A stretch of DNA of 64,000 nucleotides from an uncultured Gemmatimonadota bacterium (lineage in GTDB: Bacteria > JAAXHH01). Every line of letters starts with the position of its first letter. Within the stretch, counting starts at the first letter, position 1. Made by a program: the position numbers and the translations under genes. Below are positions 1 to 64,000 of the stretch, in pieces. The stretch covers positions 3,136,001 through 3,200,000 of the forward strand of contig OX638340.1 in assembly GCA_951812955.1 (NCBI GenBank), in the 5' to 3' direction. Under the pieces are notes generated by a model that searched no databases, was not told where the DNA came from, and saw only the letters and a list, made by a program, of their open reading frames with translations.

Positions 1-43
1 GGGGGCCGATCAAAGCCCCTGAAGTCAAACGGATAAACAGGAG

Positions 44-916
44 TTGTCGCAGAACGTGAGCACTTTAACGAAAACCAATTCGACGGCGTCGGAAGACCGG
101 TCTCTCGATCTCTACCTGCAGGAAATCGGCAACGTGCCGCTGTTGATGGCCGAAGAAGAAACCGAGCTGGCCCGGTCGGTCCGGGCCGGCGACCAGAAAG
201 CGCTGGAGAAGCTGGCGTCATCCAATCTCCGGTTCGTGGTCAGCGTCGCCAAGCAGTACCAGAACCAGGGACTTTCCCTGTCCGACCTGATTAATGAAGG
301 AAATATCGGGCTGATCAAGGCGGCCAAGCGATTCGACGAGACCAAGGGCTTCAAGTTCATCTCTTACGCGGTCTGGTGGATTCGCCAGTCCATCCTCCAG
401 GCGCTCGCCGAGCAGTCCCGGATCGTGCGGCTTCCCTTGAGCCGCGTGGGCACCCTCCACAAGATCGGCCGGCTGTCCAGCGAATTCGAACAAGAGTTCG
501 GGCGCGAACCCAGCGCCGAGGAAATCGCTCGGGAGCTGGATATGAAACCCGGCGACGTGAAAGACACGATGCGCATCGCGAGCCGCCACGTATCGCTGGA
601 CGCGCCGCTCAAATCGGGTGAAGACAACAGGTTGCTTGATCTCATCGAGGATGATGAACAGGATGCGCCGGACGAAGCCCTCATGGTGGATGCGCTGAAA
701 GAAGAGATCTTCCGGGCGCTCGGATCCCTGACTAAGCGGGAAGCGGCCGTGATCGCCTTGTATTTCGGCATCAACATGGAAAAGTCCTATACCCTGGAGG
801 AGATCGGATCGCGGTTCAGTCTCACGAGGGAACGCGTGCGCCAGATCAAGGAAAAGGCGCTGCGCAGGCTACGCCACGTTTCCAGAAGCCAGAAGCTTCG
901 GGCCTATCTGAACTGA
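44..916 (+). CDS. rpoD: RNA polymerase sigma-70 factor, short RpoD/SigA type lacking region 1.1
   Basis: Regions 2-4 motifs present ([74 protein letters not shown]). TTG start at 44 or GTG at 56. In-frame stop at 20-22 bounds the ORF. Confidence 0.85.
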
Positions 917-1015
917 TTGATCCCCATCCGTGACGCGGCGGGACCCATCCCCGGGATCCCGCCGGTCATCCGCTCGCGACGGCGCCGCACCGGCCGCCGG
1001 GGCGCGGAGACGGAA

Positions 1016-1924
1016 ATGCTTCGAAGAAGATTGGTCTCAATCATACATATGCCGTCAAGTGCGCGGGACGATCAGCGGGAGTACGGCCTGTTGTCGATCC
1101 TGGCCTGCATCGCCATACTGGCGCTTCTGATGCTGGGGGGATGGCATTTCGCCGCGTCCCATGTGATTGCCCTGCTGGACGAAAGGGCCCTGATTGAACG
1201 GGAAAGGGAAAACAACCGGCTGCAGTCCCAGTTGCAGGCCCTGCATGAATTGGACGGCGCGCTCGAATCGCAGATCCTGACCCTGTCGGAGCGTGCGTCC
1301 GACATTGGCAAGATCGTGCATGGAGCCGATGTGCCCGGCACGGTCGCCGGCCCAGACAAGCCCCCTGGGTCCCAGGCATCTTTCGAATGGTCCGAATCGC
1401 CCGATGCGGCCATAGGCAGGATCGGCGGAAGGATCGACCGGATGCTGGCCGAAACCCGTGCGGAACTGACCAGCCTGCGTACCATCGAAGCAGAGGCAGG
1501 CACCGACGAGACATACTGGCTCGGCGTCCCTGTCGTCTTGCCGGTGCGCGGTCCCGTCTCGAGATCCTTCGGGTCTTCGCGCAACCTGTTGAGCGACGAC
1601 CAGCGCGTGCACGGCGGCCTGGACATCGCCGCGAACAAGGACGAACCGGTACGGGCGACTGCTAACGGAGTGGTTTCGAGGACCGGTGTGAACGCAAGCC
1701 TTGGCCGGTATGTGGACATCGATCACCAGAACGGGTACGTCACGCGGTACGGCCACCTTTCCGACGTGCTTGTCGAAAGAAGGAAACGGGTGGAGCGCGG
1801 GGAGGTCATCGGACGGGTCGGTCAGACAGGAAAGACCAGCGGATACCACATACATTACGAGGTCCATTACGAAGGCCGCATACTCGATCCGTCGGCCTGG
1901 TTGTTCCCCGCCCGGGGCCTTTAA
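1016..1924 (+). CDS. M23/LytM family metalloendopeptidase with N-terminal TM helix and coiled coil
   Basis: HxxxD (VHGGLDIA) and HxH (YHIHYEV) zinc-site motifs. TM segment LLSILACIAILALLMLGGW. ORF is open from 917; internal ATG at 1016 chosen as start. Confidence 0.8.
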   Translation: MLRRRLVSIIHMPSSARDDQREYGLLSILACIAILALLMLGGWHFAASHVIALLDERALIERERENNRLQSQLQALHELDGALESQILTLSERASDIGKIVHGADVPGTVAGPDKPPGSQASFEWSESPDAAIGRIGGRIDRMLAETRAELTSLRTIEAEAGTDETYWLGVPVVLPVRGPVSRSFGSSRNLLSDDQRVHGGLDIAANKDEPVRATANGVVSRTGVNASLGRYVDIDHQNGYVTRYGHLSDVLVERRKRVERGEVIGRVGQTGKTSGYHIHYEVHYEGRILDPSAWLFPARGL

Positions 1925-2070
1925 CCTGCGGCCGGTTGCGGAAGAAACCGCAAGAAATAGTTTGACACGAGGCGCGATCCGCTTCATTTTGTGTGTCACA
2001 TCGTCGCGGTAAGTGTTTATATCGTATTGATGAAGATTTCAGGGTCAACTTGTAACGGGAATCAGGGATT

Positions 2071-2949
2071 TTGATAAGAAACCGAATGCCGACCGGGCTC
2101 ATGGTCTTGCATTTCGGGGATATAACGGTTCGTATACCCGGACTGCCGATTGCTGTCATGCTGGGCGTGCTGGTCATGGTAACGGGCGTCGTATACGTCG
2201 GCGCGCGGTCATGGGTGGCCGAGTACAGGCATGAAAGCATGCGGGAAGAGATCGCGATCCTGGAACAGTCCAGCCGATCGAGCAGGGACAGGCTGGATTC
2301 GCTCATAGCATCGGAAGAGTCCGCCCGGTTGATTTCGGGGCTTCCAAGCATCCATCCGGACGTTCGCCAGGTAGGTGTGGGTGGACGGACCGAGATGCCG
2401 GATCCGGGTCTCGGTCACGATTCGCCCTTCTACCGGGCTTCCAGATTGTACTCCGAGATGGAAACCTCGAAACGGATGTCCAGCCTTTCGCTCAAGAGCA
2501 TGGAGGATATCGAGCGGCAGATCCGGGAAGTCGACGACCGCTGGCAGTTCGTACCTTCGATTACTCCGGTGACCGGCGTGATAACCAGCCGGTACGGACC
2601 GAGGAACGATCCCTTCACCGGTCTGTACGCCATGCACAGTGGAATCGATATCGCCGCGGCCCCGGGAACGCCGGTCAGTTCTCCGGCCAGTGGCGTCGTG
2701 ATCAAGACCGGTGTGGACTCCCGGTACGGCCTGTACATAGACGTGGACCACCAGAACGGATACAGGACCCGCTTCGGTCATCTTTCCACCATCCTGGTGA
2801 AGAAGGGCATGGAACTGCAGCGCGGAGATATCATCGGCCAGGTAGGTATGACGGGAAGAGCCAACGGATATCACCTGCACTACGAGATTCAGAAGGACGG
2901 CAGACGCGTCAACCCCATAAAGTACATCCGGTCCGAAAACGACTGCTGA
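2071..2949 (+). CDS. M23/LytM family metalloendopeptidase, paralog of the gene at 1016..1924
   Basis: AMHSGIDIAA and YHLHYEI motifs. Same TM + coiled-coil + M23 layout as the upstream gene. Confidence 0.8.
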   Translation: MIRNRMPTGLMVLHFGDITVRIPGLPIAVMLGVLVMVTGVVYVGARSWVAEYRHESMREEIAILEQSSRSSRDRLDSLIASEESARLISGLPSIHPDVRQVGVGGRTEMPDPGLGHDSPFYRASRLYSEMETSKRMSSLSLKSMEDIERQIREVDDRWQFVPSITPVTGVITSRYGPRNDPFTGLYAMHSGIDIAAAPGTPVSSPASGVVIKTGVDSRYGLYIDVDHQNGYRTRFGHLSTILVKKGMELQRGDIIGQVGMTGRANGYHLHYEIQKDGRRVNPIKYIRSENDC

Positions 2950-2977
2950 ACCGTACGGACCACGAAATTCGATTGGA

Positions 2978-3008
2978 GGCAGGAGCGTAGTTCACTCCTG
3001 CCTTTTTC
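2978..3008 (+). terminator. Rho-independent terminator after the second M23 gene
   Basis: GGCAGGAG-cgtagttca-CTCCTGCC stem-loop followed by TTTTT. Confidence 0.6.
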
Positions 3009-3162
3009 ATATCTGTGCCGCGACCGTCTTCCGGTTGTTTTCCCCTTAACGTCAGCATAGCCACCCATACCCGCAGGCAATCTGCCGCCGTGTCGGTCGT
3101 CCCCTGAATTCCGCCGGGCGCCCGGTGGCGCGTGCCGGCCGGGAAGGGGCGAGGGCCGATCG

Positions 3163-3888
3163 ATGTTCCGACAGGACTACATCATGAGAACCATCCGTGT
3201 TTTCATCGATGCGATGATCCTGTTGATCCGGTCGCGCCGCGACCAGGACTATCACCGAGCCCGTTCGATCATCGCCCAGACCTGGGAAGACATATTCGGC
3301 CTGTCCACGGCGTCCGTCATGGCGCTGTCCGAACGCACCCTGCTTTCCATGTTGATGAAACGAAGTGGAGGGGCTGTAGACACCGCGCTGATGGCCGCGC
3401 GCCTGTTCAAGGAAGATGGAACGCTGGCCCTGTCGGACGGACAGGAGGACGACGGCCGCATCCTGTACCTCAAGGCCCTCAACTGTTACCTTGAAATCGC
3501 CGTGGAACCGACCATCGGCACGGAAGACTTTCGCTGGATCAGCGAAGACATAAGCTCCACCGGTCTCGTAACGGACCCCCACGAAGCGATCGGCGAACTG
3601 CTGGGTCTCCTCGAGAACGCGGATCTGCCCGTGTCTACTTCGATGCTGCTGTTCAGGTACTTCGAACGGTATGGCAAGTACGCCAGGGCCGAAGACATCC
3701 TGTTTCAAGTCATGGACGGTATCCCGGCCGTGCCTGAAATCGCCCGACTCGGCCTCGCGTTCTACGATCGGCTTGAATCCATGGGGGACGACTGCCTGGA
3801 ACGGGGCGGACTGCCCCGCGATGAGGTCCGTGAAGGACGGGAACAACTGAGGCAACGGATACACCGCGCCGGGTATGTTTTTGATTGA
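3163..3888 (+). CDS. hypothetical protein
   Basis: 241-aa ORF with plausible L/E/D-rich composition. Stop overlaps the next ORF. No motif recognised. Confidence 0.4.
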   Translation: MFRQDYIMRTIRVFIDAMILLIRSRRDQDYHRARSIIAQTWEDIFGLSTASVMALSERTLLSMLMKRSGGAVDTALMAARLFKEDGTLALSDGQEDDGRILYLKALNCYLEIAVEPTIGTEDFRWISEDISSTGLVTDPHEAIGELLGLLENADLPVSTSMLLFRYFERYGKYARAEDILFQVMDGIPAVPEIARLGLAFYDRLESMGDDCLERGGLPRDEVREGREQLRQRIHRAGYVFD

Positions 3889-3950
3889 CGGTACCGCGCC
3901 GGACTTATAGATTAGCGGAATCTGAAAAACCTGTAAGAAGACGGGGATTT

Positions 3951-5330
3951 ATGGTCACGGAAAGCACGGACAGGATAGTCCTGGAACCACCCGCGCCGTC
4001 TGCCGCGGTACAGGCGCGATCGCTGTACGTGGAGACCTACGGCTGCCAGATGAATAAGGCGGATTCCGAGTTGATCGTGGGGCTGCTCACACGCGAGGGG
4101 TACCGCGTAACCGACCGGGTCGACCGGGCCGACGTGATCCTGGTAAACACCTGCGCCATTCGTGAGAACGCGGAGCAGCGGGTACTCGGGCGCATGTCCG
4201 AACTGAACCGGTTCAAGACGGCCAATCCCGACCTGATCCTGGGACTCTGCGGTTGCATGTCCCAACACCTCGGCGACCGGATCATCGAGCAAGCACCCTA
4301 TATCGACCTGGTCGCGGGTCCCGACAATTACCGGCGCCTGCCGACCATGCTTCGAGCACTGGACGCGGAAAGCGAACCGGCGCTGAGCCTGACCTGGGAC
4401 CGGGCCGAACACTATCTCGACATCGATCCCGTCAGGGAAGCCGGCGTAAACGGCTGGGTTACGATCATGCGCGGCTGCGACAAGATGTGCGCCTTCTGCA
4501 TCGTTCCTTTCGTGCGCGGCCGGGAGCGCAGCACGCCCCACGGCGAAGTGATCCGCCAGATCGAGCGCCTCGCGGCGGAAGGATACCGGGAAGTAACGAT
4601 GCTCGGCCAGACGGTGAACAAGTACCGGGACGGCGAGGTCGACTTCGCGGACCTGCTTTCCCGGGCGGCGGAAATCGACGGCATCGCGCGCATCCGGTTC
4701 ACATCGCCCCACCCGGCACATTTCCCGGAACGTTTGATCGAGGTCATGGCGGCTTCCCCGAAGGTCTGTCCCCATACGCACCTTCCGCTGCAGTCCGGCG
4801 CGTCGACGACCCTGTCCCGCATGCGGCGGGACTATACCCCGGAAACGTTTCTTGAGGTGGTCCGCATGCTCCGGGAGCACATTCCCCGGATCGCCCTGAC
4901 GACGGACGTCATCGTGGGATTCTGTGGCGAGACGGAAGAAGAATACGAGGCGACCTGCGAGATGATGCGCACCGTGCAGTTCGACAGCGCTTTCATGTTC
5001 AAGTATTCTCCGCGCCCAGGGACGGCTTCCCATAAACGGCTGCCCGACGACGTGCCCGAAGCTGTAAAGGCCGAAAGGCTGACAGCCATCATCGACATGC
5101 AGAAATCGATCTCCGATCTCCGGAACCGTGCGTACAGGGGACAGATCGTGCATGTGCTTGTAGAGGGCCAGTCCAAACGCGACGCAGATAAGCTCTTCGG
5201 CAAGACGGACGCCTTCAAGACCGCCGTGTTTCCCCGGAGGCCGGGCATCGAATCCAACATGATCGTTCCCGTGCGCGTCAACGGTTCCACACCCTTCACG
5301 CTGTTCGGAGACATCGAAACGCCGGCATAG
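3951..5330 (+). CDS. miaB: tRNA-i6A37 methylthiotransferase MiaB (radical SAM)
   Basis: N-terminal MTTase cysteines (YVETYGCQMN, VNTCAIRE, CGCM). Radical-SAM CAFCIVPFVRG. C-terminal TRAM domain. ORF is open from 3885; ATG at 3951 gives a typical length. Confidence 0.85.
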   Translation: MVTESTDRIVLEPPAPSAAVQARSLYVETYGCQMNKADSELIVGLLTREGYRVTDRVDRADVILVNTCAIRENAEQRVLGRMSELNRFKTANPDLILGLCGCMSQHLGDRIIEQAPYIDLVAGPDNYRRLPTMLRALDAESEPALSLTWDRAEHYLDIDPVREAGVNGWVTIMRGCDKMCAFCIVPFVRGRERSTPHGEVIRQIERLAAEGYREVTMLGQTVNKYRDGEVDFADLLSRAAEIDGIARIRFTSPHPAHFPERLIEVMAASPKVCPHTHLPLQSGASTTLSRMRRDYTPETFLEVVRMLREHIPRIALTTDVIVGFCGETEEEYEATCEMMRTVQFDSAFMFKYSPRPGTASHKRLPDDVPEAVKAERLTAIIDMQKSISDLRNRAYRGQIVHVLVEGQSKRDADKLFGKTDAFKTAVFPRRPGIESNMIVPVRVNGSTPFTLFGDIETPA

Positions 5331-5433
5331 CGAATTGCCCCGCCCCGTCGCGGACGAATCGCCCGCGGAAGACGGTCGAACAAGAATGAAAACGGGCGAA
5401 CCGTAGTCGAACAGGAAAGGAAGCCTATACCCT

Positions 5434-6285
<852 letters not shown>

Positions 6286-6305
6286 GGGCAGCCCCTGGAG
6301 GTAAA

Positions 6306-7436
6306 ATGGCGCGAACGGGAAGAGCGGCGATACTGGACGGGGAAAAAGGGAACTTCACGGTCGGCGAGGCGGTGGTCCCCGATCCGGGGCCGGGCGAGTT
6401 GCTCGTCAGGCAGACCATGTGCGGCGTGTGCGGCACGGACGTGCACATCTACAACGGCCACATGCGGCGCAAGGCCTTCCCGCTAGTGTTGGGCCATGAA
6501 ATCGTCGGCGTGATCGAAAAACTGGGACCAGGCGTCGACTCGGACGCGATGGACAAACCGGTAAGAGAGGGCGATCTCATCGCCGTAATCCCCGGGCAAC
6601 AGTGCGGGTCCTGCTATTTCTGCGCGGTGGTCCGGGAGCCCGGACTCTGTCCCAACGTGCTGGCCTACGGATTCCGGCCCTATGCCGACACCAAGCCCCA
6701 CTTCCAGGGCGGGTACGCGGAATACGTCCTGCTGAACATCCCACGCAGCAAGTTCCTGAAGGTAAGTTCGCCGCCAGAAATCGCCGTCCTGCTCGAACCC
6801 TTCACCGTCGGTCTCCATTTCGCCGAAAAGGCGCAGATGAAACTCGGGTCCACAGCGGTGATCCAGGGCGCCGGGGCCATCGGTCTTTTCAGCCTCGCGG
6901 CGGCCATCGAGGCCGGCGCGCACCGCACCATCGTCGTAGGCGCACCGGCGTCCCGGCTGGAACTGGCGACGGCCTTCGGCGCCGACGTGACCATTAATAT
7001 CGAGGAAGTGCCGGACGCGCAGGAACGTATCGAAATGGTCAAGGCGGAAACGCCGGGCGGGCACGGCGCCGACGTGGTCTTCGAATGCACGGGCGTGCCA
7101 CCGGCCATCCCGGAGGGCGTGGAAATGCTGCGAAGGGGTGGCACCTACGTGGAAGGCGGTCATTTCACCGACGCGGGCGACGTCCGCATGAACCCCTTCA
7201 ACCACTTCGTGTTCCGCCACATTACCCTCGTGGGCGTCTGGGCCAGCAACATCTCCCACTTCGTCCGCGGCCTGCCCATCCTCGAGTCCGGCCGCTATCC
7301 CTTCGAGGAAATGGTGTCCCACACCCTGCCGCTGAGCCGGGTCGGCGAGGCCATCGACGCCCTGTCCACCAATTACCGGCTTGACGGAGAAGAGGTCCGC
7401 AAGATCGCCATATCGGGGGAAGTGGAGCGCCAATGA
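6306..7436 (+). CDS. Zn-dependent alcohol/polyol dehydrogenase (MDR family)
   Basis: CGVCGTDVHIY, GHEIVGVIE, GAGAIG Rossmann motif. SD GGAGGTAAA before ATG 6306. Confidence 0.8.
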   Translation: MARTGRAAILDGEKGNFTVGEAVVPDPGPGELLVRQTMCGVCGTDVHIYNGHMRRKAFPLVLGHEIVGVIEKLGPGVDSDAMDKPVREGDLIAVIPGQQCGSCYFCAVVREPGLCPNVLAYGFRPYADTKPHFQGGYAEYVLLNIPRSKFLKVSSPPEIAVLLEPFTVGLHFAEKAQMKLGSTAVIQGAGAIGLFSLAAAIEAGAHRTIVVGAPASRLELATAFGADVTINIEEVPDAQERIEMVKAETPGGHGADVVFECTGVPPAIPEGVEMLRRGGTYVEGGHFTDAGDVRMNPFNHFVFRHITLVGVWASNISHFVRGLPILESGRYPFEEMVSHTLPLSRVGEAIDALSTNYRLDGEEVRKIAISGEVERQ

Positions 7437-8191
7437 AATTCAAACTGGGATTCAGCGGATTGAGGTGGACGACCCCCGACCTGGATGAGATTCTGGGGCA
7501 GCTGAAGGAAACCGGCTGGGATGGCTGGGAGATCCGCCAGTCGCTGGACTGGCTCGGATCGGCCAGCCGGGTGAAGGCCATTTCGGACCGTGCGGGCGTC
7601 GCGGTCGCCGTGGTCACTGGAATCGGCATTTCCCTCGACGGGGACCACGAAATGAAGGAACGCAACAAGCGCCGGATCGACTTCGCCGCCGACGTGGAGG
7701 CCGACACCTTCATGTTCATGGGCGCCGGGCGTCCCTACGGACGCTCCTCCACTCCGGACGACATCCGGGCCCTGGCGGATCTGTCCGACGAATTCGCCGA
7801 CTACGCATCGCAGTACGACCTGGACGTGTGCTACCACATCCACACGAGCACCACGGTCGATTCCCGCGAAGAGTGGGAACTGCTCATGCGCCTGATGAAG
7901 CGGGCGAAACTCTGTATCGACGTATCCCATTCAGCCTTCTGGCACTACGATCCCGCCCAGTCCATCCGCGATTTCAGGGACCGGCTGGTCTACGTGCACC
8001 TTCAGGATTACAAGGATTACCGCTTCGTCGAGCTCGGAGACGGGGGGTTGCTCGATTTTGGCGCAGCCATGAAGTCGCTGGAGGAGATCGGTTACGACCG
8101 GTGGGTGACCGTGTGTCCCAGCCAGACGGACCTGCCCGACATCGAGAAGATGCGGCGGGAACGCGCTTACCTGCGCAAACTGGGGTATTGA
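7433..8191 (+). CDS. sugar phosphate isomerase/epimerase (xylose-isomerase-like TIM barrel)
   Basis: ATGA overlap with the ADH stop. Family-typical length and composition. Assigned by overall similarity. Confidence 0.65.
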   Translation: MKFKLGFSGLRWTTPDLDEILGQLKETGWDGWEIRQSLDWLGSASRVKAISDRAGVAVAVVTGIGISLDGDHEMKERNKRRIDFAADVEADTFMFMGAGRPYGRSSTPDDIRALADLSDEFADYASQYDLDVCYHIHTSTTVDSREEWELLMRLMKRAKLCIDVSHSAFWHYDPAQSIRDFRDRLVYVHLQDYKDYRFVELGDGGLLDFGAAMKSLEEIGYDRWVTVCPSQTDLPDIEKMRRERAYLRKLGY

Positions 8192-8198
8192 AGTCCCG

Positions 8199-9545
8199 CT
8201 ACTTGCCCCGGGATCTTTCCAACACCGCAAGCGCAATGTCCGTGACCCGCTCCGGGTCGCTCGCGATGACCCGAATCATGGGTTCCTTCCCCTCGTCCCC
8301 CAGGTCGTAGACGATATCCGGTACGAACCCCTGCTCCTCGATGACCCGGGCCGTTCCCCATTCGAGGGTCGAACCTTCCCGCGTTTTTGATTCCAGCGGT
8401 TCCTCGTGCCGGTCGAAGGCAGCCACGGACAGGCCCAGTCCCCGGCAGGCGCCGAGGATCGAATCATCGTATCGGATATTCATCACGGATCTCTTGTCCG
8501 GGTCTTTCCGCATGGCGGTAAGGATGATCCGGGCCACGTGGGAGGACGCGCCGAATTCGGGGGGCGCCACGGAACGGACGTCGCGGCGCAGGCGGATGAG
8601 CCGGCCGGGGAAGGCCGCTACGTCGTCCGCCGAACTTGCGCGAGACATTCCCATGCCCAGGTTGCATTGCACTTCGGGAACGAGATCCCCCGCGTGAGCG
8701 TTTTCGAGACGCCGCGCTGCCGCGGTAAGCTGGTCCAGGACCGAGAGGCGTTCGGCGTCGCGGTAGAGTTCGTGGAAGTGCTGGACCGGCCCGTGCCCCC
8801 CGCCCATGGGTAGGGCGTGACGCAGCGCCCCGGTCAGGTAGGTCTTGGCGTCTCTGACGGCTTCGGCCACCGGGACGCCTTTTGCCAGGCCGGCGGCGAT
8901 CGCGGAAGCAAATGTGCAGCCTGTACCGTGGGTGCTTCGCGTATCGATGCGTTCCGATTCAAGCGTTTCGAAGTTCCCGCCGTCGAATAACACGTCTACG
9001 GCCGGTCCTTCGAGGTGCCCGCCCTTGACGACCACGTTGCGCGGCCCCATTTCGAAGAGTCTGCGCGCGACCGTCCGCATCCCGTCCACGTCCGAAGCCT
9101 CGATTCCCGTCAGCGCCCGCGCCTCGTCCAGGTTCGGCGTAATGACCGTGGCAAGGGGGATCAGCCGTTCGATGAGCGTGGATACCGCCTCCGGTTCGAG
9201 CAGCGCGTCGCCGCTCTTGGCGATCATCACCGGGTCCACGACAATAGGGATCTCCGTATATCCCCGCAGCACGTCGGCCACGGCGGCGAGGATATCCGCG
9301 TTGGCCAGCATGCCCGTCTTGATGACCTGGGCGCCGATATCGGTCAGGACGGAATCGATCTGCGCGGCCACCACCTCGGGCGACAGGTTGTGGACCGCCT
9401 GCACGCCGAGGGTGTTCTGCGCCGTGACCGACGTAACGGCGGACATGCCGTAAACGCCGTTTGCCGAGAAGGTCTTGAGATCAGCCTGGATGCCGGCTCC
9501 GCCGCCGGAGTCGGAACCCGCAATGGTGAGTGCTACGGGGATCAT
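8199..9545 (-). CDS. thiDN: bifunctional HMP/HMP-P kinase ThiD fused to ThiN-type thiamine-phosphate synthase (ThiDN)
   Basis: N-terminal ThiD ([37 protein letters not shown]). C-terminal ~180 aa with ThiN motifs ([13 protein letters not shown]...[19 protein letters not shown]). Confidence 0.7.
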
Positions 9546-9570
9546 TTGCGGTAAATGGCCTGGGGAATCG

Positions 9571-11082
9571 TCAGGTTGACTTAGGTTGGTTTTCGTAGAA
9601 CTTCTTGATCAGGCGGTCCAGGTATTCTCCGGGGTTCCTGATCGCGTCTTCCGTGATCTTCAGTTCCCGGGCCTGGATCAGCTTCAGACCGTGGACGTAA
9701 TCCCTGAAAAGCTCCATTCCCATGCTTTCAGGGGTACTGCCGCGCTGCTCGGCGAGATGCTCCAACGCCGCGGACGCGGCTTCGTCCAACGTGAGGGTTA
9801 TGTCGTGTTCCTCGAAGTACACCTGTAGTTCCTCGGCGGGCTCGGGAGGCGCTTCCGCAAGGGTCCGCTCGAGCTCACGTTCCGGGTTCTCCACCACGGC
9901 CGCCGTCACGTCGAACCGTTTCACCGTACTGGAAGGCAGTTTCTTCTCGAACTTGATCAGGATCCGCTCCATCGTACCGATGAGGCCGCGGGCGCCCGTA
10001 CCCGACCGGTGGGCCCGTTCCGCGATCAGGCGCAACGATTCCTCGTCGAAGTCGACTTCGATGCCGTAGGCCTTGAAGTCAAGCTTCTTGGCGATAATGA
10101 CCGGCCCGTTCGGGTTCCGAAGGATCTGGAAAAGGTCGTCGACACTGAGTTTGTGAAGCACGGCGGTCACCGGCAACCGCCCGATGAATTCCGACTCGAA
10201 GCCGTACTCGATCAGGTCCTCCGCGGTCACGTACGGCAGCCATTCGCCATCCTCCGGCTTTTTCACGCTGTCGCCCTGCCCGAACCCCATAGCCTGCACG
10301 CTCATTCGTTTCCTGATGATCTCTTCCAGGTTGGCAAAGGCGCCGCTGACGATGAACAGGATATTGCGTGTATTGATTCGTTTTCTTTCCACTTTGCCCG
10401 TTTTCTGGAACTGGAGGGCGTTCTCCATCTGAGACGTAAGATCGTGAGGCGCCTGCAGGTCCACGTCCGTTTCTTCCATCAGCTTCAGCAGCGTGCGCTG
10501 CACCCCGGTCCGCGACACGTCCGGTCCCACGGTGTTGCCGGACGAGGCGATCTTGTCGATCTCGTCGATGTAAATAATGCCGTATTCCGCCAGCTTGATG
10601 TTGCCATCGGCCTCGTGGACCAGCGAACGGACCAGTTCGTCCACGTCTCCGCCCACATAGCCTGTTTCACTGAACCGCGTTGCGTCGCCCTTTACGAAAG
10701 GCACGCCGATCTTGCTGGCGATGAGCTTGATGAGGTAGGTCTTCCCAACGCCGGTCGAGCCGATCAGGATGATGTTGTTCTTGATGTTGCCGACCGGTTC
10801 CTTCTCCTCCTGGAGCCGGATCCGGTTGAAGTGGGTGCAGATCTTGGTGGCCAGGATCTCCTTCGCCTCGTCCTGACGGATGACGTACTCGTTCAGGTAG
10901 GCTTCCAGTTCTTCGGGCTTCATGTCGAAGCGGATTTCGGGCAACGGAGTTTCTTCCGCGGGCGGATCCGCGGGGACGCCTTCCTTTTCCGGCTGGGCGA
11001 ACTGCACCTGCGCGCCGTACTTGTTCGAGAAGAAATCTTTCAGGTCCTTCTGTATGTCACCCATGTCGGGGGTCTTTGCCAT
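9571..11082 (-). CDS. ClpX-like AAA+ unfoldase lacking the N-terminal zinc-binding domain
   Basis: Walker [21 protein letters not shown], Walker [11 protein letters not shown], sensor-2 GARGL. No C4 zinc finger. No clpP adjacent. Confidence 0.65.
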
Positions 11083-11384
11083 ATGGGGTCGATCCTTTCG
11101 GCAACCTTTATCCGTTCGTACTGAAGCGGGCCTGCTGGCAAAAAGCGCCGGCGCCTGTTCACTAACGCCGCCCGATATGGCGCTAGTGGTACAACCCGGT
11201 AATATAGGTCATCGCGGGCATTCGGGCAAACGCATTTGACATGACGGTTCCGTGCATTGGGCGATTCCTCGCCTGCTGGCATCGCCCATTTCGGTTAAGT
11301 GATCCATCCTGCTAAACTTTCTGACTGACAACCATTGAAAGTTTCGCGGGGTATCGAAAAACCGGTAATAAAGTGGTGAAGGCG

Positions 11385-12388
11385 TCCCGCGCCTAGGTGC
11401 CGTCGGGGTAGACAAGGCGGGTTATTCGGCTAGACAGATCATGGACGTATGTGAACGTCTTGTCACCGGTCAGGCCGTCGATTTCGACCTGCTTGACGCG
11501 CACGTTGCCGAGATGGTCGTAGGCGTACAGGTAGCTGACCTCGGCGGCCGGGTCAGCGTCGGTATTCTCCTCGACCTTTGCAAGGCGCCCCTGGGCGTAG
11601 TTGGGACCGCCACCCGCGATGGCATCGTTGTCTGCGGCATCGCCGTCGTCGTAGGTCATGCGGCTTCGCCACGAGGTGTTGTCGCGTTCGAAGGGGTAGG
11701 TTGCTCTCCGGATCGAGGGAGGCGAACGTGGCCGTCGCCTCGCCCACGCGCGTTACGCGGCCGAAGTCGTCGTAGATTTTGAAGGTGATTTTCTCGGTGG
11801 CGTTGCCCGTGCCTGCAGCCTTCTGCCGCGTGTCCTGTGAAAAACGCACGCGGCCCAGGTCGTCGTACTTGTAGCGGACAGGTCCGTCGGCATCGGGGTG
11901 ATGCCTGGAGGTCATGCGCCCCAGGGTGTCGTAGGCATAGCGCGAGGTGCCGCCGCCCGGCATGGTTGTCGAGACGAGGCGGTCCAGGGCGTCGTAGACA
12001 AAGGACGTTTTGTTGTTCCTGGTGGCGGCACTCGTACCCGCCGAGTCGGCTATGGCATAGCGCATGCGTCCATAGGCGTCGTAGACGCTGGTGGTCAGGA
12101 CCCCCTTTTCGTCGTCTACAGTCCGAAATGAGCGTCCCTGGCCGGACTCGATACCCCAGTTCCCGTAGCGTGAATCGACCGCGTTATCCTGTGTATGCCC
12201 GGGCGGTATGACGCGGGAGACCCTCAGCAGGGGGTCGTCGTCGTAGGAGACTTGAGTGATGCGTTCTGCCGCGTCTGCGCTGGCCAGGGCGCCGTAGGTA
12301 TGCGAAGGCGACAGGTACGCGGGTCCGAGCAGCGTATCGGGTTTATTGACGCGGTTGTAGTTCGTCTGGGTGACGATGTCGTTTGCGC
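11385..12388 (-). pseudogene. truncated, frameshifted RHS/YD-repeat fragment, copy of the core region of the main rhs gene
   Basis: ORFs 11553..12401 and 11393..11659 in two frames are near-identical to aa ~1440-1770 of the 20995..28107 protein. Homology breaks at ~12388 upstream and ~11385 downstream. No toxin tip. Confidence 0.75.
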
Positions 12389-13002
12389 CGGCTCGACGCA
12401 TGCAGCAGAAGATGCACCGACTGGGCTATGGATTGGAACCTCGATGCCAGCCTGACCCTGAATGTTATGGACTACAAACCACTGGCCGAATTCGAACGGA
12501 GGTTAACACGCATTAAGACAGTAGCTTAACTACTTGTCCCATTTTTGGGTGCACTACATGTCATTGCCATATACACGCCTGAAGGTCCGCAACGTGATCC
12601 CCTTGTTGGTAGGACCGCCGGGGTCGTTGGGATGATCTACGTATCCACCCTCATGGACTAATACATGTTCGAGGGATGGGGAGAAATTGGGTTTCATATT
12701 GGTTTCTGAATCCCTTTCGGTGGTGTGTTCTGCATTTGTTTAACCTCTGGTTACCTACACAGATGGTGTTTATAGTGCATTTCCCTCATTTATCACAGTT
12801 CCCGCTCATATGCAAACTCGCACACACCAATTCCCTTTGGGAAGGAGTTGATCGACGTTAACCGATCTTCTCAAAATTCGAACATGGAGGTCAGGCCAAC
12901 TTCATCGCATTAACGTCAGAAATACGTTTTTAACCGAAATACCAGATTCGGACTGTCGCATCTGGTATTTCGGAAATAAATGATAGGTATGAAAGTTCGA
13001 AG

Positions 13003-13326
13003 TTATAAGTCTATTAAGCCAAAAAGACGGAAAAAGCTGATTAGGTTGAAGAAAAAAGTACCAATTCCTGTTGTTACGATTAAAATTTTGGTACCTATGT
13101 CCTGTTTATCCCAGTGCTTTATGTCCTTCCAATAGGATAACATAACTAAATTGGCTATCACAGTTACTGTATAGATTGTATCTAACCCATACGCATCTAT
13201 AATGTCACCAAGGTATTCTGACAGAGTCTCCTTAGTATCCCGATAAGGGTTCCCACCGCTCCAAATGCTCCTAAGCAAAACTATCACCCCTACCAATGCC
13301 AGCACTCTACTTACTAATTTCGTCAT
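13003..13326 (-). CDS. small polytopic membrane protein, candidate immunity protein for the orphan Rhs-CT toxin at 13356..15644
   Basis: 3-4 predicted TM helices. Low-GC. Lies immediately 3' of the toxin tip. Confidence 0.45.
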   Translation of the reverse strand: MTKLVSRVLALVGVIVLLRSIWSGGNPYRDTKETLSEYLGDIIDAYGLDTIYTVTVIANLVMLSYWKDIKHWDKQDIGTKILIVTTGIGTFFFNLISFFRLFGLIDL

Positions 13327-13355
13327 CTAATGTATTTCCTAGGTTGTAGGGTTGC

Positions 13356-15644
13356 TTAGCGCTCATCGTCATCTGGAATAACCGTTTTTGCTGCTTCCTT
13401 CGCCGTATCGTACGATCCACCCTTCCGATCCGATACGAATTCTCCAGTCTTGGCATCACGATATCTCGGTCCGGTGCCATTAAAAGACGTAGGTTTTATT
13501 CTAAGCCTCGAAATGACATTTAACGTTCTCGAGGTTACCATGTTTAATAAGGTAGCCCTAATTTGGTCTGTGGCTCTTTGGGATGAGCCTTCGAAAAACA
13601 GGGCATCTGCTGTTAGTGCAAACGTTTTTGTTATATCTGCACCTGTACCTATAACTGCCGAGGCTCTTACAGAGCCTAACGATCCTGCCGTTATAAAAGG
13701 ATTCCCTGAAACCAAACCCGCACCGGCACCAACTAAACCACCAGCCACACCGTAATCTGCTCCTGCCGAAACAGCATCGCTAGCTACAATGCTAGTCTGT
13801 ATAGCTTCCTGGATCGCGTCTACTGCAGCAAACCTTAATGTACGAATCTCCGATGCTATTTTTGCATAGAGGTAGTGATGCGGCTCATGATGGCTATTTC
13901 CATCCGGATCCACATACTTGAGCGGATTGTTGTTGGCATAGGCATAGGGGCTCAATCCCGGGTACTCGCCCTGCATGGGATCGGGTCTTAAGAACCTGCC
14001 TATATCGTTAGCGTACGACCTTGCGAGCATGTAGTCAAGGCCGGACTCTGAGTCTCTCTCGTGCCCGGTGAACCGGAAATGCGTGGAACCCGTGCCACTC
14101 AATGCCAAAACCTTGCCGTAGGGCCAGTAGTCGTAGATGGCGGTGACTGTGCCTTCCTCATCCACGAGGCTTCTGGTGCTTCCGAGATGATCGGTCAGGT
14201 AGTAGCTTGCGCTACTTCCTGCTATCCGCGCTATTCTTCTGCTGCCCGCGTACACGTACCTTGCAGATAGCATCTGGCCTGAGTATTCGGCGAGTACGCT
14301 GCCGTCCGCTCCCCGCAGGTAGTAGGTGACGGCCGTTCCGACGGTTTTCTTCACGCGCCGTCGGTCCGGATCCATGAGATACCGTGCGCTGCCGTAGCCG
14401 GTGGTAAGCCCGCGGTAGTCGTAGCTCACCGTATCGGCGCCCCTTCGCGTCATCCACCCGTTTTGGTTGTAGGCGTAGATCTGCCCTCCCGTGCCGGTCG
14501 TGCTGTCCAGCCTGTTGGGTGTGGAGGATGCCGAGTAGTTGTAGGTGAGCGTGGTAGTACCTGTGACCAGGCTGGTGATATTGCCGTTCCTGTCGTAGGC
14601 GTAATCCTGCGAGGCACCGCCCGACGCGTCGAAGCCGGTGATCCGGTACAGGTCGTCGTAGGCGTAGTCCGCGGTCTTGGACGCCGCGGTGCCGTGCCGG
14701 TACACCTGCCTGGTGACGTTGCCCACGTGGTCGTAGGTGAGCGTAGACCTGAACGTGCCTGCATAGTTCAGGTCGGTGACCCATTCCCGCGCGTTGTAGG
14801 TGTAGGATCCGGTGATGGCGCCGTCTCCCGCGCCATCTCCCACTCCGTCGCCCACGGTGTGGGTGGCGATATTGCCCGCTGCGGTGTGGGTGTAAGCGAC
14901 CAGGGTCTTGCCTTGCGCATCCCACACGCGGCTGAGCCGCCCGGCGCTGTCGTAGGCGTAGCGCGCCTGGCTGCCGTCGGGGTAGATCAGGCGGGTTACG
15001 CGCCCGGCCAGGTCGTGGAGGTATGTGAGCGTCTTGTCGCCGGCCAGGCCGTCGATTTCGACCTGCTTGACACGCACGTTGCCGAGATGGTCGTAGGCGT
15101 AATGATGGATGACCTCGGTCGCCGCATCCGCGTCGGTATTCTCCTCGACGTTGGTCAGGCGCCCCTGGGCGTAGTTGGGCCCGTCGCCTGCGGCATCGCC
15201 GTCGTCGTAGGTCATGCGGCTGCGCCAGGAGGTGGCATCGGTCTCGAAGGGGTAGGTGCTATCGGGATCGAGGGAGGCGAACGTGGCCGTCGCCTCGCCC
15301 ACGCGCGTTACGCGCCCGAAGGCATCGTACACGGTGTAGGTAACCTTGCCGGTGCCGGCAGCGCGCTGCCGCGCGTCCTGTGAAAAACGCACGCGGCCCA
15401 GGTCGTCGTACTTGTATTGCGTGGCCCCGTCGGCATCGGGGTGATGCCTGGAGGTCATGCGCCCCAGGGTGTCGTAGGCATAGCGCGAGGTGCCGCCGCC
15501 CGGCATGGTGGTCGAGGTGAGTCGGTCCAGGGCGTCGTAGGCGAAGGATGTTTTGTTGTTGCGGGTAGCAGCGTCCGTGCCCGCCGAGTCGGCTATGGCA
15601 TAGCGCATGCGGCCGTAGGCGTCGTAGACGCTGGCGGTTGCCAC
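13356..15644 (-). CDS. orphan RHS C-terminal cassette (YD repeats + DPDG switch + glycine-zipper-rich toxin tip)
   Basis: Near-identical to the main rhs through YANNNPLKYVDPDG, then a unique ~190-aa C-terminus with GVAGGLVGAGAGLVSG. Homology continues upstream to ~15848, where an in-frame TAG sits. Confidence 0.75.
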   Translation of the reverse strand: MATASVYDAYGRMRYAIADSAGTDAATRNNKTSFAYDALDRLTSTTMPGGGTSRYAYDTLGRMTSRHHPDADGATQYKYDDLGRVRFSQDARQRAAGTGKVTYTVYDAFGRVTRVGEATATFASLDPDSTYPFETDATSWRSRMTYDDGDAAGDGPNYAQGRLTNVEENTDADAATEVIHHYAYDHLGNVRVKQVEIDGLAGDKTLTYLHDLAGRVTRLIYPDGSQARYAYDSAGRLSRVWDAQGKTLVAYTHTAAGNIATHTVGDGVGDGAGDGAITGSYTYNAREWVTDLNYAGTFRSTLTYDHVGNVTRQVYRHGTAASKTADYAYDDLYRITGFDASGGASQDYAYDRNGNITSLVTGTTTLTYNYSASSTPNRLDSTTGTGGQIYAYNQNGWMTRRGADTVSYDYRGLTTGYGSARYLMDPDRRRVKKTVGTAVTYYLRGADGSVLAEYSGQMLSARYVYAGSRRIARIAGSSASYYLTDHLGSTRSLVDEEGTVTAIYDYWPYGKVLALSGTGSTHFRFTGHERDSESGLDYMLARSYANDIGRFLRPDPMQGEYPGLSPYAYANNNPLKYVDPDGNSHHEPHHYLYAKIASEIRTLRFAAVDAIQEAIQTSIVASDAVSAGADYGVAGGLVGAGAGLVSGNPFITAGSLGSVRASAVIGTGADITKTFALTADALFFEGSSQRATDQIRATLLNMVTSRTLNVISRLRIKPTSFNGTGPRYRDAKTGEFVSDRKGGSYDTAKEAAKTVIPDDDER

Positions 15645-16367
15645 GCCCTTCTCATCGTCTACGGTCCGGAACGACCGTCCCTGGCCGGACTCGGTGCCCC
15701 AGTTCCCGTAGCGTGAATCGACCGCGTTATCCTGTGTATGCCCGGGTGGTATGACGCGGGAGATCCTCAGCAGGGGGTCGTCGTCGTAGGTGGTCTGGAT
15801 GATGCGTTCTGCAGCGTCTGCGCGGGCCAGGGCGCCGTAGGTATGCTAGGCGGCCGGTGCACAGACCTGAGGACGTGCTTGGGAAGGCTCGTCCGGTTGT
15901 ATCTCGATCGGGCTTCTACATCGCCGGCGCCAGACCCAACTCTGGTCTGTATACAGAGCGCCAGGGTCTATAATCCGCCTGGTACAGTATCAGCCACATA
16001 GGCGAAGTCTGTTGCACAGAACAAGACATCGTCGGTCCACCAATGGTCATGACCGGCCGTATCATTACGGACAGACCGACCTATGAGACTGTATAGAGGC
16101 ACACCGAGGTCGTTTATGATGTTCTGATGTTTTCATTTGTGAGCCTTCTGCATTTACTCTCAACTGACCACCGACAAAAGTGAAACCGGGCTTGCCACGA
16201 CACCTGATCTACCAAAACAGTGGGTTTAGCCAGACCGGAAGAATCCATTGAGTACGGTACCTATAAAACAACTCTGTCCTTGCTTCAAAATAACACAGGA
16301 CCTGGACAAGCTGCGTTCCTATCAACAGCAGGCAACAACCTGTCCAGGAACCCGGCATATACCCAAC

Positions 16368-17036
16368 CTATTGCGGAAAATGTCGTTGATCGAACGTGAC
16401 GGACCAACTCCCTTCTGCCCAACTTTTTGGCGATAGCTTGACTGTTGTATCATTGATCCACTGCAATGCACCAAAGTACTTATCAAATACAAACTCGTCA
16501 GGCATATCCGTAACAACAAGGACCCTGTCTAGAATCTCTTTGGAACGGTTTCTGAGCTGGATGTAAATCCGGATCTCTTCGATTTCGTGTTCGACGAAGA
16601 CCTCGGCGACAAGGCGCCTTCCATTTCTCCACCAGACGCGTTTCCGCCAGGTCCACTGATTCACAAAGTTAAGGTCCAAGACCGCTTGCCGGGCTTTCTC
16701 GTATGGCTCAATGTCCCATCCATAAGCCCGCGTCACGATCTCGATGCCCCGGAATAACCAATTCAATGCCTTGTGTTTCTTCTCATATGCGCTGAGTTCA
16801 AAGAAGGCCAATGGATCATCCTTGATTTGTAGCTCGAGACATCCAAGCATGTCTAGTACATTCTGCCTTTTTGGCTGTGGCACGATAAAGACCGATATCT
16901 TCCATGCTTTTCCTGACTCACGAGGTGGTGTGAAATGCCTCTGGAACAAGGCGAGTACTGATCGTGTCTCATTTACAAATCGATGACTAGTCCACCACTC
17001 TAGTTTGGGTGCGTATAGACCAAACTGTCTTATCAT
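16368..17036 (-). CDS. hypothetical protein, candidate immunity protein for orphan Rhs-CT 2
   Basis: Low-GC 222-aa ORF directly 3' of the toxin tip at 17062. Confidence 0.4.
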   Translation of the reverse strand: MIRQFGLYAPKLEWWTSHRFVNETRSVLALFQRHFTPPRESGKAWKISVFIVPQPKRQNVLDMLGCLELQIKDDPLAFFELSAYEKKHKALNWLFRGIEIVTRAYGWDIEPYEKARQAVLDLNFVNQWTWRKRVWWRNGRRLVAEVFVEHEIEEIRIYIQLRNRSKEILDRVLVVTDMPDEFVFDKYFGALQWINDTTVKLSPKSWAEGSWSVTFDQRHFPQ

Positions 17037-17061
17037 GATTTCTCCTGGGGTTGGACTTCGG

Positions 17062-18918
17062 TCAGGGTTGCTGCTGCCTAATTAACTTTTGTCCTTCACT
17101 ACGCAATCGGTCCGAAGCTGCCTTCTCGGCCTCAAGCGCGGCCTGTCGCCCCGGAACATCGGTTTCAACTATCCGTGCCGAATAGGTTCCAGCCCCCTCT
17201 TGGCGGTTGAACGCATTTACCTGCGTGTTCGCACGGGGTGATGTACCGTCTACGTTAAGCGGCCTACCACTGATTCCCGTTTTGACCACATCACCAGTTT
17301 CTGTGTTGTAGATTTCGTATCGATGTTGCGGCTTGGTACTGAGTTTCGAGTTACCATGAATCGCGCTTCTAGCAGCGTCCGCCGCGTCGGCGCCTTGATC
17401 TGCCGCACGAGTTCCTCGTAGTACTTTAATGAGCGTACCGGCACCACCTGGCACGCCTGGAGCAATGGTTGCCGCCACATCCACGACGAGGCCGACCGCA
17501 TCAAGTGCTGCCCAACCGTAACTGCCCTAGCGGATATTCTGAGCCAGCGACGCCGCACCAATCCCGATGTTGACGACATCCCAGATTGTCTCGGCGGCTC
17601 TTCCATCCGGATCCACATACTTGAGCGGATTGTTGTTCGCATAGGCATATGGACTGATCCCCGGATACTCGCCCTGCATGGGATCGGGCCGCAGGAACCT
17701 GCCGACATCATAAGCGTACGACCTTGCGAGCATGTAGTCAAGGCTGGACTCTGAGTCTCTCTCGTGGCCGGTGAACCGGAAGTGCGTTGAGCCGGTGCCG
17801 CTCAAGGCCAGAACCTTGCCGTAGGGCCAGTAGTCGTAGGCGGCGGTGACGGCGCCTTCCTCATCCACGAGGCTTCTGGTGCTTCCGAGATGATCGGCCA
17901 GGTAGTAACTTGCGCTGTCTCCCGCTATTCGGGCGATCCGCCTGCTGCCGGCGTACACGTACCTGGCAGAGAGCGTCTGACCCGAGTATTCGGCCAGGAC
18001 GCTGCCGTCTGCGCCGCGCAGGTAGTAGGTGACGGCGGTCCCGACGGTCTTCTTCACGCGCCGTCTGTCGGGATCCATGAGATACCGTGCGCTGCCGTAG
18101 CCGGTGGTAAGCCCGCGGTAGTCGTAGCTCACCGTATCGGCGCCCCTTCGCGTCATCCACCCGTTGGGGTTATAGGCGTAGATCTGCCCTCCCGTACCGG
18201 TGGTGCTGTCCAGCCGGTTGAGTGTGGAGGCGGACGTGTAGTTGTAGGTGAGCGTACTGGTACCTGTGACCAGGCTGGTGATATTTCCGTTCCTGTCGTA
18301 GGCGTAGTCCCGGCTCGCGCTGCCCGACACGTCGAAGTCCGTGATCCGGTACAGGTCGTCGTAATCGTAGTCCGCGGTTATGGACGCGGCGCTGCCGTGC
18401 CGGTGCACCTGCCTGGTGACGTTGCCCGCGGGATCGTAGGTGAGCGCGGACTTAAACTTACCCGCATAGTTCAGGTCGGTGACCCATTCCCGCGCGTTGT
18501 AAGTGTAAGCACCAATGACGATGCCGTCTCCCGCGCCATCTCCCACTCCGTCGCCCACGGTGTGGGTGGCGATGTTGCCCGCTGCGGTATGGGTGTATGC
18601 TGCCAGGGTTTTGCCTTGCGCATCCCACACGCGGCTGAGCCGCCCGGCGCTGTCGTAGGCGTAGCGCGCCTGGCTGCCGTCGGGGTAGATCAGGCGGGTT
18701 ACCCGCCCAGCCAGGTCATGGACGTATTCCAGCGTCCTGGCGCCGGTGAGGCCATCGATGGTCACCTGCTTGACGCGCACGTTGCCCAGGTGATCGTAGG
18801 CGTAGAGGTGGGTGACCTCGGCGGTCGCGTCGACGTCGGTGTTCTCCTCGACTTTGGTCAGACGCCCCTGGGCGTAGTTGGGTCCGCTGGAGACGGCATC
18901 GCCGCCGTCGTAGGTCAT
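17062..18918 (-). pseudogene. orphan RHS C-terminal cassette 2, interrupted by an in-frame TAG at 17527-17529; toxin tip possibly GIY-YIG-like
   Basis: ORFs 17527..18918 and 17062..17484 are in the same frame, separated by a single amber codon. RHS homology through VDPDG, then a unique tip containing HRYEIYNTETGDVVKTGIS. Confidence 0.7.
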
Positions 18919-19291
18919 GCGGCTGCGCCAGGAGGTGTTGTCGGGGTGACGCGGATGAGGCCGTGTTTACTCGGAGTAATTGGGCTTGCTAGGAGCGGAT
19001 AGTGAGTAAAGCACTTACCTAGTATGTCGCCTTTGCATGCGACGGGTCCAATCCGACCGGCTACCGTTGCGTCGAAGGCGGCCTGAAGCCACTCAGTCGT
19101 TCAGCCTTGTCCTAAATTGTCAGCATGATTTGCTGAGATTGGTTTTCTTGATTCTCTACAACAAATGTCTGACGCTCAATTCTCATTGTAGCATCTGTCT
19201 ATCCAACGTAGCAACTATGAACTCCATCGAATAAACCATTCAAACATCCAAGCCGACGTACCTACAGGACATTGTTAGTCCGTTCAGAAGC

Positions 19292-20170
19292 CTAAGGATC
19301 TATGTCGTCAAGGCGTATGTCTGTCGATCTAACCGATACCGTTCTCAATTTCGGACTGTCCCTGTTGCCAATTTCATATGTCCACTCTTTGTGCAGATAC
19401 ATCGTATCATGACCGGTTCCCATATCCAGTTCTTCAGTCTCACATCGCCCTACAAGCGTATCATCGGTTAACTCGTATTCATTTGAAAGCAGCCTGAAAT
19501 CTCGCGGATGCCCCTTATACTGCGTTAGCTGAATCCAATCAGCTACAAACTCGTCGACACTTTCTCGGCTTTGCTTGGGAACATGCTCAAGTTTGGGATA
19601 CTGCAATTGGTCATTATATGATACATACGCCGTTGTGTCATCTGGGGAATGGATTCTCTCCTCAAAACCGTTAAGTTTTAAAAACGCAAAGTGCTTTCCC
19701 AGATCCAACTCTTCGAAGGCTGGCCCATAATCTCTTGCTATAATTCCCAGTTTGTAAGGATAAGATTCTGGCGAATCAGGTGGGTAGGCCATATATACAT
19801 CTATCCCAATAAACTTCCGCTGTTGCAATTCACACCTGTAGTCTTTTATACGATCGAGTGTGGGAAACGACAGGCTCTCCAACTTCGTTAACGCTTCATT
19901 TATCGATCCGGGACGATCCTCTTGGATATTGTTGTTATGTTTTTCTTTTGCATTAACGGATTCATCGCGCTTGAACCAATTTCTGAGTTTAAGAATGGCT
20001 GTTTCATATTCAAAATACGCTACATAGTATCGACACAACTCAGCATATCGTCCTTCGTCTTTACTTTGATCCGATTCCTCGGCATACATATTCATTGTAA
20101 AAAAGAAGCACCATATAGATGCCACAGATAACCTTCTTGTTGAACTACTCATGTTGGTTCTTTTGTTCAT
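19292..20170 (-). CDS. secreted hypothetical protein, paralog of 20167..20979 (immunity-like)
   Basis: N-terminal hydrophobic signal. Shares DEFVADWIQLTQYKGHPRDFRLLSNEYELTDDTLVGRCETEEL with the neighbour. Low GC. Confidence 0.5.
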   Translation of the reverse strand: MNKRTNMSSSTRRLSVASIWCFFFTMNMYAEESDQSKDEGRYAELCRYYVAYFEYETAILKLRNWFKRDESVNAKEKHNNNIQEDRPGSINEALTKLESLSFPTLDRIKDYRCELQQRKFIGIDVYMAYPPDSPESYPYKLGIIARDYGPAFEELDLGKHFAFLKLNGFEERIHSPDDTTAYVSYNDQLQYPKLEHVPKQSRESVDEFVADWIQLTQYKGHPRDFRLLSNEYELTDDTLVGRCETEELDMGTGHDTMYLHKEWTYEIGNRDSPKLRTVSVRSTDIRLDDIDP

Positions 20171-20979
20171 GGAGACACACTCGGTACTGAAGCATTGTCA
20201 TCACTCGACGATTCGCGAGTTCTATCAAACAACTCATGAAGATCATTTCGTACTTCACGTGACAGCTCTTTCAAGACCGGCGTGCCTTCATTCGGTATTT
20301 TGTACTTCCATAGTTTATATACAACAGTCCCCTTTGGAATCAACGGTCCGTGGTGTAATTCGGCTGTTGTACAAATTCCCAAAACGTCGCCGTTTTCTAA
20401 CTGATACACGTTGGATAGTATCCTGAAAAAGTTGGGATGATCATTGAACTGCGTAAGATGAACCCAGTCCGAAACGAATTCCTCCATTTTTTTCGGATCT
20501 TCAACTGGCACGTCTTTACTACTGAAATCCAGCCAGTCGTCATATGAGAATTTAGTCAAGACCAGTCCGCCCCACGTGTTTTCTTCGTAAAACCCATAAA
20601 AGCGAACAATGTTAAATTGATCGTCTATGCCGATTTTGTACGGTTTACTATCGGATATCCCTCGTCGGACCATGAATACATCATAGGTCAGGAATCTTCG
20701 AGGTAACCTGCTAGTGGGGAAATTAAACACTTGTATGATTTCATGATCCATTGGTATAGGAATTTTACTGACCAGTGCTTCGTACATATCGGGGCGGTCC
20801 CAATTGGCGTCTTGTGATGAGTCCATCAGCGTGCGTTTCTTGTACGCGACGGTTGTCGCTAATTCAAAGAAGGCAACGTAGTGTCTAATTACCTGTGCTT
20901 TCACGCTGTATCCGATTTTCTGTTGGTCATCAGCATCGACCAACATCAGTCCCGCCAGAACACACCAGACCGCCCCCAT
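20167..20979 (-). CDS. secreted hypothetical protein, candidate cognate immunity protein of the main Rhs toxin
   Basis: Starts 16 nt after the rhs stop. Paralogous to 19292..20170 (EEFVSDWVHLTQFNDHPNFFRILSNVYQLENGDVLGICTTAEL). Confidence 0.5.
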   Translation of the reverse strand: MGAVWCVLAGLMLVDADDQQKIGYSVKAQVIRHYVAFFELATTVAYKKRTLMDSSQDANWDRPDMYEALVSKIPIPMDHEIIQVFNFPTSRLPRRFLTYDVFMVRRGISDSKPYKIGIDDQFNIVRFYGFYEENTWGGLVLTKFSYDDWLDFSSKDVPVEDPKKMEEFVSDWVHLTQFNDHPNFFRILSNVYQLENGDVLGICTTAELHHGPLIPKGTVVYKLWKYKIPNEGTPVLKELSREVRNDLHELFDRTRESSSDDNASVPSVSP

Positions 20980-20994
20980 TACTACTCACCTCCT

Positions 20995-23900
20995 CTACTG
21001 TTGCTGCTGTTTCTCAAGTTCTTCCCACTGTTTCCTGAACTTTTCCTGGGCTTCTTTAGCTCTTATTTCGTGAGGTTGATCGTCGTAATCGTACATAGCC
21101 TTCTCAAGCTCTGTTTGTTTGTAGAACTTCGTTGTGCTTTCTATCGATTCGAGTTTTCCTAGTGCTTCGGCAATGTGGAATAGTTCTTCTATCATAGTAC
21201 TCTCTACCATTCCTGCATTACCCTTAATCAACGCCTCATTGATATATGCCACTGAACCTGTTTGAGGGATTATCACCTCTTCTATTTCATCGATGGTTCT
21301 GGCGAAGGCAGGAAAATACCGGAAGTGTATCTGGGCAAGTCCACGGTACGTTTCACCGTCTGGAGCGATATCAAAAACGAATTCCTGAGTAGCTTTATGT
21401 ACATGGTTGTACAACTGATTCCCGATTTCTGTCTTCCTCAGGTTGGCGAAATAGCCCTCGAATCGTTTCCTTTCTACGATCGACAGATCAGATGAGAGTT
21501 TGATAACCCTCCCATCCGGGTCCACATATTTAAGCGGATTGTTGTTGGCATAGGCGTACGGGCTCCGTCCCGGATACTCGTCCTGCATGGGATCGGGCCG
21601 CAGGAATCGGCCTATATTGTAAGCATACGTCCTTGCAAGCATGTAGTCAAGGCCGGACTCGGCGTCTCTCTCGTGGCCGGTGAATCTGAAGTGCGTCTGC
21701 TCTGATCCGCCGGATGCCAGGATATCGCCGTAGGGCCAGTAATCGTAGGCGGCGGTGACCGTGCCTTCCTCATCCACGAGGCTTCTGGTGCTTCCGAGAT
21801 GATCGGTCAGGAAGTAGCTTGCGCTACTACCTGCTATCCGCGCTATTCTTCTGCTGCCCGCGTACACGTACCTTGCAGATAGCATCTGACCCGAGTATTC
21901 GGCCAAGACGGATCCGCCTGGTCCCCGCAGGTAGTAGGTGGTCACCGTGCCTACGGTCTTCTTCACGCGCCGTCTGTCGGGATCCATGAGATACCGTGCG
22001 CTGCCGTAGCCGGTGGTAAGCCCGCGGTAGTCATAGCTCACTGTATCAGTGCCCTTGCGCGTCATCCACCCGTTCGGATTGTAGGCGTAGTTCTGCCCAC
22101 CGGTGCCGGTGGTGCTGTCCAGCCTGTTGGGTGTGGAGGCGGACGTGTAGTTGTAGGTGAGCGTACTGGTACCTGTGACCAGGCTGGTGATATTTCCGTT
22201 CCTGTCGTAGGTGTAGTCCTGCGAGGTACCGCCCGACACGTCGAAGCCGGTGATCCGGTACAGGTCGTCGTAATCGTAGTCCGCGGTTATGGACGCGGCG
22301 CTACCGTGCCGGTACACCTGCCTGGTGACGTTGCCCACGTGGTCGTAGGTGAGGGCGGACTTGAACGTGCCGGCATAGTTCAGGTCTGTGACCCATTCCC
22401 GCGCGTTGTAGGTGTAGGATCCGGTGATGGCGCCGTCTCCCGCGACGTCGCCCACTCCGTCGCCCACAACGTGGGTGGCGATATTACCCGCGGCGGTGTG
22501 GGTGTAAGCAGCCAGGGTCTTGCCTTGCGCATCCCACACGCGGCTGAGCCGCCCGGCGCTGTCGTAGGCGTAGCGCGCCTGGCTGCCGTCGGGATATATG
22601 AGCCTGGTGATGCGCCCAGCCAGGTCGTGGACGTATTCTACCGTCTTGTCGCCGGTCAGGCCGTCGATGTCGACCTGCTTGACGCGCACGTTGCCGAGAT
22701 GGTCGTAGGCGTACAGGTAGCTGACCTCGGCGGTCGCGTCGGCGTCGGTGTTCTCCTCGACGTTGGTCAGACGCCCCTGGGTGTAGTTGGGTCCACCGCC
22801 TGCGGCATCACCGTCGTCGTAGGTCATGCGGCTTCGCCAGGAGGTGGTATCGCGTTCGAAGGGGTAGGAGCTTTCGGGATCTAGGGAGGCGAACGTGGCC
22901 GCTGCCTCGCCCACGCGCGTTACGCGCCCGAAGGCATCGTAGACGGTGTAGGTGATTTTCTCAGTGGCGTTGCCCGTGCCTGCAGCCTTCTGCCGCGCGT
23001 CCTGTGAAAAGCGCACGCGGCCCAGGTCGTCGTACTTGTAGCGGACTGGTCCGGCGGCATCGGGGTGATGCCTGGAGGTCATACGCCCCAGGGTGTCGTA
23101 GGCGTAGGTGGTGGTGGCGGTCAGCGGCCTGGCGGTAGTGCCTCTCTCTGGCATGGTGGTGGAGATGAGGCGATCCAGGGCGTCGTAGACAAAGGACGTC
23201 TTGTTGTTGCGGGTAGCAGCGTCCGTGCCCGCCGAGTCGGCGATGGCATAGCGCATGCGTCCGTAGGTGTCGTAGACGCTGGTGGTTGCCACCCCCTTCT
23301 CATCGTCTACGGTCTGGAACGATCGTCCCTGGCCGGACTCGATACCCCAGTTCCCGTAGCGGGTATCGACCGCATTATCCTGTGTGTGCCCGGGCGGGAT
23401 GACCTGCGATACCCGCAGGAGGGGATCGTCGTCGTAGGAGACTTGAGTGATGCGTTCTGCCGCGTCTGCGCGGGCCAGGGCGCCGTAGGTATGCGAAGGT
23501 GCCCGGTATACGGGACCAAGCAGGGTTTCGGGTTTATTGACGCGGTTGTAGTTCGTCTGGGCGACGATGTCGTTTGCGCCGGCGCTGGCGCGGGTCTGTA
23601 TCTGCCTGGCCAGGCCGTCGAAGGAGGAGGCCACCATCTCGGCGGCGCCGACGTAGAGGTTTGCGAGATATCCGTTTCCGGTCTCTCCCCGGGCCCTGAA
23701 GGCGGGCGTCCAGTTCGCGGGGACGGAGACCGAGGCCGACGCGCCCTTGAAGCGGGTCGTCTCATGACCGTAGAGCCACGCGTTCACGGTGCCCGTGGGC
23801 TGGAGCTCCATCTCCACGCGGGCCCAGGGCCATCTCCGGATGTATCCGGGCACGAAGGCCGAGGAGGCGGTCTGTCCGTCCACCCTGCTTTCAAGTTTTA

Positions 23901-26900
23901 CGGATCCGTTCTCGTAGACCACGCGGACGTGGTCGTCCCCGTCCTCGAAGGCCATGATGACGGTTTTTCCCGAAGATGCCGAGGCCGGATGAAAGTCGGC
24001 CCTTGCGGTGACGTGGCCGCCGACTCTTCCGGTTTCCAGGACGGAGGAGGGTCCGAGTTTCACGGACCGCTTCCCTGCCTTCTCCTGGTTATAGGCGACT
24101 CCCCCGCTGCCGGTGACCTGATCTTCGCCTGCCTGGGGGTCGATCGCAGCGCGGAACTCCGCGCCGGCCTTCGCCTGGAAACCGGTCGTCAGACGTACGC
24201 GTACACTGGCGCGCAGATCCACGGTCTCGCCGGAGGCGATGACGTAGGGGGCATCGGTTTCAAGACTGACGCCCTCCTCGAGGCGGTCGCCCGTGCCGCG
24301 GGCTACGATCCGGTGTCCGTCTCTGGAGAGATCCTTGTGGCCGTCCCTGGAAGGATAGGCGATAACGGTCTGCCGGTTCGGTCTGGCGGTGTTGTACGCG
24401 CTGAAACCGCCGATGCCGCGCGAGAAGCGGTGGTCCCGCTGGGCGGTTATGCGTCCCCTGCTGTCGCTTGCCTGAACGACACGCCTGAGACCGTCCCTCA
24501 GGTACCTCTCGGTATGTCCGTTCGGATCGGTGACGGCGACGGCGTCCAGCGTTACGGGATCCCAGGTGGTCATGACGCCGGGCTGAGCGCCCTGGGGCCA
24601 TACGCGCAGGTTGTCGAAAGCGGCGGCGCCTTGCAGCGCGCCGTTGGCCAGCTTCACGGCGTCTACGACGCCTCTGCGGCCCCTCATGTCCCAGACACCG
24701 GTTGTCGGATAGCGCACGCCGTCCACGTGGGCCCACCATCGCCCGTTCTTCCAGGCGATGCGCAGGCGGTGCCATCGGCCTGGTTCATAGTCGGCGCCGG
24801 TGTCTGTGAGGGCCCCGGACTGGATCACCCGGATGTGTCCGTCCCGGTCGAAGATCCACTGGATGCGGTTCCGTCCCAGGGTTATTTCGGTGCGCTCTCC
24901 GGTGGTCGGCACCCTGACGTCGATCTCGAACACGCCGGCGTCCAGGACGGTCAGGGTACGTTCGGCCACGGCATTGTCCACGGAGAGTGCGCCGCCCTCC
25001 AGGGTGATCGCGCTGCGCCGCCTGTTGTCGGTCCTGCGCCACGAGCCCGCGGCGGTGAGCGCGTCCCAGCCGGCAAGGTCGTCGAAGACCTCGGCGGTCA
25101 CCTGCGAGCCGGAGGCGCCGGTGAAGGCGGCCACGGGCCGCATCCTGCCGTAGCCCATGACCGTGGTGGTGACGGTGCCATGGGCGTCCTGTGCCTCGAT
25201 CAGGTTGCCGTAGGCGTCGTAGCCGGTGGCCACCTCCCGGTCGATCCACTCGCTCGGGCTCACCTGGCCGTCGCTGTCCTTATCGAGCCATACCGAGGTG
25301 GTATCCGGCATGACGATGCTACCTCCGTTGAACCGCCCATAGCGGTACCTGGTGGACTGCAGCCGGGCGCCGGATCCGTCCTTGACCGTGACCACGTGAG
25401 GGCGGTCCAGGATGTGTGCATTCTCCAGGAACACGTCATCGGGATCGTCGGCGTTCTTCCCGGCGACCTGGATATCCTTTGCGTATATCCTGATCTTGCG
25501 GTACACGGCCTGCTGCGGCTTGTATACGCCGGCGTAAAGCGTGAGATTGACTCGGGCGCTGTCCGTGTTCGAAGGTACAGGTACAAGGACGTCGAAGGAT
25601 TCCTCCTTCGGATCGGGCAGCCCGCCGGCTACAGGCACAACATGCGTTAGCGATGCTGCCGAACGGTAACCGCCGTCCTTCCAGTCGACAGTCACCGTGG
25701 CGCCGGCGTACATGTTGTCTCCGCCCTGCAACTGATCGGTCCCGAGGACGCCGCGGATGTGCAGCACATCGGTGCCGGACACGGAGAAGCGGCGGCCCTC
25801 GAAATCGTAGAATCCGGCGCTCTCAGTGACTGAGCCCGCATTCAGGAAGGCCTCCACCGAGGCCGTGGGCGGATCGTCCCGGCTCAGGAAGGCGGCGTGG
25901 ACCCGGTCACCGGTCGAAATGGATGTGTCGAGGACAGGCTGTCCGAAGGCCAGGGCCACCGGACTGCTTGTTACCGCATCTGCGTGATAGCTGGTCTCCG
26001 TGACGCGCAGGGTACGGGACCCGGATTTGAGCGTCTGCGTTGCCACTAGGCCGTTCCTGGCGTTGTGCGTCTGCTGTGTCGTGGTACTTACCCCGTCCCT
26101 GGTGGTCGTCGTCTCCCCTGCTCGCAACCAGTAGGCCTGCTGGGGGATACCCGGATGGTAGAAACTCTGCGACTCGCCGGTCCAGGTTCCCTGGGTCGTG
26201 ACCTGCCAGTCCGTCCGCTCCCGCTGGACCACTGCGCCAATACCGTCGTGCCAGGTTACCTCCTTGAGGAGCCCTCTTCGGATATCGCGTTCGGATTCGT
26301 GCTGCTTGTTCCTGGCCGAAAGCCCCAGGGCGTTCAAGTCGGCTTCGCCTACGAAGTTGCGGCGTATCTTGCCATGGGGCCCGGGCAGGATCTCGTCGAC
26401 GATGGGGAAAGTGATGCGGCGCACGCGATTGGCATTGACGGTCTCCATGACCGCATCGGTCTGGACGTAGACGAACGTAGTCGTATCCGCTACCGCGCCG
26501 CCCAAGCCGTCCGCGTCCCATATCCTGCGCTTGATGCGGCGGGACCGGTCGAAATAGGCGTCATCGTAAGCAAGCGAGGTGTCAGGATTTGTAATCTCCT
26601 CGTAGTCTATCTTCATCTCCCCGCCCGTGGGCGCGACGATCTTCGTAATACGGTAGCTGTCCGCAAGGGTGTTGGTGAAGCGATACGGCGGCAACTGGTC
26701 GCCGGCCGAGTTCCCTGTTCCCTTGATGGCGATTTCCTCGAGCAGCAGCGTGCGCGCATTATCCCCCGAGGCTACGGCAGGCCGCGGAGGACCGCCGTTG
26801 GCGCCGTTGTAGCGGAAGACGTATCGGGCGATCTGATTGCCATCCACGTCCGTAACCTTCAGGGCATCGAGACGGTGCGTACTCGCAAGGCCGTCGTACA

Positions 26901-28107
26901 TCCGGTAGTTCCGGTTGTCGGTGACCAGGTGATGGCCGTAGGACAGGGTCTCACCGGACGGCGTGTCGAAGTAGTTGTCATAGGTGATCACCACACCACC
27001 GCGAGAGGCAATCTGGATGTCGGGCCTGGCGCTGGTCTCGGTCGTGATCTTGCGTACGACCTTGCCATCTGTGCCGGCGAGGATGACCGTGTCGAGGTGC
27101 GCCGTGTTAAACGTCTTGACTACGGTCAGGTTGGTGCGGCTCTGACCAACCGTTATCCCGCCGGGAAACCGCGGGTCGATGTCCGCGTAGTCGAGCAGGT
27201 TGCGAAAAGAGCGCGTGGTTTCGGCCCGTTCCCTCGCCCTGTCCCGCACGGTGGTCACCGGACCGTCAGAGGTATACCGGAAGCGGATCGTGTTGCCGGC
27301 CTGGTCCCGGATCTCGGCCAGGTTCCACTGGTATACCATCTCGGGCATGAGTTCGTTGAAACCCCCCTGCTGTACCGCGCCGCCCTTGACGGTCTGGTTC
27401 ATGCCGTAGTCCTTGCCCGAGATCGTAACGGCGCCGAAAGTGTAGACCAGGCCCGATACGGTCTTGACCGTCCAGGTGGAGGAAAGCGGCGCATTCCTGT
27501 CGAAGTTCCACCTGATGTCCATGAAGCGCCTGTTCTCGGCGTAATAGACGTTGGTGGCGGGTAGCGCTACTCCCGGAGTGGCGGCGCGCTGCGAGTCGTC
27601 CAGTTGTCTGACGAGACGGTGGGAGCCGTCGGGAAGCACCAGGGAGAGATTGAAGGAAAAAGGATGGTTGATGGGACTACTCACGTCGCGCAGGTTGTAG
27701 CCGCCGGTCACCCTGATGGCCCCGAACTCCAGGTTCCATCCCAGGCCCACCCACGTGGCGTTATTGAGCGTAACCGTGCCCTTGCTGTTGGACTTGATCT
27801 GCTCGGCCGTGCCCAACTTGATCAGACGGTCGGTACCCGTCACCGCGCTGCTGTAGCGCATGCGAATGGGCAGGGACATGCCGCCCGCGCCTTCGACGTC
27901 GCCTAGCGGCACCGCGTAGGACCAGTTGCCCGAAAAGTAGTCAACCTGATCCGCGTCTATGACGCCGGAGAGGCTGTCGAAGTCGTAGGCGCTCTTGGAG
28001 GCATCTGTGATCGGCGTCTGCTGGCCGTGAACGATTGGCGCCGCCGTGGAGAGCATGAGGATGCCGATGAGCATCCTCACAGCGAAACAGCACAGGTGTC
28101 TTTGCAT
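20995..28107 (-). CDS. giant RHS/YD-repeat polymorphic toxin with Sec signal, SpvB-like N-terminal region and C-terminal toxin domain
   Basis: ATG at 28107 with SD AAAGGAG. Signal MQRHLCCFAVRMLIGILMLSTAAPIVHG. SpvB/TcB-like GLGWNLEFGAIRV. Long run of YD repeats. RHS core end YANNNPLKYVDPDG followed by a unique 200-aa tip. Confidence 0.85.
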   Translation of the reverse strand: MQRHLCCFAVRMLIGILMLSTAAPIVHGQQTPITDASKSAYDFDSLSGVIDADQVDYFSGNWSYAVPLGDVEGAGGMSLPIRMRYSSAVTGTDRLIKLGTAEQIKSNSKGTVTLNNATWVGLGWNLEFGAIRVTGGYNLRDVSSPINHPFSFNLSLVLPDGSHRLVRQLDDSQRAATPGVALPATNVYYAENRRFMDIRWNFDRNAPLSSTWTVKTVSGLVYTFGAVTISGKDYGMNQTVKGGAVQQGGFNELMPEMVYQWNLAEIRDQAGNTIRFRYTSDGPVTTVRDRARERAETTRSFRNLLDYADIDPRFPGGITVGQSRTNLTVVKTFNTAHLDTVILAGTDGKVVRKITTETSARPDIQIASRGGVVITYDNYFDTPSGETLSYGHHLVTDNRNYRMYDGLASTHRLDALKVTDVDGNQIARYVFRYNGANGGPPRPAVASGDNARTLLLEEIAIKGTGNSAGDQLPPYRFTNTLADSYRITKIVAPTGGEMKIDYEEITNPDTSLAYDDAYFDRSRRIKRRIWDADGLGGAVADTTTFVYVQTDAVMETVNANRVRRITFPIVDEILPGPHGKIRRNFVGEADLNALGLSARNKQHESERDIRRGLLKEVTWHDGIGAVVQRERTDWQVTTQGTWTGESQSFYHPGIPQQAYWLRAGETTTTRDGVSTTTQQTHNARNGLVATQTLKSGSRTLRVTETSYHADAVTSSPVALAFGQPVLDTSISTGDRVHAAFLSRDDPPTASVEAFLNAGSVTESAGFYDFEGRRFSVSGTDVLHIRGVLGTDQLQGGDNMYAGATVTVDWKDGGYRSAASLTHVVPVAGGLPDPKEESFDVLVPVPSNTDSARVNLTLYAGVYKPQQAVYRKIRIYAKDIQVAGKNADDPDDVFLENAHILDRPHVVTVKDGSGARLQSTRYRYGRFNGGSIVMPDTTSVWLDKDSDGQVSPSEWIDREVATGYDAYGNLIEAQDAHGTVTTTVMGYGRMRPVAAFTGASGSQVTAEVFDDLAGWDALTAAGSWRRTDNRRRSAITLEGGALSVDNAVAERTLTVLDAGVFEIDVRVPTTGERTEITLGRNRIQWIFDRDGHIRVIQSGALTDTGADYEPGRWHRLRIAWKNGRWWAHVDGVRYPTTGVWDMRGRRGVVDAVKLANGALQGAAAFDNLRVWPQGAQPGVMTTWDPVTLDAVAVTDPNGHTERYLRDGLRRVVQASDSRGRITAQRDHRFSRGIGGFSAYNTARPNRQTVIAYPSRDGHKDLSRDGHRIVARGTGDRLEEGVSLETDAPYVIASGETVDLRASVRVRLTTGFQAKAGAEFRAAIDPQAGEDQVTGSGGVAYNQEKAGKRSVKLGPSSVLETGRVGGHVTARADFHPASASSGKTVIMAFEDGDDHVRVVYENGSVKLESRVDGQTASSAFVPGYIRRWPWARVEMELQPTGTVNAWLYGHETTRFKGASASVSVPANWTPAFRARGETGNGYLANLYVGAAEMVASSFDGLARQIQTRASAGANDIVAQTNYNRVNKPETLLGPVYRAPSHTYGALARADAAERITQVSYDDDPLLRVSQVIPPGHTQDNAVDTRYGNWGIESGQGRSFQTVDDEKGVATTSVYDTYGRMRYAIADSAGTDAATRNNKTSFVYDALDRLISTTMPERGTTARPLTATTTYAYDTLGRMTSRHHPDAAGPVRYKYDDLGRVRFSQDARQKAAGTGNATEKITYTVYDAFGRVTRVGEAAATFASLDPESSYPFERDTTSWRSRMTYDDGDAAGGGPNYTQGRLTNVEENTDADATAEVSYLYAYDHLGNVRVKQVDIDGLTGDKTVEYVHDLAGRITRLIYPDGSQARYAYDSAGRLSRVWDAQGKTLAAYTHTAAGNIATHVVGDGVGDVAGDGAITGSYTYNAREWVTDLNYAGTFKSALTYDHVGNVTRQVYRHGSAASITADYDYDDLYRITGFDVSGGTSQDYTYDRNGNITSLVTGTSTLTYNYTSASTPNRLDSTTGTGGQNYAYNPNGWMTRKGTDTVSYDYRGLTTGYGSARYLMDPDRRRVKKTVGTVTTYYLRGPGGSVLAEYSGQMLSARYVYAGSRRIARIAGSSASYFLTDHLGSTRSLVDEEGTVTAAYDYWPYGDILASGGSEQTHFRFTGHERDAESGLDYMLARTYAYNIGRFLRPDPMQDEYPGRSPYAYANNNPLKYVDPDGRVIKLSSDLSIVERKRFEGYFANLRKTEIGNQLYNHVHKATQEFVFDIAPDGETYRGLAQIHFRYFPAFARTIDEIEEVIIPQTGSVAYINEALIKGNAGMVESTMIEELFHIAEALGKLESIESTTKFYKQTELEKAMYDYDDQPHEIRAKEAQEKFRKQWEELEKQQQQ

Positions 28108-28293
28108 GGTGAACTCCTTTAACATGGATGAATTGGAAAGGGGGTTGAATGAAACGCGCGATGTCAACGCATGGATGTATCGGATGAAGACCGGCATGAT
28201 GCGCTCCTTGATGGCGGACGGAACAGCCGCCCGGCATGGATCCTGCAACTCGTTATCGGGATGTGAGACTGAAGTCTTTGCGGGCATGAAATG

Positions 28294-28336
28294 AAAAACC
28301 CCCGTGCCGTGGGTCGATCAGAAGTAGCACGGGGAC
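28294..28336 (-). terminator. Rho-independent terminator downstream of 28566..29390
   Basis: Minus strand reads CCCCGTGCtacttctgatcgacccacGGCACGGGGGTTTTT. Confidence 0.55.
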
Positions 28337-28390
28337 GCTAGAAGGTCCGCGGGGTGCGGGTCCGCTAAGGGGACGCGAGGGTATTCTGAT
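28294..28390 (+). repeat. 97-bp repeat copy A (terminator hairpin + conserved 60-nt segment)
   Basis: About 96% identical to 35844..35940. CCCCGTGC..GCACGGGG stem with a T-run on the minus strand. Confidence 0.8.
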
Positions 28391-28565
28391 GCGGTTTTGT
28401 GATGAGCCTATGCGTGTTGCACAGGCGTTACGGTGTATCGATTCCTCTTTGTTGGTGTCGTCTTTGGCAAAAGATCGTATTCTCCGAACTATTCATGGCC
28501 CCGAAGGACCGGCTCCTCGACCGGTCCCCCGGGGTGGTGGCGCTGTGCTGCTCACACAGCGTCGA

Positions 28566-29390
28566 TCACCGATTCTTCTCCAGATCTGAAAGGCGCCTCT
28601 CCAGCGACTCGATGTAATGCTGCTGCGCGGCAAGCTGCCGCGTCTGCTCGTCGATGAACTTCCGCTGGGAAGCCAGTGCCCTGTGCTGGTCGATGGTGTA
28701 GAGCATGAGCTCCTCCACTTTCTCCAGCAGCCGGGTCTGCATCCGGCCGACGCTGACGCCTTCGGCTTCCATCTCGGCGCCCGGGGCGATGCCCGGAAGA
28801 TGACCGCGGGTTCGGATATGTTCTTTCAACGCGTCCAGGGACATGAGGTCGTAGTCCTCGTCGAACACGTAGTCGGCGGGCGTGACGTCCTCTATGTGGA
28901 TCTCCTCGGCCTTGATGCGGCCGTCCACGACGAGCCGCTCGTCCGGATCGTCCACGCCGATGCCCACGTTGCCGGTCAGCCGATAGACGTTGTCGTCCGA
29001 CACCGACCAGGGACTGCCCGCCAGCGCCGTGACGCGGAACGTCGCACTTGGCGAGTTCGTCATGGTACCCAGCTTCACCGTTACGTTCACCCGGCCCGGC
29101 TTAGCCGCTGCAATCGTCAAAGTGTTGCCGGAAACGCTGACCGTCACCAGATTCATGTCCGAAGACGTGGCGCTGAACCCGAGCGTGCCGATCATGCCGG
29201 TGACATAGATTGACAGATCCAGTTCAAGCTGGCCGCCGACCGCCAGGAACTGCGCCGGGATGGACTTCAGCGTCGGCGTCGACTGGTCGGGGACGGGTTC
29301 GTCTAACGCGTCTGCAAGCAGGGCTCCGGCATGCACCTTCGGTGTGATAAGCGCTGCCAGCATTGAAATGGTCAATAGAATCCTAAGCAT
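28566..29390 (-). CDS. secreted protein: Ig-like domain + conserved C-terminal fibre-like coiled-coil module
   Basis: ATG 29390 with SD AAAGGAG. Signal MLRILLTISMLAALITPKVHA. C-terminal ~165 aa about 70% identical to the C-terminus of the adhesin (WSVSDDNVYRLTGNVGIGV...LLEKVEELMLYTIDQH). Confidence 0.6.
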   Translation of the reverse strand: MLRILLTISMLAALITPKVHAGALLADALDEPVPDQSTPTLKSIPAQFLAVGGQLELDLSIYVTGMIGTLGFSATSSDMNLVTVSVSGNTLTIAAAKPGRVNVTVKLGTMTNSPSATFRVTALAGSPWSVSDDNVYRLTGNVGIGVDDPDERLVVDGRIKAEEIHIEDVTPADYVFDEDYDLMSLDALKEHIRTRGHLPGIAPGAEMEAEGVSVGRMQTRLLEKVEELMLYTIDQHRALASQRKFIDEQTRQLAAQQHYIESLERRLSDLEKNR

Positions 29391-29461
29391 GAATTGCTCC
29401 TTTCTGCGGTTAATGGAAATTGTGTCTCTGCGATCCTCATGGGACTGCGGGTTTCCGGTCA

Positions 29462-32400
29462 TCATTGCTCCAACCTTTCCAGGCGATGGTCCAGCTGCCT
29501 GACAACCTGGTGTTGCAGCTTGAGCCGCCGCCGCTGCGAATCGATACTATGGCCCTGCGCGCGGAGCTGTTCGTGCTGGCCTATGACGTAAAGCGAGAGC
29601 TCTTCGATCTTCTCCAGCAGCAGGGTTTGCATCCGGCTGATGCCGATACCCTTGGCCTTCATCTCCACGCCGGAGGCCACGCCCGGCAGGTGGCCATGGC
29701 CCCGGATGTGACGCGCCACGTCCTCCAGGGGCATGAGGTCGTAGCCCGGCCCGAACACGTAGTCGGCAGGCGTCATCGGAACGTACACCTCCTCGGCCCT
29801 GATCTTGCCGTCCACGACGAGCTTCTGATCCGGACTGGAAACGCCGATACCCACGTTGCCGGTAAGCCGGTAGACGTTCTCGCCCGACACGGACCATGGA
29901 GTCGAGAATGGATCCATCACCGTGATCATGAAGGACACAGACGCGGGATCGCACCCATCATTTTCGGCCGTATCCGTAGCGGTAACCGTCACGGTTGCGA
30001 TCCGGCCGACCGATTTCGGATCGATCTTCAAGACGCTGCCTTCTATGCTCAACACCGCGATCTCCGGGTTCGGAGACGTGACCGTGATCTCGATTTTGTC
30101 CTGATCGAGTCGTTCGAAGTGTTCCGTCAGATCGATCGGCGTTTTCCCCGCGCCTGCGAACAGCGTCTGGTCCTGGATGGGAGCGTCCGTGATCGCGGCC
30201 GGACAGGGCAGGATCACCGTGATTACAAAGGATTGCGTCACCGGATCGCAATCCTGCTTGCTGACCGTAACGCTTAGCGTATCCGTACCGGCGGCCGCAG
30301 GCGTGACCGTCAGCGTGTCTCCGGCAAGACTTGTAGTCGTTACGGTCGAATCGGTGGAGTTGACTACGTAGTCCGGGTCGAATTCCGCCGGAAGCGAGAA
30401 ATATGTCGTCAGATCGATCGGGAGGGCGTCCCCTCCTACGGTGAGCCTCTGATCCAATATGCTGCCCATCAGCGCGGGGCAGGTTGCCGGTGGCGGCGGT
30501 TCGGTCACAGTGAGCGTCGCCGTGCCGGAAACATTGTCCACCGCTGCCGAAATCGTCGTGGAACCCGCATCCTGCGCCGTGGCCAATCCCGCGGTGCTGA
30601 TCGTCGCGACCGCCGTGTCGCTGCTCGTCCAGGTAAAAGTCTTGCCCGGGATCTCCATGTTGTCTGAGTCATAAGCAGTAGCGGAGAACTGCTGCGTCTC
30701 GCCCTCCTCGACCGTCGCTTCAGATGGACTCACCTTCACCGACGATGCCATCGGCAGCGTTGGCGGCGGTTCCACCACCCTGGCGTTGAATACCTGGCTG
30801 GCTCCTGTTCCGCATCCAACTCTGGAAACTGTAACTGTAACCTGAGCGTTACCGGCGATACCCGGAGATATAGCCAGGGTGCTATCCGTTCGACTGGCTC
30901 TCGCTACGTCAGCGTTCGACGACACGATCGTGTACGCAATGTTGCTCTTGTCGAGGTTGGTGAAATGCGAGTTGAGGTTCACTTCAACATCGCTTCCACC
31001 AATAATCATCGACACGTCTCTGCTGGGATGCATCTGCTTCACCGCGGGACATTCTGCAATCGGCGGTACAGGATCAACCGTTACGTTGAAGTCCCGCGTT
31101 ACGTCGGTGCACCCGGCTGCGCTGACCGTGACGATGACCTTTCCGGTATGCCCCTGGGTCTTGGGCTCGATTGTCAGCGTATGTCCGGATATGCTCACCG
31201 TCGCTGTGCCCGGGCTCGGATTATTGGCACTGTAGGTCGGGGTGACACCCTGTGGTATTTCGAAGTAGTCCGATACGTCCATCGTCACCGAATCACCGCC
31301 TGCAACCATCGCGGGGGGTGTAATGACGACAGTGTTTGCCGTCGGGCAGGCTGGCGGCGGTGGCGGCGGCGGAGGTCCGACGGATACGTTGAAGTCCCGC
31401 GTGACGCCGGTGCATCCGTTCGCGCTGGCCGTGACAATGACCTTTCCGGTATCCCCCTGGGTTATGGGTGTGATCGTCAGCGTGTCTCCGGATATGCTCA
31501 CCGTCGCTGTGCCCGGGCTCGGATTATTGGCACTGTAGGTCGGGGTGACGCCCTGAGGTATCGTGAAATAGGTCGATACGTCGATCTTTACCGAGTCCCC
31601 ACCCGCAACCATCGCAGGGAGCGTAATGGCGACGGTGTTTGCCGTCGGGCAGGCTGGCGGTGGCGGCGGCGGCGGAGGTCCGACGGATACGTTGAAGTCC
31701 CGCGTTACGCCGGTGCATCCGTTCGCGCTGGCCGTGACAATGACCTTTCCGGTATCCCCCTGGGTTATGGGTGTGACCGTCAGCGTGTCTCCGGATATGC
31801 TCACCGTCGCTGTGCCCGGGCTCGGATTATTGGCACTGTAGGTCGGGGTGACGCCCTGAGGTATCGTGAAATAGGTCGATAGGTCGATCTTTACCGAGTC
31901 CCCACCCGCAACCATCGCAGGGAGCGTAATGGCGACGGTGTTTGCCGTCGGACAGGAGGGTGGTGTCGTCTGTTCAGGCCCCACGACGACTCTGAAATCC
32001 TCCGATATACGCAGCCCTTCGGTATCGGTTGCGGTCACCGTGACCTTGCCGATCTCTCCTTCGGATTTGGGGGCCACCGTCACCTCGCTGCCCGATATGC
32101 TTACTTTGGCGACTGAAGAATCCGGGTCGTCTACCGAGAAGGTGAGGCTGTCTCCATCAGCATCGGAAAAATTGCCCGACACGTCGAAACTCTCCGACGG
32201 ATCGCCCACCCTTATATTTACGTCAGCAATGCTCCCCACAATCTCCGGAGCACGATTCATCACAGACACGCTGATGCTCTGCGTCGCCGACGCCTTGTCA
32301 ATGTCCTCGGCTTTTACCGTAATCGTCGCACTTCCTGAATTGCCGGAGGTGATGGTCACCGTACCGCCGGACACGCTGGCGGTGGCCACGGCCGTATTGG

Positions 32401-34663
32401 ACGATGAGGCACTGTATGTGAGCGCATCGCCGTCGGGATCGGTGAACTTACCCGAGACGATTACGTCCTGAGTGTGCCTGTTCTTGTAGAGGGTGACAGC
32501 ATCGATCGAACCCTGCGCCTGAGGGGATTTGTTCCGCACGGTGACCGTAAAATCGGTCGAAACGGAAGCGCTGAGTGCATCAGTCGCGGTCACTGTAACG
32601 GTCGCGTCTCCGCCGTCATCTTCAGATTCGATCGTCGCCGTACTTCCAGTAACGCTGGCGGTAACGATGTTCGTATTGGACGATCCGGCCGAGAAGGTCA
32701 TTTGATCGCCGTCGGGATCCGAGAAGTGCCTGGATACGTTGAAGCTATATGAGCTGTTCTTGTTTAACGATCTGTCAGGTATACTCTGCGATACTACGGG
32801 ACGCCTGTTGACCACCTCTACGGCAAAACCATGTCTGTTGCTGGCATCATCCGTATCCGTCGCAGTCACCGTGACTCTGGCTGAGCCAAGTACTCCTGGA
32901 TCGACCTCCACGTCGCTACCCGATACGCTGACCGTAGCCACGGAGGAATCGGACGAAGTGGCAGTAAAGGTGAGCGCGTCGTTGTCCGGATCGCGGAAAT
33001 TGTCCGAAACGTCGGTACTCTTTGTAGCCTGGCCCCTGTAGAACGTCATTTTCGAAATATCACCCTGTGGTTGCGGTATTCTATTGATCACGGTGACGTC
33101 AAAATCCTGCGTACCGGTGGCATCGTCGGTATCTTCGGCGGTAACCGTGATCGTGGCCGTACCTTTTACCCCCGACCTGACGGTCACCGTGCTGCCTGAT
33201 ACTCTGACGGTCGCCACGCTCGTTTCGTCCGATGTTGCCGAGTAGGTGAGGGCGTCGCCGTTGGGATCGGAGAACTTGCTTGAGACAGAGACGTTCCGGG
33301 TTTTTCCTTTCTTGTACAGAGTTATATTGGAGATGGTACCCACTGCCCGAGGCGGTTGATTGGTCACCGTGGCGGTGAAATCCTGTACGGCGGTCTCTCC
33401 ATCGGGGTCCGTGGCCGTTACGATGATCTTGCCCGTTGAGCCGGTAGCTACGGGTGCTATCGTGACGGTGCTTCCCGATATGCTCACCGTGACGATCGAA
33501 GGATTCGGGGAGTTGACCGAATAAGTGAGGGTATCGTTATCCGGATCGGAGAACTTGCCGGACACGCTGCGGGTTGCCGAGGAACCGCCCTTGTTAAGGG
33601 AGACGTCGCTGATGGATCCTACGGCTACAGGCGCCATGTTCGCGGGCGGTGGAGGCGGAGGAGCCGCCTCCACGGTGGCGGTAAAGTCCTGGGTGGCGGT
33701 GAGGCTGTCAGGGTCGGTGGCCGTTACGATGATCTTGCCCGTCGTGCCGGCGGCTACCGGCGCTATCGTGACCGTGCTTCCCGATATGCTCACGTTGGCA
33801 ATCGATGAACTCGGGGAATTGACCGAATAGGTGAGGGTGTCGCCGTCGGGATCTGAGAACTTGCCTGACACACTGCGGGTTGCCGAGGTGCCGCCCACCT
33901 GCAGCGTCACATCGGAGATGGACCCGACCGCTGTGGGCGCCCTGTTCGCTGGTGGTGGCGGGGGTGGCGGAGGAGCCGCCTCCACGGTGGCGGTGAAGTC
34001 CTGTGTGGCGGTAAGGCCGCCCGGGTCTCTGGCCGTGACGATGATCTTGCTCGTCGTGCCGGCGGCCACGGGCGCGACCGTCACCGTACTTCCCGCGATG
34101 CTCACGTTGGCAATCGATGAACTCGGGGAATTGACCGAATAGGTGAGGGTGTCGCCGTCGGGATCGGAGAACTTGCCGGACACGCTGCGGGTTGCCGAGG
34201 TGCCGCCCACCTGCAGCGTCACGTCGGAGATAGACCCTACGGTAGTGGGTGCCCGGTTCGCCGGCGGGGGCGGCGGAGGGTTCTGCACCGTGGCAGTGAA
34301 GTCCTGTGTGGCGGTAAGGCCGCCCGGATCCCTGGCCGTGACGATGATCTTGCTCGTCGTGCCCACGGCCACGGGCGCGACCGTCACCGTACTTCCCGCG
34401 ATGCTCACGGTGGCAATCGACGAACTCGGTGAATTGACCGAATAGGTGAGCGTGTCGCCATCGGGGTCTGAAAAGTACGACGAGGCGTTTACCGTTGCCG
34501 AGGAGCCGCCTACGTAAAGCGTCCCGACGTCGATATAGCTGACCGTCTGCGGCGCCCGGTTCTGCGGAGGCGCGGGGCCGGGTGGAAACCCCGGCACTGC
34601 TCCTCGCGCGGCCTGTCCCGGCCACGTTGCGAGCAGCATGAAACAAAGTAAAACGCGAAGCAT
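29462..34663 (-). CDS. giant cell-surface protein with >12 tandem Ig/cadherin-like ~100-aa repeats, poly-Pro linkers and a C-terminal fibre-like module
   Basis: Signal MLRVLLCFMLLATWPGQA after SD AAAGGA (ATG 34663). Repeats of ...FSDPDGDTLTYSVNSP...VTVAPVAAGTT..IIVTA.D.... PPPPPP linkers. Near-identical DNA repeats. Confidence 0.75.
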   Translation of the reverse strand: MLRVLLCFMLLATWPGQAARGAVPGFPPGPAPPQNRAPQTVSYIDVGTLYVGGSSATVNASSYFSDPDGDTLTYSVNSPSSSIATVSIAGSTVTVAPVAVGTTSKIIVTARDPGGLTATQDFTATVQNPPPPPPANRAPTTVGSISDVTLQVGGTSATRSVSGKFSDPDGDTLTYSVNSPSSSIANVSIAGSTVTVAPVAAGTTSKIIVTARDPGGLTATQDFTATVEAAPPPPPPPPANRAPTAVGSISDVTLQVGGTSATRSVSGKFSDPDGDTLTYSVNSPSSSIANVSISGSTVTIAPVAAGTTGKIIVTATDPDSLTATQDFTATVEAAPPPPPPANMAPVAVGSISDVSLNKGGSSATRSVSGKFSDPDNDTLTYSVNSPNPSIVTVSISGSTVTIAPVATGSTGKIIVTATDPDGETAVQDFTATVTNQPPRAVGTISNITLYKKGKTRNVSVSSKFSDPNGDALTYSATSDETSVATVRVSGSTVTVRSGVKGTATITVTAEDTDDATGTQDFDVTVINRIPQPQGDISKMTFYRGQATKSTDVSDNFRDPDNDALTFTATSSDSSVATVSVSGSDVEVDPGVLGSARVTVTATDTDDASNRHGFAVEVVNRRPVVSQSIPDRSLNKNSSYSFNVSRHFSDPDGDQMTFSAGSSNTNIVTASVTGSTATIESEDDGGDATVTVTATDALSASVSTDFTVTVRNKSPQAQGSIDAVTLYKNRHTQDVIVSGKFTDPDGDALTYSASSSNTAVATASVSGGTVTITSGNSGSATITVKAEDIDKASATQSISVSVMNRAPEIVGSIADVNIRVGDPSESFDVSGNFSDADGDSLTFSVDDPDSSVAKVSISGSEVTVAPKSEGEIGKVTVTATDTEGLRISEDFRVVVGPEQTTPPSCPTANTVAITLPAMVAGGDSVKIDLSTYFTIPQGVTPTYSANNPSPGTATVSISGDTLTVTPITQGDTGKVIVTASANGCTGVTRDFNVSVGPPPPPPPPACPTANTVAITLPAMVAGGDSVKIDVSTYFTIPQGVTPTYSANNPSPGTATVSISGDTLTITPITQGDTGKVIVTASANGCTGVTRDFNVSVGPPPPPPPPACPTANTVVITPPAMVAGGDSVTMDVSDYFEIPQGVTPTYSANNPSPGTATVSISGHTLTIEPKTQGHTGKVIVTVSAAGCTDVTRDFNVTVDPVPPIAECPAVKQMHPSRDVSMIIGGSDVEVNLNSHFTNLDKSNIAYTIVSSNADVARASRTDSTLAISPGIAGNAQVTVTVSRVGCGTGASQVFNARVVEPPPTLPMASSVKVSPSEATVEEGETQQFSATAYDSDNMEIPGKTFTWTSSDTAVATISTAGLATAQDAGSTTISAAVDNVSGTATLTVTEPPPPATCPALMGSILDQRLTVGGDALPIDLTTYFSLPAEFDPDYVVNSTDSTVTTTSLAGDTLTVTPAAAGTDTLSVTVSKQDCDPVTQSFVITVILPCPAAITDAPIQDQTLFAGAGKTPIDLTEHFERLDQDKIEITVTSPNPEIAVLSIEGSVLKIDPKSVGRIATVTVTATDTAENDGCDPASVSFMITVMDPFSTPWSVSGENVYRLTGNVGIGVSSPDQKLVVDGKIRAEEVYVPMTPADYVFGPGYDLMPLEDVARHIRGHGHLPGVASGVEMKAKGIGISRMQTLLLEKIEELSLYVIGQHEQLRAQGHSIDSQRRRLKLQHQVVRQLDHRLERLEQ
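31020..31930. repeat. three tandem ~303-bp near-identical repeats inside the adhesin gene
   Basis: Identical antisense ORFs 31323..31538 and 31626..31841. The internally repeated ORF 30965..31882 shows the same period. Confidence 0.7.
33525..34445. repeat. three tandem ~306-312-bp near-identical repeats inside the adhesin gene
   Basis: Antisense ORFs 33525..33830, 33831..34142 and 34143..34445 are near-identical. Confidence 0.7.
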
Positions 34664-34737
34664 GATATATCCTTTCATGGTATGCATCTGTTGGCAGATG
34701 GATTTGTACCGGCCGGGCCCTCGCCCGGTCCGGGTGG

Positions 34738-35118
34738 TCAGTAGCTCCATATCGTCGGCCTGGGAATGCCCGGCGCCTTGTCGAGGTCGTCGACGTGCAC
34801 GTAGCGGCTCCGGAAGTCCCCCCGCTGCCTGATGCCGATGCCGGTGAAACCGAGCATCAGCGCCATGCGGACGAGCCGGTGCGCCTTGTCGCCCGATATC
34901 GCGATGTCGACGGCCCGGCCGGCCAGATGGGCCGAACGGGACCTGCCCCCCACCTTGGCGTTGTGCTGGGGCGATCTGTACGCCGAGGTGACGATCAAAG
35001 GGAAACCGAGTTCCTCGCGCAGCAGCACGAGCCTGAGCATGAATCGCTCGTCCATCTCGTGCCTGCCGGTGTCCGGCGAGGAAAGGATCTGGTTCGGGAA
35101 GTACGGCCACGACTTCAT
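34738..35118 (-). CDS. peptidase M15 (VanY/YcbK-like zinc D-Ala-D-Ala carboxypeptidase fold), endolysin-like
   Basis: SAYRSPQHNAKVGG, SAHLAGRAVDI, YVHVDD zinc-ligand motifs. ATG 35118 preceded by SD AAGGAGG. Confidence 0.7.
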   Translation of the reverse strand: MKSWPYFPNQILSSPDTGRHEMDERFMLRLVLLREELGFPLIVTSAYRSPQHNAKVGGRSRSAHLAGRAVDIAISGDKAHRLVRMALMLGFTGIGIRQRGDFRSRYVHVDDLDKAPGIPRPTIWSY

Positions 35119-35247
35119 TTGCAAACCTCCTTGCCTTCCTTCCCCGGGACCCGATTTGTCGAACCCTCGGGGAAAGAAGACCTGTATGTACTGCGGTGAA
35201 CGATATGAACGCTTCTGCCAGGCGAACCGGATGACCCGGGTACGCAT

Positions 35248-35496
35248 TCACTTGAGCCGGCGGATCGTGAATGCGGGAGTATCCCATGCAGGATCACCTG
35301 CGTCCGCGTTCGGGGTGCTATGCGGAAGGACGCCGGACCGCCGGGTGGTCGCCCGGACGGTCCGCTCCTTCCCCTTCAACTGCTTGACGGCGGCTGACGG
35401 ACCGCCGTGTGCGGGCTTCCGATCGTTGCCGGGAGCCCTTGTATCTGCTTTGAGACCAACGCTGGTCGATCCTGCATCCGCGCGTTGCCGCTTCAT
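35248..35496 (-). CDS. small basic hypothetical protein
   Basis: 82-aa K/R-rich ORF. Start overlaps the stop of 35493..35702 (ATGA). Weak. Confidence 0.25.
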   Translation of the reverse strand: MKRQRADAGSTSVGLKADTRAPGNDRKPAHGGPSAAVKQLKGKERTVRATTRRSGVLPHSTPNADAGDPAWDTPAFTIRRLK

Positions 35497-35702
35497 TCCT
35501 GCTCCTTGTGCCTATCGAGCACGACCTCGTAGATCAGATCGATCTTGGCGGTCAGGTTCTCGATGTCCCGTTCGATCTTCGACAGGCGGACCTCGCGCAT
35601 GGTCATACGATCCACGAAGGGTGCGATGAACTTGAAAATGAAAATCCACAGCGCGACCAGGACGGCGATGACGACGATCCAGACCGATACGTTTTCCGGC
35701 AT
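35493..35702 (-). CDS. small membrane protein: single TM helix + C-terminal coiled coil (holin/spanin-like architecture)
   Basis: ATG 35702 with SD AGGAG. VWIVVIAVLVALWIFIF then REVRLSKIERDIENLTAKIDLIYEVV. Confidence 0.45.
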   Translation of the reverse strand: MPENVSVWIVVIAVLVALWIFIFKFIAPFVDRMTMREVRLSKIERDIENLTAKIDLIYEVVLDRHKEQE

Positions 35703-35843
35703 GTCGAGTTGCTCCTGATCCGGACTTGCGGCAGGCAGAGAAGTGAACAGGACGCCGCAACGGGCGAGCGGCCCGGTGCTTGTACCGGCCGGGCGCGCCT
35801 GCTTTCGTGCGGTCGAGTGAACAGGGTTTTCGGGAAAGGGCAT

Positions 35844-35940
35844 AAAAATCCCCGTGCCGTGGGTCGATCAGAAGTAGCACGGGGACGCTGGAAGGTCCGC
35901 GGGGTGCGGGTCCGCTATGGGGACGCGAGGGTATTCTGAT
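35844..35940 (+). repeat. 97-bp repeat copy B
   Basis: Near-identical to 28294..28390, same orientation. Minus-strand hairpin + T-run. Confidence 0.8.
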
Positions 35941-35979
35941 TCAGTTTTAAATCACGCCCGTGCGCGTTACACGAGCAGG

Positions 35980-36019
35980 TTGACAGATATACTATACACG
36001 TGATTAGTATATCTGTCAA
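35980..36019. promoter_or_regulatory. 40-bp perfect palindrome TTGACAGATATACTA-n10-TAGTATATCTGTCAA (operator or bidirectional terminator candidate)
   Basis: 15-bp perfect inverted arms around tacaCGTGat. Followed by CAGGGTTTTTC. Each arm begins with TTGACA. Confidence 0.45.
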
Positions 36020-36068
36020 CAGGGTTTTTCAAAAAAACACATTTGTTCTATTTTACTGCATGCAAGGC

Positions 36069-36488
36069 TCATGCTCCTTTCAATGCGCCCTGGTTCGTTG
36101 CCTTGCACCTGCGGCACCTGATGCTCCAGGGACGAGAGAAGTATCTGCCCAGCACGCGGCCGCATTTCCAGCACCGGGGCTGGTGGTCCGTAACCGGCGC
36201 GGGCCCCGTGGGGTTGCCGTTCAGATCCCCGACTCCCTTACCGTCGATATACGGATCACTCGGGGTCGCATCCCCGGTCTCGGCGAACCGCTCGTCTGAT
36301 CGGGAACCATCTTGCCCGTCCGATCGGGAATCGACGGACCATTCCGTCCCGCTGCTCCCGCTCGGTGTTATGGTCGTACCCTCCCGGTTCCGGCGCGTTC
36401 CGCACACCGGGCAGATCCAGTAGGGATACTCGCCGGACACGCGGAGCATGGACCGGCCACAGCATCTTAGATTGTTGCCGTGTGACAT
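36069..36488 (-). CDS. small protein with two zinc-ribbon-like Cys clusters flanking a D/G/S-rich linker
   Basis: CC-x15-CPVC near the N-terminus and CWKC-x17-CRRC at the C-terminus. SD GGAGAGAGG before the ATG. Overlapping plus-strand ORFs have implausible composition. Confidence 0.4.
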   Translation of the reverse strand: MSHGNNLRCCGRSMLRVSGEYPYWICPVCGTRRNREGTTITPSGSSGTEWSVDSRSDGQDGSRSDERFAETGDATPSDPYIDGKGVGDLNGNPTGPAPVTDHQPRCWKCGRVLGRYFSRPWSIRCRRCKATNQGALKGA

Positions 36489-37045
36489 AAGAAACACCTC
36501 TCTCCGTCCTCCCGGACGGCATAGACCGTGCGGGATTTAGCAGGCTCCTGCACGGCAAGTAGATATGAATATATACACAACAAATGTTTAGTAAACTTCG
36601 CCACCTGTCAAGACTTTAATGCATTATTTAAACTATCGATAAATTGTAGAATTCTCGATTTTGCCTGCTTCGTTTGAAAGCTGGATCCCGAAGTTATTGT
36701 AACCTGGCGGGTTGCGCGGTCATCGATTGCATGCTGGCGAAAGAATTCGACACGCAATCAGATACACCCTGGGAAGGCATCAGTTACTTCGTGCACGAAT
36801 TGGAGGGGAAAATAGCTCGGTGGAATCGGCCGGGGAGTGGGCATAGCGGTTTGAAGGGGAATATGGATCGGCGGAATCGGCCGGGGAGTGGGCATGGCGC
36901 GTCCGCCGCTTAACGAGATGGTATTACTTACGGGAAGACCTGCGAGTCAGAGAACACACTGACGGGTATCGTGCGAGGTATCGTGCGATACTTAAGTTGT
37001 ACAATTGTACAGGTTAATCTTCCTGGTCATCTTCCAGTATTGCCG

Positions 37046-39022
37046 CTATCCCGGAGATCCTTCTACCGTCCACGCGATGACCTGGCGCATTTCCGCAGCG
37101 GTACGCTGGGCTCTGAGCCGGTCCATCGCATCCGCCGCGCGGTAGGCATCTTCTATTTCATCGGTTTGAAATGCAGATCCGGTATTGTGCAGATACAACT
37201 CGGCGGGAGTCGCGAGCGCCGCCGCGGCGGCCAGTCCACCAAGCCGGCGCAAAACGGGTATGAACAGTTTCGCCTCGTACTCCGCATCGCTGTCCGTATC
37301 GAATCGGTCGACGTCGATCACGGCCCTGGTGATCTGCGGACACAGCCCGCAGGCCAGCAGGCACCACGGTCCGGCCGCGCCGATGCCGACCAGGGATACC
37401 GACGGAAATGCGCTCTCACGCCTGAGCCAGGCCACGGCCGTAAGGATATCCTGCACCCGGTTGGCGGTCGGTGTATGATTGTACGTTGAGAAGTAGGCAT
37501 GTTCCCCTGAATCCAACGCACCTTCCGCCATACCCGTGAGAAACACATCCACGACGAGTACCAGCCGGCCCTTTCCCAGGAGATGCTGAATCAACAGTCC
37601 GGGATCCCGTCCATTCTGCTGCGTCAGGGCCGATGCACCGCCGGGATGGACGACGAGGACGGCGCTCCTGGCGCTGCCCTCCGGCAGAAACGCGGTATAG
37701 GGCACCCGGTCGCCGTGATGCCTTCGTCCCATATACCCGGAGTGGATGGTACAGGCGTCGGCCTGGTGCTTACCTCGAGGCGCCACGACCAGGTCGTCAT
37801 CGGACCTGGCGGGCGATCCGATGATCGACCGGAAGCCGGTTGACATGATCTGCCGGAATCTGCGCAGCGACTTGGCGTCGGCAGGTTTCATCTGGTCGAG
37901 CTTTTTTCGAGTCCGTTCGATCCAGCCGCTCGTCAATCCGTCTTCGTCGACCCAGGGATCGGGTTCGTCGCCGGGCGTAACGGCCAACATCCTTTCCGGG
38001 GGCTCTAATTCGACAGGCCTGTCTGAGAATCGACCGCCGACTTCCTCCCCCAGCATCCACTTGCCGAACCAGGCGTACACGGCCTCCCGGCTCGCGGCAT
38101 TGTAATTGTGGCCCGCGTCGATCTGCACTTCCGCCAGGCAATCCTCGGCGCTGTAAAGCGCATAGACCGCCCGGATGGCCGGGTACTCCAGCACTGGCGT
38201 ATTCACCGTCCAGTCTCCGGTTGCGGACACCAGCAGCAGGGGCCGCGGCGCGGCCAGGGCGGCAATCTCCATGTTGTTCGTCTCGATGCGCAGATTGGGA
38301 CCATTCTCGCAGATGCATCCGCCCTGCATGTGCCCTGAGATCATGTTGACGGGTGCGGCAGCATGCACCCGGTCGTCGACCGCGGTGAGCATGAAGGTCT
38401 GCGTGCCGCCGCCGGAGGCCCCGGTACAGGCGATACGGCTGTTGTCCACGTCCGGAAGCGACTGGAGGAAATCGATGGAACGCATGCCGTTCCAGAGCTG
38501 CAGCCCCATGAGGCTGAGTCCCCAGAGCAGCTTCCGGTTGTCCCCGAATGTCCGGTGCGCCAGTTGCGTGCTGTCGTTGTAGCCGGCCATGGACCAGGCG
38601 AAGGCCACGTACCCCTGCCGGGCGAAGTTGATGCACCGCGCGGGTATCGAACCGTCGGGCTCGTGGTTGACGCGTCCTTCCTGCCAGTGTCCATGGGGAT
38701 TGAGTATGGCAGGATGGGGACCGTCGGTTTCGGCGGGACGGTACAGGTTTCCGGTCACGTAGAAGCCGGGCAGGCTATCAAAATGGACGTTTTCGATGCT
38801 GTAGCCGTCCCGCTCGACCCGGTGGGAGATCCGGGCGTTCAGCGGACACTTCGCGGGGCTCGGCCAGAGTCCCATGCTGACCAGTATATGCTCCTTGAGC
38901 GCCCGGGCCCGTTTCTCCCAGGCCTCCTTCGTGGCCGGCGCGACGAATTCACACGGGAGATCAAGGTGCCGTATTTCCGTCCTGCGTCGGTCTACGGACG
39001 GCAGGGGATCGTAGCTGTACAT
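37046..39022 (-). CDS. alpha/beta hydrolase, acetyl-xylan-esterase/dienelactone-hydrolase-like, two-domain
   Basis: GxSxG nucleophile elbow CTGASGGGTQT. Conserved HGHW segment. Confidence 0.6.
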   Translation of the reverse strand: MYSYDPLPSVDRRRTEIRHLDLPCEFVAPATKEAWEKRARALKEHILVSMGLWPSPAKCPLNARISHRVERDGYSIENVHFDSLPGFYVTGNLYRPAETDGPHPAILNPHGHWQEGRVNHEPDGSIPARCINFARQGYVAFAWSMAGYNDSTQLAHRTFGDNRKLLWGLSLMGLQLWNGMRSIDFLQSLPDVDNSRIACTGASGGGTQTFMLTAVDDRVHAAAPVNMISGHMQGGCICENGPNLRIETNNMEIAALAAPRPLLLVSATGDWTVNTPVLEYPAIRAVYALYSAEDCLAEVQIDAGHNYNAASREAVYAWFGKWMLGEEVGGRFSDRPVELEPPERMLAVTPGDEPDPWVDEDGLTSGWIERTRKKLDQMKPADAKSLRRFRQIMSTGFRSIIGSPARSDDDLVVAPRGKHQADACTIHSGYMGRRHHGDRVPYTAFLPEGSARSAVLVVHPGGASALTQQNGRDPGLLIQHLLGKGRLVLVVDVFLTGMAEGALDSGEHAYFSTYNHTPTANRVQDILTAVAWLRRESAFPSVSLVGIGAAGPWCLLACGLCPQITRAVIDVDRFDTDSDAEYEAKLFIPVLRRLGGLAAAAALATPAELYLHNTGSAFQTDEIEDAYRAADAMDRLRAQRTAAEMRQVIAWTVEGSPG

Positions 39023-39060
39023 AGAAGGCTCCGAAGCGTTGACGTCAAGCGGTGTGCAGT

Positions 39061-39137
39061 GATGGTGCGCGACTTAGCTGATGCGCCGCGACGGCTGTGA
39101 TCGTCGCGATGGTGCGCGACTTAGCTGATGCGCCGCG
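39061..39137. repeat. two 30-bp direct repeats (period 47 bp) plus a degenerate third copy at ~39196..39219
   Basis: ATGGTGCGCGACTTAGCTGATGCGCCGCGA x2 in the intergenic region between two minus-strand genes. Confidence 0.6.
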
Positions 39138-39226
39138 ATTTTGCGCGACGACGATGGCCGCGATTGGCGGTAATGGTAAGCCGCAATGATGCTTCACGAT
39201 GGTGCACAACTGAGCTCGAGATCGGC

Positions 39227-40156
39227 TCAGGGTATGTGCCAGGGCCTGCCCGGCCGCTGGTATTCGGTTCCGGCGGTTGGCAGGAACTGGCGAAGATGAC
39301 GGCAGCCCAGGGCAAATCCGGCCAATCCGGGCATGCCGCGGTCCTCGTTCTCGACACAGAGCACGTAGTCATAACCCGACTCGACCAGCGCGCCGACGAC
39401 GGTCCCCCAGTTAAGCTGTCCCCGGCCCGGCACCCGGTACTGCCACCACCAGTTTCCGATGATGCCCTGCCGGAACAGCATGTGTTTGCTCACCTCGGCG
39501 TCCTTCACGTCCGCGTAGACCCATTTGCCCGCGAACATGCGGATGGCGTCCTCGGCGGGCAGGATCATCATCCACAGCCAGTGGGAGGGGTCGCAGGAAA
39601 GACCGAGATGGTCAGAGGGGACGGCGTCCAGGACTCGTTCCCACATCTCCGGGTTGCAGGCGATGTTGCCCATGCGCACGGCGCCGTCCAGGGCGATGGT
39701 GACGCCGTGGTCCTCGGCCAGCTTCACGATGGGCTCGTACCGTCGCTGAAAACGGTCAACCAGCTCCTGCGAACGGTCTGCCGGGTTGCCGGGAGGAGAA
39801 GAGAACTGGCCATAGAAATGCCAGCCCACGGGACTGCCGGCGTGGGTGACGACCACCGGCGCACCCAGGGCCGAGGCCGCCAGGATGGCCTTGCGCAACC
39901 GTTCTTCCGCGGCGTCTGCCTGTTCCGTGTCGTCGTCCAGAAGGTTGTTGTGGGCCGACAGCGCGGCTAGGTAGATTCCGTGATGCTCGAGGGTGCCGTT
40001 GACTTCGTCGGGGCCCTCGGCAAGGATGCGGTCCGGATCGACGGAGCCGCCGGCAGAGAGCCGCACCGAGTCGAAGCCGTTCGCCTTCGCCCACCGGGCG
40101 CATTCATCAAGCGGCCACGCATCGCCTCCAGCGCTTGTGAAAAAACTGAGGTCCAT
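39227..40156 (-). CDS. sugar phosphate isomerase/epimerase (xylose-isomerase-like TIM barrel)
   Basis: Family-typical motifs (HGIYLAALSAHNN, VVVTHAG, WVYADVKD). ATG at 40156. Confidence 0.7.
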   Translation of the reverse strand: MDLSFFTSAGGDAWPLDECARWAKANGFDSVRLSAGGSVDPDRILAEGPDEVNGTLEHHGIYLAALSAHNNLLDDDTEQADAAEERLRKAILAASALGAPVVVTHAGSPVGWHFYGQFSSPPGNPADRSQELVDRFQRRYEPIVKLAEDHGVTIALDGAVRMGNIACNPEMWERVLDAVPSDHLGLSCDPSHWLWMMILPAEDAIRMFAGKWVYADVKDAEVSKHMLFRQGIIGNWWWQYRVPGRGQLNWGTVVGALVESGYDYVLCVENEDRGMPGLAGFALGCRHLRQFLPTAGTEYQRPGRPWHIP

Positions 40157-40170
40157 GGGCACATTCCGTG

Positions 40171-40482
40171 CTAAGCGTTGTCGGGCAGTCTATTCATCCG
40201 GACGTACCAGGCGCCCGATTGCGGTTTCCGGAACTTGTCCCCAATATCATGGAGCGCTACTTCGTCCGAATCAAGGACCGCCTGCAGCGCCGCCCTCCAG
40301 TCCACGGCGCCCCGATTCTTCCGGTAACGGACGTTGAGCAGCTTGCCCTTGCGTCCCTCTGCAGGGGTGAGACCCAGCAACACCCTCCGCGCCTCTTCGA
40401 GATCGGCCTCGGCGGCCTCAAGTTTTTTCAGGCATTGCACGTAGTCGAACTCGGCACGCTCCCACTCGTCCCTGAAATCCAT
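40171..40482 (-). CDS. hypothetical small protein
   Basis: 103-aa ORF from an internal ATG. Coiled-coil-like composition. Overlaps an equally plausible plus-strand ORF. Confidence 0.3.
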   Translation of the reverse strand: MDFRDEWERAEFDYVQCLKKLEAAEADLEEARRVLLGLTPAEGRKGKLLNVRYRKNRGAVDWRAALQAVLDSDEVALHDIGDKFRKPQSGAWYVRMNRLPDNA

Positions 40483-40544
40483 GAATGTTGGTCCTTGTGT
40501 TCCTGTTCTGAAATCGTTAAAGGCCTTATCCCGTGTCGCCGCGT

Positions 40545-40901
40545 CTAAGCCGTTCCGTACCGGTCCGTCGGCGTCTTGACCAGTTTCAGCGAGGGGACGT
40601 ACCCTTCCTGCTCGATGTAGTAATGGGCGTGCTCGTGGCACCCGGGCGGCTTGGTCCCGTCGAAGACGCTGATGGTGAAGTCGTCGCTGTTCGGACCGTC
40701 GCTACCGTGTTCGAAACCCGCGGGGATCATCCAGACGTCTCCCGCTTCCAGCACGAAATCCTCCCGGTTGCCGTCGTGATCGATCCAGAAACCCGTCCCG
40801 CTTCCTTTCAGGATCAACCAGGTCTCGTCGTGGTCGTGGAAGTGCTTCTCGCACGTGGGCAGGGCAAAGCCGCCATGTAAAAGGGCCTTGTGGTGGGCCA
40901 T
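40545..40901 (-). CDS. cupin domain protein
   Basis: Cupin motifs HFHDHDETWLILKG and GDVWMIPAGFEH. Confidence 0.65.
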   Translation of the reverse strand: MAHHKALLHGGFALPTCEKHFHDHDETWLILKGSGTGFWIDHDGNREDFVLEAGDVWMIPAGFEHGSDGPNSDDFTISVFDGTKPPGCHEHAHYYIEQEGYVPSLKLVKTPTDRYGTA

Positions 40902-41214
40902 CGGGGTTCCTTTCGGTTTCTCGTGGGGATGCGATAAACAAACATATCGTCGAATACCGTGGCTAACCTTATACCTTTACAAGAGTGTATTATAAGACCG
41001 CCTGAACGATACATCAAGGATCAATAGGAACATGTGTGATTGCTCGTTTGTGGGTTGAAGCGAACTGTGAGATTTGGTATATTGCGGGGATCGGATTCCA
41101 GATCATACGTCTGGACGGTTTGTCCTGATTTGTTGTAGTTCACTTTCCAGTTACATGAGGAGGCATGAACACACGGCATACCGCTGATTAGTAGCAGTTC
41201 GTGCCATTTCCCTT

Positions 41215-42189
41215 TTGTTAGCGGTACAAAAGATTACCTGCTGCATTAATACTGAAGTAAGGCAACTTATCTGTGAGGTGTTTGTGGACGAGTATTCCAA
41301 TTTAATCAAAGCAATCGCTACATTTCTGTGGCCATCTCTTACTTTTGTTGTCGTTCTCATCTTCAGAAGAGAGATTGGAGATGCAATTGAGCGCCTCAAA
41401 AAAGGCAAGTTGTTTGGTCAGGAGGTAGAGCTTCATAATAACCTAGAAACATTACATCAGTCAGTATCTCGGGCATCGGACGAGGTTGCGTCACTGCCGA
41501 AGCCGAAAGAACTGGAAAACGAAGACGATGGCCAGCACAGGGATAAAGAAGACGACGAAGTGATTCGTTCAGTTATACATGAAGCGTCGCATTCTCCTAA
41601 GGCGGCATTGATGATTTTGGCTGCCGAGATAGAAAAGGAAGCCAGGTTAATTCTTGCTAGTGTCGGCAAGATAGATGGACGGTCGCACATTCCAATAACT
41701 CAGGCCATTCGTGTCTTGGATTCACACTATGGACTACCGCGTTTTCTTTCCAGCAGCCTGAACCTATTTTGGGACACTCGCAACAAGTTAATCCATGGCA
41801 GAGACACCGAAGACGGGAATGTCCTCAGTGCGCTTGATTCTGGTATTACGATTTTGAAATCGCTGCAAGCCCTTCCAAGGCAGCTAAACATCGTTTACAA
41901 AACGGGGGTACCAATCTACTCAGATCCAGATTGCCAACACGAGATTACCAATGCGACTGGAGTGATTCTAGAAAGTCGATCCAATGAATATGCGCAGTTT
42001 TGTTACAGGATTTTCCCTACAACTCGTTCACATTTTGAGGAGGGTAGATCAGTAGCCTGGGAATGGAATATGAACGATATTTGGCAAGACGCTTGGTACC
42101 GAGATCCTCTAGAACCTGGGGGAGCGATTAAACTTGCCTGGAATTCTTCCGCAGAATTTATAGGCCGTCATTTAGACGACCTTGGATAA
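41215..42189 (+). CDS. membrane-anchored protein with C-terminal HEPN-like domain (Rx4H), Abi-like
   Basis: N-terminal TM helix IATFLWPSLTFVVVLIF. Helical domain with FWDTRNKLIHG (R-x4-H). Low-GC, at the island edge. Confidence 0.45.
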   Translation: MLAVQKITCCINTEVRQLICEVFVDEYSNLIKAIATFLWPSLTFVVVLIFRREIGDAIERLKKGKLFGQEVELHNNLETLHQSVSRASDEVASLPKPKELENEDDGQHRDKEDDEVIRSVIHEASHSPKAALMILAAEIEKEARLILASVGKIDGRSHIPITQAIRVLDSHYGLPRFLSSSLNLFWDTRNKLIHGRDTEDGNVLSALDSGITILKSLQALPRQLNIVYKTGVPIYSDPDCQHEITNATGVILESRSNEYAQFCYRIFPTTRSHFEEGRSVAWEWNMNDIWQDAWYRDPLEPGGAIKLAWNSSAEFIGRHLDDLG

Positions 42190-42658
42190 CTTGCTTAGTT
42201 TCACAAACAAGAAAATCCTCTGGTGCAGACTGAACCTCTGCCGGTCATAATGGGTTTGGTATACTGAGATTGAAACCCCGGTACACCGTTGAAAACCGTT
42301 CCTTTACGTATTTCGTGTTTAACTTGTTATATGTACGATTTAGGCATGTATTTGGAATGTTAATAAGTTAGCTGGTAGTCCTTCGAATCGGTATGTCAGA
42401 ATATACCATACATCCTTGCCAAAGTTGTTAATAAGTATTGTCTGTGTGGCAGTATAATTCAGTTTAAGGCGGCGTATCCACCAATAGCCTTACATTGCCG
42501 TGAAAAACAGGCTCATAAATTACGGATCAAGATTAAGAGGTATTCGGTTTTGAAGCTATAGTGAACTGATTGATATGAACGAAATTCGCATAGGTAAAGC
42601 AGATTACCGGAAGCAGTCATCAGAATAGGTTTACTACTACACAACGACTGTAGAATGA

Positions 42659-43378
42659 ATGGATTCGACGGGTCAATCGGACTGGTTAATGGCAAAATTG
42701 GACGCACACTACAAGGGACACCGTAGCCGACTCCGTGAGCGGTTCCAAAAGAGTGGATTTGGTGGATTCGCTGAGCACGAGGTCATTGAGTTACTGTTGA
42801 CGATGGCCATGACCCGTTCGGACGTAAAACCACAGGCCAAGATGTTGCTTGAGCGTTTTGGCAGTCTGCGAGGCATTTTGGATGCACCAGTATCCGAACT
42901 GCAGTCGGTAAAGGGAATTGGTGAGATTTCAGCCATACTACTGAAAGTTATCCGTGAATCGGCGACGATGTATTTATTGGAAGCATCAAAAGAAACAGAA
43001 GTCCTCAGCGATCCGGAGCGGCTCAGCAATTTCTGGCGCATGCGAATCGGCCATCTTAAGAACGAAGTGTTCGCTGTCGCTTACCTTGATTCAGCTTATC
43101 GGTTGTTGCGTAATGGCGTAGAAACGCTTCAGGAAGGTACGATAGACCGTGCAGCGGTGTACCCGCGCCGCGTCGTGGAGGCGGCACTTAATCGCCAGGC
43201 GGCGGCCCTCGTGCTCGCGCACAACCATCCGAACGGCGATGTCGAGCCGAGCGAACAGGACAAGATGATAACACGCGCCGTCACGCTTGCAGCCGAAACC
43301 ATCAGCATACGAGTCGTCGATCATCTAATAGTGTCGGCCTCGGAGACTTTCAGTTTCAGAAAAGCGGGACTGCTATGA
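42659..43378 (+). CDS. radC: RadC-like JAB/MPN domain protein
   Basis: JAMM motif LAHNHPNGD, ExnS region. N-terminal HhH-like segment (GIGEISAILL). Confidence 0.8.
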   Translation: MDSTGQSDWLMAKLDAHYKGHRSRLRERFQKSGFGGFAEHEVIELLLTMAMTRSDVKPQAKMLLERFGSLRGILDAPVSELQSVKGIGEISAILLKVIRESATMYLLEASKETEVLSDPERLSNFWRMRIGHLKNEVFAVAYLDSAYRLLRNGVETLQEGTIDRAAVYPRRVVEAALNRQAAALVLAHNHPNGDVEPSEQDKMITRAVTLAAETISIRVVDHLIVSASETFSFRKAGLL

Positions 43379-46239
43379 GTATCGCGCCAGCGATCCAGAA
43401 GCACTTTCCTGAGCTTATCTACAGCCAGAGGGAGGTCGTCGGCCATCTCGACGGACCGTTGCTGGTGATTGCGGGACCGGGATCGGGCAAGACTTTCAGC
43501 ATTGTCCTGAGGGCCTTGAATCTTATGTTGCTGGAGAAGGCCGAGCCAAATGAGATTCTGCTCTGCACCTTTACCGAAAAAGCTGCCTACGAGATGCGGG
43601 ACCGATTGACTGCAGCGGCCCGTAAAGTGGCGTACACGGGTGACCTTTCCGAACTGAAGGTCTCGACCATACACGGCTTCTGCCACCGGATGCTCGCCCA
43701 ACACCGGCACAAGACTGAACTCGGGCACAACTACGAAACGCTCGACGAATTGACACAACTTCTCTTCATATTCGAGCACTTCGACGAGATCATCGGTCCG
43801 CCTATCGACGACCGTTTTCTCACTCGCTGGAAAACGCGTTGGACAGCCATTGAAGGCGTGCGTGGCTATTTTGACAAGATCACGGAAGAATTGGTAGACT
43901 CTCGCTGCCTTACGGCATCCTCCGACCCATTTTTGTCGGTGATTGGTACTGCGTATCAACACTACGAACAAGCCCTGCAAGTGGCCAACAGGATTGACTT
44001 TGCCCACCTGCAGAGAACCGTATACGGCCTGCTGGACAACTCTACGGACACCGCTGCCATTTCCACCGACGTGCGCTATCTGCTGGTAGACGAGTATCAG
44101 GACACGAACTACATACAAGAGCGGATTCTCCTGAAGTTGGCCGAACCGGGCAACAACTTATGCGTCGTAGGGGATGAGGATCAAAGCCTCTACCGTTTCA
44201 GGGGCGCGACTGTCCGTAACATCCTGGAGTTCGCACAGCACTTTCAGGAATGCAGGATCGCCAGGTTGACAACAAACTACCGGTCTCACCGCTCAATTGT
44301 AGAGCGCTACGACCATTGGATGGAGTCGGCTGACTGGTCCGATCCAGCGGGAGGTTCATACCGACACGAGAAAACCATCGTTGCTGATCCCATGGCGCAA
44401 CATCCTGACTATCCCTCTGTCATAAGCATTTGGGGAAGGAACAGGCACGATGAAGCCGACCGGTTCGCCGATCTCGTCGAGTTCCTTAAAGAGAGCGAGG
44501 TAATAGTAGATTACAGTCAGATCGCATTGTTGCTGCACAGCGTGCGCGAACAACACAGCGGCCCTTATCTGGAGGCGTTGCGGCGCAGGGGCATCCCCGC
44601 GTTCTGTCCTCGGGCGCGCGTCTTCTTCCATATACCGGAGATTCGCTATCTGATCGCCTGTTATGCCATTTTGTTCGGCTGGTACGGCGACCGGCGCGGT
44701 GATCTCATAGGCGTCGTGAAGCAACTTGCTGAGTACGTGGACGAGGCCATTATCGACTTAAGCAAGCGCTTCGTGTCCACCGACCCGCTCGCGGAGAGAC
44801 TTCAGAGTTGGACCGGCGAGATCGCGGCGCTTCAGGAAGAAGAGACGCTCGACCTGCGGCCGGCCGATTATTTCTATAGACTGATCGCACTTGATCCATT
44901 CCGGAAGGCTGTCCGAAACGAAAACACCGCACGCAACTTAGCCATTTTCTCCGAACTTCTGACCATTTTTCAAAGCTATTATCATTTTCCGGTCATTACG
45001 TACAGGAATCGCGAGTACATCCGATTTCACTTCTTCAACAGCTTCTTGCGATTTCTCCACGCTGGCGGAATCAACGAGTACGAGGATCCGGACAAGCCGT
45101 TCCCTCGGGGCCACGTGCAGGTGATGACTGTCCATCAGGCCAAGGGCCTTGAGTTCCCTGTAGTCGTTGTCGGGTCCCTTTCGGTGTCTTTAAGCAGCCC
45201 CAAGCAAATCGATCGCAACCTTATGCCATTCTATCACCGCCCGCCCTTCGAGCCGGAGGACCGGATCACGCTCTTCGACCGCATGCGGTTGCACTACGTA
45301 GCGTTTTCACGACCGGAAAGACTGCTGGTACTTACCGCGCACGAACAACCGAAAGACTACTTCTCACCCATTTGGCAAGGGCTTCCCCAGTGGCCGTACA
45401 TCCCTAAGGAAACGCTGGCCAGCCAATCCTTCGAGCGACACGAGCGTATGCCGATCAAAAAGACGTATAACTTTACGGGTGATCTCAAGGTTTACGAAAC
45501 ATGCCCTCGCCAATATCAGTTCTTCCGCGAATACGGCTTTGCACCCTCCCGTTCCGCGGAGATGTTCTTTGGACTGCTCGTACATCAGTCTATCGAGGAA
45601 ATCCACCGTATCGCCCTTGACGGCCTAATCCATACGCTGGACGACGCGCGTGTCGGCGAGTTGTTTGAAAGAACTTACCAGTTTCTAAATCTCACCGATA
45701 GGCGTCCCATTGGCGATAGAGCGAAGGAGTTGGCTTTAAAGCAGGTATTGAACTATTATCGACAGAACCAGGATGGATTGAATCGGATCATCGAGACGGA
45801 GGTGGATGTATCGCTGGAGAAAGACGGGTACATACTCGCAGGAAAGGTCGATCTTCTTCTCGGCGACGACGGCAAGTTGGAACTATTGGATTTCAAAACC
45901 TCGCCGCGTCCGGCAAGCACGCCCGAACTAATCGCCGCATACGGAAGACAACTCTGCACCTATGCGCATATACTGGAGCAACGGCACGAAAAACATGTGG
46001 ACCGGTTGCTACTGTATTGGACAGCAGAGAAATCACGGGACCAGGCGCTCATGGTCCTGCCGTTACGCCCGGAATCGATAGAGGAAGCGGGCCGATACTT
46101 CGACGAGACCGTAAAACGGATTCAGACAGGTAAATTCGTGGTAAACACACCTCCCGAAGCGAAAGTCTGCCAGGAATGCGACCTGCAGATGCTGTGTCAC
46201 GCGGACGGTGTTATAGAATGGGCGGAGGCAGTCGCTTGA
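43375..46239 (+). CDS. UvrD/PcrA-family SF1 helicase fused to a C-terminal Cas4/AddB-like PD-(D/E)xK nuclease with a 4-Cys cluster
   Basis: Walker A AGPGSGKTFSIV. UvrD motifs (LLVDEYQDTN, VMTVHQAKGLEF). C-terminal C-x5-Y..D..GKVDLL..LELLDFKT and CQECDLQMLC. ATGA overlap with radC. Confidence 0.8.
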   Translation: MSIAPAIQKHFPELIYSQREVVGHLDGPLLVIAGPGSGKTFSIVLRALNLMLLEKAEPNEILLCTFTEKAAYEMRDRLTAAARKVAYTGDLSELKVSTIHGFCHRMLAQHRHKTELGHNYETLDELTQLLFIFEHFDEIIGPPIDDRFLTRWKTRWTAIEGVRGYFDKITEELVDSRCLTASSDPFLSVIGTAYQHYEQALQVANRIDFAHLQRTVYGLLDNSTDTAAISTDVRYLLVDEYQDTNYIQERILLKLAEPGNNLCVVGDEDQSLYRFRGATVRNILEFAQHFQECRIARLTTNYRSHRSIVERYDHWMESADWSDPAGGSYRHEKTIVADPMAQHPDYPSVISIWGRNRHDEADRFADLVEFLKESEVIVDYSQIALLLHSVREQHSGPYLEALRRRGIPAFCPRARVFFHIPEIRYLIACYAILFGWYGDRRGDLIGVVKQLAEYVDEAIIDLSKRFVSTDPLAERLQSWTGEIAALQEEETLDLRPADYFYRLIALDPFRKAVRNENTARNLAIFSELLTIFQSYYHFPVITYRNREYIRFHFFNSFLRFLHAGGINEYEDPDKPFPRGHVQVMTVHQAKGLEFPVVVVGSLSVSLSSPKQIDRNLMPFYHRPPFEPEDRITLFDRMRLHYVAFSRPERLLVLTAHEQPKDYFSPIWQGLPQWPYIPKETLASQSFERHERMPIKKTYNFTGDLKVYETCPRQYQFFREYGFAPSRSAEMFFGLLVHQSIEEIHRIALDGLIHTLDDARVGELFERTYQFLNLTDRRPIGDRAKELALKQVLNYYRQNQDGLNRIIETEVDVSLEKDGYILAGKVDLLLGDDGKLELLDFKTSPRPASTPELIAAYGRQLCTYAHILEQRHEKHVDRLLLYWTAEKSRDQALMVLPLRPESIEEAGRYFDETVKRIQTGKFVVNTPPEAKVCQECDLQMLCHADGVIEWAEAVA

Positions 46240-46306
46240 TGTCCAAGGAATTCTTTATTCTCATCCAAAATCGGATGATGTTTGGCAAACCAAAAGGAAC
46301 CTGAAA

Positions 46307-48274
46307 ATGGCAAAGATCGACATCACAAAGACCGAATTGGTCTGGCCTGGAAAGTTCGATGAGGATGGAACGCTTAGGGAAGTTCCTCGGGTCAACCTGC
46401 CATTTCAAGTCATCGAAACCGTGAATGAGAGTCGTGCTACGCGCGAAGTAAAGAAAGGTACGGTGCAGGAGTCCCTTTTTGATTTCTATGAAGGTAAGGA
46501 GGGGGACACCTTTGAGGATGGATGGAAGAACAAGCTCATATGGGGCGACAATCTGCTGGTGATGGGTTCATTGCTGGAGAAGTTTGCAGGGAAGATCGAT
46601 CTGATCTACATCGATCCGCCTTTTTTTACAGGAGTTAACCAGCTAGCAACGGTGTTTCTTGGGGAGGGCAATACTGGATTTGAGAAAGAGACGTCAATCA
46701 CAGAGGATGTAGCGTATAGAAATGCGTGGCGTGACGGGGATCCGTCCTTCATGACATGGATTCGAGATCGACTCAGTCTTATGCGTGATCTTCTCAAACC
46801 GAGCGGCATTATCTTCATTAGGTTTGACCAATACTGGAGCCACAGCGTTAAACTGATCGCAGATGAAGTCTTTAGCCGGGATTTGTTTCAGAACGAGATT
46901 ACAGTGAAACGTATTTTTAAAAACGTCACAGGTCAAGGTCGCGTCTCAATTCCACTCGCTACAGATACATTGTTTTTGTACTTCCGAACCGATCAAGCGC
47001 AATTTGCAGATACCCTAGTTCCAAGGGAGAAGACGCGGCCGGGATTCTGGCGACACATGGACGATTCTTCGGGCGTCAGGCGTCCACCTGAGCGCCGTAT
47101 GTTTGGAAGAGTCTTCTATCCACCGCCTGGCAAGCATTTCAAATTTTCCCAAGCAAACATCGACAAGAAGATAGCAGATGGAAAAGTCAGACTCAATCCC
47201 AAGACTGGTAAGCCCGAGTACTGGGTCGAGGAGAGTTCAGTTAAACCCTTGAATTCGAATTGGACAGACATCCCAGGCTACTCGTTCACTACCTCCTATC
47301 CAACGGAAAATTCCGAAGCACTCCTTCAAAGAGTCATCAAAGTTGCGTCACATCCGAATGCACTCGTGGCAGATTTCTTCGGTGGTTCTGGCACGACAGC
47401 AGCAGTCGCTGAACAACTTGGCCGTCGCTGGATCACGTGCGACGTTGGTCGTTTTTCGATCCACACGATTCGGAAGCGACTGCTCGACATTGAAAACTGC
47501 CAACCCTTCGAGGTACTGAACCTTGGTAAATATGAGCGCCAGTATTGGCAGGGGGTGACGTTCGGCGGTCAGAGCAACAAGTCACTAACCGAAAAAGCAC
47601 TCTATGAGTACCTTGCCTTCATCCTTAAGCTATATGGCGCACAGCCGGTAGCGGGATTGGAACATCTACATGGGAAGAAAAACAAGGCTATGATACACAT
47701 TGGCGCGGTGGATGCCCCGGTCACCATTGACGAGATCGATGATGCTGTAGAAAATTGTGCCAAACTGAAGCAGGCTGAATTGCACGTTCTTGGCTGGGAA
47801 TGGGAAATGGGACTCCAGAATCTTGTAGTTTCACAAGCACAGAAGAAGGGCGTGAAACTAATACTCCTGCAGATACCCTTGGAAGTGATGGAGCAACAGG
47901 CCGTGGATGATGGCGATATCCGATTTTTCGAACTGGCCTATTTAAGGGCGATGATAGTAAAACCAAAGAAACTTACCGTGCAAGTTCACCTTAAAGATTT
48001 TGTCATCCCCAACACCGAACTCATCCCTGAAGAAGTGCGGGACAGGGTTACGAAGTGGTCGGACTACATCGACTACTGGACTGTGGACTGGGACTTTCAG
48101 AACGACACCTTCATGCAGGGATGGGTAGCCTACCGCACCCGCAAAGATCGAACGCTCTCACTCATTTCCGACTTTCACACTTATGAAAAGCCCGGCAAAT
48201 ACCAAGCTCTGGTCAAAGTAATCGACATCTTCGGCAACGACACCTCGCAACTTCTTGATGTCGAGGTGAATTAA
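46307..48274 (+). CDS. mod: Type III restriction-modification methyltransferase (Mod, beta-class N6A/N4C MTase)
   Basis: Motif IV DLIYIDPPF precedes motif I ALVADFFGGSGTTAAVA. Confidence 0.8.
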   Translation: MAKIDITKTELVWPGKFDEDGTLREVPRVNLPFQVIETVNESRATREVKKGTVQESLFDFYEGKEGDTFEDGWKNKLIWGDNLLVMGSLLEKFAGKIDLIYIDPPFFTGVNQLATVFLGEGNTGFEKETSITEDVAYRNAWRDGDPSFMTWIRDRLSLMRDLLKPSGIIFIRFDQYWSHSVKLIADEVFSRDLFQNEITVKRIFKNVTGQGRVSIPLATDTLFLYFRTDQAQFADTLVPREKTRPGFWRHMDDSSGVRRPPERRMFGRVFYPPPGKHFKFSQANIDKKIADGKVRLNPKTGKPEYWVEESSVKPLNSNWTDIPGYSFTTSYPTENSEALLQRVIKVASHPNALVADFFGGSGTTAAVAEQLGRRWITCDVGRFSIHTIRKRLLDIENCQPFEVLNLGKYERQYWQGVTFGGQSNKSLTEKALYEYLAFILKLYGAQPVAGLEHLHGKKNKAMIHIGAVDAPVTIDEIDDAVENCAKLKQAELHVLGWEWEMGLQNLVVSQAQKKGVKLILLQIPLEVMEQQAVDDGDIRFFELAYLRAMIVKPKKLTVQVHLKDFVIPNTELIPEEVRDRVTKWSDYIDYWTVDWDFQNDTFMQGWVAYRTRKDRTLSLISDFHTYEKPGKYQALVKVIDIFGNDTSQLLDVEVN

Positions 48275-48276
48275 CC

Positions 48277-51120
48277 ATGGCAAAAGCCGTCATCAATTAC
48301 GACAAGGAGTTGCCGGAGATTCAAGATCGGCGACCTTGGGAAAAGCCCGGATCCTACTTGGTCAAGGACGAAGAGGAGCCAACGGGTTGGCGGGAGGATA
48401 CTTCCGGCCGTCGCCCGACCAAGCTTCTGCTGGTGCCTAAAATCCGTAAGGCCGTTGATGCGTGGCGAGACAGTGGCTACAAAGGAGCATCGGAAGTCTC
48501 CCTGCGCTTGTTTGAGTATTGGTTCCATGAGGATCACAAGGTCAACGGATTCGATACGCCGTTCCGGTACTACTTCTGCCAACGAGAAGCTATAGAAACG
48601 CTGGTCTGGTTGGTGGAGGTCGCCTGCCAGCAGGACGCGATAGCGCTTATAGAGAAATATGGATCGTTCTATCAACTGGACCTTCTATCGAAAAACATTG
48701 AGTTTCAGACTACCATAGATGGCAGGCGGCAGATTCGTCGATACATACCAGAACTGGAACAACATGGCATACAGGACTTACCGTCCAAAGAATTGCGTCG
48801 CTACGCCTTCAAGATGGCCACTGGGTCGGGTAAAACCTGGGTGATGGCCATGATGGTCGTCTGGTCGTGTTTCCACAAGCAGCGCGTACCTGGTTCGAAA
48901 CTTTCCACGAATTTCCTTATCGTAGCCCCCAATGTGATCGTCTATCAGCGGCTGGAGAAGGACTTTGCAAACAACCGGATATTTAATGAGTTACCATTGA
49001 TCCCGCCGGAATGGAAAGGCAATTTTAACCAAAAGGTGATTTTGCGCGGGGAAGTCGCTGAGCCCGACCCGTCGGGGAATCTGTTTCTTACGAATATCCA
49101 TCAACTGTACGAATCTCGCGATCAGAAGTGGACCCCGGGAAACGCCGTCGAAGCCCTCCTGGGCAAGACCCCCGCGCCAGATCTCGCGGCATCTGGTCAG
49201 CGGACCATGCTGGAGTGCGTGAAGTATCTAAAAGACCTCGTCGTGCTAAATGACGAAGCCCACCACGTCCATGATGACGACCTATCCTGGAATCAATCTC
49301 TGCTGGCTATTGATAATGCGTTGCCGAAGGGACTCTGCGCTTGGCTCGACTTTTCAGCCACGCCGAAAGACCAGAACGGCATGTACTTCCCTTGGACCGT
49401 TGTGGACTACCCGTTGGCACAGGCCGTGGAGGATAGAATCGTCAAAGCCCCACTCATCGTAACCAAGGGGGATGATCCCAATCAGCCGACCGAAGATCCC
49501 GATGGGATCACTAAGGAGAACGTAGCACAGAAATACGGTTACTGGCTACAGGCCGCCGCGCAACGTTGGAAGGAACACTGGCAGATTTACAGGAAGCTCG
49601 GGACCAAGCCTGTCCTCTTTGTCATGGCTGAAAAAAACATCTATGCAGATGCCCTGGGAGAGTATCTGTGGAAGACTAAGGAATTTGGTTTCAAGGAATC
49701 CGAGGTACTCGTTATCCATACGGACAATACGGGTGAAGTTCGGAAAGGGGATATCGAGAAAGCCCGGAAGGCTGCAAGAGACATCGATAAGGCAGAGAGC
49801 AAAATAAAAGTGATCGTCAGCGTTATGATGCTGCGCGAGGGTTGGGACGTTCGGAATGTTACAGTGGTACTGGGTTTGCGCCCCTATACTGCGAAAGCCG
49901 AGATATTGCCGGAACAGGTGATCGGTCGCGGACTTCGTCTGATGACCCAGGTAAGCCCCGACCAAACGCAGACCCTTGAGGTGCTCGGAACGCGTAACCT
50001 GCTCGAAGTGCTACGCGATCAACTTGAGGCTGAGGGCGTCGGAGTAGCGAGTACGAAGGACAATACGCCACTGCCAGTCATCATTGAGCCGGTGCAGGAA
50101 CGACTGAATTACGACATCGCCATTCCAATCACGAAACCGAGTCTAACACATGATTTCCGCAAACTGTCCACCGTTGATGTGCCATCGCTGGAAGCGATTT
50201 ACGATCAGGAAGAACTGGCCGAACCGTTTCGGGTCGGTCTGAAGATGGAATTCGCAATGACGGAGACCGAGGTTCATCAAGCCGACGTTGCGTTGCAACT
50301 CCGACCTGCCCAGGAGCTTTTGGCGAGCATCGCCAACAAGACGGCTGAGCGCGCCAATCTGACTAACTGTTTTGCGGAATTGTATCCCATTATTCAGGAT
50401 TATGTCGAGAATCGTTGCTTTGGACATAAAATTGAACTGTCAGATGAAACCATTCGCTCCCATCTCGAAAGATTGGAGTTGCAGAATGGGATTGCCGGAT
50501 ACATGGCACGTAAGCTTTCGACGCTTTCCATTAAACGGCATGCAGTCGAGTTCGAGAAAGAGGATTACCGTCTTTCCCTGACCAGACCCTTTAGCTGGCG
50601 ACGCAACTTGCCACCAATGCAGGCGTACAAAACGATTTTCAACTTCGTGGCCACCTACAATGACTTTGAGCGAAGCTTTGCGACGTTCTTGGATGGAGCG
50701 GAAGATGTGGTGCGCTTTGCGGCACTTGGCACGACAGAACAAGGACGTTCCGGTACGACATTTCACATCGACTACCTGAAACCGACTGGGGCTATCGGAT
50801 TCTACTATCCAGACTGGGTAGTCGTTCAAAAGGCCAAAGATAACGAAGTGAACTGGATCGTTGAGACCAAGGGCCGAGTCTGGGAAGGAACCGCCGAAAA
50901 AGATGTCGCAGCGCGAAACTGGTGCAAGCGGGTAAGCAACGCCACGGGAAAGCCTTGGAAGTACACCCGCATCAACCAGTCAGAGTTTACGGATGAACTC
51001 GCGACGTTTCGCGCACTGATTGTAGATAAGGCGATTAAAACCTCAGTTCAACGACACGAAAACATGCAACCGGTAACGCAGGAAGAAATCCGCCGCTGGA
51101 AAGAAGAGGGCCGTCGCTGA
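48277..51120 (+). CDS. res: Type III restriction endonuclease Res subunit (SF2 helicase + C-terminal nuclease)
   Basis: Walker A MATGSGKTWVMA. DEAH box LNDEAHHV. Motif VI QVIGRGLR. C-terminal D..VETKG nuclease motif. Adjacent to mod. Confidence 0.8.
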   Translation: MAKAVINYDKELPEIQDRRPWEKPGSYLVKDEEEPTGWREDTSGRRPTKLLLVPKIRKAVDAWRDSGYKGASEVSLRLFEYWFHEDHKVNGFDTPFRYYFCQREAIETLVWLVEVACQQDAIALIEKYGSFYQLDLLSKNIEFQTTIDGRRQIRRYIPELEQHGIQDLPSKELRRYAFKMATGSGKTWVMAMMVVWSCFHKQRVPGSKLSTNFLIVAPNVIVYQRLEKDFANNRIFNELPLIPPEWKGNFNQKVILRGEVAEPDPSGNLFLTNIHQLYESRDQKWTPGNAVEALLGKTPAPDLAASGQRTMLECVKYLKDLVVLNDEAHHVHDDDLSWNQSLLAIDNALPKGLCAWLDFSATPKDQNGMYFPWTVVDYPLAQAVEDRIVKAPLIVTKGDDPNQPTEDPDGITKENVAQKYGYWLQAAAQRWKEHWQIYRKLGTKPVLFVMAEKNIYADALGEYLWKTKEFGFKESEVLVIHTDNTGEVRKGDIEKARKAARDIDKAESKIKVIVSVMMLREGWDVRNVTVVLGLRPYTAKAEILPEQVIGRGLRLMTQVSPDQTQTLEVLGTRNLLEVLRDQLEAEGVGVASTKDNTPLPVIIEPVQERLNYDIAIPITKPSLTHDFRKLSTVDVPSLEAIYDQEELAEPFRVGLKMEFAMTETEVHQADVALQLRPAQELLASIANKTAERANLTNCFAELYPIIQDYVENRCFGHKIELSDETIRSHLERLELQNGIAGYMARKLSTLSIKRHAVEFEKEDYRLSLTRPFSWRRNLPPMQAYKTIFNFVATYNDFERSFATFLDGAEDVVRFAALGTTEQGRSGTTFHIDYLKPTGAIGFYYPDWVVVQKAKDNEVNWIVETKGRVWEGTAEKDVAARNWCKRVSNATGKPWKYTRINQSEFTDELATFRALIVDKAIKTSVQRHENMQPVTQEEIRRWKEEGRR

Positions 51121-51542
51121 TGGCCACTGTGATCGATGCTTCGGTGATGGTAGCCTTCCTGTTACGCAACGAAGATAATAGTCGTTACGCACGACGAATA
51201 GTCGAAAGACTTGATAGGGAAGAACTGATCGTGCCGAGGATTTTCTGGTATGAAGTTCGTAATGTTCTATTGAAGGCGAAACGGAACAATCGAATTGGGC
51301 AACAGGATTTTGAAGATTGCCTGATTCAACTCACGGATGAGATTTCACCGACAGAGGATGACAGAAACGACGAAGATAGGACGTTGGACCTCGCACTACG
51401 TCATAACCTTACGGTATATGACGCAAGCTATCTCGAGACGGCCATCAGACGCAAAGCTAGCTTGGCGACCTTCGATCGAAACCTCGCGGATGCGGCCTCT
51501 AGCGAAAGAGTTGAGAATCCGGCAGTCGGTTTTAGCGCTTAG
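51120..51542 (+). CDS. PIN domain ribonuclease (VapC-like), no adjacent antitoxin
   Basis: VIDASVMVAFLL (Asp5), EVRN (Glu), TVYDASYLE (Asp), TFDRNL (Asp). Start overlaps the res stop. Confidence 0.75.
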   Translation: MATVIDASVMVAFLLRNEDNSRYARRIVERLDREELIVPRIFWYEVRNVLLKAKRNNRIGQQDFEDCLIQLTDEISPTEDDRNDEDRTLDLALRHNLTVYDASYLETAIRRKASLATFDRNLADAASSERVENPAVGFSA

Positions 51543-52244
51543 GGCGGATGCATTCCCCAGAAAAGAAGAACGTGTCTTCCGCGCTGGTGCTGAATTCAGG
51601 ATCGCGGGAGAATCCAAAGGATGGGAAAGGGATACTGCCAGCAGAATTGCGACAGGGTAGGTATGGCAACAGGCCGAGTTCCACCGCTAATATGGAGCCA
51701 CGCCCGGAGAATGGCTTGCACACCTTTGTGAAGTTGTAGCGGTCAGTTTATGCGATGTGAACCAGCGCGGTGGATGTACTTCAGGCTAGATTATCACTGC
51801 GCGTTTATGGCGGAGGGTGGCGTTCCGGGCACGTAACCGAGTCTCTGGTAATGCCGCAAGGCGCAAGACGGGGTCCTGAAGGCCTTCCCAAGCGGGGTTC
51901 GGTGCGGATTGAAGAGGTGACTCCGGACCTGCATCAAGTTGATCCACAATCCCAACACTGGTGAATTACCCGTCCTCGGTAGCGCACCTTGGTTTTTGTG
52001 TAGCAGTTCAATTGGGAATGCTGACCTTCACTTTGTCGCTGTGCCCCTTATCTCCTCGGGCAGATCTTCAAGCGATTTGTGGTTGGAGGTCGCGAAGGGT
52101 TGACTATCTGATTCTTATCACTAACCACCGCTTCTAAACACCGTTCACCCTGTTCATAACTCAAATGTAGTCTGCAAAACGCCAGGTACGTCGCAAGACT
52201 TCAGAAACTGTTACAGAATCCGGAACAAAAAAGGGTCACCTCCC

Positions 52245-54719
52245 ATGCCGAACTACCTTCCCCTCGACCTGTCCGCCCAGTGCAACTCCGGTCTCGAAGT
52301 CCTGATGGAAAAACCCAATGCGCCCATTGGCGAACAAACCTTCCGCGGCCTGCCATTCAGGGTCGGCGAAGACCCGGCGAAGTGTTTCATCGCACTGGAA
52401 GGCGCCACGGACGGCGTCACCGTACCGATCAACAGCCCGGCCACAGGCGTGATCCTGGCCCATCGCCTGCTGGAATCCGACCTGATGGAAGGCGGCCCGC
52501 TGGGGAAACCGGTGGCGGATTACGTGTTCCGCATGGCGGGAGGTGAGAAGATCCGCGTACCCATCCGCGAGCGGTTCGAAATCGCCCATATCTCTCTGGG
52601 CGGAAAGCCTTTCGTCGCGCTTCCGGACTCCGGTCAAGTAAAGATGCGGCGCCACAGCGGGACGTGGGGCGACGCGGGACGGCGTCAGACGGAAGTTACG
52701 GGCGACTATTCCAGGGGATACTTCCTCTGGGCCTGGCGAAACCCCCATCCCGACCGGGCGATCGAATCGCTGGAAGTCATTCCAAAGGGTCCACGGTTCA
52801 TCATCGCCGGACTTACGGTTTCCCAGGCGAATGAACATCCCTTCGTCCGCCAGGGGAAACGGGAAGCGCGCCTGACCCTGACCGATCCGGAAGACGCCGA
52901 GAAGCCCTTCGATCTGAGCGTAAACGTGGACCGGGGAATCGCCTCCTACGTCCATCCCCTGCCCGAGGCTTCGGCCGATGATTTCGTCGAAGATGATTTC
53001 GCCGGGTGGGGCGAGACGCAGAACCCGAAGTCGAGCCCGGCGTACGTCGAGGTCGCCGCGATCCCTTCGGCCACGGTGACGGTGAAGCAGGGCGAGGAAA
53101 AGGTGGGCGAGGTCAGGTGGGGCGACGTCGAGCAGAAGAAGGTCGTCGAGACGCCTCGCATGAAGGTGGAACTCCTGGACCGGGGCCGGAACTGGGTGAA
53201 TGTCACGGTTCTCGACGACGATACGGGAAGGCCGGTTCCGTGCCGCGTCCACTTCCGCTCGCCGGAAGGCATTCCCTACCAGCCCTACGGCCACCACAAC
53301 CAGGTCAACTCCAATCTGGACACCTGGCATGTCGACATCGGCGGAGACCTCCGGCTCGGACAGATCACCTACGCATACATCGACGGCAAGTGCCAGGGAT
53401 GGCTGCCCCGCGGCGAGGTGATCGTGGACGTGGCGCGGGGTTTCGAGTACGAGCCGCTGCGGACCCGGGTGAAGATCGAACCCGGTCAGCAAGATCTGAC
53501 CCTGCGGCTCAAACGTTGGGTAAACATGAACGCGCAGGGGTGGTACAGCGGGGATTCCCACGTCCACTTCCTCTCCACGCAGGGCAGCCACACGGAATCC
53601 CAGGGGGAGGACCTGAACATCGTGAACCTGCTCCCGTCGCAGTGGGGCAATCTCTTCACGAATACGGAGGATTTCACGGGCCGGCCGAGTATCTCGCAGG
53701 ACGGGAACAACATCGTCTACGTCGGCCAGGAAAACCGCCAGCACTTCCTGGGACACCTCATTCTCTGGGGCCTGAAGGAGCCGGTCATGCCCTGGTGCAG
53801 CGACGGTCCGGGCGAGGCGGAACTGGGCGGTACGCTGGAAATCACGATGAGCGACTGGGCGGACCAGTGCCACGCGCAGGGCGGTTCGGTCATTATCCCC
53901 CATCTCCCGAATCCGAACGGCGAGCCCGCGGCACTGATCGCCACGGGCCGCGCGGACGGCGTGGAGATGCTACGGCACCAGCCCTTCAACCACATCGAAT
54001 ACTACCGCTATCTTAACTGCGGATATAAGCTGCCGCTGGTGGGCGGGACGGACAAGATGAGCAGCGACGTGCCCGTCGGGCTATACCGCACCTACGCCTA
54101 CATGCCCGACCAGGACTTCACCTACGACAACTGGTGCGACGCCGTGTCCAAGGGCCGGACGTTCCACAGCGGCGGTCCGATCATCCACCTCTCCGTGGAC
54201 GGGCACGACGTCGGTGATACCGTGCAGGTGTCGAGGCCCGGAACGGTGGAGGTCCAGGCGTGGTCGGAGAGCATCTTCCCGATCCATACCCTGGAGATCG
54301 TCCAGGGCGGGCGGGTCGTGGCCTCCACGGAAGACCGCAACGGCGCTCGCCGACTGGAACTGAAGGCGCGGGTGAAGGTGGAGGGGCATACCTGGCTGGC
54401 CGCGCGGTGCGCGGGTCCCGACTATTCGAGCGTGCCCCATCACGACGGCTGGGGACGGGGGATCTTCGCCCACACCTCGCCGATCTACATCGCCTGCGGG
54501 GGCGAGTGGTGGATGTTCGACAAGGATGCCGCCCAATACATGCTCACCCTCATCGACGGCGACCTGCAGTACATCCGCCGCACCGCGGCGAGGCACGAGC
54601 CCGGCACGGCCACCCATCATCACGGCGAGGAAGATCATCTCGCCTACCTGGAGAGACCGTTTGTCGAGGCCAGGGAGGCGATTCACAAAAGGATGCACCA
54701 GTTGGGGATACCGCACTGA
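52245..54719 (+). CDS. large hypothetical protein with central PHP/CehA-McbA-like metallohydrolase region
   Basis: 824-aa ORF. WYSGDSHVHF, His-rich metal-site-like segments (HHNQ, PHHDGWGRG, THHHGEEDH). No other family recognised. Confidence 0.4.
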   Translation: MPNYLPLDLSAQCNSGLEVLMEKPNAPIGEQTFRGLPFRVGEDPAKCFIALEGATDGVTVPINSPATGVILAHRLLESDLMEGGPLGKPVADYVFRMAGGEKIRVPIRERFEIAHISLGGKPFVALPDSGQVKMRRHSGTWGDAGRRQTEVTGDYSRGYFLWAWRNPHPDRAIESLEVIPKGPRFIIAGLTVSQANEHPFVRQGKREARLTLTDPEDAEKPFDLSVNVDRGIASYVHPLPEASADDFVEDDFAGWGETQNPKSSPAYVEVAAIPSATVTVKQGEEKVGEVRWGDVEQKKVVETPRMKVELLDRGRNWVNVTVLDDDTGRPVPCRVHFRSPEGIPYQPYGHHNQVNSNLDTWHVDIGGDLRLGQITYAYIDGKCQGWLPRGEVIVDVARGFEYEPLRTRVKIEPGQQDLTLRLKRWVNMNAQGWYSGDSHVHFLSTQGSHTESQGEDLNIVNLLPSQWGNLFTNTEDFTGRPSISQDGNNIVYVGQENRQHFLGHLILWGLKEPVMPWCSDGPGEAELGGTLEITMSDWADQCHAQGGSVIIPHLPNPNGEPAALIATGRADGVEMLRHQPFNHIEYYRYLNCGYKLPLVGGTDKMSSDVPVGLYRTYAYMPDQDFTYDNWCDAVSKGRTFHSGGPIIHLSVDGHDVGDTVQVSRPGTVEVQAWSESIFPIHTLEIVQGGRVVASTEDRNGARRLELKARVKVEGHTWLAARCAGPDYSSVPHHDGWGRGIFAHTSPIYIACGGEWWMFDKDAAQYMLTLIDGDLQYIRRTAARHEPGTATHHHGEEDHLAYLERPFVEAREAIHKRMHQLGIPH

Positions 54720-54760
54720 CGCAAAAAAGACGGTATGCGCGAAACAAGGAGGAGAACTTC

Positions 54761-55648
54761 ATGGGTACCAAACGAGAAGTACGTATCGGTTGCGTACAGA
54801 TACCTGCATCGGAAACCTTCGACGAGGCTATCGAGATCGCCTGCCGTCTTGCGGGAAGAGTGGTGGAAGATGGCGCTGAACTGGTGTGCCTGCCCGAGTA
54901 TTGCGGCGGGCTGATGACCGACCGGGGAGCGCTGAAGCCCCCGGCGGCGCCGGAGGCGAGCCACCCCGTGCTTGCGGCCCTGCGGGAATTCACCCGCGAC
55001 GCCGGCGTGTGGACGCTTATCGGATCCGTGGCGGTGGAAGGACTCGATGGCCGACTCATCAACCGCGGTTACCTGGTGGACGACCAGGGGGAAATCCGTG
55101 CGCGCTATGACAAGATCCATATGTTCGACGTCGATTTCTCGGCGACCGAGAAATACCGTGAGTCAGACGTTATCTCCCCTGGCGACACGGCCGTGGTCGC
55201 CGATACGCCCTGGGGCCGGCTGGGCATGACCACCTGCTATGATCTCCGCTTTCCCCATCTCTACCGGTCACTGGCCCAGGCCGGCGCCGAGATGCTCGCC
55301 GTACCGGCGGCGTTCACGAAGACGTCGGGACAGGCCCACTGGCACGTGCTGAACCGCGCGCGGGCCATCGAGAACGGCGCCGTGGTGGTCTCTCCCTGTG
55401 CGACGGGTTCGATACCGGGCGGCGGCGAGGTCTACGGCCATTCGCTCATCATATCGCCCTGGGGCGAGGTCCTGGCCGATGGCGGCGAAGAGGTGGGTGT
55501 CATTGTCGCGACGGTGAACATGGACAGTGTCGCCAGCGCCCGCAACCGCGTGCCGAGTCTACAACACGACCGCCCGTTCAACCTGCAAGCGAAATCCGGG
55601 ACGGACCTGCAGACGAAATCCGGGACGGACCGCCGATCGGTGGCCTGA
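54761..55648 (+). CDS. carbon-nitrogen hydrolase (nitrilase superfamily)
   Basis: Catalytic triad context: E in CLPEY, K in YDKIHMF, C in MTTCYDLRFP. SD AAGGAGGAG before ATG 54761. Confidence 0.8.
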   Translation: MGTKREVRIGCVQIPASETFDEAIEIACRLAGRVVEDGAELVCLPEYCGGLMTDRGALKPPAAPEASHPVLAALREFTRDAGVWTLIGSVAVEGLDGRLINRGYLVDDQGEIRARYDKIHMFDVDFSATEKYRESDVISPGDTAVVADTPWGRLGMTTCYDLRFPHLYRSLAQAGAEMLAVPAAFTKTSGQAHWHVLNRARAIENGAVVVSPCATGSIPGGGEVYGHSLIISPWGEVLADGGEEVGVIVATVNMDSVASARNRVPSLQHDRPFNLQAKSGTDLQTKSGTDRRSVA

Positions 55649-55774
55649 GCCGGCCTTGTGGTCCATCCTCACATATGAGACGGCAGGTCGCGGTGCGGTA
55701 GCGCCAGGGCGCGGTGGCCGTAACAGGATCCGTTATGTATCGCGTTCTGTCCAATTCTATGTACTGATAATCTC

Positions 55775-56287
55775 TTGGAGCACTTTCCAGTGAAAGATCT
55801 CATCCTGGTACGGCACGCCAAGTCGAGCTGGAGGGACCCATCCCTCGATGACCATAGTCGGCCGCTCAACAAGCGCGGGAAGCGGGACGCCCCCGAGATG
55901 GGCGTCCGGCTGGCGCGTCGTGGGTATGCTCCCGACCTGCTCATTTCGAGTTCCGCTGTCCGTGCCCTGGAGACGGCGAGGACGATTGCGGAGAAACTCG
56001 ATTATCCGCAATCGCGGATCCGGGTGGAGAAGCTGCTCTATCTGGCGGGCGTCGACGTATTGCTCGAAGTGGTTCGCGGCGTGGCCTCGACAGTCGAAAC
56101 CCTTATACTGTTCGGGCACAACCCGGGATTTACGGATTTATCGAACCTGCTCGGACCCCGCGACATCTTCAACATGCCCACCTGCGGCGTGTTGCATCTG
56201 CGGTTTGACACTGCAACCTGGAATGCGATCGGCCAGGTTGCCGGCGAAGAGGTGCTCTACGACTTCCCCAAGAGGGTTCAAAAATAG
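55775..56287 (+). CDS. histidine phosphatase family protein (SixA-like)
   Basis: LILVRHAKS with RHG-type catalytic His. Short length. Confidence 0.65.
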   Translation: MEHFPVKDLILVRHAKSSWRDPSLDDHSRPLNKRGKRDAPEMGVRLARRGYAPDLLISSSAVRALETARTIAEKLDYPQSRIRVEKLLYLAGVDVLLEVVRGVASTVETLILFGHNPGFTDLSNLLGPRDIFNMPTCGVLHLRFDTATWNAIGQVAGEEVLYDFPKRVQK

Positions 56288-56355
56288 ATCGCTCGCCGCA
56301 CGCGCGCACCGGCCTGTAGGTAATATCTACGTGGTAAGCAGGAGGAATCGAATTT

Positions 56356-57015
56356 ATGGAAACGAAGGAATTGAAGTTCACCGCGACGGTGGAAAAAGGC
56401 GAGGTATCGGCCTTGTTTGCCGATCCCGGCGACGCGAAAGCACTACTCGTGCTCGGCCACGGGTCGGGTACGAATATGCGGCACAGCTTCATGCAGGAGC
56501 TGAGCGACGCGTTGAACGGTGCGGGGATCGCCACTTTCCGGTTCAATTACCCCTATTCCGAGAAGGGTGGCGGCGGCATGGACGGCGAGAAGGTTCGTCT
56601 GGCCACGGTGCGGGCCGCTGTCGAGACGGCGGCGGAGCACGGTGACGGATTACCCCTTTTCGCGGGCGGACATTCCATGAGCGGCCGCATGTTCTCGATG
56701 GCCTGCGCCAACGCGCCCATAGAAGGGCTGCGGGGGATCGTGTTCGTCGCGTTTCCGCTACACGCAGGCAAGCCGAATACGGAACGGGCCGAGCATCTCA
56801 AGGACGTGGACGTGCCCATGCTCTTCCTGTCGGGCCAGCGGGACAGGATGGCCGACCTCGCGTTGCTGGAACCGGTCGTAGAGGCCCTGGAAAACGCGAC
56901 CCTTCACGTCGTCGATACGGCGGATCACGGGTTCAAGGTGCTCAAGCGCCGGAATACCGATGAACCTGTCATGGAGGAGCTGGCCAGGGTGGCGGCCGAG
57001 TGGATGGTGAAGTAG
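56356..57015 (+). CDS. alpha/beta hydrolase fold protein (dienelactone-hydrolase-like)
   Basis: LVLGHGSG. Nucleophile elbow GGHSMSG. C-terminal DH. Confidence 0.6.
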   Translation: METKELKFTATVEKGEVSALFADPGDAKALLVLGHGSGTNMRHSFMQELSDALNGAGIATFRFNYPYSEKGGGGMDGEKVRLATVRAAVETAAEHGDGLPLFAGGHSMSGRMFSMACANAPIEGLRGIVFVAFPLHAGKPNTERAEHLKDVDVPMLFLSGQRDRMADLALLEPVVEALENATLHVVDTADHGFKVLKRRNTDEPVMEELARVAAEWMVK

Positions 57016-57115
57016 AGGTGGCCCGTTCGGGGATGCCCTGCATCCCATACTGAGATCGTGAAAACGGTGTAGGATGGAAGTTCTTTTTCTGTTACAGTGT
57101 TAGGTCTTACAGACA

Positions 57116-57991
57116 ATGGATAAACGATTTTCAAACATAGATTTTCCAATGGCGCAGCTAGAGGATGAACTCGCCAGAGATCATGCTGTGTTCAAGGACT
57201 TGCTTTCAACTTCTATGGCGGAAATGGTAAACCAGAATCCGCAGCTTTTTTCGCTTAAAGTCAACAACATCAATAGCGTAAAGATTTACTTCGAGTTGGG
57301 ACGATCATTACCCAAAGGAGTATTATTGGATTTCCTTCTAAAACTTCAGCAACATGTAGAAGAAGAAATGTGTTCCTCTATAGCGACTCAAACTGGAAGA
57401 CCAATATCAATAGATGAGTTAAGCGGTGTTCTTACAGTTCCACAATCAGACTACCAAATACTGCGTGATTTGCAGGAGTATTATAAATCAAAGTTAGTTA
57501 AGAACATTCAAATTGGTATGTTGGGTATGATAAGCAGAAGTATCCCTGATACTCAACAAACACATCCTGATATTGAGATCGTTATCGACCTAAAAGATGT
57601 AGGAGGAACAAGGCGGTTTTTGTACGTCGAATCTCAGGGTAAAGTACAGAAAGATCTAGTGGTCAAGCTCACATCAGTGACCCTCGATACAAACGTTTTA
57701 ATGGAATGGTGGAAAGAGCAAAAAAAGGTAGAAGTAGTAGAGAATCTTCTGACAATGGGAGAGCAATTCGAAATTGATCTTGCGGTCACAAGTAGAATCC
57801 GCGATGACGTATTTCGTCCACCCCTGTCTGACAGGATTAATGAGCTACCCAGTCTGAATGTTCAAGAGATTGGGTCTGTTATACGAATCGGGCACTGGAA
57901 GGTAGGTGTAGACGCAGTGGGCGACACGGAGTTCAGGGAATTTGTAGATTCCAATGAAGTTCAACAGAAGATTAAATATTTGATAAAATGA
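57116..57991 (+). CDS. hypothetical protein, low-GC, possible C-terminal PIN-like segment
   Basis: VTLDTNVLMEWW resembles the first PIN motif. Otherwise unrecognised. Confidence 0.35.
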   Translation: MDKRFSNIDFPMAQLEDELARDHAVFKDLLSTSMAEMVNQNPQLFSLKVNNINSVKIYFELGRSLPKGVLLDFLLKLQQHVEEEMCSSIATQTGRPISIDELSGVLTVPQSDYQILRDLQEYYKSKLVKNIQIGMLGMISRSIPDTQQTHPDIEIVIDLKDVGGTRRFLYVESQGKVQKDLVVKLTSVTLDTNVLMEWWKEQKKVEVVENLLTMGEQFEIDLAVTSRIRDDVFRPPLSDRINELPSLNVQEIGSVIRIGHWKVGVDAVGDTEFREFVDSNEVQQKIKYLIK

Positions 57992-58188
57992 AGCGGATTA
58001 ATAACGAACCCGATTGGCGGGATTGGGATCATGTTCATACTCATTACAGGTATAGGAGGGACTTTTTTCTTACCTGGGATAAGGGGATCTTAGCGTTCGC
58101 GGAAGAGTTTGAGAGTAAAATGGGGATTCAAGTACTGAAACCTGAAGACTACCTTACAGAATCCAAGATACAATCTTCGGGATCATGA
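57988..58188 (+). CDS. small hypothetical protein coupled (ATGA) to the upstream gene
   Basis: 66-aa ORF with the same low-GC composition. Confidence 0.3.
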   Translation: MKRINNEPDWRDWDHVHTHYRYRRDFFLTWDKGILAFAEEFESKMGIQVLKPEDYLTESKIQSSGS

Positions 58189-58211
58189 CCGACTTCGGTA
58201 GGAGTAATTAG

Positions 58212-59585
58212 GTGGACACATTGACGGTTATTCTCTTCATCGCACTACTGGTCAGCCTTGGTCTGATAGCCGTGCTACTGTTCTGGAGCCAGAAGGCTAA
58301 CGCGCGGATCAACACGTTGAGCAGCGACAAGTCGGGCATGGAGACCGAACTGGGCTTGGCGCACGAGCAACTGGCAGAAGTACGCGAGCAACTGGCCGAA
58401 ACGAGGAAATCACTCGAAGAGGCCCGCAGGTTGGAAGTCGATCGGGCAAAGCTGCAACAGCAGCTCGCAAACGCGGAAGAACGCATCGGCGATCGTGACG
58501 AGGTGGAGAAGCGGTTTAAGGATACGTTCAAAGCTTTGTCGTCGGAGGTCCTGAAATCGCAGCAAGAGTCGTTCAAGGAGAGCGCCGAGGAAACGTTGAA
58601 AGCCCGGCAGGAGGCGGTTGAGAAGCTGGTAAAACCGTTGTCGGAGAAGATCGAGACGCTGGACAAGGCGCGAGCTAAAAACGCTGGCGAATTCCAGACC
58701 CAGATTTCGAACCTCATGCGGACCAACAAGGAGTTGGCCGAAGAGGCCCAGGCGCTGTCAAACGCGCTGAAGCGGCCCGACGTTCGCGGAAAGTGGGGCG
58801 AGACCCAGCTCGAGCGTGTGCTTGAACTGTCCGGACTGCGGAAGGACATCGATTTCACGGTGCAGGACAGCTTCAATAACGACGGAGAGCGCATACGGAC
58901 CGACGTGATCGTCCATCTGCCGCAGGACCGGACGGTGATTCTCGATTCCAAGGTGTCGCTGGCCGCCCTGATGGAAGCCTTTGAGACGGACGATGATGAA
59001 GCCAGGTCGGCAGCCTTCGATCGCCACGTAAGCCAGGTTAAGACCCACGTCGACTCTCTCTCAAAAAAGGAATACTGGAACGTCCTGGCCTCTACCCCCG
59101 ACATGGTGGTGATGGTCATGCCCGAATTCGCCTTCCTTCCCGCCATCGAAAGGGAGCCCGGCCTGACCGAACGGGCGCTGGAGAAAAACGTGATCATCGT
59201 CACGCCCCCGGCCCTGCTGGCGCTGCTCAAGGCCGTGGAGATGTCCTGGCAGCAGATCCGGGTCGCGGAGACCGCGCGGGAGATCAGCGACCTGGGCAAG
59301 GAGATGTACGAGCGCCTCGCGGTGTTCGCGGGCCACTACGTCAACGTGGGCAATTCGCTTCGGCAGGCGATTGAGCGGTACAATCGAAGTGTCGGATCAT
59401 GGGATACCCGGGTCGCCACGTCCGCCATGCGGTTCCCCGAACTGAACGTCCCCGTCACGCGGGAACTGCCGGAAGTATCTCCTGTGGATGAGATTCCCCG
59501 TACGATCCAGAAACTGACGGACGGTAAGGTGGAAGAAGGCCAGGCTGAAGACGTGGACGGGCGCGTCGTTGATAACGATGGATAG
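58212..59585 (+). CDS. rmuC: DNA recombination protein RmuC
   Basis: N-terminal TM + long coiled coil. RmuC core (RPDVRGKWGETQLERVLELSGL, DVIVHLPQDRTVILDSKVSLAA). GTG start with GGAG. Confidence 0.8.
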   Translation: MDTLTVILFIALLVSLGLIAVLLFWSQKANARINTLSSDKSGMETELGLAHEQLAEVREQLAETRKSLEEARRLEVDRAKLQQQLANAEERIGDRDEVEKRFKDTFKALSSEVLKSQQESFKESAEETLKARQEAVEKLVKPLSEKIETLDKARAKNAGEFQTQISNLMRTNKELAEEAQALSNALKRPDVRGKWGETQLERVLELSGLRKDIDFTVQDSFNNDGERIRTDVIVHLPQDRTVILDSKVSLAALMEAFETDDDEARSAAFDRHVSQVKTHVDSLSKKEYWNVLASTPDMVVMVMPEFAFLPAIEREPGLTERALEKNVIIVTPPALLALLKAVEMSWQQIRVAETAREISDLGKEMYERLAVFAGHYVNVGNSLRQAIERYNRSVGSWDTRVATSAMRFPELNVPVTRELPEVSPVDEIPRTIQKLTDGKVEEGQAEDVDGRVVDNDG

Positions 59586-59822
59586 TTGATCTCGCCAGGA
59601 ATCGATTTCGTCGTTTCCAGGAAAACGCGATGCCGTTCCCCCGCGAACTCCCAGGCACGTATCCACCGGACTCCGTCAACCCTTCTTCCACGCTTGAATG
59701 ATCCTCCCACCTGCTACCTTTCGCCCCACGATCAATTTAGCGTAACATTATATTGCTTTATATTAAATATAGCGTAATTTTTATTATAAAGAGCATTAAT
59801 TTACGCCAAAAGAGGTAGAATC

Positions 59823-61076
59823 GTGAAAAACCGGATCATGCTGTCTAATATGAAACAAAAGGCAGATACCCGGCTGGGGCGTCTTATCGCGTTGACGGGA
59901 GCCCGTCAGACCGGCAAGACTACCCTGGTACAGGCCGGGTTTCCGGAATACGACTTCGTTTCTCTCGAAGACCCGATCGCGCGTCCGGACTTTATCGCGC
60001 TGTCAGCGGCACAATGGCAACAACGCTATCCCAGGGTCATACTTGACGAAATCCAGAAGGCGCCGTCAATTGTCGAATCCGTTAAGGCGGTATACGACCG
60101 GTATCCCGACAACCGCGCCATCCTGCTTGGATCCAGCCAGATCCTGTTGATGGAGCAGATACGGGAGAGTCTGGCCGGGCGTGTAACGCTGCTGGAACTG
60201 TATCCGCTGACGTTACCGGAACTGCTGACCGATTCCTGGGACGATCCGGTCATGGATTCCCGCCTTGTCCGGTACCTTGAAACGGGGGATCTTGATATAC
60301 TTACATCGGGAATACCCCAGCAGAGCGCCAGGTACGCCCGGGCGGTAGACCACTTGGATCACTACCTGGAATTCGGCGGCATGCCGGTAGTATCCGATGT
60401 CACGCTGTCCCGGGAAGACAGGTACGGGTGGCTTCGGGACTACCTCCGTACATATCTCCAGCGGGATCTACGCGATCTGGCCAATCTCCGGGATCTCGTC
60501 CCCTACGTACGCATGTTGAAGGCATTGGGTGAGTTGGCTGGCGGCTTGCTGAACGTGAATGAACTGGCCCGTCTCGCTGGCGTGACGCACAGGACTATCA
60601 AACGTTTCGTCACCTACCTTGAAATCAGTTATCAGGTCATCCAGTTGCAACCGTGGTTTAGAAATCGAAGCAAACGACTGTCCAAAGCAGCGAAAATACA
60701 CTTTCTCGATCCGGGCATTCAGCGGGCTTTGCTCAACCGCAGAGGCCAGCCCACAGGAACCGAATTTGAAGGCGCCATCATTGCGGAGGTTTACAAACAG
60801 GTCAGGAACGCAAGGTTGCCCGTTGACTGTTATCATCTTCGTACGTTTGACGGACGGGAAGTCGATCTGCTGATCGAAACCGAAGCGAGCTATGTACCTA
60901 TAGAGATAAAATCCAAAGACCGTGTCTCGCATGCCGACGCGCGTCACCTGCGCCGGTTGAGCGAGATCCTGGACAAACCCGTCCTGCACGCGCTGGTGCT
61001 ATCCAACGATCCACACATCCGAAACCTGGGAGATGGCGTCACGGGACTCCCCGCGGGATGGGCGCTTTGTGGATGA
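59823..61076 (+). CDS. AAA+ ATPase with DUF4143-type C-terminal domain
   Basis: Walker A GARQTGKTTL. Architecture typical of the widespread archaeal-ATPase/DUF4143 family. Confidence 0.7.
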   Translation: MKNRIMLSNMKQKADTRLGRLIALTGARQTGKTTLVQAGFPEYDFVSLEDPIARPDFIALSAAQWQQRYPRVILDEIQKAPSIVESVKAVYDRYPDNRAILLGSSQILLMEQIRESLAGRVTLLELYPLTLPELLTDSWDDPVMDSRLVRYLETGDLDILTSGIPQQSARYARAVDHLDHYLEFGGMPVVSDVTLSREDRYGWLRDYLRTYLQRDLRDLANLRDLVPYVRMLKALGELAGGLLNVNELARLAGVTHRTIKRFVTYLEISYQVIQLQPWFRNRSKRLSKAAKIHFLDPGIQRALLNRRGQPTGTEFEGAIIAEVYKQVRNARLPVDCYHLRTFDGREVDLLIETEASYVPIEIKSKDRVSHADARHLRRLSEILDKPVLHALVLSNDPHIRNLGDGVTGLPAGWALCG

Positions 61077-61382
61077 CTGTGCTTCCCCTGTTGGGAATAA
61101 TGCTATTTCATCACGAGAATTTGGTGACAAGTGACACTGAAGGAATATGACGATCTAACAGAAACGGCTTGACATCATGTACATAAAGCGAAGAAGATAA
61201 CACCATGCGGCCCCGAGTCATGACGGTTCACAACGCCTTCTTCGAAAGAGACTCTATTTATGAAGATTTCAAAATGAAATCGAGTTATGAAAAGAGAGGC
61301 GCCGTGGCCAGGTATGAAGGCTGGACGCGGAGATTGAAACGAATCTGACTTGTCTGGGATTTGGGGGTAGATCCGGCCAACG

Positions 61383-61586
61383 ATGCCCAAGGTTAGAGAT
61401 GCCATGCGGTTGATAGAGGAGGATGGATGGAGGCTCGTTCGTACCAGAGGAAGCCACCGTCAGTTCAAGCATCGAGAGAAACCGGGTCGTGTGACCGTTC
61501 CTGGCAAACCAAGAGATGACCTACCGCCGGGCACTTGGAATAGCATAATGAAACAGGCGGGGCTAAAGGAGCAAGAAGAACCATGA
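61383..61586 (+). CDS. hicA: HicA mRNA interferase toxin
   Basis: GWRLVRTRGSHRQFKH...GTWNSIMKQAGL. Confidence 0.8.
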   Translation: MPKVRDAMRLIEEDGWRLVRTRGSHRQFKHREKPGRVTVPGKPRDDLPPGTWNSIMKQAGLKEQEEP

Positions 61587-61807
61587 AGTACACCGTCGTC
61601 ATTGAGAGGACCCCGAACAACTACGCAGCCTACGTGCCGGACCTGCCCGGGTGCGTGGCCAGCGCGGGGACCCGCAAAGAAGTGTTGAAGGAAATCCGGG
61701 AAGCCATAGCGTTCCACCTCGAAGGAATGCACGAAGACGGCGAACCCATACCCGTGCCTCAGACTACGGCGGTAGTGGTGGACACTGCGGTTACGGCAGT
61801 GAGGTAA
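61583..61807 (+). CDS. hicB: HicB antitoxin (RNase-H-like fold only, no DNA-binding domain)
   Basis: MKYTVVIERTPNNYAAYVPDLPGCVASAGT. ATGA overlap with hicA. Confidence 0.75.
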   Translation: MKYTVVIERTPNNYAAYVPDLPGCVASAGTRKEVLKEIREAIAFHLEGMHEDGEPIPVPQTTAVVVDTAVTAVR

Positions 61808-62014
61808 GAAGCTTCCAGTAAGTTACCGAAGGGGAAACAGAACGTATCGTGGACGTCCCGCAGAATCCTTCGCAAGTGCTGGTTGTGCGATGCGCATGTT
61901 TCGCGATGGTGCACGGGCGCCGCTTGCGGGCGCTGGTTTCGTGTGTGCGTAGTGTTTGGGTGCTGGCCCGAGCCCCGCTGGCCCGCACTCCGCAATCGCC
62001 CGCCCCGCTCCATC

Positions 62015-62941
62015 CTACCACGTCCTTTCCTTCAGCAGATCCCGGATAGCCTCCTTCGGGACCGGCAATTCGTCCATGCGGCCCTCCAGCCACTCCGAGA
62101 AATCCGCCTCCATCCCGTCCGTCCAACGGTCGTCGATCTGTCCGGGCGTGTATTTCCCCTCGCGAAGCCGCTGCTTGCCGAACAGGTCCCTCAGTTGGAC
62201 CAGTTCCGAAGTCTTCACCACGGTTTCGGCGAGGTGGGGCGGGATGAAGACGACCCCCTCGCGTTTGCCCAGGACCACGTCCCCTGGCATGACGGTAGCC
62301 TGGCCGATGCGCACGGCGGTGTTGACGCCCAGGAGCATGATGGTGGGCGAGGCGTAGGAAGGGTGCCAGCCCCGGACGAAACAGGCGAACTCCGGCATTT
62401 CCTCAATGCCTTCCAGGTCGCGGACCGATCCGTCGAAGACCACCCCGTTGCCTGAATTCGCGTAGATCGCCGTGGCCAGGTTGTCGCCGATGATGGGCCC
62501 CTCGTCCACCTTGCCGTAGGTATCCGCCACGTAGACGTCCCCTGGAACCAGCATGTCGATGGGCCAGGAGATCTGGTCGCCGATGCATCCGTGGGCGGCC
62601 CCCTTGGCTTCCATCACCGTGCGCATGGCCGGCCGGCGGGGCATGTACATGGCCGTCACCGCCCGGCCCACGAGCGTTTTGCCGGGGTGGGTCTGCTGCC
62701 ATCCGCCCTCGTACTGGTGTTCGTATCCCGCGCCACTCATCACGCCCCAGGCCTGGGTGATAGACACGTGCTTCATCCGCTCGATGATCGCGTCCGGCAC
62801 TTTGGGCCGGCCGTCGGGGAAGCGTTCGCCGGTCCAGTCCGGCGTGTATTCGATGAGTTCCTCGGAGGCCAGGTTCAACGGGCAGAATTTGTCGGACACG
62901 TGTACTCCTTTGTCAGGCACAGGTATTCTTTGGTCGGACAT
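62015..62941 (-). CDS. RraA/DlpA-family protein (demethylmenaquinone-methyltransferase-like fold)
   Basis: GDVYVADTYGKVDEGPIIGDNLATAIYANSGNGVVFDGSVRD. SD GAAGGAG before the ATG. Confidence 0.6.
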   Translation of the reverse strand: MSDQRIPVPDKGVHVSDKFCPLNLASEELIEYTPDWTGERFPDGRPKVPDAIIERMKHVSITQAWGVMSGAGYEHQYEGGWQQTHPGKTLVGRAVTAMYMPRRPAMRTVMEAKGAAHGCIGDQISWPIDMLVPGDVYVADTYGKVDEGPIIGDNLATAIYANSGNGVVFDGSVRDLEGIEEMPEFACFVRGWHPSYASPTIMLLGVNTAVRIGQATVMPGDVVLGKREGVVFIPPHLAETVVKTSELVQLRDLFGKQRLREGKYTPGQIDDRWTDGMEADFSEWLEGRMDELPVPKEAIRDLLKERTW

Positions 62942-63000
62942 GGGTACTCCTTCGGATTTGGCGCCGGCGCCTGCACGCTATGACGTACCGGTGTAACTGC

Positions 63001-63780
63001 TCATTCGAACTGCCCATGGTCCCACTGCCGAAAAAAGAGACGTACGTCCCTGTTTTCCACGGCGAGCGCCCCGATGTAGTCCGGGCCGGGGTCGATGTTT
63101 GTCATGGTCCAGCGTTGCGCGTAGTAAACGTCCCAGCGCGTGGCCAGTAATTCGGCCGGACCGTTGGGATCGACGGTGACGTCGAACTGGTCGAGGGGAC
63201 AGGTCAGGCCCTGGCCGATGGCCTTGACGAAGGCTTCCTTCCGCGTCCAGCACGCGAGGAAGGCCCGGTCGCGTCGATACGGCGGCATGGCTGCCAGGGT
63301 GTTGTATTCGCGGTCGGAAAAAAAGCGGTACGCGATCCTGAGCCGGTCTACGATCTTGCGCCGGTACAGGTATTCCACGTCGACGCCCACGGATTGGTCC
63401 GATGTCAGCGCGTAAACGGCCAGGTCGTGAGAATGGGAGACGTTGAACCGGATGGACGTGTGGGGATGGGCGAGGTGGGGCTTGCCGTGCTCGGCATAAC
63501 CGAAACGCAGCTCGGCCGGTGCTTCAGAAACGTACCGCGCCAGGATGTTTCTCAGGACGGCACGGGCGGTGGTGTATCGATCCCGCGCGCTGCGTACGAC
63601 GAACCGGTTCGCCCGTTCGCGTTCGTCCGGGGACAGGAAGCGTGTCAGCGCCCGGGTCTGTTCCGGCGGCAGATCGAGGGAAGCCCGCCACAGATGGACC
63701 TGGCCGGGGGCAAGCCGCCACGCCGCGTCGGAGGGCGCCGTCAGCCATAGCGCTTTATCTCTGGGTCCGTCACCGTTCAT
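63001..63780 (-). CDS. 4'-phosphopantetheinyl transferase (Sfp type)
   Basis: FNVSHSHDLAVYAL, GVDVE, WTRKEAFVKAIG. Confidence 0.75.
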   Translation of the reverse strand: MNGDGPRDKALWLTAPSDAAWRLAPGQVHLWRASLDLPPEQTRALTRFLSPDERERANRFVVRSARDRYTTARAVLRNILARYVSEAPAELRFGYAEHGKPHLAHPHTSIRFNVSHSHDLAVYALTSDQSVGVDVEYLYRRKIVDRLRIAYRFFSDREYNTLAAMPPYRRDRAFLACWTRKEAFVKAIGQGLTCPLDQFDVTVDPNGPAELLATRWDVYYAQRWTMTNIDPGPDYIGALAVENRDVRLFFRQWDHGQFE

Positions 63781-64000
63781 ATACGATGTTGCCGCCGACT
63801 ACGGTCAGGTCCACCTTCGCCTCACGGATTTCCTCGGGCGGCATGGTGGTCAGGTCCCGGTCCAGGATCACGAAATCCGCGAGTTTTCCGGGTTCCAGCG
63901 AACCCTTGATGTCTTCCTCGTAGGAGGCATAGGCGGCGTCGATGGTGTAACCGCGCAACGCTTCCTCCACGGTAATCTTCTGTTCCGGTACCCATCCGTC
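63770..64000 (-). CDS. amidohydrolase family protein, C-terminal part (gene continues beyond the window)
   Basis: Reading frame is open to the window edge. C-terminal amidohydrolase signature (GSLEPGKLADFVILDRDL...VVGGNIVY). Confidence 0.5.
   Translation of the reverse strand, partial: DGWVPEQKITVEEALRGYTIDAAYASYEEDIKGSLEPGKLADFVILDRDLTTMPPEEIREAKVDLTVVGGNIVYER

Follow-up and report, generated by a model that had tools for sequence, protein, structure and literature searches.

A solitary protein with a predicted membrane anchor, a predicted HEPN domain and a conserved C-terminal beta domain at the edge of a low-GC stretch in a Gemmatimonadota genome

The combination of a transmembrane (TM) helix bearing a WP signature with a HEPN domain was already noted computationally in 2013, when Anantharaman, Makarova, Burroughs, Koonin and Aravind (PMC3710099) described a DUF4145-like group of such proteins, exemplified by gi 153825856 from V. 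cholerae. The same study laid down position rules for HEPN domains, which carry an acidic residue early in the domain (helix 2) and an R-x4-H motif at a helix end. That single HEPN proteins can constitute complete immune systems has been recognised only recently (HepS, Tha, HEC-08, Esos), and only in very few cases is it understood what such proteins sense or how they are silenced in the absence of an antitoxin. The abortive-infection protein HepS (“HEPN solo”) from the Salmonella prophage Gifsy-1 senses and acts within one polypeptide: it is silenced by its own quaternary structure and, once activated by a phage protein, behaves as an anticodon nuclease (PMC13043305). HEC-08 joins a DUF3644 HEPN domain to C-terminal zinc-ribbon domains and loses its defence activity when the motif histidine is mutated (Payne et al. 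2024, 10.1101/2024.01.29.577857). Esos, a cassette of the V. cholerae chromosomal integron, consists of a HEPN-like domain with no other detectable feature, protects against phage and shows an abortive or growth-arrest phenotype (10.1101/2024.07.02.601686). In the CoCoNuT type IV restriction systems an OB-fold accompanies HEPN, a pairing that has been read as a sign of RNA targeting (PMC11090510). The HEPN-MNT toxins (TTHA0636 1wwp, SO_3166 5yep, 8xdj, 7ae2) are soluble proteins of about 120-140 aa that are neutralised by an adjacent MNT nucleotidyltransferase.

The protein considered here is encoded in a window of 64,000 nucleotides from a contig of an uncultured Gemmatimonadota bacterium (OX638340.1), and its family most likely belongs, as an uncharacterised variant, with the solo HEPN toxins or anti-phage effectors, which are systems of a known kind. 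According to the ORF listing, the frame 41215..42189 (+ strand) is open throughout, without interruption. The original prediction began the gene at its first codon, a TTG at 41215, a start that has to be given up in favour of the in-frame GTG at 41284 further downstream. All of the 120 homologs among the matches listed are about 291-308 aa long and have their N-terminus at V24 of the long ORF, a database protein of 100 % identity (P0001) comprises 301 aa, and a GAGG precedes the GTG. Taken together, these observations place the gene at 41284..42189, within the following features:

41055..41083, + strand: candidate sigma-70-type promoter, TTGAAG-17-TATATT with TG, inside the AT-rich upstream region (weak consensus match)
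41275..41278, + strand: GAGG, a Shine-Dalgarno-like element 5 nt 5' of the GTG (read from the sequence)
41284..42189, + strand: coding sequence of 301 aa with GTG start and TAA stop (homolog N-termini and lengths, P0001, ORF listing)
42190..42658, no strand: AT-rich non-coding spacer of 469 nt between the gene and radC, GC 0.39 (sequence scan)

Since 6 promoter-like sites were found where 3.6 +/- 1.9 are expected, the candidate promoter alone is not significant. Terminator-like, attC-like, tandem-repeat and Rfam features were looked for in the spacer and none was found. A SNORA33 match from Rfam (31.6 bits, gathering score 74) is a chance hit, and a search of the window for att sites bounding an island, for a terminator and for attC yielded no convincing candidate.

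A chance ORF is ruled out by the 324 homologs detected at E<=1e-3 and by their strong conservation (mean column identity 57 % across the alignment), which mark this sequence as a real gene under selection. The family proteins, of about 295-301 aa, occur in more than ten phyla, including Proteobacteria, Nitrospinae, Latescibacterota, Victivallales and Ignavibacteria, with further hosts among the Verrucomicrobia, Acidobacteria, Planctomycetes and Peribacteria, and each is annotated in its source as “hypothetical protein”. No model for the family exists in Pfam, NCBIfam, PADLOC or PHROG, and tblastn against plasmid and phage collections found no homolog. Along the protein, the following parts can be distinguished:

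41305..41361, + strand: predicted single TM helix, residues 8-26, with invariant L15-W16-P17 (W-P at 41329-41334; hydropathy, K/R distribution, invariant columns)
41365..41490, + strand: juxtamembrane helical region, residues 28-69, with invariant R37, G45, E49 and L57, consensus IGRLKKGKLLGQEIEL (alignment, predicted structure)
41491..41529, + strand: variable, acidic, low-confidence linker, residues ~70-82 (pLDDT, column identity)
41530..41868, + strand: predicted HEPN-fold helical domain, residues 83-195 (helices 83-103, 105-127, 138-149, which is an insert, 154-170 and 177-195)
41632..41634, + strand: invariant E117 in the second HEPN helix, 105-127 (alignment, predicted structure; position rule from PMC3710099)
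41779..41796, + strand: R-x4-H motif R166-N-K-L-I-H171, spanning the end of helix 154-170 and the start of the next loop (alignment, predicted helix boundaries)
41869..42186, + strand: beta domain of about 105 aa, residues 196-301, weakly OB-fold-like

The N-terminal TM helix of the original prediction is borne out. Residues 8-26, with a Kyte-Doolittle mean over 19 residues of 2.0, are the sole part of the window protein to exceed 1.6, and outside the TM segment this mean peaks at 1.55 across all 40 family members. In the predicted structure a helix spans residues 2-26 and covers the segment. Family members have on average 0.4 K+R ahead of the helix vs 4.3 in the 15 residues behind it, a distribution that, by the positive-inside rule, predicts an N-out/C-in topology. 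A Sec signal peptide was rejected, since the n-region carries acidic charge and the positively charged residues come after the helix. The WP signature of the group described in PMC3710099 is matched here by the invariant L15-W16-P17 inside the sole hydrophobic segment. Conservation of the TM helix (mean column identity 0.68) is on a par with that of the HEPN domain (0.69), and the juxtamembrane region of residues 28-69 reaches 0.65, vs 0.31 over residues 70-92, which include the linker and its stretch of pLDDT <50 (residues 71-80). When the N-terminal WP-TM and juxtamembrane segments were used together as a profile, the search returned 16 short fragments only, from which no other fusions could be learned.

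Behind the anchor, the original prediction placed a helical HEPN domain carrying FWDTRNKLIHG (residues 162-172); the HEPN part of this claim agrees with the predicted fold, but the last third of the protein, a beta domain and not helical, had been missed. Shuffled versions of the window protein contain R-x4-H in 51 % of cases and RNxxxH in 2.7 %, so that the motif alone, being this common by chance, is no evidence of HEPN; a second R-x4-H, at residue 143, is unconserved. What does rise above chance is the invariance of R166 and H171, with which the predicted fold is in agreement. E117, R166 and H171 are invariant in an alignment of 40 sequences, N167 is kept in at least 90 % of them, and F[WLF]xxR[NS]xxxH is present in 113 of the 120 homologs among the matches listed. 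In the predicted structure helix 154-170 contains R166 and is directly followed by H171, and the three residues are predicted to occupy the canonical secondary-structure positions of HEPN: both the placement of R-x4-H and an acidic residue in helix 2 (E117) follow the rules of PMC3710099. The structural model predicts a HEPN ribonuclease fold, the point on which the original prediction had made itself depend. The profile comparison it proposed (DUF4145, Abi and Swt1-like families) gave weak matches only. No HEPN family of Pfam reaches its gathering score for any member; the window protein matches HEPN_Apea best, with 13.1 bits vs a gathering score of 24.4, and the best match of any member has E=8.4e-4. 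Weak matches to Apea, RiboL-PSP, Swt1, DUF3644, MAE_28990 and DUF4145 are seen in many of the 40 members searched. Among these, DUF3644 is weakly matched by 5 of 40 members and DUF4145 by a single one (E=0.17), with Apea, RiboL-PSP and Swt1 scoring higher. Searching the PDB by sequence, with the single sequence and with a profile, gave no HEPN protein and nothing meaningful.

The C-terminal beta domain is a conserved and undescribed hallmark of the family. Its column identity (0.66) is on a par with that of the HEPN domain, and its invariant residues comprise P245, T247, V257, W259-E260-W261, W271-Y272, A285 and E291-F292-x-G294-R295. Foldseek against the PDB gave nothing significant, for which reason the domain is not called an OB fold outright, and neither the solved structures nor the curated families that were searched contained a significant match. 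It is widespread, with 608 representative clusters (about 600 at 50 % identity). Wherever the upstream region of a representative is present, HEPN usually precedes the C-terminal domain, whatever the N-terminus: WP-TM, other TMs, PIN_8, Metallophos+TPR and unknown domains all occur ahead of the pair. A constant pair behind varied N-termini is the usual pattern of defence effectors.

How do these features compare with the described systems? The 2013 WP-TM+HEPN group and the window family are both predicted to reside in the inner membrane, and HEPN genes are found in Vibrio integrons. The former is DUF4145-like, a family weakly matched here by the one member of 40 only, and no mention of a conserved C-terminal beta domain was found in the main text of PMC3710099. 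Among the homologs listed, including those of a search seeded with the V. vulnificus protein, none carries the name of V. cholerae. As a functional model for solo HEPN proteins HepS serves best, since it likewise consists of one HEPN protein and lacks any gene for a partner or inhibitor; it differs in being soluble and prophage-encoded, without TM helix or C-terminal beta domain, and there is no sequence relationship. HEC-08 shares the single-gene format and an extra C-terminal module putatively binding nucleic acid, but lacks the TM helix, has another C-terminal domain and is embedded in Hma systems. Esos resembles the V. vulnificus homolog in that both are one-gene integron cassettes for a HEPN-like protein, a likeness by description only. 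The CoCoNuTs pair a HEPN RNase with small beta-barrels (OB, CSD or SmpB-like), a pairing that the window protein may share through its weakly OB-like domain. In contrast to the HEPN-MNT toxins, the window family has no MNT or other conserved neighbour in the 39 loci compared and adds TM and C-terminal domains.

The composition of the gene agrees with the original prediction of a low-GC gene with its own AT-rich upstream region: its GC is 0.456 and that of the 382 nt upstream 0.44. As GC falls at about 40900, directly after a cupin gene, the window gene is the first of the low-GC stretch, which confirms its position at the edge. Directly downstream on the same strand follow RadC, a UvrD+PD-(D/E)XK helicase-nuclease and the type III Mod and Res, and a PIN gene is likewise among the surroundings. 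The GC3 of the gene (0.43) departs both from that of the host genes on either side (0.76-0.83) and from that of the radC-helicase-RM cluster (0.55-0.65). Together with the 469-nt spacer, the lack of a conserved neighbour in 39 loci and the one-gene cassette of V. vulnificus, this supports the independence that had been proposed for the gene, which appears to have been acquired horizontally and separately from the adjacent RadC/helicase-nuclease/type III R-M cluster.

Other loci show the gene in varied surroundings. The Vibrio vulnificus homolog (L001) is a one-gene integron cassette of 1024 bp with attC repeats on both sides: repeat copies at 7855-7985 and 8879-9006 flank the gene at 8001-8876, intI adjoins infC-rpmI-rplT, and the array holds 21 attC-like repeats. 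No attC-like hairpin and no intI were found in the window. A 61 %-identical homolog (L013) adjoins the BamHI R-M system, a 69 %-identical one (L049/L050) sits between an integrase with HigBA and a type II CBASS, and the Nitrospinae copy (L007) lies among ParE and BrnT/A modules. The homolog P0005 is surrounded by ordinary genes. At 1e-10, PADLOC models match, as a raw count, only a handful of the 141 immediate neighbours at 39 loci.

On balance, and with somewhat better than even confidence, we favour the view that the protein is a solitary endoribonuclease of the HEPN type, tethered to the inner membrane, which belongs to the mobile conflict gene pool and acts in the manner of abortive-infection proteins or toxins. 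A short N-terminus would lie outside the membrane, followed by one TM helix with the conserved WP kink; the juxtamembrane helix and flexible linker would lead to the HEPN and C-terminal beta domains, both cytoplasmic. On the pattern of other HEPN enzymes, pairing of two protomers would bring their E117/R166/H171 sites together in a single composite RNase centre that needs no metal. As no antitoxin was found, the protein would have to hold itself inactive, perhaps by its oligomeric state or by the C-terminal domain. One candidate trigger is a membrane disturbance, relayed by the unusually conserved WP-TM and juxtamembrane segment; another is the binding of a nucleic acid or protein to the C-terminal domain, which is rich in aromatic residues, possibly OB-like, and could equally be a substrate-recognition module. 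Once active, the enzyme would cut tRNA, rRNA or mRNA of the cell and/or of an invader close to the membrane, halting translation and thereby phage production or growth. The gene would work alone, independently of the neighbouring cluster. Foreign GC3, the integron cassette, the R-M, CBASS and TA neighbours and the modular N-termini all argue for such a solo conflict effector, for which HepS (PMC13043305), HEC-08 (10.1101/2024.01.29.577857) and Esos (10.1101/2024.07.02.601686) provide precedents in defence. Weighing against it are the uniform “hypothetical protein” annotations, Pfam scores below gathering, the lack of PADLOC, NCBIfam and PHROG matches, defence neighbours in some loci only, no copies in the phage and plasmid collections, and the loss of R or H in some members of the wider family.

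If active, the family would supply the databases with a new defence or toxin family and a new HEPN-associated domain, and would put to the test the 2013 idea that WP-type TM helices pass membrane signals to RNases. Being widespread, small (about 300 aa), easily synthesised, membrane-anchored and equipped with an extra conserved domain, it is a useful one to work with. Were it merely another Abi-like toxin it would be ordinary, yet would still fill an annotation gap.

There is a small but appreciable chance that the protein is instead a stimulus-dependent, membrane-associated factor of RNA decay or dormancy, with no anti-phage role, whose WP-TM would sense an envelope or stress signal so that RNA is degraded at the inner face and growth slowed. 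Such a role was proposed in PMC3710099 for TM-HEPN proteins and integron HEPN cassettes, and it would suit the strongly conserved TM and juxtamembrane segment, the many loci without defence neighbours and the phage and plasmid collections without copies. In Sulfotelmatobacter, moreover, TM-less variants lie between dnaK and dnaJ, in a stress operon. However, the patchy phyla, the foreign composition and the integron cassette fit accessory conflict genes better, and it is the closest homologs that adjoin R-M, CBASS and TA modules. The mechanisms of the RNA-decay and anti-phage readings overlap, and differ only in trigger and benefit.

A bolder version of the favoured conflict effector, which we hold to be unlikely, would make the HEPN+C-domain pair an undescribed self-contained sensor-effector, its beta domain a new nucleic-acid-binding fold and the WP-TM members membrane sentinels. 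The aromatic-rich beta domain would then either recognise RNA or ssDNA derived from an invader or bring the nuclease to some component of translation, and RNA cleavage would be coupled to what happens at the envelope, for instance the injection of a phage genome or a depolarised membrane. If true, this would be a solo HEPN immune protein switched on at the membrane, a trigger route of which no instance was found in the HEPN literature surveyed.

It is quite unlikely that the beta domain is the main functional part, as a module binding nucleic acid or ligand or as an unrecognised enzyme, with HEPN serving mainly as a non-catalytic scaffold for RNA binding or dimerisation. The near-equal conservation of the two domains (0.66 vs 0.69) would accord with this, as would PMC3710099, in which HEPN families without R-x4-H are inferred to be non-catalytic. 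Within the top-150 C-domain representatives, alignment of 18 sequences not matching the motif showed that at least 10 (about 7 %) have lost R or H and kept the C-terminal domain, which implies that RNase catalysis is not universally required in the wider family; W-E-W, W-Y and E-F-x-G-R are kept where R-x4-H has degraded. One representative (P0146) has four TM segments and the C-terminal domain, without a recognisable HEPN motif. Many entries that seem to lack HEPN are, however, metagenomic fragments; the motif is intact in the window protein and in the 113 of 120 close homologs listed, with an invariant E/R/H triad, and no significant structural or sequence match hints at an enzyme.

An accessory of the adjacent RadC/UvrD-PD-(D/E)XK/type III R-M cluster that works only with it would be a very improbable role: the gene is directly adjacent, on the same strand and in one shared low-GC stretch, but RadC, helicase, Mod and Res are not conserved beside it in the 39 other loci, where no conserved neighbour of any kind was found, a 469-nt AT-rich spacer and a different GC3 set it apart, and it stands alone in the integron cassette. 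Equally hard to credit is that the gene supplies the toxin to an ordinary toxin-antitoxin module, of which HEPN-MNT is an example, and that the antitoxin was overlooked, given that there is no MNT, that no conserved ORF >=25 aa within 500 bp and no conserved flank nucleotide element were found in 31 loci, that neither tandem RNA repeats nor an Rfam family were found at the gene, and that the integron cassette holds this ORF only.

The listed open frame spans 41215..42189 on the plus strand, and the original prediction let the gene begin at its upstream end. The true start lies further downstream: the listed homologs all measure about 291–308 aa, their N-termini matching up with residue 24 of this long ORF, a database protein of 100 % identity has 301 aa, and a GAGG (41275–41278) precedes a GTG at 41284. 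The gene is therefore taken as 41284..42189, encoding 301 aa. Its low GC content had been correctly recognised. Gene GC is 0.456 and GC3 0.43, as against a GC3 of 0.76–0.83 in the host genes on either side (a cupin, a xylose-isomerase-like TIM barrel and an 824-aa ORF), and the GC break lies at about 40900.

An AlphaFold2 model built from a 40-sequence alignment (mean pLDDT 86.6) divides the protein into four parts:

Residues 2–26: transmembrane (TM) helix with a 19-residue Kyte-Doolittle mean of 2.0; L15-W16-P17 within it is invariant in the alignment
IGRLKKGKLLGQEIEL: conserved juxtamembrane helical region with R37, G45 and E49 invariant, followed by a variable, acidic linker of low model confidence
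Residues 83–195: helical bundle (HEPN)
Residues 196–301: all-beta C-terminal domain (C-domain), pLDDT 92.9 when modelled alone; invariant P245, T247, V257, W259-E260-W261, W271-Y272, A285 and E291-F292-x-G294-R295

The N-terminal TM helix that had been anticipated is thus present as the sole hydrophobic segment of the protein, and the helical domain expected behind it corresponds to residues 83–195, but the all-beta C-domain had been overlooked. Since the n-region is acidic and K/R residues are concentrated after the helix (about 4.3 in the following 15 residues versus 0.4 before it), an N-out/C-in topology is predicted; the same features rule out a Sec signal peptide. Column conservation in the TM helix (0.68) equals that of the HEPN (0.69) and C-domain (0.66) regions and far exceeds that of the linker (0.31), which suggests that the helix is more than a passive anchor.

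The predicted FWDTRNKLIHG motif is found at residues 162–172, with R166-H171 encoded by nucleotides 41779–41796. Alone, an R-x4-H motif is no proof, since half of the shuffled versions of the protein contain one and a second, unconserved copy occurs at residue 143. In the model, R166 is located in the end portion of the helix formed by residues 154–170, H171 is the first loop residue and the invariant E117 sits in the second helix of the bundle, an exact match to the HEPN active-site positions of PMC3710099. The HEPN call is thus borne out by the modelled fold and by the placement of the E/R/H residues, but sequence profiles agree weakly: HEPN_Apea, RiboL-PSP-HEPN and Swt1-HEPN match 15, 13 and 8 of the 40 members, respectively (best E 8e-4), and none of the 40 reaches the gathering score of any HEPN Pfam model. 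Nevertheless, we consider it very probable that the ORF is a genuine gene whose TM-anchored product adopts a HEPN fold.

A search of 5.8 billion proteins returned 324 matches. The best 120 of them show 44–70 % full-length identity, are annotated as hypothetical wherever the source gives a name, and carry no precomputed Pfam domain; Pfam, NCBIfam, PADLOC and PHROGs hold no model for the family. Mean column identity is 57 % in the 40-sequence alignment, with 35 invariant positions. At the genome level, matches occur in Gamma-, Beta-, Alpha- and Zetaproteobacteria, in Nitrospinae/Nitrospira, Latescibacterota, Victivallales, Ignavibacteria, Verrucomicrobiia, Acidobacteria and Planctomycetaceae, and in one Peribacteria (CPR) MAG. 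Such a patchy spread across phyla is typical of horizontally moving accessory genes. No copy was found among 72,556 plasmid and 50,697 phage records.

The sequence shows or predicts a cytoplasmic protein, anchored in the membrane, that combines a HEPN fold and its complete E/R/H triad with an additional conserved beta domain and is the product of a stand-alone mobile gene. HEPN proteins act as dimers in which opposed R-x4-6-H motifs make the active site, and HepS is kept in an inactive conformation until triggered (PMC13043305). By analogy, dimers of the protein would share a composite RNase site, its silencing would lie within the protein itself, and a cue would lead to RNA cleavage at the inner membrane face and to translation arrest. 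The conserved TM helix with its W-P signature (WP-TM) and the juxtamembrane segment might report a membrane event; alternatively, the aromatic-rich C-domain might recognise a ligand, either nucleic acid or protein, or be responsible for substrate selection. We lean by a little towards reading the protein as a HEPN RNase that works alone and conditionally and is of the abortive-infection or conflict type; a role of the gene in defence is plausible.

The combination of a WP-TM with HEPN is known from a computational study of 2013 ("Bacterial membrane-associated HEPN domains", PMC3710099). The window protein is likened to that group by description: it possesses the TM helix, while the DUF4145-like HEPN domain of the group is matched weakly here (1 of 40 members, E=0.17). 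The nearest validated functional analogues are solo HEPN defence proteins, namely HepS, Tha (PMC11087260), HEC-08 (10.1101/2024.01.29.577857) and Esos, an integron cassette of V. cholerae (10.1101/2024.07.02.601686). Their descriptions mention neither this TM helix nor this C-domain.

Several homologs lie beside mobile or defence genes. In Vibrio vulnificus the gene belongs to the chromosomal superintegron, where intI beside infC-rpmI-rplT is followed by same-strand cassettes. Among 21 attC-like repeats, those at 7855–7985 and 8879–9006 flank the gene (8001–8876), making it a 1024-bp one-gene cassette. Further cassettes of this array (loci L002–L005; e.g., L002:1574–2251 and 813–1375) encode HEPN_AbiV and, as a pair, CcdA/CcdB, and repeated glyoxalase, NUDIX, RDD and GNAT cassettes are present too. 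A 69 %-identical homolog has an integrase and HigBA on one side and type II CBASS (SMODS-ThiF-JAB-SAVED) on the other. At the two loci concerned, the complete CBASS operon directly downstream (L049:9219–14070, L050:1859–6710) comprises a SMODS cyclase, a ThiF-like E1, JAB and a SAVED effector as two ORFs, and the upstream integrase is of the tyrosine type. A 61 %-identical homolog adjoins a BamHI-type R-M pair, and the Nitrospinae copy lies amid ParE and BrnT/BrnA modules. Some other loci have ordinary-looking neighbourhoods, and only a handful of 141 immediate neighbours match PADLOC models at 1e-10.

Candidatus Sulfotelmatobacter MAGs encode TM-less 218-aa variants consisting of HEPN and C-domain (L044:1506–2162, L045:5980–6636, L046:5980–6636). 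They lie between dnaK (HSP70, E=7e-262) and dnaJ, with 6 nt separating their stop from the start of dnaJ; a PDDEXK_3 gene comes next. Judged by sequence, one lineage of Acidobacteria therefore has a HEPN RNase-like gene within a heat-shock operon. The original 2013 proposal (PMC3710099) invoked stress dormancy or membrane-associated RNA decay instead of phage defence. Both these variants and the many neighbourhoods without defence genes speak for it, and we regard it as an unlikely alternative to the conflict-type RNase.

The C-domain matches no Pfam or PHROG model, and Foldseek gave nothing significant (best, mitochondrial SSB, E=0.5); it is therefore termed possibly OB-like, unassigned. CoCoNuT systems provide a precedent for HEPN paired with OB-type domains. 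An exhaustive HMM search of 1.84 billion cluster representatives with a C-domain profile matched 608 proteins at a threshold of E<=1e-3, 464 of which also pass E<=1e-10; among the matches listed, the domain is located at the C-terminal end in nearly all. A motif screen found R-x4-H upstream of the C-domain in 114 of the 149 top representatives, the rest being mostly fragments or motif variants. The majority have a WP-TM; other TM segments and soluble forms also occur, as do less common architectures:

P0156, 496 aa: PIN_8, HEPN and C-domain
P0145, 868 aa: Metallophos (calcineurin-like phosphoesterase), TPR repeats, HEPN and C-domain
P0137/P0177, about 630–660 aa: N-terminal domain of about 500 aa of no known type, HEPN and C-domain
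P0146, 440 aa: four TM segments and C-domain, no HEPN motif

Since HEPN recurs with the C-domain behind variable N-termini, the conserved evolutionary unit is HEPN plus C-domain, with the WP-TM as the commonest N-terminal module. Single-protein HEPN toxins and defence proteins are known; the conserved C-domain, this module and the one-gene integron cassette are the additions made here.

Among the 149 top representatives, at least 10 (about 7 %) retain the C-domain signature but have a degraded R-x4-H. The TM helix is also kept, with R and/or H lost, in P0209, P0219, P0228, P0236, P0238, P0174, P0258 and P0140, and divergent members read, for example, VRSQILR, VKASIIH, QREQLVD or VENSLLQ. Decay of these members is one explanation; the other is that part of the family can do without HEPN catalysis. 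Their existence would suit a protein whose key functional part is the C-domain and whose HEPN domain is non-catalytic, but the E/R/H triad is invariant in the subfamily of the window protein, and we give this reading little credence.

ORF clustering over 5 kb around the gene at 39 loci identified the gene itself as the sole shared item, the next neighbour occurring in 4 loci; the 141 immediate neighbours comprise 108 different Pfam families, each in at most 3 proteins. Except between near-identical genomes, neither a conserved peptide (>=25 aa) nor a conserved nucleotide element was found in the 500 bp flanking the gene on each side, and the window flanks show no tandem repeats or credible Rfam match. 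Thus no protein or RNA antitoxin was found, which makes a classical toxin of a toxin-antitoxin pair highly improbable. Downstream of the gene, the window contains:

First: RadC, whose stop is overlapped (43375–43378) by the next start
43375–46239 (+): 954 aa, UvrD/REP helicase fused to a C-terminal PD-(D/E)XK (Cas4-like) nuclease
Next: N6/N4 methylase
48277–51120: type III Res subunit
51120–51542 (+): 140-aa PIN-domain ORF (Pfam PIN, E=7e-19), beginning at the Res stop codon
57116–57991 (+): 291-aa ORF without Pfam match
58212–59585: RmuC-family gene
59823–61076: AAA_14/DUF4143 ATPase

That the gene is a component of the neighbouring R-M/helicase cluster is scarcely credible given the lack of co-occurrence. 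Its independence, as originally suggested, is upheld by the 39 loci, by an AT-rich spacer of 469 nt before radC and by a GC3 differing from that of the R-M cluster (0.55–0.65); spacer and composition point to a gene acquired separately, at the margin of the same integration hotspot.

The overlap suggests translational coupling of RadC with the helicase-nuclease, a pair encoded ahead of the type III R-M genes. The PIN ORF is the last low-GC gene before host composition resumes at about 52200. No VapB-like partner was seen beside it; possibly it is a stand-alone PIN nuclease appended to the R-M operon. At 57–58 kb GC falls again, to 0.41; the 291-aa ORF lies in this second low-GC patch, and 57116–61076 may be another small island. 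Sharp GC dips at about 12000–14000, 16000–17000 and 19000–22000 (0.43–0.52 versus a background of 0.60–0.65) indicate that the window appears to hold several other horizontally acquired patches.

Follow-up and report, generated by a model that had tools for sequence, protein, structure and literature searches.

A candidate composite Type III-like restriction-modification operon with a helicase-nuclease and a putative Res-tethered PIN toxin in an uncultured Gemmatimonadota bacterium

The five genes at 42659-51542 of the window (the whole 64,000-nucleotide stretch that was analysed, positions 3,136,001 to 3,200,000 of contig OX638340.1) are, on balance, best interpreted as a composite Type III-like restriction-modification (R-M) defence operon, which probably possesses its own end-processing helicase-nuclease (HelNuc) and a PIN toxin tethered to the restriction subunit, Res. 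Sequence comparison of related loci, down to the most distant versions, shows HelNuc to be a conserved third component alongside the methyltransferase, Mod, and Res.

Gene organisation and domain content

42659-43378, + strand: radC, 239 residues, first gene of the operon
43375-46239, + strand: HelNuc (UvrD-Cas4 helicase-nuclease), 954 residues
46240-46306, no strand: HelNuc-Mod intergenic region, 67 nt, the apparent cargo slot, empty here
46307-48274, + strand: mod, 655 residues
48277-51120, + strand: res (long form), 947 residues
50989-51117, + strand: Res C-terminal extension, residues 905-947, ending …PVTQEEIRRWKEEGRR
51120-51542, + strand: PIN, 140 residues

The ORF coordinates agree with an initial sequence-only reading of this DNA, which described five tightly coupled, co-oriented genes, all of which are on the + strand. 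Its spacings also hold for radC/HelNuc (4-nt overlap), mod/res (2 nt apart, same strand) and res/PIN (a 1-nt stop/start overlap in a TGATG junction), but the HelNuc-mod gap that it gave as 68 nt measures 67 nt. The low-GC island that it described is likewise apparent, with a GC content of 0.43-0.55 at 41-52 kb versus ~0.60-0.65 in the flanks; by per-gene comparison, the cluster genes have values of 0.48-0.54 versus 0.59-0.66. The island also contains orf324, a gene outside the system. Pfam, NCBIfam and PADLOC profiles support the domain assignments made initially, and the catalytic motifs are intact in all five proteins.

RadC is a full-length YicR-type protein, with a UPF0758_N/HhH DNA-binding N terminus (PF20582) and a JAB/JAMM domain (PF04002, 125 bits). 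It has the hallmarks of the RadC/YicR family, i.e. the N-terminal HhH, a JAMM motif of the form E…HxHx7Sx2D (intact as H188-x-H190...S198-x-x-D201) and a score above the curated cut-off (NCBIfam RadC equivalog NF000642, 194.6 versus 180). The nearest solved structure is 2qlc.

HelNuc joins an SF1 helicase of the UvrD/PcrA type to a C-terminal four-cysteine PD-(D/E)xK nuclease of the Cas4/AddB type (Pfam: UvrD-helicase, 222 bits; UvrD_C; PDDEXK_1, 90 bits; Cas_Cas4), its top PDB matches being PcrA, UvrD, AdnB, AddA and RecB. Walker A (GSGKT36-40), DEYQD239, D826, D839-x-K841, Q859..Y863 and the four cysteines C710/C932/C935/C941 are invariant in the family alignment. Like AddAB, AdnAB and RecBCD, HelNuc combines an SF1 UvrD-like motor with a RecB-family nuclease, and its cysteine cluster resembles those of AddB and Cas4. 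By contrast with these enzymes, it is a single 954-residue polypeptide without a partner subunit of their kind, and is encoded within an R-M operon, with RadC as its partner. The helicase domain also matches the PADLOC GajB models; however, these matches cover only the generic UvrD domain and GajA (an OLD-family ATPase/TOPRIM protein) is absent from the cluster, so the locus is not a Gabija system.

Mod (Pfam N6_N4_Mtase, 106 bits; PADLOC MTase_III, 348 bits) has DPPF103 before FGGSG358, the beta-class N6A/N4C arrangement in which motif IV precedes motif I, and its top PDB matches are Type III Mods (6k0w and EcoP15I, 4zcf). Family conservation falls to 0-0.38 over approximately residues 200-325 (nucleotides 46904-47281), versus 0.8-0.97 at both ends. 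At the sequence level, Mod is shown to have the Type III architecture, with an allele-swapping target-recognition domain (TRD). Mod contains no simple-sequence repeats.

Res comprises an SF2 helicase-like ATPase and a C-terminal PD-(D/E)xK endonuclease, with intact motifs that are invariant in the family alignment (GSGKT183-187, DEAH326-329, PD845-846 and E863-x-K865). Profile scores vary, with ResIII at 69 bits and weak Helicase_C and RE_endonuc matches in Pfam, 285 bits for the NCBIfam BPTD_3080 restriction endonuclease family (under its cut-off of 800), 19.5 bits versus 564 for the NCBIfam Type III endonuclease model, and 61 bits for PADLOC REase_III. Neither phmmer nor profile searches matched Res to a solved structure, including any solved Type III Res, and its AF2 model (pLDDT 45) was too poor for a fold search; classical Type III mechanics can therefore not be assumed.

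As in the classical Type III systems EcoP1I and EcoP15I, mod is directly upstream of res, here in every intact locus, Mod is of the beta class with a central TRD, and Res has a ResIII/DEAH ATPase and a C-terminal PD-ExK motif. The operon differs from them in that sequence comparison detects no similarity between Res and solved Type III Res proteins, phase-variation repeats are lacking, and mod and res are conserved together with a third gene (HelNuc) and usually a fourth (RadC).

PIN and the C-terminal tail of Res

The PIN protein (PF01850, 69 bits) retains the four acidic active-site residues D6, E45, D101 and D119. Among free-standing homologues, those closest to it (38-40% identity) are VapC toxins that form pairs with Phd/YefM antitoxins, e.g. 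on Sinorhizobium, Methylosinus and Beijerinckia plasmids, and share the 1-nt TGATG stop/start junction seen between res and PIN. The sequence-only reading had regarded PIN as a VapC-like toxin without an antitoxin. This is correct as regards a separate gene, because no antitoxin gene with a DNA-binding domain is present 5' of PIN, where the upstream gene is res and there is no other ORF, but the tail of Res matches the toxin-binding C terminus of Phd/YefM antitoxins.

The C-terminal extension is exclusive to long-form Res, and PIN follows long-form Res in 10/10 loci (including one IS-truncated remnant) and no short-form Res. In a set of 120 Res proteins, 72 of the 88 long forms fit a regular expression for the tail motif, 15 are evident variants and one lacks the motif; among the 32 proteins shorter than 939 residues, the single fit is a long form truncated N-terminally. 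The tail aligns with the C termini of the Phd/YefM antitoxins that accompany free-standing VapC relatives (z = 5-11 versus shuffles), which carry the matching motif …T-x-E/D-E-I/L-x-x-W-K/R-x-E-G-R/Q. Alignments of W-to-A tail variants (loci L082, L083 and L147) are weaker (z = -1.1 to 4.2, mostly <2.2). The motif occurs 11 times in 5.3 million six-frame residues, in all cases at the C terminus of a long Res or of a Phd-type antitoxin; one of the five antitoxin occurrences is an unannotated antitoxin-like ORF.

PIN thus appears to use the Res tail, a putative PIN-binding peptide, as its antitoxin. Such an arrangement differs from Phd/YefM-VapC pairs in that the N-terminal Phd DNA-binding/dimerisation domain is absent, and the ~25-40 C-terminal residues that remain form an in-frame fusion with a restriction subunit of 900 residues. 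A PIN gene solely after a long-form Res with a Phd/YefM-like tail was found in no literature searched. There is a parallel in PrrC-EcoprrI, where an RNase toxin within an R-M operon is kept latent by association with the restriction enzyme, and where interference with restriction frees the anticodon nuclease (PMC1484252, PMC12707154). An RNase toxin is likewise encoded in an R-M operon here and would likewise be silenced by the restriction enzyme, but its fold is PIN rather than ABC-ATPase/ACNase, the R-M system is Type III-like rather than Type Ic, and the proposed silencer is an antitoxin peptide fused to Res.

It is possible, though we regard it as unlikely, that PIN and the Res tail constitute purely an addiction device, which would stabilise the operon by post-segregational killing and neither sense phage anti-restriction nor mediate abortive infection; such a role is compatible with the composite defence operon preferred here. 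The ancestry of the pair points to a plasmid-type Phd-VapC cassette, located beside integrase genes in L182-L185, and two decayed loci that have lost HelNuc or Mod (L172 and L173) retain Res and PIN together, as expected if loss of res is lethal. Against addiction as the sole function, the peptide is fused to Res rather than kept as a free antitoxin, which would make release of the toxin depend specifically on what happens to Res, following the logic of PrrC-EcoprrI.

HelNuc in related loci

In Planctomycetota and other genomes, the order RadC-HelNuc-Mod-Res is found with protein identities of 60-78%. Of 70 related loci that could be tested, 62 have RadC immediately 5' of HelNuc, and Mod and Res follow HelNuc in 23 of the 28 loci with at least 8 kb of downstream sequence. 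RadC, HelNuc and Res co-diverge (Spearman 0.73-0.85 for pairwise identities; Mantel 0/500). More distant versions (27-48% identity), on IMG/VR contigs, in one complete phage genome and on plasmids of Phaeobacter, Nitrosomonas, Enterococcus, Priestia and Spirosoma, keep overlapping HelNuc-Mod-Res genes without RadC. The arrangement is far beyond chance, given that dozens of independent loci spread over several phyla show this gene order. The sequence-only reading had stated that the adjacency would be coincidental, e.g. ICE cargo, were RadC-helicase homologs never beside R-M genes elsewhere and deletion without effect on restriction or phage resistance; such synteny is widespread, and the genes are one conserved unit, inherited together, rather than ICE cargo or accidental neighbours. 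Its view of the cluster as Type III R-M to which a helicase-nuclease module has been added is the right frame.

The RadC-helicase module that it envisaged holds for the 62 close loci but is not indivisible. RadC is missing from 8/70 close loci and from every distant version, so it is dispensable for the core; on sequence grounds it is a clade-specific addition, and the retention of the triad without it identifies HelNuc, Mod and Res as the deep core. No conserved gene was found upstream of RadC in the related loci compared. HelNuc can itself exist outside the system, because two of the 28 loci have RadC-HelNuc without R-M genes and two distant HelNuc genes occur on their own.

The UvrD-Cas4 fusion beside Type III Mod and Res was described computationally by Hudaiberdiev et al. 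(2017, BMC Evol Biol; PMC5704561), in a short comparative-genomics note without a name, experiment or mechanism. HelNuc, with its SF1 UvrD helicase and C-terminal PF12705 Cas4-like nuclease, likewise adjoins Type III Mod and Res, and on sequence the window belongs to that family. The five-gene arrangement, which the initial reading did not recognise as a named system, is unnamed, but its core link had thus been described. Schlafen-like ATPase-HTH and WYL regulators, reported at some of the 2017 loci (PMC5704561), occur in the relatives studied here too. By contrast, the Tiamat-type gene and the Res tail are absent from that description, and RadC/JAB, PIN and toxins have no occurrence in the text of the paper; RadC as a coupled first gene was found in no literature searched.

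The Tiamat-type gene lies at the HelNuc-Mod junction, which in related loci holds same-strand genes, i.e. TmtA/Tiamat-like genes in 25 loci, a Schlafen-AlbA_2/HATPase_c_4/wHTH gene in 13, and further types, e.g. DUF7380+YhcG nuclease and AAA+subtilase; distant plasmid and phage versions also have inserts there. One TmtA nested in the operon of a relative scores 1494 bits against the PADLOC model. TmtA (a sacsin-like ATPase with NOV_C) is absent from the window, whose slot measures only 67 nt. The junction, as judged from its occupants, acts as a cargo slot, which was found in no literature searched.

The constancy of HelNuc raises the question of whether it is the main effector nuclease, with Mod-Res serving chiefly as a sequence sensor and translocase that licenses it, according to the logic of multi-ATPase methylation systems (MANTIS, DISARM, BREX) rather than of two-subunit Type III enzymes. 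We consider this improbable. HelNuc persists in all versions, even at 27-35% identity, and invariably opens a tight overlapping operon, Res has diverged strongly from canonical Type III Res, distant Res versions exchange the nuclease domain for a TnsA-like one, and one locus (L128) has HelNuc and Res with no recognisable Mod. The MANTIS methyltransferase complex can, moreover, trigger a separate helicase-nuclease, and MANTIS/Gao_RL similarly combines a methyltransferase with a helicase-nuclease effector. However, the PD...ExK and ATPase motifs of Res are invariant family-wide, which argues that Res itself cuts, and L172 keeps Mod-Res-PIN without HelNuc. As to MANTIS/Gao_RL itself, its DUF499 AAA+ ATPase (MtsA), DUF3870 (MtsB) and PLD-SF2 effector (MtsD) domains were all absent from the profile searches of the cluster, which is not a system of that type.

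It is more doubtful still that RadC-HelNuc serves self-protection or repair of Type III-made breaks in the host chromosome, arising through autoimmunity or post-segregational cutting, rather than attack on phage. HelNuc is similar to AddA, RecB and AdnB, which act in recombinational repair, RadC was first tied to repair (PMC5512222), and the 2017 paper suggested an auxiliary role like that of RecB and in part redundant with it (PMC5704561). Most genomes with the UvrD-Cas4 fusion, however, already encode RecB (PMC5704561), and the triad is also present on small plasmids and in a phage genome; there is also no obvious Chi-recognition or RecA-loading element. That five independent modules gathered by chance in a defence island, as the low GC content and the variable cargo at both edges might suggest, is effectively refuted by the neighbourhood statistics: synteny counts and co-divergence speak against it, as do the conserved overlaps and the depth to which the triad is retained.

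Proposed mechanism

The preferred interpretation thus remains a composite Type III-like defence operon. A defence character is suggested by the hypervariable Mod TRD and by the spread of HelNuc relatives that are >70% identical across phyla, as well as by the presence of the operon on plasmids and in a phage, its nesting of known defence genes, and the IS-disrupted and decayed copies among its relatives. In Type III R-M, two gene products suffice, and cleavage requires two inversely oriented unmethylated sites and ATP. The presence here of HelNuc as a conserved third gene argues against strict two-gene sufficiency, although conservation is no proof. As conjectural roles, the sequence-only reading proposed second-line degradation or anti-anti-restriction for the RadC-helicase-nuclease module, and abortive infection for PIN.

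Mod would mark host DNA and direct Res to unmodified sites on incoming DNA. After cleavage by Res, RadC and HelNuc, which probably form a complex because their 4-nt translational coupling is conserved, may load at the break, where the pair would unwind and degrade the foreign DNA; the order, Res first and HelNuc second, is one that we purely infer. RadC, as a DNA-binding JAB metalloenzyme, may prepare or unblock DNA ends, or may regulate HelNuc. The system would gain a RecBCD/AddAB-like exonuclease of its own, which would not depend on the host enzyme, a frequent target of inhibition by phages. The PIN RNase would be held inactive through binding the Phd-antitoxin-like Res tail, and be freed upon loss, degradation or blockage of Res. 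Once freed, it may act as an addiction module, guard against anti-restriction as PrrC does, or do both.

Operon architecture and conservation

The agreement between the sequence-only reading and the annotated operon is close: all five open reading frames lie on the + strand at exactly the positions proposed, and every domain call was upheld by Pfam, PADLOC and NCBIfam scans. The proposed 4-nt RadC/HelNuc overlap and the 2 nt separating Mod and Res hold, as does the Res/PIN overlap, which is 1 nt at a TGATG junction; the gap between HelNuc and Mod is 67 nt, rather than 68 nt. The cluster does sit in a low-GC island (GC 0.48-0.54 versus 0.59-0.66 in flanking genes). A promoter and terminator scan gave signal no higher than shuffle controls.

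Open reading frames of the operon (window coordinates) and their signatures
42659-43378, +, RadC; H188-x-H190…S198-x-x-D201 (JAMM)
43375-46239, +, HelNuc (UvrD/Cas4-type helicase-nuclease); GSGKT36-40, DEYQD239-243, D826, D839-x-K841, Q859…Y863; cysteines C710/C932/C935/C941 (Cas4/AddB-type four-cysteine pattern)
46307-48274, +, Mod (methyltransferase); DPPF103 preceding FGGSG358, the beta-class motif order of Type III Mods
48277-51120, +, Res (restriction subunit); GSGKT183-187, DEAH326-329, PD845-846, E863-x-K865
51120-51542, +, PIN (VapC-like); D6, E45, D101, D119

The catalytic signatures of all five proteins are intact, and are invariant wherever alignments existed. RadC is of the full-length YicR type, with an HhH N-terminus, and its score above the NCBI RadC equivalog cut-off (194.6 versus 180) distinguishes it from the short JAB-only form that mobile elements typically carry. 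Mod has the classic profile of conservation, 0.8-0.97 at either end but 0-0.38 over residues 200-325, where the target-recognition domain (TRD) lies, and its best solved relatives are Type III Mods; no simple-sequence repeat was found in mod. Res scores under the curated NCBIfam cut-offs, though its domains and motifs are as expected for Type III. Comparison of Res with the PDB gave no match by sequence or profile, the profile from the Res alignment returning only a chance ribosomal match, and an AlphaFold2 model (22-sequence alignment, at least 71% identity) was poor (mean pLDDT 45, pTM 0.35). Because Res is so strongly divergent, the system is classed as Type III-like, rather than as a member of the EcoP1I/EcoP15I family.

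Searches with each protein gave at least 8,000 candidates, nearly all above threshold. An exact look-up of the window HelNuc found no record; its best 120 database matches are all 71-92% identical to it, the named ones including Gemmatimonadota, Vicinamibacterales (Acidobacteriota) and Planctomycetes. Family members occur in Gemmatimonadota, Acidobacteriota, Planctomycetota and Proteobacteria, with distant versions on Enterococcus, Bacillus-group, roseobacter and Nitrosomonas plasmids and in a gut phage. When genome contigs were scanned with a full-length HelNuc alignment, generic UvrD motifs were chosen and 78 of 80 loci were unrelated UvrD helicases, so a family-specific C-terminal HelNuc sub-alignment was used instead, giving a sample of 80 metagenomic and 6 IMG/VR loci, which were scored by tblastn.

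HelNuc is directly preceded by RadC in 62 of the 70 loci having sufficient upstream DNA, and Mod and Res were both found in 23 of the 28 with at least 8 kb downstream. No conserved gene was found upstream of RadC among the sampled loci, implying that the operon starts with RadC. Over 33 loci, RadC, HelNuc and Res show strong correlation of their pairwise identities (Spearman 0.73-0.85, the observed value being reached in 0 of 500 Mantel permutations): these genes diverge as a unit. The order RadC-HelNuc-Mod-Res is the same in complete genomes reached by exact-protein look-ups, accessory genes or IS elements sometimes lying between, and in a Planctomycetota MAG the full set of four is present, at 60-73% identity. 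Look-ups from the Res side found RadC nearby in three of three loci, one intact and two decayed yet retaining Res-PIN. Gene order, coupling, co-inheritance, intact active sites and a Mod of TRD-swapping type are direct observations. The sequence-only reading had allowed for a coincidental adjacency, e.g. ICE cargo, in which RadC and the helicase-nuclease are never syntenic with R-M genes elsewhere; the loci counted here have them in synteny and, with the gene order recurring in related loci and no ICE context, this alternative is effectively excluded. The adjacency of the operon genes is meaningful.

PIN and the C-terminal tail of Res

PIN lies 3' of Res only in a sub-clade with Res of 946-953 residues (10 of 10 loci, including one IS-truncated remnant), and never follows short-form Res (about 918-930 residues). 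The extra residues of the long form constitute a conserved tail, residues 905-947 in the window, where it ends …PVTQEEIRRWKEEGRR. The nearest free-standing PIN homologues (38-40% identity) are on alphaproteobacterial plasmids and are annotated as VapC toxins, each preceded by an 80-residue Phd/YefM antitoxin; the C-terminal ends of these four antitoxins are …PVTNDEILDWKREGQRF, …TTAEELLAWRDEGRRF, …TTPEEIHAWRDEGRRF and …LTLEEILSGRHEGHKY. Antitoxins of the Phd/YefM type bind their toxin with the C-terminal region.

Local alignment of the 45-residue Res tail with the four antitoxins gave z = 5-11 for window-type tails (300 shuffles), and weaker alignment, by the same shuffle test, for W-to-A tail variants. 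A regular expression for the tail motif had 11 matches in 5.3 million six-frame residues, all 11 falling at the very C-terminus of either a long-form Res or a Phd-type antitoxin. Among the best 120 Res homologues, 88 are long-form and all but one of these have the motif or a clear variant of it, which the short forms lack: their lone match is a long form truncated at the N-terminus. The 1-nt stop/start overlap of Res-PIN recurs in three of the four antitoxin-toxin pairs, the Methylosinus and Beijerinckia junctions (TGATG) being identical to it and that of Mesorhizobium being TAATG. Upstream of the Methylosinus Phd-VapC pair, a 'hypothetical protein' (L183, 713-931) has the same end motif (…KPVTREEILAWRHEGHRC) and is probably a second, unannotated antitoxin of Phd type.

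The tail alignment, the motif matches, the distribution of the motif among Res homologues and the shared junctions support a real relationship, from which we infer an in-frame fusion to res of the 3' portion of a Phd-type antitoxin gene, plus its vapC. The earlier description of a PIN without antitoxin is correct in that there is no separate antitoxin gene, but Res itself ends in an antitoxin-like tail, which, with mobility and decay of the type seen for defence systems, is directly observed. Decayed copies lack HelNuc (L172, 5610-13257) or HelNuc and Mod (L173, 7426-13275); others are disrupted by an IS element within mod (L083, 12874-21037), or have PIN truncated beside a transposase (L081, 17685-19308). 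Res and PIN stay together in all of these but L081, as expected if loss of res is costly. It could be that PIN is purely an addiction device.

Cargo slot and locus history

The HelNuc-Mod junction, empty in the window, is a slot occupied in roughly half of related loci by same-strand, tightly packed genes. The insert in 25 loci is of the TmtA type (1,040-1,510 residues, with sacsin-like ATPase and NOV_C domains; e.g. L088:5386-8682, L125:11143-15663 and 23 others), one copy matching a PADLOC TmtA model end to end (1,494 bits). Tiamat (TmtA) is described as a single-gene defence system. A Schlafen/AlbA_2-HATPase_c_4-wHTH protein, a type noted by the 2017 paper discussed below, is the insert in 13 loci; further inserts are DUF7380 plus YhcG nuclease, and AAA ATPase plus subtilase. 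Distant phage and Spirosoma versions also have inserts at this junction. At one locus (L128, 11125-15346; also L145) a DUF7380 protein and a YhcG/DUF1016 PD-(D/E)xK nuclease replace Mod between HelNuc and Res, and the L128 Res has no recognisable methyltransferase beside it.

An ICE or prophage context was rejected: the operon has hydrolases, an RHS toxin array and RmuC as neighbours, and related genomes show synteny at this locus. Around the operon there is no machinery of conjugation or of phages, no tRNA and no integrase, and flanking direct or inverted repeats suggestive of att sites were not found. The host is a Gemmatimonadota bacterium, every named relative of the nearby RmuC at 78-85% identity carrying a Gemmatimonadetes label. 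Synteny with two related metagenomic genomes, L170 and L084, extends over both flanks (nucleotide identity 90-94% over the operon, 79-93% over the flanks), so the operon is resident in the lineage, not newly inserted. The closest relative is mosaic (RadC 81%, HelNuc 92%, Mod 99%, Res 97%, PIN 90%), and the operon edges are variable, with an extra 1.7 kb on the left in the window and an extra 6 kb on the right in L170.

The left-hand extra DNA includes orf324 (41215-42189, +, 324 residues, GC 0.45), between the chromosomal flank and RadC, which has no match in Pfam, PADLOC or NCBIfam. It was rejected as a sixth component since homology of L170 and L084 to the window breaks between 41040 and 42716 and the same junction is without orf324 in both; it is thus a separate small insertion outside the operon. 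On the right, the L170 insert (13266-19258) separates PIN from the chromosomal gene that follows and codes for Beta-Casp/RMMBL, a Lactamase_B protein (weak Anti-Pycsar Apyc1 match), a 567-residue unknown protein and a DUF4143 ATPase, so this edge is also a variable cargo site.

Other features of the surroundings (window coordinates)
52245-54719, +, 824-residue high-GC protein directly downstream of the operon, no Pfam domain; kept at 86-93% nucleotide identity in L170 and L084, hence chromosomal rather than island cargo
57116-57991, +, second small low-GC island (GC 0.40), 291-residue ORF, no Pfam match; RmuC (58212-59585) and a DUF4143/AAA_14 ATPase (59823-61076) come shortly after it
11132-37049 (~26 kb), RHS/YD-repeat toxin array; wholly missing in L084, where 8256-11132 adjoins 37049 onward
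20995-28287, RHS protein, 2,430 residues, in the array
29462-35287, Big_9/Big_2/cadherin-like protein, 1,941 residues, in the array
17527-18918, 13356-15644 and 11553-12401, orphan RHS C-terminal cassettes, each with small low-GC ORFs after it, among them one for a Tox-URI2 toxin (17062-17484)

Deep core, known systems and proposed mechanism

Distant relatives have a three-gene HelNuc-Mod-Res operon with 4-8 nt overlaps and without RadC. It occurs in IMG/VR contigs with HelNuc at 48% (L167, L168) or 35% (L169) identity, on plasmids of Phaeobacter inhibens (pP54_d), Nitrosomonas eutropha, Enterococcus faecium (pDY28-poxtA), Priestia megaterium and Spirosoma linguale, and in a complete Acutalibacteraceae phage genome. 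The phage copy (L179; PV036426.1, phage NatCom_11578; 6285-14438, at the left end of the genome) comprises HelNuc, a 246-residue unknown protein, a DNA methyltransferase and a Res-like protein with a TnsA-type nuclease, so the system is also phage-borne. Depositor labels in distant versions are 'ATP-dependent DNA helicase', 'site-specific DNA-methyltransferase' and 'TnsA endonuclease N-terminal domain-containing protein'. Solitary HelNuc genes occur in two distant cases, on Annamia and Halomicrobium plasmids. On these comparisons the deep core is HelNuc, Mod and Res, with RadC a later addition that was fixed in the dominant clade.

The core association had already been predicted computationally by Hudaiberdiev et al. 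2017 (PMC5704561), who found that UvrD-Cas4 fusions are monophyletic, most commonly neighbour Type III Mod and Res, with WYL/HTH regulators and Schlafen-like ATPase-HTH proteins added at some loci, and are probably ancillary in defence. The text of that paper nowhere mentions RadC, JAB, PIN or toxins. No later paper on the five-gene arrangement was found in the open-access literature, absence from which is not proof. In PADLOC 2023 there are no models that cover RadC or PIN, and HelNuc matched only generic UvrD-domain models (GajB, DRT helicase) among the 25 matches listed. The earlier reading did not recognise the arrangement as a named defence system; it is indeed unnamed, but its core UvrD-Cas4/Type III link had been described. 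Membership of Gabija, MANTIS/Gao_RL (the gene set of which differs from that of the operon) or Tiamat was rejected for the window, and an Antarctic Chlorobium paper listing radC and uvrD was set aside because the R-M types described there differ.

The operon is a well-populated, unnamed Type III-like R-M variant, real and non-trivial, though not categorically new. Three layers that no paper searched describes are added here: the coupling of RadC, the cargo slot in which defence genes such as Tiamat lie, and the proposed use of Res as antitoxin to PIN.

In the proposed mechanism, Mod-Res would tell self from non-self and make the first cut, and RadC-HelNuc would load at the break and degrade DNA, as a system-owned RecBCD/AddAB analogue. 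PIN would be neutralised by, and tethered to, Res, as a latent RNase released on loss or disabling of Res, so acting in addiction, as a guard in the manner of PrrC, or in both roles. Alternatively, Mod-Res could license HelNuc as the primary effector, or RadC-HelNuc could be a self-repair module. The combined proposal, that long-form Res doubles as antitoxin (with VapC latent on the complex and fired by Res loss, proteolysis or phage inhibition) and that RadC-HelNuc is obligatory in a distinct three/four-component R-M class, is put forward tentatively, as possible rather than probable. The Res-antitoxin part would amount to a Type III equivalent of PrrC-EcoprrI that arose by fusion.

If this proposal is correct, the Res tail and PIN would be a new wiring of a toxin to a defence enzyme, and a restriction system would bring its own RecBCD-like degrader. 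The slot would be a defined locus at which defence genes such as Tiamat are nested in the operon of another system, useful for discovery of new defence genes, and it raises the question of whether Tiamat often acts inside, or jointly with, the R-M variant described here. The family is very abundant, yet is missing from a 2025 review of R-M biology (PMC12707154), in which UvrD, RadC, Cas4 and VapC are unmentioned.

Canonical RadC would gain its first defined molecular partner. To our knowledge, RadC is among the most widespread bacterial proteins without a known function; with HelNuc as a conserved, translationally coupled partner, and a plaque-assay system, that function would become experimentally approachable.

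Follow-up and report, generated by a model that had tools for sequence, protein, structure and literature searches.

A predicted UvrD-Cas4-like helicase-nuclease coupled to RadC in a horizontally transferred cassette of Type III restriction-modification architecture

Introduction

Fusions of a UvrD-like helicase with a Cas4-like nuclease have been linked to Type III Mod/Res genes, and an ancillary defence role was predicted for them (Hudaiberdiev et al., 2017, BMC Evol Biol 17:232, PMC5704561). The family is also found together with Dcm-Vsr and alone (PMC5704561). In the literature searched, no member of the family was found to have been studied experimentally.

Cleavage by Type III enzymes depends on a pair of unmethylated asymmetric sites in inverse orientation and takes place approximately 25-27 bp from one site of the pair. 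RadC proteins are very widespread, and the original radC phenotype has since been reassigned. Earlier work described fusions of RadC to helicases (DinG/Rad3) and predicted nucleic-acid processing for RadC (Iyer et al., 2017, PMC5512222), and "RadC/ArdB" modules of mobile elements are also known (PMC12458937).

The window analysed here is a stretch of 64,000 nucleotides from an uncultured Gemmatimonadota bacterium. It encodes a 954-aa protein that belongs to the UvrD-Cas4-like fusion family, in its pfam12705 branch (PMC5704561). As in the published family, an SF1 UvrD-like helicase is joined to a pfam12705 Cas4-like nuclease, and the neighbours are Type III Mod/Res genes and, occasionally, genes for Schlafen-like ATPases. 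The locus differs from the published family in that RadC is coupled to the helicase-nuclease and a PIN nuclease co-varies with the tail of Res. Neither the text nor the supplements of the 2017 paper mention RadC, JAB or PIN, and no paper in the searchable literature mentions RadC or PIN with this cassette.

Gene Content of the Locus

The features of the locus are listed below by their positions in the window.

40915..52229, no strand: low-GC island of approximately 11 kb with the cassette, GC 0.49-0.54 compared with 0.58-0.64 in the flanks
41215-42189, inside the low-GC island: non-conserved 324-aa ORF with no family match
42659..43378, + strand: radC, full-length RadC with an N-terminal HhH and a JAB/MPN domain, motif HNHPNG...PSEQD
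43375..46239, + strand: helicase-nuclease ORF, 954 aa, ATG start
43375..45441, + strand: helicase part, aa 1-689, SF1A UvrD/PcrA-like motor
45442..46239, + strand: predicted Cas4/RecB-family PD-(D/E)xK nuclease domain, aa 690-954, PDDEXK_1 match
45502-45504, + strand: C710, first of four cysteines, N-terminal to the nuclease core
46168-46170, + strand: C932, cysteine of the C-terminal CxxCx5C
46177-46179, + strand: C935, cysteine of the C-terminal CxxCx5C
46195-46197, + strand: C941, cysteine of the C-terminal CxxCx5C
46307..48274, + strand: Mod, beta-class N6/N4 DNA methyltransferase of Type III type
48277..51120, + strand: Res, SF2 ATPase with a C-terminal PD...ExK endonuclease
51120..51542, + strand: PIN nuclease (VapC-like), Pfam PIN 7e-19

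The Helicase-Nuclease

The first-pass annotation had described a complete SF1 UvrD core with a Cas4/AddB-like nuclease, and Pfam matches bear out both parts: UvrD-helicase (aa 17-291, E=1.4e-65) with UvrD_C, and PDDEXK_1 (aa 704-942, E=2.5e-25), while Cas_Cas4 matches weakly (5.3e-5). The motifs quoted in that annotation are all present, namely CPRQYQ (C710), GKVDLL (D826), LLDFKT (D839, K841) and CQECDLQMLC (C932, C935, C941). Walker A GPGSGKT (34-40), motif II DEYQD (239-243) and motifs III-VI of the helicase are intact, and a phmmer search of the PDB with the helicase returned PcrA (5.5e-43) and UvrD1 (4.3e-41). Homologues carry the database name "DNA helicase II / PcrA". The nuclease catalytic residues assigned by motif are H737, E809, D826, D839, K841, Q859 and Y863, and the RecB-family motifs D826, D839-F-K841 and Q859xxxY863 are present. 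Judged from its sequence, the protein is a UvrD-Cas4-like helicase-nuclease with intact active-site motifs, and the UvrD helicase-Cas4-like nuclease fold was confirmed. A structure model of the whole protein came out poor (pLDDT 54); the model of the nuclease domain was confident near the cysteines (block pLDDT 82-87).

A four-cysteine arrangement of this kind binds an iron-sulfur cluster in Cas4, AddB, Dna2 and ExoV, and the cysteine pattern resembles the "iron staple" of AddB. In a profile search, the C...CxxCx5C aligns with the Cas4 cysteines of 4ic1 and 7mi4. C710, C932, C935 and C941 are invariant in an alignment of 135 close relatives. In a broader set comprising the window protein and 86 diverse representatives (28-57% identity), the four cysteines are kept in 85-86 of the 87 sequences, helicase GKT and DEYQD are conserved to a similar degree, and D826, D839, K841, Q859, Y863, H737 and E809 are kept in at least 84. 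Because the cysteines and catalytic residues are conserved across relatives, their pattern goes beyond chance, and the four cysteines are a putative iron-sulfur site of the Cas4/AddB/Dna2 type.

RadC and Its Coupling

RadC matches Pfam RadC (E=2.7e-36) and UPF0758_N, and scores 194.6 bits against NCBIfam NF000642, above the cut-off of 180. The JAMM core AHNHPNG (187-193) and a downstream aspartate are essentially invariant among 101 cassette RadC sequences. The true start of radC may be the ATG at 42689 (M11), since homologues mostly align starting at residue 11-17.

At the junction ...CTGCTATGAGT..., the TGA of radC (43376-43378) overlaps the ATG of the helicase (43375-43377) as ATGA. The overlap at 43375-43378 and the translational coupling that had been claimed are thus both real. 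Of 91 such junctions, approximately 67 show a 4-nt NTGA overlap and a further 11 overlap by 1 nt. The suggested survey of co-occurrence placed RadC directly upstream of the helicase in 30 of 38 loci selected by helicase, and the helicase directly downstream in 64 of 71 loci selected by RadC. RadC is therefore translationally coupled to the helicase-nuclease, and the coupling is conserved across a large environmental clade. To call the RadC partner unusual was fair, given this conservation within the clade and the silence of PMC5704561 on it; RadC coupling is apparently the only new feature of the cassette.

RadC is absent in approximately one-fifth of the close clade and from 9/9 distant contexts examined, so the helicase-nuclease family does not depend on it. 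Inspection of seven extended family members revealed none with a fusion to RadC. Mobile elements also carry RadC-like JAB proteins in a conflict setting; here, however, RadC is full-length with the HhH N-domain and lies above the generic RadC cut-off. Unlike RadC/ArdB, it is not part of an antirestriction module; it has its own gene within a restriction cassette, coupled to that of an SF1 helicase-nuclease.

Mod, Res and PIN

The 954-aa protein had been interpreted as a standalone effector, and the genes downstream were missed. Since genes for Type III Mod, Res and PIN follow on the same strand, it is not standalone, and the earlier interpretation was right only in part. In Mod, DPPF (motif IV, aa 103) precedes FGGSGT (motif I, aa 358), and the protein matches Pfam N6_N4_Mtase (2.6e-30) and PADLOC MTase_III (3.1e-104). 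Its identity between loci is 50-87%, often alignable in the C-terminal half only, and the N-terminal and central part varies from locus to locus. The Res motifs TGSGKT 182-187, DEAH 326-329, P845-D846, E863 and K865 are invariant in 22 sequences. Res matches Pfam ResIII (4.5e-19) and RE_endonuc, matches Type III Res models weakly (PADLOC REase_III, 1.9e-17), and scores 285 bits against the NCBIfam BPTD_3080 family, under its cut-off of 800. By its motifs and gene order, the Mod-Res pair has Type III restriction-modification architecture. As in EcoP15I/EcoP1I, mod lies upstream of res, Mod is of the beta class, and Res combines an SF2 ATPase with a PD...ExK nuclease at its C terminus, but three extra genes are co-transcribed here (RadC, helicase-nuclease and PIN).

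The start of PIN overlaps the stop of Res by 1 nt, and PIN is translationally coupled to Res. The C-terminal tail of Res (approximately aa 905-947) is restricted to PIN-carrying cassettes, and PIN lies directly 3' of Res in all 11 loci with a long-tailed Res. A VapBC type II toxin-antitoxin system was ruled out, as Res is directly upstream of PIN and there is no separate antitoxin gene. The nearest plasmid relatives of this Res, at 30% identity, are from Sinorhizobium and Aminobacter. The plasmids concerned do not figure among the UvrD-Cas4 hits, and the single context inspected, that of Aminobacter, has no UvrD-Cas4 gene near Res. On a related Thermus plasmid, Res and PIN are separated by a distinct gene for an AbrB antitoxin.

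Distribution and Synteny

Among loci selected by helicase, the 25 with 7 kb or more of sequence downstream were taken as informative, and Mod and Res follow the helicase in 24 of them. These loci represent Gemmatimonadota, Acidobacteriota, Planctomycetota, Chloroflexi, Nitrospirae, Deltaproteobacteria, Verrucomicrobia, Spirochaetes and Actinobacteria as well as an archaeal MAG. Distant homologues (33-36% identity) were found on eight plasmids and in one phage genome. In all nine of these contexts, from Proteobacteria, Bacteroidota, Bacillota and a phage, the helicase-nuclease is still followed first by a methyltransferase and then by a Res-like helicase-endonuclease, and in some the genes overlap or lie a few nucleotides apart. 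Pairwise-identity matrices for 22 cassettes are correlated (helicase-Res r=0.77, RadC-helicase r=0.72, RadC-Res r=0.54; Mantel p=0.001).

The gap between helicase and Mod is a variable slot of 0-6.4 kb, which is empty in the window and holds a Schlafen-like or Sacsin/NOV_C gene in other loci. In one locus, L032, the helicase-nuclease is present but RadC, Mod and Res are missing. The helicase-nuclease thus looks like a module and not an obligatory component: some family members accompany Dcm-Vsr or stand alone, L032 lacks the partners, plasmid relatives of this Res seem to occur without it, and the slot varies.

Relative to the syntenic locus L049, identity is 94% over the cassette and 85% over the flanks (37049-40914 and 52230-52585). 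By gene, the identity is 81% for RadC, 92% for the helicase, 99% for Mod and 97% for Res. Across phyla, cassette identity is 61-78% with a patchy distribution that includes plasmids and an archaeon, and the genes flanking the cassette vary among genomes. No tRNA, flanking repeats or Rfam match was found at the island. RadC, helicase-nuclease, Mod, Res and PIN form a co-inherited, horizontally transferred cassette.

Comparison with Known Systems

AddAB, AdnAB and RecBCD also have a UvrD-type motor fused to a RecB-type nuclease, whereas the window enzyme is a single polypeptide in a restriction-modification cassette instead of a repair operon. They were ruled out by NCBIfam scores far below the cut-offs (AddA 148.8 vs 707.65, RecB 114.2 vs 696); the island has no gene for a second motor/nuclease subunit of the AddAB/RecBCD type, and only the nuclease fold is shared. 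Housekeeping UvrD, PcrA and Rep were ruled out in the same manner (PcrA 213.8 vs 911, UvrD 170.5 vs 1144, Rep 167.7 vs 951). CRISPR Cas4 has the same nuclease fold and aligned C...CxxCx5C, but the window nuclease is fused to a helicase. CRISPR-associated Cas4 proper was ruled out by the TIGR00372 score (47.9 vs a cut-off of 65) and by the neighbours RadC, Mod, Res and PIN; no cas genes are among the ORFs of the approximately 11 kb island, all of which are accounted for.

Gabija, Hachiman, Nhi and DdmDE likewise pair a helicase with a nuclease. The best 25 of 64 PADLOC matches of the 954-aa protein are all GajB or DRT helicase models. Its UvrD-like core matches GajB models at 5e-49, but this match is limited to aa 10-310 and the window nuclease is fused and of the Cas4 type. 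Gabija was ruled out, with no GajA (OLD/TOPRIM) match among the five neighbours; in contrast to Hachiman and DdmDE, there is no HamA and no pAgo neighbour. Of the earlier claim of a defence effector, the defence context stands, but the protein is not a stand-alone effector like Nhi, GajB or DdmD. A defence rather than housekeeping context is indicated by the low-GC island, the spread over many phyla and plasmids, and the restriction-modification neighbours. Homologues are accordingly not confined to core DNA-repair contexts.

Proposed Function and Alternatives

The most likely role of the protein, held with moderate confidence, is that of an end-processing helicase-nuclease on Res-cut DNA with RadC as a coupled accessory. 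Mod-Res would recognise and cut unmethylated foreign DNA, and the helicase-nuclease would load at the resulting ends or nicks and unwind and degrade the DNA, as RecBCD/AddAB do after restriction. One Res cut would thereby become irreversible destruction of DNA. RadC, with its HhH DNA-binding domain and JAB metal site, would serve as a stoichiometric accessory on DNA or protein-capped DNA ends, and PIN would add a back-up nuclease. A bolder version is offered only tentatively and is rather doubtful: RadC may be a dedicated stoichiometric subunit of the helicase-nuclease whose JAB site acts on engaged DNA ends or capping proteins, the Res tail may tether or restrain PIN, and the five products may constitute one restriction-and-destruction machine.

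It is also conceivable, if unlikely, that RadC and the helicase-nuclease, instead of attacking invaders, process and help to repair double-strand breaks made by Res in the host's own not-yet-methylated chromosome, which would aid establishment of the cassette after transfer and alleviate restriction after DNA damage. Such a role would suit the very wide transfer, a cassette more alike than its flanks, and a gene order in which RadC and the helicase-nuclease precede Mod and Res; the 2017 authors also proposed a recombination-promoting role analogous to the RecB/AddB nuclease domains (PMC5704561). However, related Res/Mod pairs spread by plasmid without the two genes, no Chi-recognition or RecA-loading feature could be identified computationally, and most host bacteria already encode RecBCD/AddAB (PMC5704561).

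The fixed helicase-Mod-Res order down to 33% identity, the overlapping or nearly abutting genes in some distant contexts, and the correlated helicase and Res matrices make it quite improbable that RadC and the helicase-nuclease are a self-sufficient two-gene defence or DNA-surveillance system that takes no input from Mod/Res. Under that explanation, the logic would be like that of Hachiman, Gabija and Nhi, and linkage to Type III genes would come from defence-gene clustering, but order and orientation kept over such distance are not expected from random defence-island clustering. The variable slot falls exactly between helicase and Mod, members of the family are found beside Dcm-Vsr, on their own (PMC5704561) or, in L032, without these partners, and the uneven gene-wise identity between the window and L049 suggests recombination between modules, all of which speak for such independence. 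Least credible by far is chromosomal housekeeping repair by RadC and a UvrD/PcrA-like helicase in an incidental restriction-modification neighbourhood. The source database name "DNA helicase II / PcrA" and a RadC score that exceeds the generic RadC equivalog cut-off of NCBIfam agree with it, but PcrA, UvrD, Rep, AddA and RecB scores are far under their cut-offs, the gene sits in a low-GC island, the flanking genes vary, and the patchy cross-phylum distribution at approximately 70% identity takes in plasmids and an archaeon.

Significance

UvrD-Cas4 helicase-nucleases comprise thousands of sequence clusters in bacteria, archaea and plasmids, and the names "DNA helicase II/PcrA" and "DNA repair protein RadC" obscure their defence context. 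The compact five-gene cassette is well suited to studying what makes a restriction enzyme need a helicase-nuclease of its own. The conserved coupling offers a concrete partner and phenotype to look for, and if RadC does prove to be a dedicated subunit of the helicase-nuclease, this would give the RadC family its first defined biochemical partner and a testable function.

Composition of the Cassette

The helicase-nuclease gene is part of a co-inherited, horizontally mobile cassette that includes the Type III methyltransferase (Mod) and restriction (Res) genes. The pairing of helicase and radC described in the first-pass annotation is real, but that account ended at the helicase stop codon, and Mod, Res and a PIN nuclease gene follow downstream on the same strand.

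Genes of the cassette
42659..43378, + strand: radC, full-length, with Pfam RadC (2.7e-36) and the HhH-containing UPF0758_N, directly upstream of the helicase gene
43375..46239, + strand: helicase-nuclease ORF, 954 aa
46307-48274, + strand: Mod, 67 nt after the helicase gene, a Type III-type methyltransferase (PADLOC MTase_III 3.1e-104)
48277-51120, + strand: Res, 2 nt after Mod, with a ResIII ATPase (TGSGKT, DEAH) and a C-terminal PD...ExK endonuclease
51120-51542, + strand: PIN nuclease, overlapping Res by 1 nt

RadC and PIN are each translationally coupled to a neighboring gene. The motifs of Mod occur in the order DPPF (aa 103), then FGGSGT (aa 358).

Domains and Active Sites of the Helicase-Nuclease

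The 954-aa protein had been described as a UvrD core fused to a RecB/Cas4-type nuclease, and Pfam agrees, matching UvrD-helicase (aa 17-291, E=1.4e-65) and UvrD_C as well as, in the C-terminal part, PDDEXK_1 (aa 704-942, E=2.5e-25) and, weakly, Cas_Cas4; every motif quoted in that description is present. Residues C710, C932, C935 and C941 do not vary among 135 close relatives. These four cysteines are retained in 85-86 of the 87 sequences of a diverse alignment, comprising the window protein and 86 full-length sequences that each represent a 50%-identity cluster (28-57% identical to it). Conservation in the same alignment is equal for H737, E809, D826, D839, K841, Q859 and Y863, and for the helicase motifs Walker A (GKT) and DEYQD. 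Judged from these residues, both the motor and the nuclease sites are intact.

Searching PDB with the nuclease domain as a single sequence gave no meaningful match, and a profile was needed instead. The profile matched Cas4 SSO0001 (4ic1, 2.8e-7), Cas4-Cas1 (7mi4) and Pcal Cas4, and also MGME1, AdnA, AddA and ExoV; its CxxCx5C aligned with the Cas4-Cas1 counterpart and its CPRQY motif with CPRR in SSO0001. A full-length structure model built from 58 close homologues (pLDDT 54, pTM 0.33) was set aside for a domain model from a more diverse alignment. This nuclease-domain model, which drew on 82 sequences, has high confidence (pLDDT 89.8, pTM 0.84), and the nuclease fold looked for in it was recovered, with Foldseek matches to ACE1, AdnA and AddA/B. 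At the sequence level, the 954-aa protein and its Fe-S-type nuclease domain, with a predicted cluster, are real.

RadC and Its Coupling to the Helicase

RadC scores 194.6 bits against NCBIfam NF000642 (cut-off 180), and its core JAMM residues, AHNHPNG, show essentially no variation across 101 sequences. The overlap of the helicase start with the radC stop, noted in the first-pass annotation, is seen as 4 nt shared between the radC stop and the helicase ATG in CTGCTATGAGT. Across related loci, the junction is an NTGA overlap of 4 nt in approximately 67 of 91 cases and an overlap of 1 nt in 11 of 91. Co-occurrence of a JAB-domain gene upstream of such helicases had been proposed as a check; RadC lies immediately upstream in 30 of 38 helicase-selected loci, and the helicase immediately downstream of RadC in 64 of 71 RadC-selected metagenome loci.

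Where RadC is missing from a cassette of the close clade, another conflict-type gene lies upstream (L019:9032-9892; L020:8369-9511, - strand; L025:7674-8597; L032:8818-9609, - strand; all related loci). The genes at this position encode, in that order, an Mrr restriction endonuclease, an ArdC antirestriction protein (opposite strand), an HNH endonuclease and DUF6994. No fusion of RadC to the helicase-nuclease was found among seven extended family members examined; their additional domains are UDG-like, RecQ-like or HTH. Among distant UvrD-Cas4 representatives, P0156 has an N-terminal uracil-DNA-glycosylase-superfamily domain, and the N-terminal extension of P0174 and P0212 is part of a RecQ/DEAD-type SF2 helicase.

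Association With Type III Restriction Genes

Close homologues of the helicase-nuclease (61-92% identity) are very many and occur in MAGs of at least 10 bacterial phyla and one archaeon. Of 25 helicase-selected loci that extend 7 kb or more downstream, 24 have Mod and Res, the exception being L032. Locus L039, whose genes are broken by frameshifts, was left out of the analysis. Pairwise identity matrices of 22 cassettes are correlated for helicase and Res (r=0.77), RadC and helicase (r=0.72) and RadC and Res (r=0.54), with a Mantel p of 0.001.

At 33-36% identity, distant full-length homologues were found on plasmids from Alpha-, Beta- and Gammaproteobacteria, Bacteroidota and Bacillota; one phage genome also encodes such a protein. 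The gene order helicase-nuclease, methyltransferase and a protein of 870-1070 aa is found in 9/9 distant contexts, and RadC adjoins the helicase gene in 0/9. In the two of nine third proteins scanned with Pfam, a ResIII ATPase is joined to a C-terminal TnsA-like endonuclease, and one of these two is 21% identical to the window Res along its length. The helicase-Mod-Res triad is therefore ancient, whereas RadC and PIN were added within the clade of the window. On a Tunicatimonas pelagia plasmid (L045:5764-7901), a phosphoribosyltransferase-domain gene and a DprA/SLOG-type gene (DNA_processg_A 3.5e-58) lie directly upstream of a distant triad, the place occupied by RadC in the window's clade.

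The nearest plasmid relatives of the window Res (30% identity) are on plasmids missing from the UvrD-Cas4 hit list, and no UvrD-Cas4 gene lies near the Res relative in the Aminobacter context. The helicase-nuclease has thus been added to more than one Mod-Res lineage and is not universally required.

Between the helicase-nuclease and Mod lies a gap that repeatedly serves as an accessory slot; it is empty in the window (46240-46306) and similarly short in 19 of 44 related loci. It holds a gene of 481 aa (Schlafen AlbA_2/HATPase_c_4/Fic-like_C) in 8/44, and in 17/44 a protein of 1070-1540 aa that has a Sacsin-like (GHKL-type) ATPase domain at its N-terminus and NOV_C at its C-terminus. Examples of filled slots are L010:12802-16101, L024:12890-17356 and L002:12871-14316. 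Among the 44 loci, the Sacsin/NOV_C gene is in none of the PIN-type cassettes.

Covariation of the Res Tail and PIN

The C-terminal tail of Res and the PIN gene covary (window 50990-51542; related loci L001-L128). Where Res is of the 947-aa type, a PIN gene overlaps its stop by 1 nt in 11/11 loci; where Res is shorter (917-931 aa equivalents), PIN is absent in 16/16. PIN is not accompanied by an antitoxin gene of its own. A Thermus brockianus plasmid has, in order, a related Res, a separate AbrB/MazE antitoxin gene and PIN. Taken together, these observations suggest that the Res tail may substitute for an antitoxin or tether PIN.

Genomic Island and Surroundings

The cassette sits in a GC trough (0.49-0.54 vs 0.58-0.64 outside). 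A syntenic relative, L049 (MKWU01000414.1), has its copy of the cassette in the same position on the chromosome, and nucleotide identity to the window is 85% in the flanks and 94% in the cassette (window segments 37049-40914, 42716-51547 and 52230-52585), which places the island bounds at approximately 40.9-52.2 kb. Gene by gene, identity is 81% for RadC, 92% for the helicase, 99% for Mod, 97% for Res and 90% for PIN; together with the difference from the flanks, this points to recent exchange, or to recombination inside the cassette. The window contains no tRNA genes, and the island shows no convincing flanking repeats and no Rfam RNA family at its borders. Promoter and terminator counts in the island were not above those of shuffled sequence and give no indication of operon boundaries. 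A 324-aa ORF in the island (41215-42189, + strand) matches nothing in Pfam, NCBIfam or PADLOC; it was rejected as a cassette member since related loci lack a homologue and its segment is not shared with L049.

Two other regions of the window were also described. An Rhs-repeat locus (11553-28287, - strand) also holds small family-less ORFs, lies in alternating low-GC stretches (0.47-0.54) and resembles a polymorphic toxin locus that has orphan cassettes; adjoining it is a 1941-aa protein (29462-35287) containing Ig-like and cadherin-like repeats. A second lower-GC stretch spans 56-62 kb.

Features elsewhere in the window
20995-28287, - strand: Rhs protein, 2430 aa
17527-18918; 13356-15644; 11553-12401, - strand: shorter Rhs-repeat ORFs after the 2430-aa protein
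58212-59585, + strand: RmuC-family gene, second lower-GC stretch
59823-61076, + strand: AAA_14/DUF4143 ATPase, second lower-GC stretch

Relation to Previous Work

Earlier work already covers the UvrD-Cas4 family and its association with Type III systems: the fusion is the largest branch of pfam12705, is monophyletic, mostly adjoins Type III Mod and Res and at times Schlafen-like ATPases, and has a predicted role in ancillary defence (Hudaiberdiev et al., 2017; PMC5704561). RadC, JAB and PIN are absent from the text and supplements of that paper, and no other paper in the literature searched contains the term "UvrD-Cas4". Searches combining RadC with Type III restriction, UvrD-Cas4, helicases or defence found no description of the cassette; RadC fused to DinG/Rad3 helicases was noted earlier, with a predicted nucleic-acid-processing role (PMC5512222). 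The conserved RadC coupling and the covariation of PIN with the Res tail appear to be new details.

Possible Function of the Cassette

RecBCD and AddAB degrade DNA from ends after restriction. In the cassette, Res would cleave unmethylated DNA, the helicase-nuclease would act on the ends so made and degrade the DNA, and RadC would serve it as an accessory. Membership in Gabija, AddAB/RecBCD or CRISPR Cas4 systems was rejected on scores against cut-offs and on missing partners.

Rival readings are that the genes form a repair or establishment module guarding a new host against self-restriction, or that RadC and the helicase-nuclease are an independent two-gene system merely travelling along with Mod-Res. 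A role in housekeeping repair is rendered unlikely by the cut-off scores, the island position and the distribution. The variable slot before Mod and the other contexts of the UvrD-Cas4 family (PMC5704561) show that the helicase-nuclease is modular. For this reason, the integrated model, in which the helicase-nuclease would degrade DNA cut by Res with RadC as its accessory, is favored with only moderate confidence.
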